A DNA stretch of 32,000 bases from an uncultured Pseudomonadota bacterium (GTDB lineage Bacteria > Pseudomonadota > Gammaproteobacteria > Competibacterales > Competibacteraceae). Where the stretch lies: contig CAVSVP010000023.1 of the NCBI GenBank assembly GCA_963731125.1, positions 199,550 through 231,549 on the forward strand, written 5' to 3'. Both the position numbers and the translations under genes were made by a program. The notes under the pieces were generated by a model. That model had not been told where the DNA came from and did no database searches. It was given only the letters and a program-made list of their open reading frames with translations. This document shows positions 1-32,000 of this stretch, in pieces (position 1 is the first letter of the stretch; each line of letters starts with the position of its first letter).

Positions 1-693
1 GTCGCACACCACCACATCCAGGTTCTCGAGAAAAATTCCGTTACCTTCGACAAAGCCGACGTAATTGAGATTGCTGGCAGTCAGCAAGGCGGCGGCATTT
101 TTGACCTGCTCATTGCCTTTAATCTCCTCCTCGCCGATGTTCAGCAGTCCCACGCGAGGCATCTCAATATTATCGACCGCGGAGGCCAGTACCGAACCCA
201 TCACGGCAAATTGCAGGAGATGTTCGGCCTTGCTATCCACGTTAGCACCGAGATCCAGCACATGGGTATGGCCGTGTATGGAAGGAATCGTTGTACAAAT
301 GGCCGGTCGATCGATGCCCGGCAGCGTTTTGAGCACGAACCGCGCGGTGGCCATGAGCGCGCCGGTATTGCCGGCGCTTACGCAGGCATCCGCTTCCCCT
401 TGTTTAACCAGATTAATGGCGATCCGCATGGAGGAGTCTTTCTTCAGGCGTAACGCCTGGGAAGGATGGTCATTCATGCCGACCGTCTGGGAAGCGTGGC
501 GAATGGTCAGATGCGGGTGCTGGAGGGCGCCGTGGTCTGCCAGCTTGGCCGCCAAGCTGTCTTGTTGGCCTACCAGAATCAGTTCGACAGGCTCTTGCGC
601 TGATTTCAGAACAGTCAGGGCGGCGGGTACGACCACATCGGGGCCGATGTCTCCACCCATGCCATCGAGAGCGATGGTCAGCGGCCGCTTCAT
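1..693 (-). CDS. plsX: Phosphate acyltransferase PlsX, N-terminal 231 codons (3' end runs off the window start)
   Basis: Manual translation of the minus strand from ATG (693-691) gives [44 protein letters not shown]..., and later [10 protein letters not shown]. These are PlsX signatures. The frame stays open to position 1. It lies directly downstream of rpmF, as in the conserved yceD-rpmF-plsX cluster. It is absent from the ORF track because there is no stop in the window. The listed + strand ORF 65..922 is its antisense shadow. Confidence 0.85.
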
Positions 694-796
694 TGGGGTA
701 GCCAGAACATATAGGAATAATGGGATGAGCGAATACAGGCGAAAACGCGGGTGTAAAAGAATAGTCGCTACAGAGAGAGTGCGTAACGGTTCGCCA

Positions 797-985
797 CTAT
801 TCTGTCTCTTCTTCCTTGGCAGCGATTATCCTGCGTCCCCGATAATAACCGTCGGGCGAAATATGGTGACGGCGATGGGTTTCTCCAGACGTTGGGTCAA
901 TCGACAGAGCAGGGGCGTCTAGCACATCGTGGGCGCGCCGCTTACCCCGTTTGGCAGGCGTTTTGCGATTCTGTTGAACGGCCAT
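797..985 (-). CDS. rpmF: 50S ribosomal protein L32
   Basis: 62 aa, [20 protein letters not shown]... is the canonical L32 N-terminus. It sits between yceD and plsX. Confidence 0.95.
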
Positions 986-988
986 GGC

Positions 989-1516
989 TTATTGCTCCTT
1001 TTTTAAATCGTCTAATAATGATGCAAGGTTGGTAAGAGGATTCGTTTTCTCAGGCGGCTGCGGTTGACCCGGCCACACAAAGCCATTGGCCTCGCACTGG
1101 CGCAAATGTTGGTGTTTGGGTACCAGCGGCAGCGCTAAAATGAGTTCATCTTCCACCAGATCCGATATCCGCACTTCACCCTCCGGAACCAATAACGGCT
1201 CATAGTCCTCTGGCAGCTCGTCAAGCCGAGCTTCGCCGGGCAAGGCCCCCAGCCGTAAGTCTGCCACTATCGGGAGGTGCATAGGGGTCATACAGCGCTG
1301 GCAGATCATTGCAACCGTTACCTCAAGATGGCCGGCGATAAAACGAATATTCTGCTCATCAATGCCGGTTTCCAGTTCAACCGCTACGCTGCCCTGGGTT
1401 GCATGGAGCAGCGAAGTCAGACGCGGCATAAGGGCTAAGGGTAATGTCCCTTGCCATCGGCACCGGGTAGCGCCTAACTTCCAAACGTTGATTTTCTCTG
1501 GGAGCCGAGTCTGCAT
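989..1516 (-). CDS. yceD: YceD/DUF177 family protein (23S rRNA accumulation protein)
   Basis: The ORF track gives 989..1537. It carries the CQRC...(metal-binding) motif, an acidic DLVEDELILALPLVPKH motif and a C-terminal NPLTNLASLL, all typical of YceD, and lies immediately upstream of rpmF. I prefer the second Met (MQTRLPEKI, ATG at 1516) by analogy to the E. coli YceD N-terminus. The start is uncertain by 21 nt. Confidence 0.8.
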   Translation of the reverse strand: MQTRLPEKINVWKLGATRCRWQGTLPLALMPRLTSLLHATQGSVAVELETGIDEQNIRFIAGHLEVTVAMICQRCMTPMHLPIVADLRLGALPGEARLDELPEDYEPLLVPEGEVRISDLVEDELILALPLVPKHQHLRQCEANGFVWPGQPQPPEKTNPLTNLASLLDDLKKEQ

Positions 1517-1526
1517 AAGAGGCGAA

Positions 1527-1555
1527 ATGATATACATGCACCGAACTTATGTCAA
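1527..1555 (-). promoter_or_regulatory. Candidate sigma70 promoter for yceD-rpmF-plsX (TTGACA-17 nt-TATCAT)
   Basis: The minus strand reads TTGACA (1555-1550), a 17-nt spacer, then TATCAT (1532-1527). If used, the transcript would start a few nt before the ATG at 1516 and exclude the ATG at 1537. This is a sequence match only. Confidence 0.3.
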
Positions 1556-1670
1556 AATTTTGACAAGAATCCGGTATTATGCCAAATAATTACCGGTTTT
1601 TTTAGTAGCGCCGTCACGGCAAACTCTCTACACCGTTACCTAAGCTAACCCAACTCGGAAAGAGCGTACC

Positions 1671-2270
1671 ATGAACCAGCGTCTGCCGGACGGACGCCGT
1701 CTGCTGCTTGCTTCCACCTCTTTATTTCGCCGCGAGCTGTTGGCGCGCTTGGCACTGCCTTTTGCAGCCATCGCTCCCGACATTGACGAAACGCCGATGC
1801 CGGGCGAGGAGGCGAGCGTCCTGGTGGCGCGCCTTGCGCATGAGAAAGCCCAGGCGGTTGCACGGCAGGAACCCGAGGCGTTGGTGATTGGTGCGGATCA
1901 GGTGGCGGTATTGGATCAGCTTATATTGGGCAAGCCGGGTACGCACGAACGAGCGGTACAGCAGCTGGCGCGGGCATCGGGTAAGACCGTCGGTTTCTTA
2001 ACCGGCCTGTGCCTGCTCGATAGTGCAAGCGGCCGTCGTCAAGCGGCCGTGGTGCCGTTTCAGGTGAGATTTCGGAAATTGCGTTCCCGGCAAATTGAAA
2101 ACTACCTGCGCCGTGAGCAACCGTACCAATGTGCGGGCAGTTTTAAATCAGAAGGCTTGGGAATTGCCCTGTTTGAACGGCTGGAAGGCGAAGACCCTAC
2201 CAGCTTAGTGGGTTTGCCGCTCATTCGGCTTATCCGGATGCTCGAGGCGGAGGGCGTTGCGGTGCTGTAG
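1671..2270 (+). CDS. yceF: Maf-family nucleoside triphosphate pyrophosphatase, YceF subtype
   Basis: 199 aa with LLLASTSLFRRELL...DETP...AGSFKSEGLGIALFERLEGEDPTSLVGLPLI, which aligns closely with my recollection of E. coli YceF. It is divergent from yceD, as in E. coli. Confidence 0.88.
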   Translation: MNQRLPDGRRLLLASTSLFRRELLARLALPFAAIAPDIDETPMPGEEASVLVARLAHEKAQAVARQEPEALVIGADQVAVLDQLILGKPGTHERAVQQLARASGKTVGFLTGLCLLDSASGRRQAAVVPFQVRFRKLRSRQIENYLRREQPYQCAGSFKSEGLGIALFERLEGEDPTSLVGLPLIRLIRMLEAEGVAVL

Positions 2271-2351
2271 CGTCATGCATAGTTTCTGAATAACGTTAAC
2301 AATCGGGGCGCCGGCCGTAGACGTTGGCGCATGTAAAGGAGAAAGTGCTTT

Positions 2352-3884
2352 ATGTATGAAATTCTTAAGCAACTAGAAGAAAAACGCGCCGCGGCACGGC
2401 TGGGCGGCGGCCAAAAACGAATTGACGCGCAGCATGCCAAAGGCAAGCTTGCGGCTCGCGAGCGCATCGAGTTGCTACTGGATCCGGGCAGCTTCGAGGA
2501 ATGGGATTTGTTTGTCGAGCATCGCTGTACCGAGTTCGGCATGGCGAATCAGACCATTCCCGGCGACGGCGTAGTGACCGGCTACGGCACCATCAACGGC
2601 CGCGTCGTCTTTGTATTTAGCCAGGATTTTACGGTGTTCGGCGGTTCTCTCTCGGAGGCCCACGCCGAAAAAATCTGCAAGATCATGGATCATGCCATGC
2701 GCGTGGGGGCGCCGGTGATTGGCCTGAACGATTCCGGGGGGGCGCGCATTCAGGAAGGCGTTGCTTCGCTGGCCGGCTACGCCGATGTCTTTCAGCGCAA
2801 TGTCATGGCCTCGGGCGTCATCCCCCAGATCTCCGTGATTATGGGAGCCTGCGCCGGCGGCGCCGTTTATTCCCCGGCCATGACCGATTTTATCTTTATG
2901 GTCAAAGACACCTCGTATATGTTTGTCACCGGTCCCGAGGTGGTCAAGACGGTAACCAATGAGGAAGTCACCCATGAGGAGCTGGGTGGTGCCGTGACTC
3001 ATTCCACCAAATCGGGCGTGGCCGATTGGGCTTTTGATAACGACGTGCAGGCGTTACTGGCGGTGCGCCGGTTTCTCAATTACCTGCCCGCCAATAATCG
3101 GGAGAAACCGCCCGTCCGGCCGACCCCCGATCCCGCCGAGCGCCTGGACCCTTCCCTGGATACTCTGGTGCCGCCTAACCCCAACAAGCCCTATGATATG
3201 AAGGAGCTGATTTTCAAGATCGTGGATGATCACGATTTCACGGAACTGCAGCCGGCCTATGCCAAAAACATTATCATCGGGTTTGGGCGTATGGAAGGTT
3301 CGACGGTAGGCATCGTGGCCAACCAGCCGCTGGTGCTGGCCGGTTGCCTGGATATCGACTCTGCCATCAAGGCGGCGCGTTTCGTGCGCTTTTGTGACTG
3401 CTTTAATATTCCTATTCTCACCTTTGTGGACGTGCCCGGCTTTATGCCCGGTACCGATCAGGAATACGGCGGCATTATCAGACACGGCGCCAAGCTGCTC
3501 TACGCCTATGCCGAGGCGACGGTGCCTAAGATCACGGTGATTACCCGCAAGGCCTATGGCGGCGCCTATGATGTGATGAGTTCCAAACATCTGCGCGGCG
3601 ATGTCAATTTCGCCTGGCCCACCGCAGAGATTGCCGTGATGGGGTCCAAGGGGGCGGTGGAAATTATCTTTCGCCAGGAAATCCGCGATACCGAACTGAT
3701 CGCCGAACGCACCCGGGTGTACCGCACCCGGTTCGCCAACCCGTTCATTGCCGGCAGCCGCGGGTTTATCGATGATGTCATCATGCCCCGCACCACCCGC
3801 AAGCGCATCTGCCGCTCGCTGTCCATGCTCAAGGACAAAAAGCTGGAGAATCCCTGGCGCAAACACGGCAATATTCCCCTGTAA
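2352..3884 (+). CDS. pccB: Propionyl-CoA carboxylase beta subunit (carboxyltransferase, 12S family)
   Basis: 510 aa, acyl-CoA carboxyltransferase family ([22 protein letters not shown]..., GGAYDVM, final GNIPL). AAGGAG Shine-Dalgarno (SD) 7 nt upstream. Followed 12 nt later by the biotin carboxylase/BCCP subunit. Confidence 0.9.
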
Positions 3885-3896
3885 GGAGCGCTTGTT

Positions 3897-5882
3897 ATGT
3901 TTAGCAAAATCTTGGTCGCCAACCGGGGCGAGATCGCCTGCCGTATCATTAAATCCGCCCGTAAGATGGGCATTCAAACCGTTGCCGTGTACTCCGAGGC
4001 GGACCAGACCGCGCTACACACGGAGCTGGCCGACGCGGCCGTGCTGATCGGCCCGCCCCCTTCGGGGCAGAGCTATCTGCGCATGGAGCGCATTGTCCAG
4101 GCCTGTCAGGACACCGGCGCCGAGGCGGTGCATCCCGGCTATGGTTTCCTCTCCGAAAACCCCGCGTTTGTCGAGGCCCTGGCCGCAGCGGGCATTACCT
4201 TTATCGGACCCAAGGCGCATGCCCTGACCAGCATGGGGGATAAGATTACCTCCAAACGCATCGCCCAGGAGGCCGGTGTCAACACCATTCCCGGGTTCGC
4301 GGGCGTCATCAAGGATGCCGGTCATGCCGTGGAGATCGCCCGGGATATCGGCTATCCGGTAATGCTCAAGGCCAGCGCCGGCGGCGGTGGCAAGGGCATG
4401 CGGGTCGCCTGGAACGATAGCGAGTGCCGGGACGGCTTCGAGCGGGCCAGCAACGAAGCCCGCTCCAGCTTCGGTGATGACCGGATACTCGTGGAGAAGT
4501 TTATCGAAGAGCCGCGTCATATCGAGATCCAGGTGCTGGCGGACAGTTACGGCAATGTGGTTTATCTGGGCGAGCGCGAATGCTCTATCCAGCGCCGTCA
4601 CCAGAAGGTGATCGAAGAGGCCCCTTCGCCGTTTCTGGACGAGATGACCCGCCAGGCCATGGGGGAGCAGGCGGTGGCGTTGGCCCGGACCGTGGATTAC
4701 CAGTCCGCCGGCACCGTGGAATTTATCGTCGATGCCCAGCGCAACTTTTATTTTCTGGAAATGAATACCCGGCTGCAGGTGGAGCATCCGGTTACCGAGT
4801 TTGTCACCGGCATCGATCTGGTGGAGCTGATGATCCGGATTGCCGACGGCGAAAGGTTGCCCTTTACCCAGGCCGATGTCAAGCTTAAGGGCTGGGCCCT
4901 CGAGGCGCGCATCTATGCCGAGGACCCGTTTCGCAATTTCCTGCCTTCCATCGGCCGGCTGGTGCGCTATATTCCGCCGGCGGAAAGTGCGGTGGTAAGG
5001 GTGGATGCCGGAGTGCAAGAGGGCGGCGAAGTCTCCATGTACTACGACCCGATGATTGCCAAACTGATTACCTATGGTCCTAACCGCGAGCAGGCCATCG
5101 CCCAGATGCGCACCGCGCTGGATGCGTTTTATATCCGCGGCGTTTCCCATAACATGGGCTTTTTGGCCGCCCTGATGGCGCATCCCCGCTTTGTGGAAGG
5201 ACGCTTGACCACCAGTTTTATCGCCGAGGAGTACCCCGACGGTTTTCATGCCGCCGATGTGCCCCACGACGAACCGGCCCTATTAATTACGGTGGCGGCC
5301 GCGATTCACCGCCGCTATATGGACCGGGCCGCCCTGATCAGCGGTCAGATGCGCGGCCTGGAACGCCAGGTGGAGGACGATTGGGTGGTGTTTATGGGCG
5401 GCAAGTACTATCCGGTGCTCGTAAAGCCCGTCCCCGGCGGTCATGATGTGGTTTACAACGATAAACTCTATGCGGTGCGCAGCGACTGGCAGTTCGGTAA
5501 CCCGATGTTTCGCGGCACGCTGAACGGCACCGACATCTGTGTCCAGGTAGAGCGGCGTTATCTGGAATACCGCCTGTTTCACAGCGGTTCCCAGGTGGAT
5601 GTGCTGATCATGCGGCCGCGGACGGCGGAATTACATGCCTTGATGCCGGTAAAGGCGCCGCCGGATTTATCCAAGTTCCTGATTTCCCCCATGCCGGGAC
5701 TGCTCACCCAGGTGTCCGTCGAGGCGGGCCAGGAAGTCAGGAGCGGAGAGACGCTGGTGGTGATCGAGGCCATGAAAATGGAGAATGTGCTCTATGCCGA
5801 GCAGGATGGCGTAGTGGCGAAGGTGATGGCCAAGCCGGGGGACAGCCTGGCGGTGGATCAGCCGATTATTGAGTTTGAATAG
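3897..5882 (+). CDS. pccA: Propionyl-CoA carboxylase alpha subunit (biotin carboxylase + C-terminal biotinyl domain)
   Basis: 661 aa. MFSKILVANRGEIACRIIK and the ATP-grasp GGGGKGMR motif, with a C-terminal EAMKMEN biotinylation motif. AAGGAG SD upstream. Confidence 0.9.
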   Translation: MFSKILVANRGEIACRIIKSARKMGIQTVAVYSEADQTALHTELADAAVLIGPPPSGQSYLRMERIVQACQDTGAEAVHPGYGFLSENPAFVEALAAAGITFIGPKAHALTSMGDKITSKRIAQEAGVNTIPGFAGVIKDAGHAVEIARDIGYPVMLKASAGGGGKGMRVAWNDSECRDGFERASNEARSSFGDDRILVEKFIEEPRHIEIQVLADSYGNVVYLGERECSIQRRHQKVIEEAPSPFLDEMTRQAMGEQAVALARTVDYQSAGTVEFIVDAQRNFYFLEMNTRLQVEHPVTEFVTGIDLVELMIRIADGERLPFTQADVKLKGWALEARIYAEDPFRNFLPSIGRLVRYIPPAESAVVRVDAGVQEGGEVSMYYDPMIAKLITYGPNREQAIAQMRTALDAFYIRGVSHNMGFLAALMAHPRFVEGRLTTSFIAEEYPDGFHAADVPHDEPALLITVAAAIHRRYMDRAALISGQMRGLERQVEDDWVVFMGGKYYPVLVKPVPGGHDVVYNDKLYAVRSDWQFGNPMFRGTLNGTDICVQVERRYLEYRLFHSGSQVDVLIMRPRTAELHALMPVKAPPDLSKFLISPMPGLLTQVSVEAGQEVRSGETLVVIEAMKMENVLYAEQDGVVAKVMAKPGDSLAVDQPIIEFE

Positions 5883-5923
5883 GGGAGAGGACCCCCAAAC
5901 CGAACTCAGGAAGGATGGAAAAC

Positions 5924-6787
5924 ATGACAAAACGGCCAGCCAAACCGGCGCCGCTGCGTGCCACCGTGCTGCTTCCCGCCCGCGAGATTCAGGCACTGGG
6001 AGCGGCGCTGTTGGTGGTGGGGTTGGCACTACCCTTCTGGGTGATTAAGGAACGCACCCGGCAGGCCGCGGCGGAGCTCGACGCTGCCACCGCTCCCGCG
6101 GCCGGGCCGCTGCGCCCGGAGCTGGTGCGCCTGCCGAATGGTTCTCCGGAGCACGAAATTAAGGTGCCCTTTGCCCTGGCCGTGACGGAAGTGACCCAGG
6201 GCCAGTACCGCCGGGTCATGGGCAACCTTCCCCAGGATGCCTCGTGTTCCCAGCCCGGGGATGATCCCGAACTGCCGGTGGTCTGCGTCACCTGGTTTGA
6301 AGCCATTGACTACGGCAATCGCTTGTCGGCATTGGAAAAACTAGAGCCTTGTTACCGTTACAACCGAGGGAGCGAGCCCATCTGGGACGGGCCTGAGTGC
6401 CCGGGCTACCGTTTGCCTACGGGGGCGGAGTGGGAGCACGCGGCACAGGCGGCAACCCATAATCGCTACGCCGGCACGGACGCAGACGGTGAGCTTTGCC
6501 GTTATGCCAATGTGGCGGAGCGGCGGTTTGCCTGCGCCGATGGCTTTACAACGGCGGCCCCGGTGGGGCATTTTCAACCCAATGCCTGGTTTTTGTACGA
6601 TATGACGGGTAATGTGGCGGAGTGGGTCTGGGATCGAAATGCCGCCGGCCAGGTGCTGGTAAAAGGCGGCGCCTGGACCGCAGGCCCGGATGCGGCAGGA
6701 TTGGCGCGGCAGGATTGGCGGGAACCGGCAGTTCGCCGGCCTGAGGTGGGATTTCGGATCGCCCGCTCGTTTCGGCAAGATGGTTGA
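5924..6787 (+). CDS. Membrane-anchored FGE-sulfatase-fold (SUMF1/FGS-like) domain protein, probably non-catalytic
   Basis: ORF 5915..6787. I prefer the ATG at 5924 because AGGAAGG lies 9 nt upstream. A basic N-terminus is followed by one hydrophobic helix (ALGAALLVVGLALPFWVI), then FGE-family motifs (VTWFEAIDY, YRLPTGAEWEHAA, NVAEWVWD, GGAW...GFRIARS). The region equivalent to the FGE catalytic Cys pair (GGSxxCHxSYC) contains no Cys. Confidence 0.8.
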   Translation: MTKRPAKPAPLRATVLLPAREIQALGAALLVVGLALPFWVIKERTRQAAAELDAATAPAAGPLRPELVRLPNGSPEHEIKVPFALAVTEVTQGQYRRVMGNLPQDASCSQPGDDPELPVVCVTWFEAIDYGNRLSALEKLEPCYRYNRGSEPIWDGPECPGYRLPTGAEWEHAAQAATHNRYAGTDADGELCRYANVAERRFACADGFTTAAPVGHFQPNAWFLYDMTGNVAEWVWDRNAAGQVLVKGGAWTAGPDAAGLARQDWREPAVRRPEVGFRIARSFRQDG

Positions 6788-6886
6788 TATATCTGGGGAT
6801 TTGAGGTCCGCTCATTTTTCCACGAATGTAAGATAAATCAACCTGGTAGGGCTGGTTAACCTACCCACCGCGCCAAATGATGATGA

Positions 6887-7132
6887 TCAGGCCGGAACGT
6901 ATTCGGGTACATCCCGTAACCGCATCAACCGATCCGCCTGGATAGGGAGCAGGGCATAAGTACGTCCATCTGGATCGGCGAACTCGACTTCAAAGGTGCT
7001 ACCGTCATAGGTCATCACGATCGTGCCGATCTGGCCACGGCGGAGCAGTAACGGCTGATCCGTTTCAAAGTGCTTTGCCGGTAGATCCTCAAGCAACGCG
7101 ACGACATCGTGCAGATGAAATGGAGTATTCAT
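6887..7132 (-). CDS. DUF4926 domain protein (putative antitoxin/immunity partner)
   Basis: 81 aa. MNTPFHLHDVVALLEDLP...GTIVMTYDGSTFEVEFADPDGRTYALLPI matches my recollection of DUF4926. The start lies 3 nt after the stop of the upstream DUF6883 gene. Confidence 0.7.
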   Translation of the reverse strand: MNTPFHLHDVVALLEDLPAKHFETDQPLLLRRGQIGTIVMTYDGSTFEVEFADPDGRTYALLPIQADRLMRLRDVPEYVPA

Positions 7133-7135
7133 AAA

Positions 7136-7468
7136 TTAAACGATATAACAAGTTGTCAGCCTGGGAAAGTCTTCACCATGGCGGATGATCCACACGGACA
7201 GCACGATAGCCGTGCCTTTCGCCGTATCGAGCGGGAAGCGAAGAATATAGACCGCCCCGAAACCATTGTCACCTCTTGGCTCTACCTGGTCGGAAGATGC
7301 CGCGGCATTGAGCAGGGCATTACGAAGTACTTGTGCGTTAGCAAGGGTAATGTCAAGGACTGAAGCAAACATATGCGCTTTATGCTTGCCTTCGCGATGC
7401 AAGGGGTTAAGAACGTAGTCCTCGAGTTTAACACCAAGATCTGCTCGTTCACCGTTAGGAAGTTTCAT
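7136..7468 (-). CDS. DUF6883 domain protein (putative toxin-like partner of DUF4926)
   Basis: The ORF track gives 7136..7606. The conserved family sequence starts at the internal Met: MKLPNGERADLGVKLEDYVLNPLHREGKHKAHMFASVL...WIIRHGEDFPRLTTCYIV, about 110 aa, which is the typical family length. I therefore place the start at 7468. Confidence 0.7.
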   Translation of the reverse strand: MKLPNGERADLGVKLEDYVLNPLHREGKHKAHMFASVLDITLANAQVLRNALLNAAASSDQVEPRGDNGFGAVYILRFPLDTAKGTAIVLSVWIIRHGEDFPRLTTCYIV

Positions 7469-7762
7469 GCCAGCAATTTTACTGCCTTCATCGTTTGCTC
7501 GGAAGACAACCCGTACCACCTTCCCAAGGACGAGATCATTATTACCACATCTCCTGATCGACTTAACGGAACGCCTGTCTTTGCCGGAACGAGAGTGCCT
7601 GTACAAACGCTTATTGACTACCTCGAAGCGGGAGATTCTCTGGATGATTTTTTAGTAGATTTTCCGAGTGTATCACGCGAGCTTGCTATTGCCGTATGGA
7701 ACTTGCGAATGAATAAAAAAAATTGGTCTGGTTCAAATCAAGGTAACACTCAGAGGGTCTAA
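7373..7762 (+). pseudogene. DUF433 (antitoxin-like) domain ORF with no usable start, probably a 5'-truncated remnant
   Basis: The DUF433 core (IITTSPDRLNGTPVFAGTRVPVQTLIDYLEAGDSLDDFLVDFPSVSRELAIAVW) begins near 7529. No ATG, GTG or TTG lies in frame between 7398 and the domain. The only canonical starts (7373-7397) force a 50-aa non-homologous leader that overlaps the DUF6883 gene antisense. There is no PIN/DUF5615-type partner downstream. Confidence 0.45.
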
Positions 7763-7829
7763 GTAAATGAAAAGACGATGTATTCCACAAAAAAGTGTTA
7801 CCTTGCTCAGGGATCCATTTGAACCATGC

Positions 7830-7869
7830 CAAAAATTTAAAAAAAATCAGGGGGGCTCCGCCCCCCTGA
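7830..7869 (-). terminator. Intrinsic terminator of the TIR/AAA+/vWA-FGE operon
   Basis: Perfect 9-bp GC stem, TCAGGGGGG-ctccg-CCCCCCTGA (7847-7869). On the minus strand it is followed by TTTTTTTTAAATTTTT, 38 nt after the stop at 7908. Confidence 0.75.
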
Positions 7870-7907
7870 ACCCCCAAATAAAGGGTAAAAGTATAAAGAA
7901 CAAAGGC

Positions 7908-10871
7908 TTAGAACTGCCTGGCCAGGCGAAACCCCCTGCCGTAGTTCCGGGTAGCCGGCGTGTTCCAGTTGCGGCCCGCCGCACGCACCCTATGCGGGCC
8001 GCTGCCCCAGGAGCCGCCCCGGAGCACACGAGGGTCACCATAATCAGCACGATTTTTGCTATAACACTCCTGCTCCGCACCACCGTAGTTTTTATCATAG
8101 ACTGAGCAGGTCCATTCCCAAACATTACCCGCTGTATCATAAAGGCCAAACGCATTCGCCCGAAAACTCCCTACCGGCGCCGTCTGTTTCCTGTCCCAGC
8201 GACTCCCGCAATTGTAGCAATTGGCATTATTGCTGCCGATATCGTTCCCCCACCAATAAGCCGTCTGCGTTCCTGCCCGCGCCGCGTATTCCCACTCCGC
8301 CTCCTTCGGTAAGCGGTATGCTTCGCCCGTCTGCTCCGATAACCAGTCCGCATAGTCCTTGGCATCTTTCCAGGTAACATTGATCACCGGTCGCCGTCCG
8401 CGGCCCCAGCCTCGATCGCCGGGTTTCTTACTGCCGGTAGCCTCCGCAAAACGATCATATTCCTCAAAAGTCACCTCATACTTACCCACGGCAAAAGGCC
8501 GCTCAATGCGCACCAAATGCTGCCGCTCATTGTCATAGCGGCCCCCCTCATCCTCCGGCGAACCCATCATAAACTCCCCCGCAGGAATGACCACCATCTC
8601 TGGTCCTTTTGAACCATCCTTCAACGTATCTCGAAATTCCGATTCAACCAGCTCCACCTCCCGGACAGCGGGCATTATTCCCGAGACTTCGATAGTCGTC
8701 GGTGGACGCAGCAGCCAGGTTTTCAGACCCGGCCATTGTTCCGCGACAAAAAAGCCTACAGTCACCGCCACTAACATGGTCAAACCAGGCTCCAGCCAAC
8801 CCTGCCACGGCCGGCCCAGCAGTTCTCCAAGATGCAACCGGCCTGCCGCGTGCCCCGTCACCAAAGCCAATTGGTCCTGCATGCCGGGCTCCAACAGCGG
8901 CAATTCCTTTTGACGCTCCAGTTCCACTTCAATGGCCCGCAGTAATTCGGCTCCGGCAGCCCCGTCAAGCAGAAGAGGCAGCCGCGCCAGCGCCCGCTCC
9001 GGTTCCAGGCGCAGCAGATGAGAGATCCGCTTGACTTCCCAAAATTGGCGCAACAGCTCGTCATCGGGGCGGGTGGCATCCAGCTGCTCCAGCAGCAGTC
9101 GCCGGCCTTGCGCCTCAAGCCGCTGCTCGGCAGGCAATTCCGCATCGCGCTGGCGCTGTTCGCGAATCAGTTTGTCGACAAGAGCTTCACTGAGTACCAG
9201 CGTGCGGCCGTCCTCGCTCTCGGGATTGGAGTTGTTGTCTTCCCGGGCTACCCACTCCAGCAGCCGCTGCAGATACCGTGGCGTCGGCAGGGCTGCGTTA
9301 AGGTCAGGAAAGCGCCGACGCAGATAGTCCAGTTGGTCCCAGGTGGCATCCGGCACCAGCGCCGCCAACAGGGCCCAACGCGGCAACGCTCGGGCAACCT
9401 CGGGATCGCTCAGCGGTTTGAGCGGCTCCCAGGTGGGCGTGCGTATGCCCTGTCCTCCTTCCGCAAGGTAGCGCGCTAGCGCCAGCAGGCCGGCCTCGCT
9501 AAAGGGAAAGCGCTGCAGGCCAAGCCCCTCCAGCTCGCGAATCTCCCGGCGTTCCCGACGGCGCTTGCCGAGGGGTCGCGGGTCGACGAGGTCCAGCCAT
9601 GCCTTCACCGGCCAGGCGTCGAGTTCTGCCAGCCAGGCAGCGCGCTCCCGCAGCCCCTGGGTACTGAGGGCGCGGGAGATAATCAGCAGCGGTTCGTCGT
9701 CGGCATGACGGGCCAGCCGCTGCAAAGGTACCGGGTTGCCCGTGGCGGGCATACTGACAAACAGGGGATCAAAACGGAAATCGTAACGGGCAAAACGTAC
9801 TCCCAGCGCTGCCCAGCGTTCCAGCAGCCAATGAATGCCCGCCAGCCACGGGTAGTCGCCACGCTCAATGTCCAGCAGTACCAGAAACTGCCCGGCTACG
9901 GATTGAGACAGGTAAACCGGCGCCAGCCGTCCACCCTGCTGTATCGTGGCGTGCACGGTGGCCGTAATATCCAGGTCGGCGCTGCTCAGTGATCGGAATA
10001 ACCGCCCTAGAATAGCGGCGGAATCCTCTGCCACGCTGACGGGCAGGGGAGGATACCGCTCGACCTGATAGGTCAGATGGAGCGGCGCCTGCCGCTGCTC
10101 TGCCTGCTCGGCAAGCCGCTTTCGCTCCGAGGTAACCCTTTGATGCCGTCGCACAGCCTGGGCCTGCCGGTAACGCTCAACCATGCCCGGCAGCAGCAGC
10201 CAGCGCAGGCCCACGCAAAAGAGCATCAAAGACAAACCGATCACCAGGGCGTCGCGGCCGTCGAGAGAACGTGGTTTGGGTTGGATTTCAACGGGCTCCG
10301 CCGAGGGGCGCTCCGGCACCAAAGGTTCTCCGCGAAGTATCCACCAGCGCTTGAGGCTATCGGGAGCGTCGGGTTCCGGCGGCGTCTTAATGGGTTCCGC
10401 ATCCTCCACAGGCGGTTCCGGAGGACGCAGTGACAGCGTCACTAAGGCGGCAACCCCCAGGCCCAGTAGCAGGGCGATGGTCGCCAACCATAGCCGGCGG
10501 GGGGCATTGCGGATACGCTGCCAAAGCGACGCAAAAAAAGTATGCCACCAGGACCGGCGTTCACACTGGCCGGGTTCTTCCAGCGCGGGCGTTTCCGAAT
10601 CTTTACCAGAGGGAACATTATCCGGCGCACTGGATGGTGGAGGTGCTTCCGAAAAGTAGAGATCAAACAGATTGACAATTTGCCGCCACTGCGCCTCATT
10701 CGTCGCTAGCAGTGCGGCCAGCCCGGCGCGTAGTTCGCGGCGGCTCAATGCCGGCCGCCGCGTCAGCAATTGCCGCACCTGGAGGTACTCCGCCGGGCCC
10801 AGGCGGATAATGCGACGCCGGTTGATGGCATCGAGAAAGGCTTGCACGTTGCGATCTGCCGCCCCGGCCAC
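7908..10871 (-). CDS. 987-aa three-TM protein: CoxE-like N-terminal helix region + TM hairpin + degenerate vWA-like core + helical region + TM + C-terminal FGE-sulfatase-fold (FGS) domain
   Basis: GTG start at 10871, 5 nt after the AAA+ stop. Hydrophobic helices at about aa 127-148, 207-229 and 695-712. The segment DLDITATVHATIQQGGRLAPVYLSQSVAGQFLVLLDIERGD resembles the CoxE-type vWA entry strand, with DIERG in place of the MIDAS motif DxSGS. The C-terminal 230 aa carry FGE-family motifs (VIPAGEFMMGS, VTWKDAKDYADWL, YRLPKEAEWEYAARAG, NVWEWT, RGGSW...GFRLAR) without the catalytic Cys pair. Confidence 0.85.
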   Translation of the reverse strand: MAGAADRNVQAFLDAINRRRIIRLGPAEYLQVRQLLTRRPALSRRELRAGLAALLATNEAQWRQIVNLFDLYFSEAPPPSSAPDNVPSGKDSETPALEEPGQCERRSWWHTFFASLWQRIRNAPRRLWLATIALLLGLGVAALVTLSLRPPEPPVEDAEPIKTPPEPDAPDSLKRWWILRGEPLVPERPSAEPVEIQPKPRSLDGRDALVIGLSLMLFCVGLRWLLLPGMVERYRQAQAVRRHQRVTSERKRLAEQAEQRQAPLHLTYQVERYPPLPVSVAEDSAAILGRLFRSLSSADLDITATVHATIQQGGRLAPVYLSQSVAGQFLVLLDIERGDYPWLAGIHWLLERWAALGVRFARYDFRFDPLFVSMPATGNPVPLQRLARHADDEPLLIISRALSTQGLRERAAWLAELDAWPVKAWLDLVDPRPLGKRRRERREIRELEGLGLQRFPFSEAGLLALARYLAEGGQGIRTPTWEPLKPLSDPEVARALPRWALLAALVPDATWDQLDYLRRRFPDLNAALPTPRYLQRLLEWVAREDNNSNPESEDGRTLVLSEALVDKLIREQRQRDAELPAEQRLEAQGRRLLLEQLDATRPDDELLRQFWEVKRISHLLRLEPERALARLPLLLDGAAGAELLRAIEVELERQKELPLLEPGMQDQLALVTGHAAGRLHLGELLGRPWQGWLEPGLTMLVAVTVGFFVAEQWPGLKTWLLRPPTTIEVSGIMPAVREVELVESEFRDTLKDGSKGPEMVVIPAGEFMMGSPEDEGGRYDNERQHLVRIERPFAVGKYEVTFEEYDRFAEATGSKKPGDRGWGRGRRPVINVTWKDAKDYADWLSEQTGEAYRLPKEAEWEYAARAGTQTAYWWGNDIGSNNANCYNCGSRWDRKQTAPVGSFRANAFGLYDTAGNVWEWTCSVYDKNYGGAEQECYSKNRADYGDPRVLRGGSWGSGPHRVRAAGRNWNTPATRNYGRGFRLARQF

Positions 10872-10876
10872 GCCGC

Positions 10877-11890
10877 TTAACCGCCTTGCCGTACCCGCTC
10901 CAGATCCTCACGGAGTTTCAGCAGGCAGCTCAGGGCCGGCAGCGTATGCCAGGTCACCGCCTCATGGTTTTCCGTGCGCGCCGCCTCGACGGCTAAGCGG
11001 CGTGCAGTTTCCGCCGGATCGAAAACCGTTAATAACACCGCCAGCCAGTCGAGTAGTTCTGCCGTGGCCGGTTGCTTAGTCAGCCGAAAGTGAGGGCTGC
11101 GCAGCTCGGTAAAGAGCGTGATGGCATTATGCTTGAGGGGTGGCGGTGCCTTGGGGAAATGCGCATCCAGAATTTCCTGAAGCCGCTTATGGTCGGGAAA
11201 AGGGATATAAAAAAACACGCAGCGCCGCAAAAAAGCATCGGGAAGCTGGCGTTCCACATTGCTGGTGATAATTACGAAAGGCTTGGGGGCGCCGGGCGGC
11301 GGCCGCATCTGCCGCGTCAGTCCGGCGTGGCCGGGCGCGATGGCATCCGGTATGATGTCTTGTCCCTGGGGAATCTCCGGAATCTCAAACCAGCCCTGGT
11401 CCAGCTCCCGCAATAAATCATTGGGCAGGTCGCGGGGCGCCTTATCGATTTCATCAATTAATACCACCCGGCGCACCGGAGAGGTCAGGGCGATGCCCAG
11501 CGGTTCCAGGGTAATATAGTTCTGGGGGAAAGCCGCGCGGCGTCTGCCCTGTTCACCGCCGGTTTGCGCATCGCCGAAGCGGCGCACCGCATCGTAATGA
11601 TAGAGAAGCTGCTGGGCGCGGGTTTCACTGCGCACATACTGGGCCAGCACCTCCCGGGGAGCGGATGCGCCAGCGGAATCTATGGTCAAACCGCTGGCGG
11701 CGGCAAAGGCAAAATCGGTTTTGCCGCAGCCCGGCTCCCCTGTCAACAGCAACGGTCGGTCCAGGGCCAGGGCGACATTGGCGGCGGCCAGTAGGTCCGG
11801 ATCGGCCAGAAAAGGTTTACCGTCGCGACCCACCATGCGGCCGGCATCCAGCAGAGAATAGGGCGGCTGATAAGCAACGGGTGTCGGCAT
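10877..11890 (-). CDS. AAA+ ATPase, MoxR/CoxD (AAA_5)-like
   Basis: 337 aa. Walker A LLLTGEPGCGKT (K57), Walker B RRVVLIDEIDKA (D146/E147), and a sensor-1/Arg region FVIITSNVERQLPDAFLRRC. The start lies 3 nt after the TIR gene stop. Confidence 0.88.
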   Translation of the reverse strand: MPTPVAYQPPYSLLDAGRMVGRDGKPFLADPDLLAAANVALALDRPLLLTGEPGCGKTDFAFAAASGLTIDSAGASAPREVLAQYVRSETRAQQLLYHYDAVRRFGDAQTGGEQGRRRAAFPQNYITLEPLGIALTSPVRRVVLIDEIDKAPRDLPNDLLRELDQGWFEIPEIPQGQDIIPDAIAPGHAGLTRQMRPPPGAPKPFVIITSNVERQLPDAFLRRCVFFYIPFPDHKRLQEILDAHFPKAPPPLKHNAITLFTELRSPHFRLTKQPATAELLDWLAVLLTVFDPAETARRLAVEAARTENHEAVTWHTLPALSCLLKLREDLERVRQGG

Positions 11891-11893
11891 GGC

Positions 11894-13108
11894 TTAGGCG
11901 TCCTGTAGATAGCGGTCTATCAGATCGGCCAGTTCCTGATAGCTCAACCGGGAACCGGAGATCAGCCGCTGGTACTCGGTTTTTAGCTCTTCAACCATTG
12001 CCGGCGGCGGGCGTGGACTTTGATGGCTGAAATAATCTTCCAGCTCTTCCCAGGTAGGCAGCTTTACCGGCGGCAGCAGGCGGTAACGAAGCCGGCCGCT
12101 GGCCTGCGCCTGCTGCCCCCAGGCATCGACGTGCTGCACCAGAGGAGGCAGCGTACCAGGTGGCATCTCGGCCTCTTCATAATCAAGGGCCAGCAGAATG
12201 CGAATATCGTTGCCGGGCCGGGCGTCATTCAGCAGGCCAGGCAGGGATTCGGTAATAAATTCCTGCAGCCCTGTCTGCTGATTGTCATCGAGCCGGTCCA
12301 GAGGACGTAGGCCGAGAATCAGAAACAGCGCCTGCTCCCGGGCGGTCTGGGCCAGGCATTGGGCGGCATTCCCCTGACCACCCAGCGCCAGGCGCAGATG
12401 CCGGCACCAATCGGCTCCGCAGCGCGCGGCAATGCCTTCCCATTTAAACCGCACCCGGTAAACCGCATGAGGAAAACGGGTTTCCTGGCTCAGATAGCGC
12501 TGGATGCGCTCGACGAACAGGGCGACATTTTGGTGCCGCGGCCCGTGTAGCAGAAATAACACGTGGCCGGGCTGGAGGCTTTCCTCGAGCACACCGCTCC
12601 ATTGGGGATAGCGGTCCAGGCGAAGCGCCGCCCCGAGGGCCAGGTAGTTTCCGGAAGAAAGCGGCGTTTGCGGCTGAGTTTGCCGGTCGCACTCGGTAAG
12701 CCAATTTGCGAGTTCTTGGGCGATGCGTTCAAGGCCGCCGTGCTTGGTAGCATCCATGGCCTGCAAAATGCCGGTGCCATAGGGCATGCCACCATGACTC
12801 TCCGGCAGTTTCTCGAGCAGAACGGGAATCACGGTATGCGCCTGGGGATTGTCCCGGGCAAGCTGAATAGCACGGGCGATCTCTTCGTGCTGGTAAAAAG
12901 CGGCATCGGTATGAGAGGAAATCAACACGACAGTGGCGCGGGAGGCTTGCAGGGCATCCCGCAGCGTAGTGGGCCAGGGCGCTCCCGGGGAAATACCCTG
13001 CTGATCAAGAAAGACCTGGCATTGTTGGTCTTGAAGCTCCCAGCACAACGCTTTTGCCTGCCGAGTATCGGATCCCGCATGAGCAATAAAAAAATCAAAT
13101 GGCCCCAT
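11894..13108 (-). CDS. TIR-domain protein with about 250-aa unassigned C-terminal domain (degenerate P-loop-like)
   Basis: 404 aa. The N-terminal roughly 140 aa show the TIR pattern DFFIAHAGSD...QVFLD...ATVVLISSHTDAAFYQHEE...VIPVLL. The C-terminal part has VLFLLHGPRHQNVALFVERI and ALFLILGLRPLDRLDD, reminiscent of Walker A/B strands but without GK[ST]. A GGGAGGGG SD lies upstream. Confidence 0.85.
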   Translation of the reverse strand: MGPFDFFIAHAGSDTRQAKALCWELQDQQCQVFLDQQGISPGAPWPTTLRDALQASRATVVLISSHTDAAFYQHEEIARAIQLARDNPQAHTVIPVLLEKLPESHGGMPYGTGILQAMDATKHGGLERIAQELANWLTECDRQTQPQTPLSSGNYLALGAALRLDRYPQWSGVLEESLQPGHVLFLLHGPRHQNVALFVERIQRYLSQETRFPHAVYRVRFKWEGIAARCGADWCRHLRLALGGQGNAAQCLAQTAREQALFLILGLRPLDRLDDNQQTGLQEFITESLPGLLNDARPGNDIRILLALDYEEAEMPPGTLPPLVQHVDAWGQQAQASGRLRYRLLPPVKLPTWEELEDYFSHQSPRPPPAMVEELKTEYQRLISGSRLSYQELADLIDRYLQDA

Positions 13109-13133
13109 GATCGCTTATCCCCTCCCAAAGAGA

Positions 13134-13139
13134 ATTATA
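13134..13139 (-). promoter_or_regulatory. Candidate -10 box (perfect TATAAT) for the TIR operon
   Basis: The minus strand reads ...cgcgcTATAATtctctttGGGAGGGGataagcgatcATG. The -35 region is poor (ACCGAA-like). This is a sequence match only. Confidence 0.3.
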
Positions 13140-13198
13140 GCGCGATGTCTGCCAATTCGGTAAGCTGGAAAACCTGGATATCTACGAGGTCAAGTGCA

Positions 13199-13765
13199 AT
13201 GTCCACGGCGGCTTTATTAGAGAAAGCGGCTATTCGCAGAATGATTATGCCTATCTCGGTAGAGCAGTATCACAAAATGAGCGAAATTAGCCCGGATTTA
13301 ACAAAAACGGAACTGATTGAAGGTATTATTATCGAGAAAATGACTAAATCGCCATTACACACGTATCTGCTGCATTGGCTTTTTGAATTTTTCTCCAGCA
13401 AGCTACCTGCAGGTCACCTGCTGCGGAAGGAAGATCCCTTGACGCTGGCGGCATCCGAGCCGGAACCGGATATCGCCATTGTCAAAGGAAGCTTTGTGGA
13501 CTTTAAACACACACACCCTACGAGGGCTGAATTGGTCATAGAAATTGCCATCTCCTCATTGGAGCTGGATCGGGAAAAGGCAGAAATTTATGCGGCGGCA
13601 GGGATACCCGAATACTGGATAATCGTTCCCCGGGATACTGTCGTGGAGGTTTATCGAGAACCAGCCGAGGGAAAATACCAGACCATGAGAAGGTACGAAA
13701 AGACGCAATCCATTGCCACGGCCTGGGGTGCATTGGCTTTAGAGAAGCTGTTTAGTTTTGGATAG
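13199..13765 (+). CDS. Uma2 family (DUF820) putative restriction-endonuclease-like protein
   Basis: This is the C-terminal part of track ORF 12563..13765, whose 5' 600 nt are an antisense shadow of the TIR gene. ISVEQYHKMSE...ELIEGIIIEKMTKSPLH...EPDIAIV...ELVIEIAISSL..D..KAEIYAAAGIPEYWIV is the Uma2 pattern. I prefer the ATG at 13199 because GAGG lies about 10 nt upstream. The ATG at 13145 is also possible. Confidence 0.78.
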   Translation: MSTAALLEKAAIRRMIMPISVEQYHKMSEISPDLTKTELIEGIIIEKMTKSPLHTYLLHWLFEFFSSKLPAGHLLRKEDPLTLAASEPEPDIAIVKGSFVDFKHTHPTRAELVIEIAISSLELDREKAEIYAAAGIPEYWIIVPRDTVVEVYREPAEGKYQTMRRYEKTQSIATAWGALALEKLFSFG

Positions 13766-13776
13766 ATCCGTAGGCT

Positions 13777-15672
13777 TTAGTCAACCCAACTATCCCGCCA
13801 TTTAATAATGCCTTCGTTGGCTAAGATCCAGCGGCGGCAAATAAGATTTTCGCGAAGCGGTTCCTGATTGTCGCGCCACATGGCGTATTTGTAGGCAATC
13901 GCCTTTCCCGCACTCTCATTAAAGGGAATCTCACCAAACCAAGTATTATCGTTGATGTACTCTAGGGGGTACGCTTTGCGAATATCCCAGTTACCTAGCT
14001 CTGGACAATCACCCGTTACCACAATGGTTTCGCCGGGGTTAGTGGCAATGCCGTTGAGTTGGGCCCGCACGATGGTTTGCCCCTTAACCCGATCGCCGAT
14101 GTAACTGAGCACAATGATTTCCTTGGAGCCCAGCGTCAGGCCCAATAAATTACCGTCTTTGATTGCAAAGCGGCGCTGGGTCAACATACAAAAATATTCC
14201 CCATCTTCCAAATCGGTGAATTGCACATCGATGGTGGCTGAATCCCCCTTGTTCATCGCGATGAAGCAGCGCGAATCTCGATAACGCCGTAGATAACAGT
14301 AGCTATCCGGCGTGATATATTTTTGCACCTGACTGCCTAACGATACCGCTGGATTTAGTCGCCGTAGCTTCGAAAACGCCTGCAAATCCTGATAAATCTG
14401 GGTGTTCGTATCCCATTTGTCCAGCATTGGGCGATTATACGGATCATTCCCGCCATTGGTGTCATTATGGAGATACTGCTCCGTGCCGTAATAGATACAG
14501 GGTATGCCACGGGAAGTCATGACCAGAGCGATCGCTAACCGTAATATATCTAAGTCGGGATTAAGACTTAAAAATCGCTTCATGTCATGGTTATCGATAA
14601 ACGTCACCAGCTCCGTTGCCGTGTCATAAAGATAATCTAGATCCAATACGTATTGGATGAGGTGAAAGCCTTCTGGCGCCTCTTCTGCCAAAGCTGCCCG
14701 AAGCGCATCGCACAGGCCGAAATCCAGAATTGACATGCCCGATTTATTAGCAAAGTAGGGCGATTTGCCATCCTTGGGTGTGCTAAAACCCCATTCTCCA
14801 AAAATAAACACCGAGGGTTTATGCGTTTGAATATCGGCATTAAATTCTTGCCAAAACCAGAACGGCATATGTTTAACCGTATCCACGCGCAACGCATCAA
14901 CACCCCGTTCTAGCCATTGCTTGATAGCAGATTTGATGTAGTTGCGAAACTCAGGATTACTTTCATTAAACGTCGCCAAACCTGACAGTTCATAGTACAA
15001 AAGCTGAGTCTCGTCCTCCCAATCGGTAATCTCAGGATTATGGTGATACCAGTTGTTAACATCGTTGTAAAAATCGGCAATTAAAACGCCATTATCATAA
15101 AGTTCGCCTTTATGGCCGTTCACATCCGGACTGCTGTGGTTACAGACTATATCCAGGATTAGTTTCATGCCCCGCTTGTGCATTTCCACGAGCAGTCGAT
15201 CGAAGACCGTACATTTGAAAAGAGAAGTGTCTTCATCCTTAGCGACAAAGCGCGGGTTAATCCGCTTAAAATCTTTCGTCCAGTAACCATGCATGGCAGC
15301 GTAATAGTCAAACTGCAAATCTTCCACTTGCTCAAACAAAGGCGAAACCCAAATAGCGGTAACTCCCATGCCCTTTAAATAGTCAAGTTTATCAATAATC
15401 CCTTGGAGATCTCCGCCCCAGTATTTGCCCCATTGCTGTCGCGTGGGATCATAAAGTTCTGGATGCGGACCTTCGTTATTACTCGGATCACCGTCGTTAA
15501 AGCGATCAACGATAATGAAATAAATCGTTTCCTGGCGAAATTCAATCGACCTGGTAAAAAGAAATTCAAACTCCAAATCTTTTTCAGCAGCAACCGCAGT
15601 GGTATGAAACCCAGCAGCGGCCTCAAAAGCGGTTTTTTCAGTATCAGATTGGGATGGAGGAGTTTGCGCCAT
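13777..15672 (-). CDS. GH13 alpha-amylase-family glycosidase with C-terminal CBM20 starch-binding domain, no signal peptide
   Basis: GH13 conserved regions are present: DRFNDGD, GMKLILDIVCNHSS, GVDALRVDTVKHM, FIFGEW, FIDNHDM. The C-terminus has a CBM20-like GETIVVTGDCPELGNWD...AYKYAMW. The track ORF starts at GTG 15690. I prefer the ATG at 15672, which has GGAG 8 nt upstream. Confidence 0.88.
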   Translation of the reverse strand: MAQTPPSQSDTEKTAFEAAAGFHTTAVAAEKDLEFEFLFTRSIEFRQETIYFIIVDRFNDGDPSNNEGPHPELYDPTRQQWGKYWGGDLQGIIDKLDYLKGMGVTAIWVSPLFEQVEDLQFDYYAAMHGYWTKDFKRINPRFVAKDEDTSLFKCTVFDRLLVEMHKRGMKLILDIVCNHSSPDVNGHKGELYDNGVLIADFYNDVNNWYHHNPEITDWEDETQLLYYELSGLATFNESNPEFRNYIKSAIKQWLERGVDALRVDTVKHMPFWFWQEFNADIQTHKPSVFIFGEWGFSTPKDGKSPYFANKSGMSILDFGLCDALRAALAEEAPEGFHLIQYVLDLDYLYDTATELVTFIDNHDMKRFLSLNPDLDILRLAIALVMTSRGIPCIYYGTEQYLHNDTNGGNDPYNRPMLDKWDTNTQIYQDLQAFSKLRRLNPAVSLGSQVQKYITPDSYCYLRRYRDSRCFIAMNKGDSATIDVQFTDLEDGEYFCMLTQRRFAIKDGNLLGLTLGSKEIIVLSYIGDRVKGQTIVRAQLNGIATNPGETIVVTGDCPELGNWDIRKAYPLEYINDNTWFGEIPFNESAGKAIAYKYAMWRDNQEPLRENLICRRWILANEGIIKWRDSWVD

Positions 15673-15725
15673 AAATTCAGCTCCGGTCACGATAACGATT
15701 CACTGACTATTGTTGGATAAGGTGT

Positions 15726-15831
15726 TATCGATCTGGAAGTTATTCTCAAGACACACTGTCAATACATCCTTATAAGCTCGGCTGCGGCATCCATGCCGCA
15801 GACGGTCTTGATAACAGCTTCCAGATCGATA
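15726..15831. repeat. 106-bp MITE-like palindromic element, copy 1
   Basis: Perfect 14-bp terminal inverted repeats TATCGATCTGGAAG / CTTCCAGATCGATA, extended imperfect arms, and a central palindrome CTGCGGCAT-cc-ATGCCGCAG. The reverse complement matches copy 2 (21752-21857) at 93 of 106 positions with no gaps, by manual alignment. Confidence 0.6.
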
Positions 15832-15840
15832 TTTAGAAAA

Positions 15841-16245
15841 TCATTCACCCCGGCGCCATAGATGGTCTAGGCTCCACGGACCTCCTCCGGCCGCAGCCAG
15901 ATAAAGAAACACAAAGCAATACAGTACCGCCAGCTCTCCTTGGTTCAGTAATGGCCAGAATCCCTGGGGCGCATGAGCCATGAAGTAGGCTGCTGCCATT
16001 TGCCCTGACAGCAAGAAGGCAACCGGGCGGGTAAATAACCCGAAAAGCAGAAGCAGCCCACCAAAAAATTCCAGTATCCCGGCTACCCCGATCAGCGATA
16101 GTAGAGGAAACTCGGCTTGCGGAGGGGCTGGAAAACCGAACAGCTTCTGACCGCCATGCTGCATATAGAGAAACGCCGTGATGATTCGCAAAATGCTCAG
16201 TAAGCGCGGCGACCATTGGGAGTGGAATGAATTTAGATCCACCAT
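15841..16245 (-). CDS. DoxX family membrane protein
   Basis: Track ORF 15841..16299. RIITAFLYMQHGGQKLFGFP...LEFFGGLLLLFGLFTRPVAF is the DoxX pattern. I prefer the internal ATG at 16245 because GAGGAG lies 6 nt upstream. Confidence 0.82.
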   Translation of the reverse strand: MVDLNSFHSQWSPRLLSILRIITAFLYMQHGGQKLFGFPAPPQAEFPLLSLIGVAGILEFFGGLLLLFGLFTRPVAFLLSGQMAAAYFMAHAPQGFWPLLNQGELAVLYCFVFLYLAAAGGGPWSLDHLWRRGE

Positions 16246-16471
16246 ACAATTCTCCTCAATGTTAGAAAGCTTCGTGGATTGGATTGAAGCGCTTGACAAG
16301 GCCGTAGCTGTCAGCCAACGGTTCCTGTCGCCGTGTGGCGCTCTACATAGCGTGAAGGTGTTGCCGAATGGAGATCATTGCTTCTTTTTTAGGTCGTGTT
16401 ATTTTTTAAATGAGTCCTATGGCACATTTGCTGAGTCTGGACCATAAAGTATTTTCTGTGCTATGACAACC

Positions 16472-16485
16472 TGCTGCCGGCAGCA
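16472..16485. promoter_or_regulatory. Perfect 14-bp palindrome TGCTGCCGGCAGCA upstream of the pirin gene
   Basis: Read directly from the sequence, about 55 nt upstream of the pirin ATG in the doxX/pirin divergent region. It could be an operator or a hairpin. Confidence 0.25.
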
Positions 16486-16538
16486 ACATTTATCAATCTT
16501 ACTTGCCACACTACCCAACCTGGAGGAGTGCAAAAACC

Positions 16539-17453
16539 ATGAGCTGGCATGCTGCGATAGAGCCAAAATGTGAGACAGAAGTAAAGATCAATCAGATTGA
16601 AACCCTTATTATCCCGCGCTCGCAGGACCTCGGCGGTTTTGTAGTGCGTCGTGTGCTGCCGTCCTCGCGCCGGCAAATGGTCGGTCCGTTTATCTTCTTC
16701 GATCAGATGGGCCCCATGGAACTTCGGCCAGGAGAAGGAATAGATGTTCGGCCGCATCCGCATATCGGTCTTGCCACCGTCACCTACCTGTTTGACGGGG
16801 AGATCATTCACCGCGATAGTCTTGGGACGGTTCAGCCGATCCGCCCTGGAGAGATCAACTGGATGACGGCGGGGCGCGGTATTGTTCATTCGGAACGAAC
16901 TGCTCCAGAAGTCCGTAAAACCGGATCACGGCTATCCGGCATTCAACTCTGGGTGGCACTGCCGCAGCAGGCGGAGGAAAGCGAACCGAGCTTTGCACAC
17001 CACACGCAAGACGACCTGCCTATGATTAACGGCGAAGGCAAAACGGTTCGGCTTATCGCCGGCGCACTCTATGGCGAGCGGTCAAAAGTACCCACTTTCT
17101 CGGCCATGTTTTATGCTGACGCCACGCTTGCCCAGGATGCCCGTCTGCCTGTACCAGCCGAATATGAGGAACGGGCGATCTATGTCGTCGACGGGACGAT
17201 AGCGATTGCTGGCGACAGCTTTACGGCCGGACGGCTTCTGGTGCTTCGGCCTGGTGATGAAATCACAGTGACAGCTACCTCGGCGGCTAGGTTACTTCTG
17301 CTGGGAGGCGAGCCGCTGGGGTCTCGCTACATCTGGTGGAATTTCGTTTCCAGTTCGAAGGAGCGCATTGCACAGGCTAAGGCGGATTGGCAATCTGGCC
17401 GCTTTGCACCAGTGCCGGGAGATGACGAGTTCATCCCGCTTCCCGAAAAATAG
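16539..17453 (+). CDS. Pirin family protein
   Basis: Track ORF 16503..17453. RRVLPS...[12 protein letters not shown]...[24 protein letters not shown]...[14 protein letters not shown] is the pirin N-terminal cupin signature. I prefer the ATG at 16539, which has GGAGGAG about 10 nt upstream. Confidence 0.9.
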
Positions 17454-17480
17454 GGTACTTCCGATAGAGTCAAACACCAG

Positions 17481-17562
17481 AGCCTGGATGCAGCGCAGCG
17501 GAATCCGGGAATCGAGCTACACATCCACCAAACCCGGATTCCGCTAACGCTCCATCCAGGCT
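17481..17562. repeat. REP-like long imperfect hairpin between convergent genes
   Basis: The arms AGCCTGGATGCAGCGCAGCGGAATCCGGG and CCCGGATTCCGCTAACGCTCCATCCAGGCT are about 28 nt long with a few mismatches, around a roughly 23-nt loop. It lies between the pirin stop (17453) and the mmdB stop (17584). It probably acts as a bidirectional terminator or REP element. Confidence 0.55.
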
Positions 17563-17583
17563 ACGGGAAACCTCATTGATCCG

Positions 17584-19038
17584 CTACTGCGCCAAAGCCG
17601 ACAGCAGCACTCCCGCGGCCACGGCGGAGCCGATGACACCGGCCACGTTAGGACCCATGGCATGCATCAATAAAAAGTTATGGGGATCTTCTTTCTGGCC
17701 CACGTTATGTACCACCCGGGCCGCCATCGGGACCGCCGAGACACCGGCCGCACCGATCAGGGGGTTGATGGGGTGTTTGCTCAGTTTATTCATCAGTTTG
17801 GCCATTAGCACTCCACAGGCGGTGGCGATAACGAAGGCCAAAATGCCGAGCACAAAAATGCCGATAGTCTGCAAGGTCAAAAAGCTCGACGCCTGGGTTT
17901 TGGCGCCTACCGATACGCCCAGTAAAATGGTGACGATGTCAATCAGGGCCGTTTGGGAAGTCTTGGAGAGCCGGTCGGTGACCAGACTTTCCCGCAACAG
18001 ATTACCGAAGAACAGCATGCCCAGCAGGGGCAGGGCGGCAGGCGTAATAAACGCCGTCAGCAGAAAGCCGATGAGGGGAAACATAATGCGGGTGCGGCGC
18101 GAGACTTCCCGGGGCATCTCCATGCGGATCAGGCGTTCCCGCTGAGTGGTCAGCAGCTTCATCACGGGCGGCTGAATAATGGGCACCATCGCCATATAGC
18201 TATAGGCCGCCAAGGCCACGGCGCCCAATAGCTCAGGTGCCAAAGCGGTACAGACAAAGATGGACGTAGGCCCGTCGGCACCGCCGATAATACCGATCGA
18301 GGCGGCCTCCTTAAGATCGAAACCCAGGAGCACGGCGCCCACTAAAGCGCCGAAAATGCCGATTTGGGCGGCGGCCCCTAACAGCAGAGTCCGGGGGTTG
18401 CTCAGCATCGGGCCGAAGTCGGTAAGGGCACCGACGCCTAGAAAAATCAGCGGTGGGAAGATGCCAAGACCCACTCCCTGGAAGATAAAGTAAAAGAAAC
18501 CGGCATTCCAGACGCTCTGAGACTGGGGCGTGGCTACCGTAGGATAGCGGTTGTCATCGGCGGGCGCCTGCACAAAAATCTGCCGGCCCTGTCCCATATC
18601 GATAATAGCGGGTTTCTGAACATCTCCATAGTAAGTCAGTTTGACGTGTTCGTTAACGATGATTCCCTGGCCGTTTTCCACCAGACGCTTGCCTGCCTGG
18701 GAATCATGCACCGGCTCGATGGTCTTCAGCGGAATGTGTTCCTGGCCGCGTCTTTCGGTATGGTACACTTGTTGGTAGAGGGCGGGAGGGACTTTATAGT
18801 AATGCAGATCGGCTTCGCTTACCGGCCCGTCATAGACGCCGAGGCTCAATTGGCGGCTGTCATAGGGGATATTGCCGATCAGCATGCCAAAGCCGATCGG
18901 GACCAGCAGCAGGGGTTCAAATCGCTTGTTGATTGCCAGGTAAATAAATAGACAACCGATAAGGATCATGACCCCGTTTCCCCATTGGAACTGGCCAAAG
19001 CCAGTCTGCTGGAGAAAATTCAGCAGGGTTTCTTGCAT
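17584..19038 (-). CDS. mmdB: Na+-translocating decarboxylase beta subunit (OadB/MmdB/GcdB family), with a large loop insertion
   Basis: 484 aa. KRFEPLLLVPIGFGMLIGNIP...PPLIFLGVGALTDFGPMLSNPRTLLLGAAAQIGIF...IIGGADGPT are family signatures. It is the last gene of the decarboxylase operon. Confidence 0.9.
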   Translation of the reverse strand: MQETLLNFLQQTGFGQFQWGNGVMILIGCLFIYLAINKRFEPLLLVPIGFGMLIGNIPYDSRQLSLGVYDGPVSEADLHYYKVPPALYQQVYHTERRGQEHIPLKTIEPVHDSQAGKRLVENGQGIIVNEHVKLTYYGDVQKPAIIDMGQGRQIFVQAPADDNRYPTVATPQSQSVWNAGFFYFIFQGVGLGIFPPLIFLGVGALTDFGPMLSNPRTLLLGAAAQIGIFGALVGAVLLGFDLKEAASIGIIGGADGPTSIFVCTALAPELLGAVALAAYSYMAMVPIIQPPVMKLLTTQRERLIRMEMPREVSRRTRIMFPLIGFLLTAFITPAALPLLGMLFFGNLLRESLVTDRLSKTSQTALIDIVTILLGVSVGAKTQASSFLTLQTIGIFVLGILAFVIATACGVLMAKLMNKLSKHPINPLIGAAGVSAVPMAARVVHNVGQKEDPHNFLLMHAMGPNVAGVIGSAVAAGVLLSALAQ

Positions 19039-19097
19039 AAGTCAGTTTTCCAGTAGCAGGTGAATCGGTTTAAGGACACGGCAACGGCTTGGATGCA

Positions 19098-19478
19098 CTA
19101 CTCAAACTCAATTAAGAGTTGGCCCTGTTTGACCGCATCGCCTTCTGCTACATGGATGTTTTTAATGGTGCCGGGTCCTGCCGAGACGATATTGGTTTCC
19201 ATCTTCATCGCCTCGAGAATAATCAGGTCCTGCCCCGTTGCCACCCGATCGCCGACCTTGACCAGTAATTTAAAGACGGTTCCGGACAATGGACTGGTTA
19301 CGGTCGTATCGCCGCCGGAGGAGGGTGCGGCAGCCGCCGGCGCTTTAGCGGCGGCCTGTAGTTGTGGAGTGCTGGTCGGCGTCGGGGTAGCGGGTCGCGG
19401 GGCCGGTGCACCCTCTTCGTCCACAAATTCTACGTCCACCTCATAGGTGACGCCTTCTAGGGTAATCCTCAGTTTCAT
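19098..19478 (-). CDS. mmdC: Biotin carboxyl carrier subunit of the decarboxylase (MmdC-like)
   Basis: 126 aa, with an Ala/Pro-rich linker followed by a biotinyl domain carrying the LEAMKMET motif. Confidence 0.85.
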   Translation of the reverse strand: MKLRITLEGVTYEVDVEFVDEEGAPAPRPATPTPTSTPQLQAAAKAPAAAAPSSGGDTTVTSPLSGTVFKLLVKVGDRVATGQDLIILEAMKMETNIVSAGPGTIKNIHVAEGDAVKQGQLLIEFE

Positions 19479-19541
19479 AGGTTATGGCTTCTGTATTCTT
19501 GCTTTTGGGTCTAATGGAAGTGCTCAGCGAGATAGCAATGC

Positions 19542-19874
19542 TTAGCGAGATAATCCCTCTTTCTGATCGGCTCGTCCCACGGCTGTCCATAGCGCAGGAA
19601 CATGTTTATGACTGACAAAGCGTACCCGGCGGACACGCACCGGTCGCTTTACCGCAACGGTAGCCGCCGCGGCCAACAACACAATGACGTGTTTGTCGAT
19701 GCCCTGGAACGACTCCTCCGGAAGCGGTGCAGCAAAGTTGGCGGGAACAGGGGGTTTTTCCTGAAAAAGACGCCCTATTAAACTGACCATAATACCGGTA
19801 ACGATCAGGGCGAGAAACACGGCACTGACACCCACTACGGTCAGCTGAAAGCTTTCTGATAGCATTTCGGGCAT
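19542..19874 (-). CDS. mmdD: OadG-family small membrane subunit (MmdD-like)
   Basis: 110 aa. One N-terminal TM helix (LTVVGVSAVFLALIVTGIMVSLIG), a Pro-rich linker and a conserved-looking VIVLLAAAATVAV segment. It lies between the carboxyltransferase and carrier genes. ACGGAG SD upstream. Confidence 0.6.
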   Translation of the reverse strand: MPEMLSESFQLTVVGVSAVFLALIVTGIMVSLIGRLFQEKPPVPANFAAPLPEESFQGIDKHVIVLLAAAATVAVKRPVRVRRVRFVSHKHVPALWTAVGRADQKEGLSR

Positions 19875-19958
19875 GTTAGCAACTCCGTACTGTGATAACG
19901 GTAAGGGTGCGGTCTTTATGCACCAGGGCGCTGGGTTTTCTCGTAAACCAGCATAGGC

Positions 19959-21512
19959 CTACAGCGGAATATTACCGTTTTTCTTGGCAGGCCGGGTTTC
20001 GCGTTTCGAGTGGATGGACTCCAGTGCCGAAGCCAGAAACAGCCTGGTTTCCGCCGGTTCGATGACATCGTCTACCAGGCGCCGTGCGGCGGCAAAATAA
20101 GGGGTTGCGAAGTGGCTCCGGTAGTGTTCAATCAGTTCCCGGCGCTTGGCGTCCTTATCCTCGGCTTCTTCGATCTCCCGGCGAAACACAATGCTGGCCG
20201 CACCCTCGGCACCCATCACGGCCACCTCGGCGCTCGGCCAGGCCGCCACGCGATCGGCGCCGAGATCTTTCGAACACATGGCCAGATAAGCCCCGCCATA
20301 AGCCTTGCGAACAATCACCGTAATCTTCGGTACCGTGCACTCGGAATAAGCATAGAGCATTTTGGCGCCGTGGCGGATGATACCGCCATATTCCTGATGT
20401 ATCCCCGGCAGAAAACCGGGTACGTCGACGAAGGTGACCAGGGGAATATTGAACGCATTGCAGAAGCGGATAAAGCGTGCCGCTTTGTCGGCGCTATTGA
20501 TATCCACACATCCCGCCATGACTTTCGGTTGATTGCCGACAATGCCGATGGGACGTCCCATGATGCGGGCAAAGCCGACAACGATATTCTCGGCGTAGTG
20601 GTTGTGGACCTCGAAAAAGTCCCCATGGTCGACCACCCGATGAATAATGTCTTTGACGTCATGGGGCTTTTTGGGATCGTCCGGAACGATATCGTTTAAG
20701 GTTTCGTCGAGTTCGATCGTTTCCTCGAAAGGCGCCCGCGGCGGCGATTCCAGGTTATTAGAGGGCAGGAAAGAAAGCAGCTTTTTACAGATGCGGATGG
20801 CGTCGTGGTCGTCATCGGCAATAAAATGGCAGACACCCGAATGCCGCATATGGGTCTCCGGGCCGCCCAATTGTTCCTGGGTAATGGTTTCACCGGTCAC
20901 CTGTCGGATAACGTCCGGACCGGTGATAAACAAACGGGCCTGCCGGGTCTGGATGATAAAATCGGTAAGGGCCGGGCTATACACGGCGCCGCCGGCGCAG
21001 GGACCGCAAATCAGAGAGATCTGGGGCACCACTCCGGAAAGCAGTGTGTTGTGGTAGAAAATACGTCCGTAGGCGGCGAGGCTGTCAATGCCTTCCTGAA
21101 CCCGGGCGCCGGCCGAGTCGTTGAAGAGCACAAAGGGAGTACCCGTTTTTAACGAGCCTTTCATCATCTCCGTGATTTTGTCGCAGTGCACCTCACCGGC
21201 CGATCCACCGGCCACGGTGAAGTCGTGGCTGGCTACATGAACCCCTCTACCATCAATGGTAGCGGTGCCGGTTATGACGGCCTCGGCGGGAAAGGTTTTC
21301 CCCTCCATTCCGAAGAGGGTGGCACGGTGCTCGGCAAACAACATCAATTCATGGAAGCTCTCCGGATCCACTAACTGCTCGATGCGTTCACGGGCAGTCA
21401 GTTTACCTTCCTTGTGCTGTTTTGCAATGCGCTCTGGACCACCACCTTCGCGCAGCTTAGCCTGCCTCTCCCGCAGGTCTTTAATACGCGCTCTCATATT
21501 ATTATCAGCCAT
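19959..21512 (-). CDS. mmdA: Methylmalonyl-CoA decarboxylase alpha subunit (carboxyltransferase, PccB paralogue)
   Basis: 517 aa, collinear with PccB (2352-3884) along its full length (GGGPERIAKQHKEGKLTARERI..., GNIPL end). The operon context with the OadG-like, BCCP and OadB-like genes indicates a decarboxylase rather than a carboxylase. Confidence 0.88.
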   Translation of the reverse strand: MADNNMRARIKDLRERQAKLREGGGPERIAKQHKEGKLTARERIEQLVDPESFHELMLFAEHRATLFGMEGKTFPAEAVITGTATIDGRGVHVASHDFTVAGGSAGEVHCDKITEMMKGSLKTGTPFVLFNDSAGARVQEGIDSLAAYGRIFYHNTLLSGVVPQISLICGPCAGGAVYSPALTDFIIQTRQARLFITGPDVIRQVTGETITQEQLGGPETHMRHSGVCHFIADDDHDAIRICKKLLSFLPSNNLESPPRAPFEETIELDETLNDIVPDDPKKPHDVKDIIHRVVDHGDFFEVHNHYAENIVVGFARIMGRPIGIVGNQPKVMAGCVDINSADKAARFIRFCNAFNIPLVTFVDVPGFLPGIHQEYGGIIRHGAKMLYAYSECTVPKITVIVRKAYGGAYLAMCSKDLGADRVAAWPSAEVAVMGAEGAASIVFRREIEEAEDKDAKRRELIEHYRSHFATPYFAAARRLVDDVIEPAETRLFLASALESIHSKRETRPAKKNGNIPL

Positions 21513-21569
21513 ACGTTCACCAAGTGAACCTCAGCCCCGTTGGGAGAGGCTTGTTAAACCGGATGCTAT

Positions 21570-21738
21570 TTCCCCCTCACCCCAACCCTCTCCCACCAGG
21601 GGAGAGGGAGTTAAAAGCGTAACGTTCTCCCACCAGGGGAGAGGGAGTTAAAAGCGTAACGTTCTCCCACCAGGGGAGAGGGAGTTAAAAGCGTAACGCA
21701 AAACGATTGATTCCTCTTCTCCCCTTCAAGGGGAGAGT
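21570..21738. repeat. REP-like GC-rich hairpin array: 45-mer unit + 3 x 37-bp perfect tandem repeat + one further hairpin
   Basis: The 45-mer TTCCCCCTCACCCCAACCCTCTCCCACCAGGGGAGAGGGAGTTAA (21570-21614) is identical to 27140-27184. The unit CTCCCACCAGGGGAGAGGGAGTTAAAAGCGTAACGTT repeats with period 37 at 21590, 21627 and 21664, and the copies are identical through 21698. Each unit contains a CCCTCTCCC-accag-GGGAGAGGG-type stem-loop. A further hairpin, TCTCCCC-ttcaa-GGGGAGA, lies at 21716-21738. Confidence 0.85.
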
Positions 21739-21751
21739 AATGAGGGATGGT

Positions 21752-21857
21752 TATCGAACTGGAAGTTGTTATCAATACCGTCTGTGGCATGGATGCCGCA
21801 GTCGAGCTTACCGGGATGTATTGACAGCGTGGCTTGCAAATAACTTTCAGATCGATA
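21752..21857. repeat. 106-bp MITE-like palindromic element, copy 2 (inverted relative to copy 1)
   Basis: TATCGAACTGGAAG...CTTTCAGATCGATA. It has the same length as copy 1 and matches the reverse complement of 15726-15831 at 93 of 106 positions. Confidence 0.6.
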
Positions 21858-21990
21858 AGTGGTTGATCTATCCCCAATGACCAAAGTCCAGTTTAGCAAT
21901 TGTCTTGCGTTGAAGAAATTATGTAGTGCAGCGCAACATTATTGGCCATATTATTCATAGGGTCAAGTTAAGTCGCTCTACACTTTAAAT

Positions 21991-22458
21991 TCAACGCATA
22001 AAGGCTTCAATGACTTCCGCTGGGGCCTGGATTAATTCAATCAGGACCCCTTCTCCGCCGATGGGAGCGGACTCATTCCCTTTGGGATGGATAAAGCAAA
22101 CGTCATAACCGGCGGCTCCCTTACGGATACCACCGGGAGTAAAGCGCACGCCATTGGCGTCAAGCCATTCCACGGCGGCGTGTAAGTCATCAATCCAGAG
22201 ACCGATGTGATTCAGGGGCGGGTCCTGGACCTTGGGTTTTTTTTCTGGGTCGATGGGTTGCATGAGATCCACTTCGACTTTTAACGGACCTGACCCAATG
22301 GCGGCGATGTCTTCATCGACATTTTCTTTTTCGCTCTGAAAGTTACCGCTGACGGTAAGGCCCAGGGTATCGACCCAGAGTTTTCGTAGCCTGCTTTTAT
22401 CGAGGCCTCCGACGGCGATTTGTTGTACGCCTAGGACTTTGAAAGGTCTGTCGCTCAC
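21991..22458 (-). CDS. mce: VOC/glyoxalase-fold protein, probable methylmalonyl-CoA epimerase
   Basis: 155 aa with a GTG start and TAGGAG SD. VOC-fold pattern (LGVQQIAV..., [30 protein letters not shown]...GVLIELIQ). The epimerase assignment is based on context: it lies upstream of mmdADCB and divergent from mutAB. Confidence 0.65.
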
Positions 22459-22575
22459 GGCAAACTCCTATTCTCATTCTCAAATTGCGTAACGAACTGT
22501 TGCAAGTATGTCACGGTATGGGCTGATTAGGAAGCCGAGCTACGGCGGTAAAAGCCCGAAAAGTTAGATATACTA

Positions 22576-22588
22576 GCTGCAATGCAGC
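22576..22588. promoter_or_regulatory. Perfect 13-bp palindrome GCTGCAATGCAGC in the mce/mutA divergent region (candidate operator)
   Basis: Read directly from the sequence. Near-copies lie at 30613-30625 (GCTGCAATGCGAC), 30670-30682 (GCTGCGATGCAGT) and 30350-30362 (GCTGCAGTTGCGT). Confidence 0.3.
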
Positions 22589-22771
22589 ACCCGCACGGGA
22601 GTGCTGGCAGATGGCGTAAAACCTGCCGATAGCAGTGTTACCCTTAAGCTAAACGGTTGTATTATTTGCCCTGCCGCCCAGGGATGTGGCCCTAGGCAAA
22701 CGTGTTTCGGAGAATAGCATCCGAACTTGGTTAGGAAGGATGCCTATCGTAAACGAATCCGAGGACTAGGT

Positions 22772-24931
22772 ATGTCAAAAGAATCCAATTCGACACAACC
22801 CGATGTTGGGGAGGTGGGTCCCCTGTTTCAGCAATTTTCGGTTCCTTCCTATGAAGACTGGCGGAAAACCATTGAGAAGGCGCTGAAAGGGGCGCCCTTT
22901 ACAAAAAAACTGGTCACCCCGACTTACGAAACCATTGATCTTCAGCCCCTGTATCGGCTGGAGGATATTGCAAACCTTCCACATCTGAACTCTTTTCCCG
23001 GTTTCGCGCCTTATGTGCGGGGCGCCGATTCGCTGGATAATCTCAGCCAATGCTGGGACATCAGCCAGGAATTACCTTACAGCACTCCCGAGGTTTTTAA
23101 TGAGGCCCTGCGCTTTGATTTGGAGCGCGGTCAGAGTGCCGTCAATCTGGTGCTGGATGAGGCCACTTTGGCAGGTCAGGACGCCGATGAGGCTGCCCCC
23201 GAAGCCGTGGGACGCGGCGGTGTTTCTATCTCCTGTGTAGGGGATCTCGATAAGGCGCTCAACGGGGTGGACGTAGAAAAGATGCCGCTGTTTATTCAGG
23301 CGGGTGCGGCAGCATTACCCTTCGCTGCGCTGCTGATGGCGCTGCTGCGCCGGCAGGGGAAAGCGCCGGCCAAGCTGCAAGGCTGCCTTGCCGCGGATCC
23401 CCTGGGTACTCTGGCGCGTACCGGCACTCTGCCGCATCCCCTCGGCGAAGTCTATGACCGTATGGCGAGGCTGACTGCCTGGACCGCAACCCATGCGCCG
23501 CAGCTACAGACGATCGCCGTGCGGGGACAGCCCTATCACGACGGGGGCGGCAGCGCCGTCCAGGAACTGGTCTTTGCCCTGGCCACGGGGGTGGAATACC
23601 TGCGGGAAATGCAAGCCCGGGATCTGGCCATTGATCAGGTGGCACCCCGCATCTGTTTCGGTTTTTCCCTCGGCTCGCACTTTTTTATGGAAATTGCGAA
23701 ACTGCGGGCCGCCCGGTTACTCTGGGCCAAGATCGTCAAGGCCTTTGGCGGCGCTGAAGACGCCCAACGCATGACGATTCATGCCCGCACCTCGGCCTGG
23801 AACAAGACGGTGTATGATCCTTACGTGAATATGCTGCGCGCCACCGTCGAAGCCTTTGCCGGCGTTGTGGGAGGCTGCCAAAGCCTGCATGTGGCTCCCT
23901 TTGATGCCGTGGCGCGTACGCCCGATGAGTTTTCCCGTCGCATTGCCCGCAATACGCAGCTGATTCTGCGGGAGGAGTGCCAGCTGCCCCGCACGGTGGA
24001 CCCCGCTGGCGGTTCTTGGTTTGTGGAAACGCTGACCGATGCCGTCGCCAGAAAGAGCTGGAGTCTCTTTCAAGACGTGGAGAAGCAGGGGGGCATGGAG
24101 CAAGCCCTGCAGGCCGGCACGCCCCAGGCTCAAGTGGCGGAAGTGGCCGCGCAGCGCGCTACCAATCTTGCGCGCCGGAAAGATGTCTTTGTGGGCACCA
24201 ATCGCTATGCTAACTTGACCGAAAAACCCTTGGATGTGCCCGAGGTAGATGTGCGGTCCCGACAGCGGGAGCGGGCAGCGCAGTTAGCGCAATATCAGAA
24301 GGCTGCCGATGCCGCAGGTTGCCGGCAAGCCCTGGACAAGCTGACCCAGGACGGTGCAGAGCTGCTGGAAGCGGCGATTGCCGCGGCCGGCAGTGGCGCC
24401 ACGCTGGGCGATATTACCCGCGCTCTGGCGCGCGGTGAGGCGGCAGGCCCTACGCTAAAACCTATCTGCGTGCATCGCGGAGCGCAGCCCTTTGAAGCGC
24501 TGCGCCAGGCGACGGATGCCTATGCCGCGCGCACCGGTGCGCGCCCGCAGGTATTTCTGGCCGGCATGGGGCCGCTTTCCCAACACAAAGCCCGTTCCGA
24601 CTTCGCCCGGGGTTTTCTGGAAGTGGGCGGCTTTGCGGTCAGCGGCGGCGAGGGATTTGCCGGCATTGACGAAGCCTTCAAGGCAGCCTTGGCGGCCGAG
24701 ACCGCAGTGGTGGTGATCTGTTCCACGGATGCCGCTTATCCGGATATGGTGCCTGCCCTCACGCAGCAGCTGAAAGCCGCCAAACCGGAAATGACGGTAT
24801 TGGTGGCCGGTTATCCGGCGGATCAGGTAGAAGCTTTCCGGCGTGCCGGCGTGGACGACTTTATCTATCTGGGTGCCAATTGTTACGAGATCTTGCGTAA
24901 TCTGCAGAACACGATGGGGGTCTTATCATGA
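22772..24931 (+). CDS. mutA: Methylmalonyl-CoA mutase small (beta, non-catalytic) subunit
   Basis: Track ORF 22727..24931. I prefer the ATG at 22772, which has GAGGA upstream. It is mutase-like throughout, but the C-terminal B12-domain position reads [12 protein letters not shown] instead of the DxHxxG cobalamin ligand motif. Its stop overlaps the mutB start (ATGA). Confidence 0.85.
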
Positions 24932-27108
24932 GCCAGACACCGGACTTCACCACCATGGATTATGCTCCGGAATTTGCCGTGTCCAGCTATGAACAGTGGT
25001 GTAAGGCGGCGGAGTCGGCTGCGGGAAAGCCTCTGGAAGAGCTGCTCTCGAAAACCATGGAGCTGATCGATATTAAGCCGCTCTATACCTGGGAGGATAG
25101 CAAGGATCTGGAACATTTGGGCTTTGTCGCGGGTATTCCGCCGTTTCTGCGGGGGCCCTATTCCGCCATGTACGTGACGCGGCCGTGGACCGTGCGCCAG
25201 TACGCCGGTTTCTCCACCGCCGAGGACAGCAATGCCTTTTATCGCCGTAACCTGGCTGCCGGTCAGATGGGGCTTTCCATTGCCTTCGATCTGGCTACGC
25301 ACCGGGGCTATGATTCGGATCATCCCCGGGTGGTGGGTGATGTCGGTAAGGCCGGTGTGGCCATCGATTCCATCCTGGATATGAAAATCCTGTTCGACGG
25401 TATTCCGTTGGACAAGATGTCCGTGTCCATGACGATGAACGGTGCCGTGTTACCAGTGATGGCTTTTTACATCGTGGCCGCCGAGGAACAGGGCGTACCC
25501 CATGAGCAACTGACCGGCACCATTCAGAACGATATTCTTAAAGAGTATATGGTGCGCAATACCTATATTTATCCGCCGGAACCCTCGATGCGCATCATCG
25601 GTGATATTTTTGCCTACACCGCCAAAGAAATGCCCAAGTTCAACAGCATCAGCATTTCCGGTTATCACATGCAAGAGGCGGGGGCTACCGCCGATCTGGA
25701 ACTGGGCTATACCCTGGCGGATGGTCTCGAATATGTCCGCACCGGTGTGCGGGCCGGCATGGACATCGACGCCTTCGCGCCGCGCCTGTCTTTTTTCTGG
25801 GCCATCGGCATGAATTATTTTATGGAAGTGGCCAAGATGCGCGCCGGGCGCCTGCTATGGGCTAAGATTATCAAGGATTTTCAGCCCGAAAAAGAAAAAT
25901 CCATGGCCTTGCGTACCCATTGTCAGACCTCCGGCTGGAGTTTAACGGAGCAGGACCCCTTTAACAATGTGACGCGGACCTGTCTTGAGGCCATGGCTGC
26001 CGCCCTGGGCCATACCCAATCTCTGCATACCAACGCCCTGGACGAGGCCATTGCCTTGCCTACGGATTTCTCGGCCCGCATTGCCCGCAATACTCAGCTT
26101 TACCTGCAGGACGAAACCGCCATTTGCAAAGTGATCGATCCCTGGGGCGGCTCCTATTTTGTGGAGGCCCTGACCGATGCTTTGGTGAAACGGGCCTGGG
26201 CGCATATTCAGGAGGTCGAGAACTTGGGAGGTATGGCCAAAGCCATCGAAACCGGACTTCCCAAGATGCGTATCGAGGAGGCTGCGGCCCGGCGCCAGGC
26301 CCATATCGATTCCGCTAAAGAGACCATTGTCGGGATCAATAAATACCGTCTGCTGAAAGAGGAGCCTCTGGAGATTCTGGATATCGACAATACTGCCGTG
26401 CGCGAGTCGCAACTACGGCGCTTAGCTAAACTCAAGGAAGAGCGCGACGAGGCCAAGGCACAGGCGGCGCTCAATGCCCTTACCCGCTGCGCCGAAACGG
26501 GCGAGGGGAATCTCCTTGCCAAGGCCGTTGATGCCGCGCGGGCCCGGGCCAGCCTGGGCGAAATTTCCCAGGCCATGGAACAGGTATTTGGCCGGCATAA
26601 AGCCGTTATTCGTTCTATTTCCGGCATCTACAGCAGCGAATTCGGGGAGGAAAAAGAAGTGGAAATCGTGCGTCAGATGGCTGATGAGTTTGCACTGCGG
26701 GAAGGCCGGCGGCCACGCATTCTGGTGGCTAAGATGGGACAGGACGGACACGACCGGGGTGCCAAGGTGATCGCTACGGCGTTTGCCGACCTGGGGTTTG
26801 ATGTGGATATCGGCGCGTTGTTTCAGACTCCCGAAGAAGTCGCCCGCCAGGCGGTGGAAAGCGATGTCCATGTGATCGGGGTCAGTTCTCTGGCGGCCGG
26901 CCATAAGACCCTGGTGCCGCAGTTGCTGGCGGAACTCAAAAAAATGGGACGTGAAGACATTATGATCGTAGTGGGCGGTGTCATACCGGCTCAGGATTAC
27001 GGCTTTCTCAAGGCCAATGGGGCCGCCGCCATTTTCGGGCCGGGCACGGTGATTCCTGTGGCGGCCCAGAAGGTCTTGGAAGAACTCAACCAGCGTCTGG
27101 CTGCCTAG
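24928..27108 (+). CDS. mutB: Methylmalonyl-CoA mutase large (alpha, catalytic) subunit
   Basis: 726 aa. [59 protein letters not shown] is the mutase signature. The C-terminal [13 protein letters not shown] contains the DxHxxG B12-binding motif. Confidence 0.95.
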
Positions 27109-27139
27109 GCGGGAACCTTTTATTGTTCCTCTTGGCGAA

Positions 27140-27300
27140 TTCCCCCTCACCCCAACCCTCTCCCACCAGGGGAGAGGGAGTTAAGTCTTTGAATTAAAAT
27201 ATTTATTTCCCCTCCTCTTGAAAGGAATAGGGAGTTAAGCGATTGATGCTAAAAGATTTATTCCCTCGCCCCTTGAAGGGGTGAGGGTGAGGGTGAGGGG
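27140..27300. repeat. REP-like GC-rich hairpin array (three units) between mutB and meaB
   Basis: Unit 1 is the exact 45-mer also found at 21570-21614. Unit 2 is TTTCCCCTCCTCTTGAAAGGAATAGGGAGTTAAG. Unit 3 is TTCCCTCGCCCCTTGAAGGGGTGAGGGTGAGGGTGAGGGG. The units are linked by GATGCTAAAAGATTTA-type spacers. Confidence 0.8.
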
Positions 27301-27369
27301 TCTTTGAAGTATTTGATTTGTAAACAATGGCCAAGATCCAGCTTAGCACAAGACAACCGGATATTGCTC

Positions 27370-28500
27370 ATGTCTCAAAAAAACCATAGACCCGACTGGA
27401 CACCCGGGGATGCCGGTGCTGAATTTACCACCCAGGTAACAGCAGGCGTGGCGGGTGGTCACGATGGCATGCCCAGCCAGACCGATAAGGCGACGTCCGC
27501 ACCGACCATGCCCCGGCGGCGCCGTCTGACGGTGGAGGAGTACGTCCAGGGCGTGCTGGAAGGAAATCGCAACGTGCTGGCTCAGGCCATTACCCTGGTG
27601 GAGAGCAATGCGCCGGCCCATCTGGAGATGGCTCAGGAAGTTCTGCGCCAGCTGCTGCCGCACACCGGCAATTCCATTCGCATCGGGATTACGGGGGTGC
27701 CTGGCGTGGGCAAAAGCACGTTTATCGAGGTCCTGGGAATGTTTCTGTGTGAGCAGGATCATCGGGTGGCGGTACTGGCAGTGGATCCTAGCAGCACCGT
27801 GACCCGGGGTAGCATCCTGGGGGATAAGACCCGGATGGAAAAGCTATCCCAAGATCTCAGGGCGTTCATTCGGCCTTCGCCTTCCGGCGGCACCCTAGGC
27901 GGCGTGACCCGGAAGAGCCGGGAAACCATGCTGGTCTGCGAGGCCTTCGGTTTCGATGTCATTCTGGTGGAGACGGTGGGGGTCGGGCAGAGCGAAACCA
28001 CGGTGCGCTCCATGGTGGATTTCTTTCTGCTATTAATGCTGACCGGGGCGGGTGACGAACTGCAGGGGATCAAAAAAGGTATTATGGAGTTGGCCGATGC
28101 ACTGTTAATTAACAAGGCCGATGGTGAAAATAAACTCCGTGCCAAAGCGGCGAAGACGGACTACAACCGGGCTTTGCACTATTTGGCTCCCGCCACGGAA
28201 GGCTGGCGTACCCGGGCCTACACCTGTTCTGCACTCAGCGGCGAGGGTATCAAGGAGATCTGGGAGGTGATTGAGGAATTCCGCCGCCAGACCACGGCCT
28301 CTGGGGTTTTTGAAAAACGCCGCCAGAGTCAGATTTTGGATTGGGTGTATGCCATGGTTGAGGAACATCTGCGCAAGAGTTTCTTCGCTCATGGTGGAGT
28401 AAAAGATATCCGTGCCGAGGTGGAACACGCGGTAGTGGAAGGGCATATACCGCCCACCGTAGCGGCCCAGGAATTAATCAAAAAATACGAGGGGAGTTAA
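27370..28500 (+). CDS. meaB: Methylmalonyl-CoA mutase-associated G3E GTPase MeaB/ArgK
   Basis: Track ORF 27304..28500, whose first 22 codons overlap the repeat region. GITGVPGVGKST P-loop, VLAVDPSS, ETVGVGQSE, INKADG. The start is ambiguous: ATG at 27370, or internal Mets at codons 56 and 69 of the track ORF. The last would give a typical length of about 330 aa. Confidence 0.88.
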   Translation: MSQKNHRPDWTPGDAGAEFTTQVTAGVAGGHDGMPSQTDKATSAPTMPRRRRLTVEEYVQGVLEGNRNVLAQAITLVESNAPAHLEMAQEVLRQLLPHTGNSIRIGITGVPGVGKSTFIEVLGMFLCEQDHRVAVLAVDPSSTVTRGSILGDKTRMEKLSQDLRAFIRPSPSGGTLGGVTRKSRETMLVCEAFGFDVILVETVGVGQSETTVRSMVDFFLLLMLTGAGDELQGIKKGIMELADALLINKADGENKLRAKAAKTDYNRALHYLAPATEGWRTRAYTCSALSGEGIKEIWEVIEEFRRQTTASGVFEKRRQSQILDWVYAMVEEHLRKSFFAHGGVKDIRAEVEHAVVEGHIPPTVAAQELIKKYEGS

Positions 28501-28526
28501 GGGGGGTGATGCTAAAAGATGTTTAC
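28491..28526. repeat. Partial REP-family spacer module overlapping the meaB stop codon
   Basis: GGGGAGTTAAGGGGGGTGATGCTAAAAGATGTTTA parallels GGGAGTTAAGCGATTGATGCTAAAAGATTTA at 27230-27260. The TAA of the GAGTTAA motif is the meaB stop (28498-28500). Confidence 0.5.
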
Positions 28527-28550
28527 CTTTGCATTCTTTAGGGGAAATTG

Positions 28551-30329
28551 ATGCTCGCTAAACCTAAATCAGACGTGTTTCATTTTATCCTGATTAAACC
28601 GTCTCATTACGACGACGACGGCTATGTTATTCAGTGGGTACGTTCGTATATTCCCTCGAACACGCTGGCAACACTCTATGGCTTGGCGTTGGACTGTGCC
28701 GAACGTCGCGTGCTTGGCGGCGAGGTGGCCATCGCGTTGAGCGCTTACGATGAAACCAATACCCGCATTAAGGTTGGGAACATCGTCAAGAAGATACGCC
28801 AATCCGGTGGCCGGGGACTGGTCGGGCTGGTTGGCGTGCAAACCAATCAATTTCCACGGGCCATGGATATCGCCCGCCGGTTTCGAGCTGCGGGCATACC
28901 CGTTTGTATCGGGGGCTTTCACGTCAGCGGCTGTCTGGCCATGCTGCCGGAAATGCCGGCGGATCTGCAGGAAGCGCTGGATCTGGGTATTACCTTGTTT
29001 GCCGGCGAGGCGGAAGGCCGTCTGGAAGTTTTGTTGCAGGATGCTTATCGCCGCGAGATGAAACCGCTATACCATTATATGAACGAGTTGCCCGGGCTGG
29101 CGGGCGCTCCGGTGCCCTACCTGCCGGCCAGCCGGATCAAAAAAACCGCCGGTACCCGAACCAGCTTCGATGCCGGACGAGGCTGCCCGTTCCTGTGCAG
29201 CTTCTGCACCATTATCAACGTCCAGGGACGCCAGTCCCGCTATCGCAGCGCCGACGACGTGGAACGGATTGTGCGCACCAATATGGCTCAAGGGATCAAT
29301 AGCTTTTTTATCAGCGACGACAACTTTGCCCGCAATCGCGACTGGGAACGGCTCTTCGACCGGTTGATTTATCTACGCGAGATGGAAGGCCTGGTAGCGA
29401 AATTTATTATCCAGGTGGACACCATGTGCCATAAGATTCCGGGGTTTATCGAAAAAGCCGGCCGTGCGGGTGTGAACCGGGTGTTTATCGGGCTGGAAAA
29501 TATCAATCCCCAGGCGCTGAACGCGGCGCGCAAAGGCCAGAACCGTATCACCGAATACCGGGCGATGCTGCAAGCCTGGCATAACGTCGGGGTGACCACC
29601 TACGCCGGTTATATTCTCGGGTTTCCGGACGATACGCCGGAAACCATTGTCCGCGATATCGAGATCATTCAGCGTGAACTGCCTATCGATCTGCTGGAAT
29701 TTTTCATTCTGACTCCCTTGCCCGGCTCGGCGGATCACAAGAAGCTTTATGAGCAAGGGGTCGCGATGGATCCGGACATGAATCACTATGATCTCGAGCA
29801 TGTCACTACCGCCCACCCCAAAATGACCAAAGCAGCGTGGCAGTCTGCCTACCGACTGGCCTGGGACAGTTACTATACGCCGGCCCATGTAGAAACTTTA
29901 ATTCGCCGGGCCAGGGTGCGTGGTGTTCAGCCCCGCCGGATGATGAAAAAGCTGCTGACTTTTTACGGTTTCAACAAATACGAGCAGTTACACCCCCTGG
30001 AAGGCGGGTTCTTCCGGCGCAAGTATCGCCGCGATCGGCGCTCCGGGATGCCGCTGGAAAATCCGCTGGTTTTTTATGCTCGTTACGGGTGGGAAATCCT
30101 GAACAAATACACCCGTTTCCTGGGGATGGTGTGGCGTTATCACCGCATTTGCCGCCGCGTCGAAAAAGAGACATGTACCTACGAAGATCTTGCGTTAATC
30201 CCGGTGCAAGCGGATGAAATGGACACGCTGCATCTCTTTACGGCGACGGCCGCCGCTAGAGCGGTGGTCGATAAGTCGCGCCAGCGGCAAACCGTGCGCA
30301 GGAACGTGGTGGCGCCGGCCGCTGAGTAA
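28551..30329 (+). CDS. B12-binding-domain radical SAM protein (class B rSAM), function unknown
   Basis: The track ORF starts at TTG 28548. The ATG at 28551 has AGGGGA 6 nt upstream. The N-terminus has a Rossmann-like B12-binding region (VGLVGVQTNQFPRAMDIARRFRAAGIPVCIGGFHVSG). The CPFLCSFC (CxxxCxxC) cluster is encoded at 29184-29207. Confidence 0.85.
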   Translation: MLAKPKSDVFHFILIKPSHYDDDGYVIQWVRSYIPSNTLATLYGLALDCAERRVLGGEVAIALSAYDETNTRIKVGNIVKKIRQSGGRGLVGLVGVQTNQFPRAMDIARRFRAAGIPVCIGGFHVSGCLAMLPEMPADLQEALDLGITLFAGEAEGRLEVLLQDAYRREMKPLYHYMNELPGLAGAPVPYLPASRIKKTAGTRTSFDAGRGCPFLCSFCTIINVQGRQSRYRSADDVERIVRTNMAQGINSFFISDDNFARNRDWERLFDRLIYLREMEGLVAKFIIQVDTMCHKIPGFIEKAGRAGVNRVFIGLENINPQALNAARKGQNRITEYRAMLQAWHNVGVTTYAGYILGFPDDTPETIVRDIEIIQRELPIDLLEFFILTPLPGSADHKKLYEQGVAMDPDMNHYDLEHVTTAHPKMTKAAWQSAYRLAWDSYYTPAHVETLIRRARVRGVQPRRMMKKLLTFYGFNKYEQLHPLEGGFFRRKYRRDRRSGMPLENPLVFYARYGWEILNKYTRFLGMVWRYHRICRRVEKETCTYEDLALIPVQADEMDTLHLFTATAAARAVVDKSRQRQTVRRNVVAPAAE

Positions 30330-30368
30330 AATTTAAAAAGATTTTATCTGCTGCAGTTGCGTAAGAAC

Positions 30369-30393
30369 TGACCGGGATCGGTGATCCCGGTCA
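30369..30393 (+). terminator. Perfect 11-bp hairpin after the radical SAM gene (possible terminator, no U-tract)
   Basis: TGACCGGGATC-ggt-GATCCCGGTCA, 40 nt after the stop codon. It lacks a downstream T-run, so intrinsic termination is uncertain. Confidence 0.4.
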
Positions 30394-30605
30394 CGTCGGC
30401 TTACCTGAGCTGGCAAGCCGGGGCATCAGCGCTTTTTCAGGATTTTATTCGGAAATGGGTTCGACAGCCGCATCGCTTACCAAATTATTTGATATGCGTC
30501 AATCGTTCTAAAATTTAATCTTGCACCCCCAATCGGGTTGGCTTGATAATTGGTAATAATAAAGTTATCACATTATTTTCGTGAATTTAACTTCCGTTAA
30601 TAAAT

Positions 30606-30635
30606 TTGACATGCTGCAATGCGACATGTTAAAAA
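30606..30635 (+). promoter_or_regulatory. Candidate sigma70 promoter upstream of the acyl-CoA dehydrogenase (TTGACA-17/18 nt-TTAAAA/TAAAAA)
   Basis: Perfect -35 TTGACA at 30606-30611. The spacer contains the GCTGCAATGCGAC motif, flanked by a direct repeat GACATG...GACATG. A second, perfect TATAAT lies at 30716-30721. These are sequence matches only. Confidence 0.3.
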
Positions 30636-30682
30636 ACAATAATCCCATAATAACGCTAAGGTTCGATCTGCTGCGATGCAGT
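30613..30682. promoter_or_regulatory. Two near-copies of the GCTGCrATGCrGy palindrome motif (candidate operators)
   Basis: GCTGCAATGCGAC (30613-30625) and GCTGCGATGCAGT (30670-30682), each matching the perfect palindrome at 22576-22588 at 11 of 13 positions. Confidence 0.3.
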
Positions 30683-30979
30683 ATGCTGCGAAAAGCAAAG
30701 GCATGTGACGGCGACTATAATGTTAAATACGATAAACACACCTCTGGCAAATGCCACCCTTATAACAAGCCAGCCGCTTTTGGCAAGCAATCAGCAACCC
30801 GCTTTTCTTATCATTAGGCTTTCGGTTAATACTATCTCTGCTGGCTGCTTACAGGGCGGGGATAAAGGTGTCGGCGCAGCAGCCCATCGCAACCGGATGT
30901 CGGCGCGGGTAATTTCCGGCGCGCGTTATTTAGCAGCGACCCACTCCCTATATTCACTACGACCTTAAAGGGGGTCAGT

Positions 30980-32000
30980 ATGTCCGAACACCAGGCGGAA
31001 ACACTCATGCGGCAGGCCAGTCAGGCTTTGGATGCCGCCCAGAAGACACTCGCTATCGTCTTGGCAAGCCTAAAAGACCGCACTCAGGAAGATGGCAAAA
31101 TTTCGGCAGCTAAGATCGATCGCTATCAGGTAGTTGCCTACGATGCAGCGCTTTCATCGGCAGAAGCCGCCGCTGCGAAATTCATTCTCGACTACGCTGT
31201 AAAGGCTCGGAAAGCGACCGGCGCTAGCGCTGCATCAGCCACCCTCGAAGAACGTTTTGCCCTGCTTTTCACCGCCGAAGCGATTCATTCGATCCGCTCT
31301 CGGCTGCTGGCAAGACCCGATGAGTTTGGCTTAAGCCGCACTAAGCTAGCCTCGCTGGTGGAGAGTGCAGCCGTGGAGCAATTCTGCGCGGCGCAGTTGG
31401 CCGCCGAGAATATCGCCGCATTGGGCGAGGCCGTTTGTGAACTGGATGGTCAGACCGGTGCCTATCTGCTCAATGAAGACCATGTGATGATGCAGGATAC
31501 CTTCCGGCGGTTTGCCAATGATGTGGTAATGCCTCTGGCCAAAGAGATTCACCAGAAAGATCTTCTGATTCCCGAGGAGATCCTCAGTCAGGTGAGCGAA
31601 TTAGGCTGTTTTGGCCTATCCATTCCCCAGCGTTTCGGCGGTCTGCAAGACGATGAACAAGAAGACAACATGGGAATGATCGTGGTCACGGAAGAATTAT
31701 CCCGGGGTTCCTTGGGGGCGGCAGGGAGTTTGATCACGCGTCCGGAGATCCTGGCGCGGGCATTATTGAAAGGAGGCACCGAGGAGCAGAAAGAAAAATG
31801 GTTGCCGCAATTGGCGGCCGGTGATCCCTTATGCGCCGTGGCGGTTACGGAACCTAATTACGGATCCGACGTGGCCAATATGAAGGTGAAAGCTGCTAAG
31901 ACCGAGGGTGGTTGGCTGCTGAACGGTGCCAAGACCTGGTGTACCTTTGGCGGCAAGGCCGGATTGTTATTAGTCCTGGCACGCACCAATCCCGATTCCT
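30980..32000 (+). CDS. Acyl-CoA dehydrogenase family protein with about 165-aa N-terminal helical extension (partial, continues past the window end)
   Basis: Manual translation from the ATG at 30980 (AAGGGGG SD) stays open to the window end: MSEHQAETLMRQASQALDAAQK...LNEDHVMMQDTFRRFANDVVMPLAKEIH...GLSIPQRFGG...MGMIVVTEELSRGSLGAAGSLITRPEI...VAVTEPNYGSDVANMKVKA...GWLLNGAKTWCTFGG, which are ACAD N- and middle-domain signatures. It is not in the ORF track because there is no stop. Confidence 0.85.
   Translation, partial: MSEHQAETLMRQASQALDAAQKTLAIVLASLKDRTQEDGKISAAKIDRYQVVAYDAALSSAEAAAAKFILDYAVKARKATGASAASATLEERFALLFTAEAIHSIRSRLLARPDEFGLSRTKLASLVESAAVEQFCAAQLAAENIAALGEAVCELDGQTGAYLLNEDHVMMQDTFRRFANDVVMPLAKEIHQKDLLIPEEILSQVSELGCFGLSIPQRFGGLQDDEQEDNMGMIVVTEELSRGSLGAAGSLITRPEILARALLKGGTEEQKEKWLPQLAAGDPLCAVAVTEPNYGSDVANMKVKAAKTEGGWLLNGAKTWCTFGGKAGLLLVLARTNPDS

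Follow-up and report, generated by a model that had tools for sequence, protein, structure and literature searches.

The iSTAND ternary conflict system, which has the same features as the locus described below, was predicted by comparative genomics (Kaur et al. 2020, PMC7159879). In that model, the vWA component is fused to effector domains, FGS among them, and the third component is a sensing coordinator; inactive NTPase modules are proposed as receptors. Furthermore, a statistical enrichment of iSTAND and VMAP systems is seen among bacteria of multicellular habit (Table 1 of PMC7159879). CLec sensors diversified by DGRs have been found adjoining MoxR and TIR genes; DGRs diversify remote targets in trans, the CLec domains are periplasmic, and a sensor model has been argued together with an objection to reading FGE as an effector (PMC10907252). 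For a MoxR-vWA pathway with surface sensors, a response to epibionts has been obtained experimentally (PMC13622651). An experimental study of the iSTAND ternary class itself was not found in the literature, in line with the preliminary description of this DNA, in which no experimentally characterised system of such gene content was known.

The present locus was identified in a stretch of DNA of 32,000 nt (the window) and represents an intact member of the iSTAND type of MoxR-vWA ternary conflict systems, matching the description in Kaur et al. 2020 feature by feature. Its first interpretation, an NTP-dependent MoxR-vWA system of the Kaur/Aravind type in which TIR is the effector and an FGE-like domain the sensor, is supported by the domain assignments and by conserved synteny.

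Operon layout, TIR-iSTAND protein and predicted MoxR ATPase

The ORF map confirms three co-directional minus-strand genes with gaps of 3 nt and 5 nt (Table 1). Both signals reported upstream of gene 1, the TATAAT box and the Shine-Dalgarno sequence, are present; the TATAAT box comes from direct reading, and the consensus promoter scan listed the second, weak site only. The strong terminator noted after gene 3 is real as well, with 8 GC pairs in its stem (7869-7847).

Table 1. Position and basis of the features assigned to the locus; residue numbers refer to the encoded protein.
Feature	Position	Strand	Basis
Gene 1	13108->11894	minus	404-aa ORF
Gene 2	11890->10877	minus	337-aa ORF
Gene 3	10871->7908	minus	987-aa ORF, GTG start
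Short FGE-fold gene, 287-290 aa, convergent with gene 3	5924-6787	+	FGE-sulfatase E=6e-31
Second, weak promoter-like site (-35/-10) upstream of gene 1	13273-13244	minus	consensus scan
TATAAT box, predicted promoter of gene 1	13139-13134	minus	read directly from sequence
Shine-Dalgarno GGGAGGGG of gene 1	13126-13119	minus	10 nt before ATG; read directly
Gene 1, TIR domain	residues 6-121 (12746-13093)	minus	TIR_2 E=1e-19
Gene 1, inactive STAND module	residues ~150-400	minus	HGPRHQNV where P-loop expected
Gene 3, 4-helix N-domain	residues 2-72 (10656-10868)	minus	AlphaFold secondary-structure order
Gene 3, TM1	residues 129-147	minus	hydropathy
Gene 3, acidic Pro-rich loop	residues 149-205	minus	charge distribution: net acidic
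Gene 3, TM2	residues 209-227	minus	hydropathy
Gene 3, alpha/beta vWA-like domain	residues 278-470 (9462-10040)	minus	AlphaFold and sub-threshold VWA_CoxE
Gene 3, conserved helical domain	residues 490-672 (8856-9404)	minus	
Gene 3, TM3	residues 692-710	minus	hydropathy; weakest segment, score 1.64
Gene 3, FGE/CLec-fold domain	residues 756-985 (7917-8606)	minus	FGE-sulfatase 194 bits
Gene 3, candidate DGR variable region (VR)	7927..8035 (codons 945-981)	minus	two alleles compared
Intrinsic terminator	7839..7869	minus	GC-rich hairpin, 10-bp stem, then T8

The TIR domain claimed for gene 1 is clearly recognised by Pfam. Its proposed catalytic position also holds: E76 is unchanged across 20 homologues, shares its alignment position with the catalytic Glu of a plant TIR and of PdTIR, and is the candidate catalytic Glu. 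The fusion to a further domain of about 250 aa stands too, but this domain, previously left unassigned, is an inactive STAND (iSTAND) module. The iSTAND family PF19995 reaches 18.6 bits with gene 1 itself, below its cut-off of 24, and matches 14 of the 20 family members (best E 4.4e-6). In a Foldseek search with the AlphaFold model (pLDDT 81), the top match was the plant TIR-NLR (TIR-NB-ARC) RPP1 over 465 columns (E=2.4e-11), and the P-loop is destroyed at the Walker A equivalent. This module assigns the locus to the iSTAND ternary systems, a class that had been named before (PMC7159879).

For gene 2, all motifs listed earlier are in place, namely Walker A (GEPGCGKT, with K57), Walker B (VVLIDEID, with D146 and E147) and IITSN...LPDAFLRRC, and sensor 1 and the Arg finger are intact too. 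Pfam AAA_5 matches with 28.3 bits, above the gathering cut-off (GA) of 22, and a profile of 46 homologues retrieved midasin (E=5e-13) and NorQ (E=8.5e-4) from the PDB. About 8000 homologues were recovered; those with 52-60% identity carry the name MoxR family at NCBI and JGI. A VMAP-type N-terminal extension is absent from gene 2, which is predicted to encode a MoxR/midasin-class AAA+ ATPase with intact ATPase motifs.

The membrane protein and its short FGE-fold companion

Gene 3 encodes an inner-membrane protein with three predicted TM segments, as proposed before. The AlphaFold model, which covers residues 1-745 only (pLDDT 74), has helices at these segments. The sequence is Arg/Lys-rich before TM1 and after TM2; hydropathy and the positive-inside rule, the sole basis for orientation, suggest that the FGE domains of both gene 3 and the short gene face the periplasm.

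Less clear-cut is the CoxE-like vWA core that had been described for this protein. It is weakly supported by VWA_CoxE matches in 8 of 45 relatives, all below the gathering threshold and mapping to residues ~289-333, by the predicted vWA-like topology (beta1-alpha1-beta2-beta3...beta6) and by a weak Foldseek match. Against it, Pfam detects no vWA domain in gene 3 itself, and the MIDAS is degenerate, with D-I-E-R-G-D in place of DxSxS. Foldseek of the model against the PDB returned nothing at E<=0.001, the best vWA match having a probability of 0.69.

The reported C-terminal FGE-sulfatase fold is well founded. With the single sequence, the best PDB match of this domain is PvdO (E=1e-41), and with the domain profile it is the DGR variable protein TvpA (2y3c; E=5e-56 and 6.5e-65); the NCBIfam PvdO model gives 166 bits, far under its cut-off of 500. 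It has lost the 'LCH' cysteine segment of FGE, and a Pro is aligned to the second Cys; with both FGE catalytic cysteines missing, the domain is predicted to be non-catalytic. The middle region of gene 3 is represented by 340 clusters among 1.84 billion proteins, and the C-terminal domain is FGE in 25 of 45 family members and PEGA, WD40 or TPR in others.

A self-contained unit of three genes, as initially assumed, is not what was found, since the short membrane-anchored FGE gene is a conserved fourth component. Its product carries an N-terminal TM anchor (residues 22-40, hydropathy). An orthologue lies directly after the large gene in the related loci L002/L015, L004, L007 and L008, and in L014 a separate FGE gene has this position. 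The orthologues share 38-51% identity with the window copy, versus 31% for gene 3's own FGE domain. In the window lineage the short gene is not hypervariable; its C-terminus is identical in all five other cluster members covering this end.

Variable tip of gene 3 and genomic distribution

The VR, 37 codons at the end of the FGE/CLec-fold domain, was compared between the window and a near-identical Logan contig (L006), thus between two alleles only. In its 109 nt 21 differences were counted, versus 0 over the adjacent 2.1 kb (8041-10142). All of them affect codon positions 1 or 2 and none a third position (P=(2/3)^21=2e-4). At 16 of the 21 sites one or the other variant has adenine (binomial P about 5e-8), and A occupies just 3 of the 88 invariant positions. 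Such a link to adenine and restriction to codon positions 1 and 2, seen here between near-identical strains, are typical of DGRs. In addition, the template deduced for the VR encodes an AAC-rich (Asn-rich) tract, as is usual in DGR templates, and homologous proteins of other lineages likewise diverge most in this segment. No template repeat, reverse transcriptase or Avd was found in the window, in the ±10 kb around related loci, in JGI metagenome contigs or in viral contigs; we thus infer a DGR from the two VR alleles only. For its template and reverse transcriptase a site elsewhere must be assumed, a further respect in which the locus is not self-contained. Some 58 nt separate the last variable site from the terminator hairpin downstream of it, so that this hairpin could, speculatively, double as a DGR target-recognition hairpin.

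The expected co-occurrence of the three families as neighbours was observed, with the same gene order in at least five divergent lineages. The four-gene neighbourhood occurs in a Proteobacteria MAG, in Entotheonella and in two metagenome lineages (L004/L005; L007), and modular variants exist in Sorangium and Nannocystis. Between close strains the system is polymorphic for presence or absence; the deletion allele (L019) lacks genes 2-3 together with the short FGE gene. The locus is set among metabolic genes, not in a classical defence island, and is located on neither plasmids nor phages, which counts against the anti-invader reading favoured below. From one lineage to another the metabolic genes on its flanks change, and near related loci no client enzyme gene is conserved. 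An Uma2 nuclease gene does adjoin the locus as noted previously, but it does not belong to the system: the Uma2 genes here and at the two related loci compared have no detectable homology to each other.

Interpretation and relation to known systems

We consider it probable that the system acts against invaders, with a diversified periplasmic FGE tip as receptor, a MoxR/vWA switch and a TIR-iSTAND effector. The tip of gene 3 would be diversified in trans by a DGR elsewhere in the genome and, facing the periplasm, would bind an extracytoplasmic invader-derived ligand. Candidate ligands are phage particles, tail proteins and the surfaces of epibionts or competitors, and the short FGE protein may serve as co-receptor. 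Through TM3 the binding signal would reach the helical and vWA-like domains in the cytoplasm, whereupon the ATP-driven MoxR hexamer would remodel the vWA/iSTAND complex and the TIR-iSTAND protein would be released or oligomerised. TIR-TIR assembly would then turn on NAD+ cleavage, by depletion or signalling-nucleotide production, and the attacked cell would stop growing or die.

The direction of signal flow could be the reverse, as in the original model of Kaur et al., with TIR-iSTAND sensing or making a nucleotide signal, MoxR transducing it and the FGE/lectin domain as effector or invader-binding output. The roles given there to vWA-fused domains including FGS, to the third component and to inactive NTPase modules (PMC7159879) favour this, as does the swapping of C-terminal domains among gene 3 relatives, which is the behaviour of effectors. 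However, the FGE domain lacks catalytic residues, a putatively hypervariable ligand-binding tip suits a receptor better, and for TIR a function as effector or signal generator is established; PMC10907252 raises the same objection, and we regard reversed flow as unlikely. Improbable, too, is a role apart from invaders, in cell-cell recognition, kin discrimination or regulated-death signalling of an aggregate-forming bacterium, in which the diversified periplasmic lectin would read conspecific or environmental surface ligands. The enrichment in bacteria with multicellular habits (PMC7159879), the relatives in Entotheonella, Sorangium and Nannocystis and the predicted extracytoplasmic receptor position, suited to contact sensing, agree with such a role, whereas DGR-type hypermutation and the presence/absence differences among close strains are features more often met in arms-race loci, and abortive infection is the best-known setting of TIR effectors. 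Nothing is decisive between recognition and immunity.

The receptor might instead be a fixed-specificity sensor whose C-terminal variability stems from recombination or gene conversion, positive selection or a chimeric contig. Besides the small number of alleles and the missing template and reverse transcriptase, the mosaic divergence of the window/L006 pair (6% in gene 2, about 8% over the 5' 430 nt of gene 3, none over the next 2.1 kb) indicates that recombination or assembly chimerism occurs. Recombination would, however, neither spare third codon positions nor focus on adenines. The DGR-like Asn-rich template deduced for the VR and the divergence of the same segment in other lineages also count against this origin, which we judge quite unlikely. 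Very improbable is a MoxR-vWA chaperone pair that serves a periplasmic FGE-fold enzyme, either maturing it or loading it with a cofactor. It would parallel CoxD/CoxE, NorQ/NorD and CbbQ/CbbO, with FGE domains like PvdO or FGE enzymes, and could draw on both PvdO matches, though the NCBIfam score is far too low, on NorQ among the gene 2 profile matches and on the CoxE-like features of gene 3. Yet the catalytic cysteines are missing, a conserved client gene is lacking, the flanking metabolic genes vary by lineage, and cofactor insertion has no role for a TIR-iSTAND partner or a hypervariable tip.

With respect to known systems, PADLOC models assigned no named defence system to the locus, giving weak single-domain matches only (the TIR of gene 1; gene 2 below 23 bits). 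The earlier statement that it fits no named system is correct to this extent, but the locus does belong to a named predicted class, the iSTAND ternary systems (PMC7159879). It opens no new category and is not fully self-contained, and it provides a good experimental model for this already named and predicted class.

The operon and its TIR-iSTAND and MoxR-class genes

The core of the locus consists of a TIR-iSTAND gene (gene 1; iSTAND, inactive STAND NTPase module), a gene for a MoxR-class AAA+ ATPase (gene 2) and a gene for a large protein with a C-terminal FGE-fold domain (gene 3), separated by intergenic gaps of 3 and 5 nt. ORF positions, strand, gaps and the downstream hairpin with its T-run were all reproduced, in agreement with the three-gene operon of the preliminary description. 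With the short FGE gene proposed as a fourth component, the unit extends over approximately 7.2 kb, of which 1.1 kb are an unrelated insertion. All ATPase and TIR catalytic motifs that were checked are intact, and a scan of the window detected no Rfam families and no tRNAs.

Features of the four-gene unit, its putative signals and the predicted segments of gene 3 (window positions unless residues are given)
Feature	Position	Strand	Remarks
Gene 1	13108->11894	-	ORF, 404 aa
Gene 2	11890->10877	-	ORF, 337 aa
Gene 3	10871->7908	-	ORF, 987 aa, GTG start
TATAAT	13139-13134	-	5′ of gene 1; read directly, putative promoter
GGGAGGGG	13126-13119	-	5′ of gene 1
Weak promoter-like site	13273-13244		putative, from consensus scan; site other than TATAAT
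Terminator hairpin	7869-7847		downstream of gene 3; 10-bp stem with 8 GC pairs, then eight T
DUF433	~7530-7762	+	TA-like insertion
DUF6883	~7136-7470	-	TA-like insertion
DUF4926	6887-7132	-	TA-like insertion
Short FGE gene	5924-6787	+	N-terminal TM anchor (hydropathy)
Four-helix N-domain	gene 3 residues 2-72		predicted helices 2-18, 26-38, 44-55, 59-72
TM1	gene 3 residues 129-147		RIRNAPRR just before
Acidic, Pro-rich loop	gene 3 residues 149-205		
TM2	gene 3 residues 209-227		Arg/Lys-rich helix after
Alpha/beta domain (vWA-like)	gene 3 residues 278-470		
Conserved helical domain	gene 3 residues 490-672		window 8856-9404
TM3	gene 3 residues 692-710		
FGE-sulfatase domain	gene 3 residues 756-985		194 bits (Pfam)

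The TIR domain ascribed earlier to gene 1 was recovered by Pfam (TIR_2, residues 6-121, E=1e-19), and the domain of about 250 aa behind it, previously left unassigned, is now identified as iSTAND on three lines of evidence. PF19995 (inactive STAND) scores 18.6 bits on this part of gene 1, which is under its GA of 24, and is matched by 14 of 20 full-length homologues (best E 4.4e-6). The AlphaFold model (pLDDT 81) has the plant TIR-NLR RPP1 as its top Foldseek match (E=2.4e-11), in an alignment of 465 columns that covers both TIR and NB-ARC. Finally, the position of the STAND P-loop reads LLHGPRHQNV in the gene 1 family and is devoid of GK[S/T]. E76 is invariant within the family and aligns with the catalytic-position Glu of plant TIR and PdTIR. 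The effector or signaling domain N-terminal to iSTAND, for which the class definition lists TIR, DRHyd, peptidase and EAD, is thus present in gene 1 as TIR, and a Nannocystis relative carries SIR2_2 in its place. VMAP-C, the third-component domain of VMAP ternary systems, was matched neither in gene 1 nor in 20 homologues, where Pfam gave TIR families and iSTAND only; this negative counts as weak evidence.

The assignment of gene 2 to the MoxR class of AAA+ ATPases is borne out by AAA_5 (28.3 bits, over the cut-off of 22), by Walker A, Walker B, sensor 1 and Arg finger motifs that are all intact on sequence reading, and by a profile of 46 homologues, the best PDB matches of which are midasin (E=5e-13) and, from the MoxR family, NorQ (E=8.5e-4). 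Approximately 8000 homologues were found, and many of those with 52-60% identity carry the MoxR family label from NCBI or JGI. In VMAP systems the MoxR protein bears an N-terminal extension with WxhapG / PsWRxa motifs, according to PMC7159879. Only 50 residues precede Walker A in gene 2 and none of them is Trp, so these motifs are absent. The NCBIfam model 'MadB family AAA-type ATPase' (NF047784) gave 76 bits versus a cut-off of 475; literature searches did not reveal what the Mad system is, and the match was therefore set aside.

Domains and hypervariable tip of gene 3

The layout of gene 3 was derived from hydropathy and from an AlphaFold model that covers residues 1-745 (pLDDT 74). The three TM segments and the FGE-sulfatase fold described before were both found, and the predicted four-helix N-domain together with the TM segments corresponds to the CoxE-type 4-helix and TM arrangement of the class definition. 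The positive-inside rule would place the N-domain, the alpha/beta and helical domains in the cytoplasm and the FGE domain in the periplasm.

The CoxE-like vWA core, likewise part of the preliminary description, was recovered in a weaker form. Pfam gave no vWA match in gene 3 itself, profiles of 16 and of 108 relatives matched no vWA protein among PDB sequences, and a Foldseek comparison of the model with the PDB yielded nothing at E<=0.001, the top probability of 0.69 falling on the vWFA2 domain of collagen VII. VWA_CoxE was matched by eight of 45 diverse family members, in every case sub-threshold (best E 1.2e-4), and by none of a set of nine family members (Pfam). The three matches with positions (E 0.007-0.13) span 10-84 of the 222 profile positions and fall on gene 3 residues ~289-333, running into strand beta1. 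The strand and helix order predicted for the alpha/beta domain is compatible with a vWA fold, the position of the MIDAS DxSxS motif reads D334-I-E336-R-G-D, and D334 and D427 are nearly invariant to invariant in the family. The domain is probably a CoxE-like vWA with a degenerate metal site, an assignment which is the weakest part of the whole finding.

The all-helical domain at residues 490-672 has no Pfam or PDB match, and W499, V506-P507, W511, R518, L537 and L597 are nearly invariant within the family. Predicted to be cytoplasmic, it is placed between the vWA-like domain and TM3, on the path of any transmembrane signal.

For the C-terminal domain, the best PDB match of the family profiles is TvpA, a variable protein of Treponema denticola diversified by a diversity-generating retroelement (DGR), with E=5e-56 and 6.5e-65; as a single sequence, the domain has PvdO as its best match. 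A catalytic FGE can be ruled out: in alignments to the FGEs of Streptomyces and Thermomonospora the 'LCH' segment with the first catalytic Cys is deleted and the second Cys stands opposite Pro. By this alignment the domain is a non-catalytic lectin-fold module. The C-terminal domain varies over 45 family members, with FGE-sulfatase in 25, PEGA in two, TPR in two and a WD40 propeller in one.

Variation at the tip of this domain became apparent from L006, a near-identical Logan contig from run SRR21285596, which was compared with the window at the protein and DNA level. The L006 protein is identical to gene 3 over residues 135-944 and differs in 15 of the last 42 residues. At the DNA level, 2.1 kb (window 8041-10142) show no difference, and 21 differences are found in the adjoining hypervariable region (VR, 7927-8035); twelve of them fall on second and nine on first codon positions, with all third positions unchanged (P=(2/3)^21=2e-4). 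Adenine is present in one of the alleles at 16 of the 21 variable sites, compared with just 3 of the 88 invariant positions (binomial P ~5e-8). A template reconstructed by putting A at each variable site reads ...TGGGACAACAACCCGCATAGGGTGCGTGCGGCGAGCCGCAACAGGAACAAGCCGGCTAACCGGAACTACGACAGGGGGTTTCAC... and encodes ...GGSWDNNPHRVRAASRNRNKPANRNYDRGFH..., an AAC-rich tract of the type typical of DGR templates. Between L015 and L002, two related loci, most change again lies in the VR-equivalent segment, in a pattern blurred by the 9% divergence of these lineages. Gene 3 also agrees with the fold of known DGR targets, having a C-type lectin (CLec)/FGE fold with variation limited to C-terminal codons 945-981. 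We infer from the two VR alleles that the tip is a DGR-type hypervariable region.

The elements of such a cassette were searched for at several levels. A reverse transcriptase (RT), a template repeat (TR) and a DGR accessory protein were all absent from the 32-kb window, which leaves the locus free of a cassette over a distance of 8 to 24 kb; none of the three turned up in related loci or in the JGI metagenome and viral collections either. Pieces of 60 nt from both FGE 3′ ends, compared on both strands at >=70% identity, gave self-matches only, and the sole repeats in the window relevant to the FGE genes reflect paralogy between the two. No TR-like repeat was found by self-BLAST within 10 kb in 15 homologous loci, and RT is absent from the gene tables of related loci. 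The degenerate VR/TR pattern and the constant segment 5′ of VR had no matches in JGI metagenome contigs or in viral contigs. Dore et al. (PNAS 2024; PMC10907252) document trans diversification of distant targets at similar loci, and the same is proposed for the window.

Outside VR, divergence between the window (8041-11890) and L006 is uneven. Gene 2 is ~6% diverged, with 64 mismatches that are mostly synonymous, 42 of them at codon position 3; gene 3 has 34 mismatches in its first 430 nt and is then 100% identical for 2.1 kb up to VR. This mosaic suggests recent recombination inside the operon or a chimeric metagenome contig.

The short FGE gene, its neighborhood and the distribution of the locus

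A self-contained triad, as the locus had been described, can no longer be maintained, since a short FGE gene (~283-403 aa) is kept as a fourth member directly after the large gene in five related lineages, in convergent or co-directional orientation. These are a Proteobacteria MAG (L002/L003/L015), a metagenome lineage (L004), a distant relative (L007), Entotheonella (L008) and the Sorangium variant (L014), in which the FGE gene is likewise separate. The short FGE protein of the window has 38-51% identity to its orthologues in related lineages versus 31% to the FGE domain of gene 3. The gap between the large and the short FGE gene is just ~20-250 nt in related loci; in the window the two are parted by the 1.1-kb insertion of small TA-like genes. 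The short FGE gene was considered as a second DGR target and ruled out for this lineage, where it is undiversified: all five other cluster members covering its C-terminus agree with it exactly there. In L007, the most distant of the four-gene relatives, the large and the short FGE gene share 70% identity over 290 nt at their 3′ ends (13780-14069 and 14956-15245), with similarity extending ~23 nt beyond both stop codons, and both genes could be targets of a single template in that lineage.

A deletion allele is present in a close relative (L019 1925-2389, and L020; gene 1 84% identical). The block corresponding to 5884-11753 is gone in one piece, and with it gene 3, the short FGE gene, the TA-like insertion and all of gene 2 but 136 nt, which together with gene 1 still adjoin a carboxylase gene. 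An internal segment of the leftover gene 1 product (P0017) is scrambled, which points to decay of the gene.

Several repeats were noted in the surroundings. A 107-nt inverted MITE-like pair in the window (15725-15831 and 21752-21858) has 88% identity, and copies in L019 lie between Uma2 and gene 1 and near Maf (L019 514-619 and 5977-6089). Further MITE-like repeats are located at 21565-21714 and 27135-27264, and units containing CTCCCACCAGGGGAGAGGGAGTT also occur in the window; the deletion junction of L019 contains a GGGGAGAGGGAGTT-type motif. The neighboring Uma2 gene was rejected as a component of the system, as the window Uma2 has no detectable similarity to that of L002 or L008.

The flanks of the window are metabolic, with propionyl-CoA carboxylase, methylmalonyl-CoA mutase, MeaB and amylase. 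The propionate/methylmalonyl-CoA gene set is located at 2352-5882 and 17584-28500 and includes two paralogous carboxyltransferase genes (2352-3884, plus strand, and 19959-21512, minus strand; ~72% DNA identity over 294 nt) as well as biotin carboxylase, an oxaloacetate-decarboxylase beta subunit, two methylmalonyl-CoA mutase subunits and MeaB. The carboxylase beta subunit falls in a 90%-identity cluster that bears the name of a Gammaproteobacteria MAG.

The middle region of gene 3 forms ~340 representative clusters among 1.84 billion proteins, and a motif scan for gene 1 in 185,579 GTDB species-representative genomes gave only four loci, in two Entotheonella and in one MAG each of Gammaproteobacteria and Proteobacteria. 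No homologue of the N-terminal part of gene 3 was found on plasmids or phages. In the Nannocystis variant, SIR2_2 is followed by MoxR and a 1242-aa protein with a weak PEGA match; the Sorangium variant consists of TIR, MoxR, a 796-aa protein and the separate FGE gene. Split ORFs of the large or the TIR-iSTAND gene in L002 (11019-13922) and L004 (7206-8414 and 9436-12489) may reflect frameshifts, misassembly or pseudogenes; in L015/L016 the same locus is intact.

Signal flow and comparison with known systems

The data show the parts list, its conservation and the hypervariability of the locus; we favor outside-in signaling, all functional steps of which we infer. The periplasmic lectin tip of gene 3, diversified in trans, would bind an invader-derived ligand, the signal would pass the membrane via TM3, the MoxR ATPase would remodel the vWA/iSTAND complex, and the TIR module of gene 1 would then oligomerize and cleave NAD+. 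The main rival is a reversed flow as proposed by Kaur, Burroughs, Iyer and Aravind (eLife 2020; PMC7159879), who let the third component sense and count the FGE-like module (FGS) as effector, not sensor. In the available portion of that paper, DGR linkage is given for VMAP and not for iSTAND systems. On the other side stand Dore et al., who describe DGR-diversified CLec 'antigen sensors' beside MoxR; the direction of signal flow in MoxR-vWA ternary systems is contested between PMC7159879 and PMC10907252, and the variation confined to the gene 3 tip is a natural sign of receptor-tip diversification.

At its fullest, the favored outside-in flow would make the four-gene unit a transmembrane hypermutating 'antigen receptor', in which a DGR-diversified periplasmic lectin ectodomain, maybe with an invariant co-receptor, senses threats outside the cytoplasm prior to genome entry and relays across the inner membrane, via the degenerate vWA and MoxR, to a STAND scaffold with a dead P-loop, which in turn sets off a TIR NADase. 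We put this full version forward tentatively and consider it rather unlikely; if true, it would mean that a bacterium has outside-in immune signaling by a receptor that is somatically diversified. The questions posed by the locus are whether the hypervariable lectin domain is the sensor, whether a TIR effector can be triggered by a signal from outside the cytoplasm and how MoxR acts on a vWA partner lacking a metal site. Compact and complete, with intact motifs and diversification at the presumed receptor tip, the locus is therefore a practical test case and well suited to experiment.

The locus was read before as a MoxR-vWA conflict system lacking a characterized counterpart, and this reading was upheld. 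Its architecture fits the iSTAND ternary system (vWA-MoxR subsystem 2), a class which is a comparative-genomics prediction without experiment (PMC7159879); judged by its sequence, the locus is a member of this already predicted class and defines no new one. Shared features are an effector-iSTAND protein with TIR fused N-terminally, a MoxR that lacks VMAP-type extensions and a vWA component (in the window probably vWA) that has TM segments, a four-helix N-domain of CoxE type and a TM-preceded, variable C-terminal domain, of which FGS is the commonest (~22% of systems), with PEGA in relatives. Occurrence in proteobacteria with multicellular habits is shared as well. A conserved short FGE partner gene is not mentioned in the available portion of that paper.

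PADLOC assigned no named defense system and gave weak single-domain matches only. For Thoeris, CBASS/Pycsar TIR effectors, TIR-SAVED, SPARTA and retron-TIR, PADLOC and NCBIfam matches are at the TIR level and <31 bits, far under the cut-offs, and the window encodes no ThsA, cyclase, SAVED, Argonaute or RT. Literature searches turned up no biochemical, genetic or other experimental work on MoxR-vWA ternary systems of the iSTAND or VMAP type.

The loci of Dore et al., whose paper does not use the name iSTAND, are similar in several respects, especially Thiohalocapsa PB-PSB1 DGR 8/9 and the RT clade 5A loci. MoxR lies directly upstream of a long CLec-ended target with an N-terminal extension devoid of Pfam-detectable domains, a second, short protein consists of CLec only, TIR or peptidase effectors adjoin, and multi-TM targets expose periplasmic CLec domains, a placement that is predicted for gene 3 as well. 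In contrast to the window, with its invariant short FGE protein and no cassette nearby, these loci usually have the RT/TR cassette on site or close by, and both CLec proteins are targets. TvpA and Mtd of a Bordetella phage also combine an FGE-type or CLec fold with C-terminal variable residues, but are stand-alone surface or tail-fibre ligand binders, whereas the fold in gene 3 is the predicted ectodomain of an ATPase/TIR-coupled signaling protein.

With plant TIR-NLRs (RPP1, Roq1) and bacterial STAND/Avs NTPases, gene 1 shares the order of TIR and STAND-fold module (Foldseek), and by analogy TIR activation is likely driven by oligomerization. However, the STAND P-loop of gene 1 is destroyed, so that nucleotide switching has presumably moved to the separate MoxR ATPase, and the sensor domain resides on a separate membrane protein instead of LRR/TPR repeats in the same chain. 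The nearest experimental work is a 2026 preprint on the beta-propeller Esr MoxR-vWA pathway of Schaalia odontolytica (bioRxiv 2026; PMC13622651), which is needed for the observed responses to an extracellular threat, epibionts. That pathway differs in its beta-propeller filament sensors and its output by kinase/FHA phosphorelay and Esx secretion, without TIR, iSTAND or DGR, and has in common with the present locus a MoxR-vWA relay that links sequence-diverse surface sensors to a defensive output.

Follow-up and report, generated by a model that had tools for sequence, protein, structure and literature searches.

The 987-aa protein encoded by the last gene of a three-gene operon in this Gammaproteobacteria MAG matches, judged by its sequence, the vWA-type protein of the immune systems known as iSTAND ternary conflict systems. 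We favor, with a probability of roughly 0.55, a reading in which its C-terminal FGE-fold domain is a periplasmic sensor linked through a vWA/MoxR pair to a TIR-iSTAND effector. Such systems, consisting of MoxR, vWA and iSTAND components, were predicted by Kaur, Burroughs, Iyer and Aravind (eLife 2020, PMC7159879), and section 20 of that paper predicts that a subset of them acts at the membrane. Dore et al. (PNAS 2024, PMC10907252) proposed the CLec/FGE domains of a vWA protein as sensors that relay through MoxR, and predicted some of the CLec domains to be periplasmic through TM segments. The first-pass annotation of this DNA considered a periplasm-facing sensor to be unusual for TIR-based immunity. 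This was overstated: because the predictions of membrane-proximal iSTAND systems and of periplasmic CLec sensors precede it, the reading is reasonable and less novel than claimed.

The window, i.e., the whole 32 kb stretch of DNA that was analysed, holds the operon in the order TIR-iSTAND, MoxR-like AAA+ ATPase and, as the final gene, a CoxE/NorD-like vWA protein (Table 1). Positions 7911-8789 of the window encode aa 695-987 of this final ORF, which starts with GTG. Only 3 nt separate the gene 1 stop from the gene 2 start and 5 nt the MoxR stop from the gene 3 start, and a single strong terminator, 39 nt past the gene 3 stop codon, is common to all three genes. The synteny is repeated in at least nine other loci, and the same gene order is seen in the filamentous Entotheonella, in Proteobacteria and Polyangia and in other metagenomic loci. 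Exceptions are a close homologue without an upstream TIR or MoxR gene (P0002, locus L006) and a Myxococcales relative without any FGE domain (L005). The short intergenic distances, the shared terminator and the synteny uphold the wiring to a TIR/AAA+ module that had been proposed earlier, and gene 3 is predicted to be tightly, translationally coupled to the other two genes. The system is flanked in the window by a Uma2 nuclease and by DUF6883/DUF4926 and DUF433 cassettes, and in relatives' loci by PemK/RHH and BrnA cassettes; the neighbourhood looks like a generic defence island of nuclease and TA cassettes. PADLOC contains no model for the membrane protein.

Table 1. Features of the operon, of the protein encoded by gene 3 and of the nearby FGE-fold partner (window positions).
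Feature	Position	Strand	Basis
Gene 1, TIR-iSTAND protein, 404 aa	11894..13108	-	Pfam TIR_2 and iSTAND
Gene 2, MoxR-like AAA+ ATPase, 337 aa	10877..11890	-	Pfam AAA_5
Gene 3, vWA-type membrane protein with FGE-fold domain, 987 aa	7908..10871	-	ORF and translation
N-terminal four-helix domain, aa 1-75, predicted cytoplasmic	10647..10871	-	AlphaFold2 helices 2-18, 26-38, 44-55, 59-72
TM1, aa 125-147	10431..10499	-	KD 2.30 and AlphaFold2 helix
TM1-TM2 loop, aa 148-206, predicted periplasmic	10254..10430	-	Charge and Pro content
TM2, aa 207-229	10185..10253	-	KD 2.29 and AlphaFold2 helix
Central module, aa 232-690, predicted cytoplasmic	8802..10178	-	AlphaFold2, Foldseek
TM3, aa 692-712	8736..8798	-	KD 1.64 and AlphaFold2 helix
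FGE-fold (FGS / C-type-lectin-like) domain, aa 756-985, predicted periplasmic	7917..8606	-	Pfam PF03781
Active-site-equivalent stretch RGGSWGSGPHRVRAAGRNW, aa 951-969, no Cys	7965..8021	-	Alignment to FGE
Intrinsic terminator ending the three-gene operon	7847..7869	-	10-bp stem, 8 G-C pairs, then T8
Small FGE-fold protein, 290 aa, convergent to the operon	5915..6787	+	Pfam FGE-sulfatase E=6e-31

The product of gene 1 has a TIR domain (about aa 4-135, window 12704-13099) and, from about aa 160, an inactive STAND NTPase module in which HGPRHQNV occupies the P-loop position in place of GxxGxGK[ST]. Pfam TIR_2 is matched with E=1e-19 and iSTAND (PF19995) with E=0.0025, the latter below the cut-off; iSTAND is also the sole recurrent non-TIR family among the orthologous first-gene products (six of nine, best E=0.0012). 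In an alignment with 3jrn, E76 falls on the Glu of the 'CLDEL' motif of plant TIR domains, and by this alignment the catalytic Glu is retained. The MoxR-like ATPase has the Walker A motif GEPGCGKT and the Walker B motif VVLIDEID and matches AAA_5 with E=2e-6 (28.3 bits, cut-off 22). Its orthologues, 54-70% identical, are located at the same position in loci L001, L003 and L005. No hydrophobic segment, TM or signal peptide was found in either of these two proteins.

MoxR-vWA pairs such as NorQ/NorD and CoxD/CoxE are classical metalloenzyme chaperones. In the protein encoded by gene 3, the central module (AlphaFold2 pLDDT 83, pTM 0.77) comprises two domains, one alpha/beta and vWA-like (about aa 270-470), with the beta-alpha-beta-beta-alpha order of vWA, the other all-helical (about aa 490-690). 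Its best Foldseek match in the PDB is the NorQD complex chain 9qhe_G (E=0.019, probability 0.89), with TM-scores of about 0.2-0.3 and the CMG2 vWA at rank 44. The canonical MIDAS motif DxSxS is absent from the vWA-like domain, and the site reads D334-I-E336-R-G-D. VWA_CoxE gives weak Pfam matches, below the cut-off, in six of 44 family members (best E=1.2e-4), but no Pfam domain was found in the central part of the protein itself, and a sequence-level search of the PDB with the central module gave no match. The Foldseek, VWA_CoxE and secondary-structure signals are weak evidence for the earlier 'vWA-like' label, and we tentatively assign the module to the CoxE/NorD-like vWA type on the basis of the model. 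By description, the N-terminal domain resembles the 4-helical domain of CoxE type at the N-terminus of vWA proteins from iSTAND systems (PMC7159879).

The membrane topology was derived from hydropathy and charge scripts. Kyte-Doolittle 19-mer peaks are found at aa 129-147 (2.30), 209-227 (2.29) and 692-710 (1.64), with no further peak above 1.25 in the protein. In the full-length AlphaFold2 model, helices 125-147, 205-259 and 688-712 cover all three segments, and the TM2 helix extends into a long basic helix that is predicted to be cytoplasmic. Despite sequence divergence, all three hydrophobic segments are kept in place in 15 close homologues, which suggests more than chance; TM3 scores 1.5-2.6 in homologues, and 1.64 here is only moderate. 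The gene 3 family has 1405 representatives at 50% identity, and its near-full-length members (n=111) carry two TMs ahead of the central domain in 98 cases and exactly one past it in 86. Thus, the three helices proposed in the first-pass annotation are borne out by hydropathy, model, homologues and family. Its 'vWA-like' label and the moderate TM3 hydrophobicity are the weakest points of that observation.

The charge features described earlier were also found: RIRNAPRR precedes TM1, ERYRQAQAVRRHQRVTSERKR comes after TM2, and the intervening loop (about 58 aa) is Pro-rich and acidic, with 9 K/R versus 12 D/E. Within this loop an R-x-LD-x-RD motif ahead of TM2 is conserved, as are columns R201 and D207, and family-wide the loop has a median of 60 aa, 19% Pro and a mean net charge of -4. 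Family K+R counts are 3.75 before versus 1.18 after TM1 (more before in 50 of 55 representatives, fewer in none of the 55) and 1.65 before versus 3.71 after TM2. The positive-inside rule is obeyed by 53 of the 55 (K+R 10.3 versus 4.65, p=1.7e-10), and TM3 alone has a charge bias of 38 versus 13 (p=3e-4), p-values that are optimistic because the sequences are related. A hydrophobic run of 17-21 residues, bordered by aromatic residues and Arg, separates the central domain from each of the FGE tails examined, and a hydrophobic 17-mer is present at the TM3 position even in members below the threshold. In addition, Cys922 and Cys936 of the tail covary, both being present in four homologues and absent in eight, consistent with an oxidising, extracytoplasmic location. 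Most likely, the N-terminus and the central domain are inside and the FGE domain outside, with three inner-membrane crossings; the extracytoplasmic placement proposed earlier is supported by the conserved TMs and by the charge bias.

The FGE-fold domain matches Pfam FGE-sulfatase with E=3.4e-57 (194 bits). Its best PDB match is PvdO (5hha, E=1.3e-41), with true FGEs at about 1e-23, and the solved relatives nearest to the FGE-fold modules (PvdO, PorK/GldK, TvpA) are periplasmic or surface proteins. When aligned to Streptomyces FGE (6muj), 'LRGGSYLCHDSYCNRYRVAAR' stands opposite 'LRGGSW---GSGPHRVRAAGR' and neither copper-binding Cys is present; of 92 family tails, none has CxxxxCxR[YF]R, the motif of the FGE Cys pair. 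In these tails R951, G952, R963, A965 and R967 are conserved and columns 956-961, 966 and 968-969 are variable, i.e., the scaffold of the fold is kept and a hypervariable loop sits where FGE has its active site. An identity as FGE was rejected, since the Cys pair is missing, three residues are deleted and no sulfatase gene lies near the locus. The lack of Cys noted earlier is thus confirmed, and formylglycine-generating chemistry is, by alignment, lost. However, 'non-catalytic' holds for FGE chemistry only and not for catalysis in general, since the closest solved relative is the periplasmic PvdO, which is required in vivo for periplasmic oxidation and inactive in vitro (PMC6206403). By analogy with PvdO the domain may have an enzymatic role.

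A new element is what appears to be a conserved, separately encoded, membrane-anchored FGE-fold partner of the system. This 290-aa protein is anchored by one TM at its N-terminus (ALGAALLVVGLALPFWVI) and lacks a catalytic Cys pair; among solved structures it is closest to TvpA, a variable protein of Treponema (2y3c, E=1.5e-23). Its gene comes directly after propionyl-CoA carboxylase genes in the window. Of the 12 informative loci, 11 have an orthologue with the same anchor motif next to the system, and the association holds even where the vWA protein bears another tail.

We suggest that the periplasmic lectin-fold domain, probably working alongside the small anchored partner, would recognise, at the envelope stage, a ligand that derives from the invader or from damage. 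This could be a phage tail, a protein that the phage ejects, a delivered toxin, or a piece of glycan or peptidoglycan. A conformational change would then be passed on by TM3 to the module made up of the helical and vWA domains, the MoxR ATPase would remodel the vWA domain in the manner of NorQ-NorD, and the TIR-iSTAND protein would thereby be released or assembled. Its TIR NADase would deplete NAD+ or yield a signal nucleotide, and the infected cell would be halted.

With the same topology, it is possible, though rather unlikely, that the role of the FGE-fold domain is that of an effector or trap: sensing would be cytoplasmic, for example by iSTAND, and MoxR-vWA would deploy or expose the lectin domain to neutralise the invader. 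This corresponds to the view of Kaur et al., whose account of iSTAND systems terms FGS domains 'effectors' or neutralisers, not sensors (PMC7159879). FGE-fold Tsi3 immunity proteins indeed need no more than binding to neutralise a T6SS toxin that has been delivered (Lopez et al. 2021, 10.1101/2021.05.21.445229), and the C-terminal position varies across the family (FGE, in 71 of 85 long tails, and PEGA, TPR or WD40), as effector slots do in such systems. However, a canonical enzymatic effector, the TIR with its catalytic Glu, is already present, a constitutively displayed periplasmic binder requires no ATPase for deployment, and the 404-aa iSTAND protein is without the active NTPase and repeat sensor normally required for STAND-type sensing. 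The sensor role put forward in the first-pass annotation is favored by PMC10907252; it is not established, given the opposite naming in PMC7159879.

We consider it improbable that the target is instead inter-bacterial attack or kin discrimination (T6SS effectors, bacteriocins or neighbour surface molecules), with TIR-driven suicide or dormancy in social or multicellular hosts. The Tsi3 precedent of an FGE fold binding T6SS effectors in the periplasm fits, as do relatives in Entotheonella, Polyangia and Myxococcales and the statistical enrichment of iSTAND systems in multicellular bacteria reported in PMC7159879. But Tsi3 proteins form their own clade beside their effectors (10.1101/2021.05.21.445229). 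Moreover, no T6SS, vgrG or effector genes were found in the window or in the relatives' loci examined, and the neighbouring genes resemble a generic defence island.

It is quite unlikely that the locus is metabolic rather than immune, the FGE-fold domain being a PvdO-like periplasmic enzyme or subunit and MoxR-vWA its maturation or cofactor-insertion chaperone. The metalloenzyme-chaperone role of MoxR-vWA pairs, the NorQD chain as top structural match, the PvdO match together with the in vivo need for PvdO, and the carboxylase genes ahead of the small partner all speak for it. Against it, the NCBIfam PvdO score is 166 bits with an equivalog cut-off of 500, no pyoverdine or other biosynthetic genes lie near the locus, a periplasmic domain is out of reach for a cytoplasmic chaperone, the active-site-equivalent loop is hypervariable, the MIDAS is non-canonical, and a maturation pathway has no place for the conserved TIR-iSTAND. 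Least credible is a TM3 that is an amphipathic or interfacial helix and no true span, leaving the FGE-fold domain cytoplasmic like the FGS of STAND and VMAP conflict systems, which are described as intracellular invader sensors (PMC8195603): the score of 1.64, about 12 FGE-tailed representatives under the 1.6 threshold and the WD40-tailed member P0066, with no TM3-like segment in its linker, agree with this, but the hydrophobic stretch before every FGE tail, TM3 hydrophobicity that is conserved where sequence is not, the significant charge bias, the covarying Cys pair and the envelope-associated PEGA in the same slot after a TM3-like segment oppose it.

The locus is closest to the iSTAND ternary systems. 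Shared with them are the three components and their order, the fusion of TIR to an inactive STAND module, a MoxR without VMAP-type extensions and, in the vWA protein, a 4-helix N-domain, N-terminal TMs and a C-terminal FGS. In PMC7159879, vWA proteins have N-terminal TM segments in 28% of iSTAND systems and a C-terminal FGS, the commonest C-terminal domain, in 22%; the main text lists PEGA, OmpA, PASTA and Sel1 as TM-preceded C-terminal domains, FGS not explicitly, and its iSTAND sections do not mention the anchored FGE-fold partner. The MIDAS is DxExGD here versus DxSxS in iSTAND-system vWA. We found no experimental work on any iSTAND system in the literature, and the class is purely computational. 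The systems of PMC10907252 are of VMAP type and reverse-transcriptase hypermutated, whereas here the third component is iSTAND, and no RT or DGR template/variable repeat lies within the 32 kb window; also, the fused domain is PvdO-like, not TvpA-like, and it is the small partner that is TvpA-like.

Among FGE-fold proteins, PvdO is matched over the whole domain and is likewise periplasmic and without the FGE Cys pair; here the score is about a third of the NCBIfam cut-off, there is no pvd context, and the domain forms the C-terminal part of a 987-aa membrane protein from a TIR operon. The fold and the scaffold motifs RLPTEAEWEYAAR, GNVWEW, RGGSW and GFR are shared with SUMF1/FGE. Tsi3 is, by description, also an envelope binder with an FGE fold lacking the catalytic residues of FGE, PvdO or EgtB, but it is stand-alone, beside effector and vgrG, without TIR, MoxR or vWA linkage. 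As in NorQ-NorD and CoxD-CoxE, a MoxR-class AAA+ ATPase gene adjoins a vWA gene, with CoxE-type Pfam matches; those pairs are soluble and equip enzymes with metal cofactors, whereas here the vWA protein spans the membrane, has a non-canonical MIDAS and has TIR as third partner. By analogy only, animal Toll-like receptors and envelope-sensing phage defences such as Zorya also couple extracytoplasmic recognition across a membrane to a cytoplasmic executioner. In Toll-like receptors the executioner is a TIR too. The sensor and transmembrane parts here show no homology to these systems, the TIR is on a separate polypeptide reached via a vWA/AAA+ relay, and Zorya has a MotAB-like stator instead of a lectin fold. 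Since both the system type and the sensor idea were already published as predictions, the locus adds a new, well-supported example to a predicted class and does not represent a system of a new kind.

The 987-aa membrane protein is encoded last in a three-gene operon, and the gene arrangement bears out the earlier proposal that its C-terminal domain is wired to a TIR/AAA+ module. The intergenic gaps are 3 and 5 nt, and because a single intrinsic terminator follows the 987-aa gene, the three-gene transcription unit ends there. The same gene order is repeated in Entotheonella, an unclassified Proteobacteria MAG, Myxococcales and several metagenomes; two of the related loci, L002 (Entotheonella palauensis) and L004 (Polyangia), end upstream of the membrane-protein gene and are uninformative for gene order. 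The MoxR-like ATPase is conserved in at least nine loci. Its match to the NCBIfam 'MadB family AAA-type ATPase' is partial, covering the C-terminal lid region only (76 bits vs a cut-off of 475), and a literature search for MadA/MadB returned only unrelated proteins. In the TIR protein, Glu76 aligns opposite the catalytic Glu of plant TIR 3jrn, located in its 'CLDEL' motif. The iSTAND matches in the C-terminal half of this protein are sub-threshold (18.6 bits vs a 24-bit cut-off), and iSTAND is the sole recurrent non-TIR family among the orthologous first-gene products (6 of 9, best E=0.0012, all below cut-off). The P-loop position reads HGPRHQNV, a degenerate sequence that is predicted to be an inactive site. 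Against the PADLOC v2 models of experimentally defined anti-phage systems, the 987-aa protein has no match; the MoxR and TIR proteins have weak generic matches only, with no system-level match.

Positions of the features, in the window or, where named, in related loci (L001-L013)
Feature	Position	Strand	Description
987-aa protein gene	7908..10871	-	ORF, GTG start
Feature of the first-pass annotation	7911-8789		aa 695-987 of the ORF
MoxR-like AAA+ ATPase, 337 aa	10877-11890	-	AAA_5 above cut-off; Walker A GEPGCGKT and Walker B LIDEID intact
TIR-iSTAND protein, 404 aa	upstream of the 987-aa gene	-	TIR_2 E=1e-19
Intrinsic terminator	7847-7869	-	10-bp stem, 8 G-C pairs, T8; 39 nt past the stop of the 987-aa gene
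Small FGE-fold protein, 290 aa	5915-6787	+	one N-terminal TM anchor; FGE-fold E=6e-31; convergent with the operon
DUF4926	6887-7132	-	cassette
DUF6883	within 7136-7606	-	cassette
DUF433	within 7373-7762	+	cassette
Uma2-family gene	~13199-13765	+	Pfam E=7e-25; divergent from the TIR gene
Alpha-amylase with CBM20	13777-15690	-	GC 0.47
Small FGE-fold orthologue	L001 10376-11278
Small FGE-fold orthologue	L002 2611-3474
Small FGE-fold orthologue	L003 10466-11545
Small FGE-fold orthologue	L004 4592-5422
Small FGE-fold orthologue	L008 8979-10007
Small FGE-fold orthologue	L009 9141-10091
Small FGE-fold orthologue	L010 9259-10188
Small FGE-fold orthologue	L011 9159-10160
Small FGE-fold orthologue	L012 10364-11305
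Small FGE-fold orthologue	L013 9396-10478
Distant relative of the membrane protein	L005 7290-11278		Myxococcales MAG
P0002	L006 8001-11006		metagenome contig

The central part of the 987-aa protein was earlier called vWA-like. An AlphaFold2 model of the central 459 residues (pLDDT 83, pTM 0.77) splits into an alpha/beta domain and, after it, an all-helical one, and the strand/helix order, beta-alpha-beta-beta-alpha-beta-alpha-beta-alpha-beta-alpha, is vWA-like. This model has no significant Foldseek match (E >= 0.019, TM-scores 0.2-0.33). The top match is chain 9qhe_G of the NorQD complex (E=0.019, prob 0.89), which is made up of the MoxR-type ATPase NorQ and the vWA protein NorD; a bona fide vWA domain (CMG2) comes only 44th. 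Neither the Pfam scan nor a PDB profile search with alignment A2 gave anything meaningful for the domain. Among 44 diverse family members, six weakly match Pfam VWA_CoxE on the segment immediately ahead of beta1 (best E=1.2e-4, none at the curated threshold). The canonical MIDAS motif DxSxS...T...D is absent, and the site after beta1 reads D334-I-E336-R-G-D, with VDxExGDHP as the family consensus. Links to vWA/CoxE, all of them weak, come from structure prediction and from the scans of family members. We regard the vWA-like label as plausible, and it would be consistent with the MoxR partnership. Ahead of the membrane helices, AlphaFold2 predicts four helices in the N-terminal 75 residues. The C-terminal slot varies across the family (FGE, PEGA, TPR or WD40), and the central domain has no plasmid match by tblastn against PLSDB.

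We suggest that recognition by the lectin fold would take place in the periplasm and be signalled through TM3 and the helical domain. The MoxR ATPase would then remodel the vWA-like domain, the TIR-iSTAND protein would be released or assembled, and NAD+ would be cleaved. This is the best-supported model, and we put the probability of the whole chain at roughly 0.55; our confidence in the architecture alone is much higher.

Across 92 tails of the family, the scaffold residues R951, G952, G953, S954, R963, A965 and R967 and the GFR motif are kept, while positions 956-961, 966 and 968-969 are free to vary. The variable positions coincide with the FGE active-site region, and DGR targets have their variable region at the same place. 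This pattern of conserved scaffold and variable loop would be easier to reconcile with a surface for binding than with a conserved catalytic centre. A hypermutated DGR target was considered and rejected, since the window holds no template repeat of 7908-8300 or 6500-6790 (only 66%-identical paralogue similarity appears) and the scanned window ORFs include no reverse transcriptase. Because there is no DGR in the window, diversification, if any, is ordinary divergence. The domain could instead be a trap or effector rather than a sensor. In PMC7159879, FGS domains are treated as effectors or neutralisers, whereas the 2021 follow-up describes an 'intracellular invader-sensing lectin-like' domain (PMC8195603). 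We consider the trap or effector reading improbable, though it is the most serious competitor to a sensor. We think it less likely still that a sensor of this kind responds to an inter-bacterial rather than a viral cue. Tsi3 is an FGE-fold protein without catalytic residues that acts purely by binding a delivered toxin (Lopez et al. 2021, 10.1101/2021.05.21.445229). Genes for Tsi3-type T6SS immunity proteins adjoin a tse3-like effector or vgrG; neither is present in the window or in 12 related loci.

The FGE-fold domain was also said to be non-catalytic. Pfam detects a single domain in the 987-aa protein, FGE-sulfatase (PF03781), at aa 756-985 (E=3.4e-57). Aligned with Streptomyces FGE, the active-site stretch 'LRGGSYLCHDSYCNRYRVAAR' lies opposite 'LRGGSW---GSGPHRVRAAGR', with 'LCHDSYCNRYR' facing 'W---GSGPHRVR'; both copper-binding Cys are absent and three residues are deleted. 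The FGE motif CxxxxCxRYR occurs in 0 of 92 family tails. A true FGE is therefore rejected: the fold is present, but the two Cu(I)-binding Cys are missing, and the Pfam scan found no sulfatase gene among the window ORFs. "Non-catalytic" is secure for FGE chemistry alone. The nearest solved structure in the PDB is periplasmic PvdO (5hha, E=1.3e-41), ahead of true FGEs (E ~1e-23 to 1e-24) and then PorK/GldK, EgtB and the Treponema variable protein TvpA. PvdO is itself periplasmic; one oxidation depends on it in vivo, but in vitro it shows no activity and carries no cofactor (PMC6206403). A PvdO-like enzyme, with the MoxR-vWA pair in a maturation role, would be in keeping with this best match, but we hold it to be quite unlikely. 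The 987-aa protein is not PvdO, since its score with the NCBIfam PvdO model, 166.2 bits, falls short of the equivalog cut-off (500). There is also no pvdMNO/pyoverdine cluster, the neighbours being TIR, MoxR, TA cassettes, and genes of propionyl-CoA and methylmalonyl-CoA metabolism.

That the domain is extracytoplasmic, as the first-pass annotation predicted, is supported by hydropathy (Kyte-Doolittle) and charge counts, which together with the FGE alignment also confirm the three hydrophobic helices, the charge pattern and the Cys-free active-site stretch noted there. There are exactly three hydropathy peaks, at aa 129-147 (2.30), 209-227 (2.29) and 692-710 (1.64). The full-length AlphaFold2 model, which is mediocre (pLDDT 66.7, last 50 residues poor), has helices at 125-147, 205-259 and 688-712. 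TM1-TM3 recur at matching alignment positions in 15 homologues (36-57% identity), and TM1 and TM3 do so with poorly conserved sequences, as is typical of membrane spans and not of structural helices. With one representative taken per cluster at 50% identity, a profile search with the central domain recovered 1405 at E<=1e-3, of which 159 reach E<=1e-30. Layouts were counted in the 111 near-full-length members among the top 150: two TMs precede the central domain in 98 and exactly one follows it in 86, and the tail is FGE-fold in 71 of 85 long-tailed members. Members below the TM threshold keep 17 hydrophobic residues, bordered by Trp/Arg, at the TM3 position. In 55 representatives whose layout is the canonical 2+1, the K+R total no more than 15 residues from the TMs is 10.3 on predicted cytoplasmic faces vs 4.65 on the others; 53 of the 55 show the bias (Wilcoxon p=1.7e-10). 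These sequences are related and the p-values optimistic, but the direction is unambiguous. That TM3, the lowest peak, is no span and leaves the FGE-fold domain in the cytoplasm is very improbable, its own charge bias being 38 vs 13 (p=3e-4). The MoxR and TIR-iSTAND proteins have no hydrophobic segment, and because these soluble partners must touch the vWA-like module, that module is cytoplasmic. In the tail, Cys922 and Cys936 are both present in four homologues and both absent in eight, as would be expected for a disulfide. PEGA, an envelope domain, fills the slot after the TM3-like segment in other family members. Since the source is a Gammaproteobacteria MAG, a periplasm is present. The predicted N-in, loop-out, centre-in, FGE-out topology is well supported but not proven.

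A second FGE-fold protein, small and separately anchored, adjoins the system. It likewise lacks the FGE Cys pair, and its nearest solved relative is TvpA (E=1.5e-23). In 11 of 12 informative loci its gene directly adjoins the system; it encodes 276-360 aa and is usually convergent with the operon. Orthologues share the anchor motif LLPAR..R.LGG.LL.VGL.LPW..I..RT.Q ... LRPEMV.LP as well as conserved Cys pairs. The gene is kept even where the tail of the vWA protein is PEGA or WD40. One WD40-tailed member has no TM3-like segment in its linker, and there the periplasmic parts would be only the Pro-rich TM1-TM2 loop, which is conserved, and the small FGE-fold protein. Because the small protein adjoins the system regardless of the tail, a periplasmic FGE-fold module, whether fused, separate or both, is near-core in the family. 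Judged by this recurrence, the small protein looks like a fourth core component; its candidate roles are co-receptor, decoy or unrelated neighbour. This recurrent partner is the most original observation of our analysis, and we did not find it described in the portions of the literature available for comparison.

More tentatively, and in our view rather doubtfully, the two periplasmic lectin-fold modules could act as receptor and co-receptor in a split pathway in the style of Toll-like receptors. One would be fused to the membrane-spanning vWA scaffold, the other being the small protein. They would sense an invader while it is still at the envelope, either ahead of genome entry or in the course of it, and signal through the MoxR AAA+/vWA relay to a cytoplasmic TIR-iSTAND NADase. 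To our knowledge, the experimentally studied bacterial TIR defences (Thoeris, TIR-STING, TIR-SAVED, Avs-type) sense intracellular cues. If true, the split pathway would be the first bacterial TIR immune pathway to sense outside the cytoplasm and would assign a first role to the conserved fourth gene. Periplasmic recognition would show that envelope-stage detection can be coupled across the membrane to NAD+-based suicide, a layout that would echo, by analogy, animal Toll-like receptors.

The defence locus is surrounded by propionate/methylmalonyl-CoA genes (2352-5882 and 17584-28500). These include propionyl-CoA carboxylase beta and alpha, a second carboxyltransferase, an OAD beta subunit, two methylmalonyl-CoA mutase subunits, MeaB and a glyoxalase-type epimerase-like protein; the carboxylase alpha gene ends 33 nt ahead of the small FGE-fold gene. 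Toxin-antitoxin-like cassettes in a region of lower GC (6887-7762) separate that gene from the operon terminator, and the equivalent place in L008 holds a DUF4926 gene and a PemK/RHH pair. Uma2-family (restriction-endonuclease-like) genes lie just upstream of the system here and in L006, L009, L011 and L007, the last appearing identical in locus to the window; the gene may belong to the island or to the system. The GC of the alpha-amylase with its starch-binding domain is markedly below the ~0.6 of its neighbours, which suggests a separate horizontal acquisition beside the defence locus. In L005, the membrane protein stops right after TM3, without the FGE-fold domain, a 572-aa polytopic membrane protein follows, and the first-gene product (737 aa) has no recognisable TIR. 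This locus is a system variant whose input and output modules differ. Among full-length homologues from other organisms, P0002 is the closest (54% identity); only short ORFs lie upstream of it, with no TIR-iSTAND or MoxR gene, and it may be an orphan or decayed copy. Its contig stops 600 bp downstream, which limits the view of a small partner there.

The family numbers 1405 representatives (50% identity), its layout is fixed as 2TM-vWA-1TM-FGS, and its anchored FGS partner is conserved, which makes it a compact test case for the 'ternary system' hypotheses of iSTAND and MoxR-vWA, so far purely computational. It could also decide the published disagreement on the sensor or effector role of FGS domains. 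The locus is a probable 'iSTAND ternary system', the class that Kaur, Burroughs, Iyer and Aravind set out (PMC7159879). The MoxR-class AAA+ ATPase of that class is present in the operon. Of its third component, an inactive STAND core with an N-terminal TIR, peptidase or EAD effector, TIR_2 is clear here and the iSTAND matches are sub-threshold. The vWA component of the class has a variable C-terminus and a 4-helical CoxE-type N-domain, which matches the four predicted N-terminal helices; the observations that bear on it here are those helices, the weak VWA_CoxE matches, the NorQD chain as top Foldseek match and the variable tails, with no match at a curated threshold. For the related VMAP systems, Dore et al. 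2024 propose that sensing falls to the CLec domain of the vWA protein, relay to MoxR and action to the effector of a third protein, and they predict some CLec domains to be periplasmic (PMC10907252). The sensor logic of the first-pass annotation is the same; its interpretation is sound in outline, but these published predictions (PMC7159879, PMC10907252) already cover the idea. What the system would add is to make 'envelope-sensing TIR immunity' directly testable. We read it as a new example of a computationally defined class, together with one possibly new accessory component.
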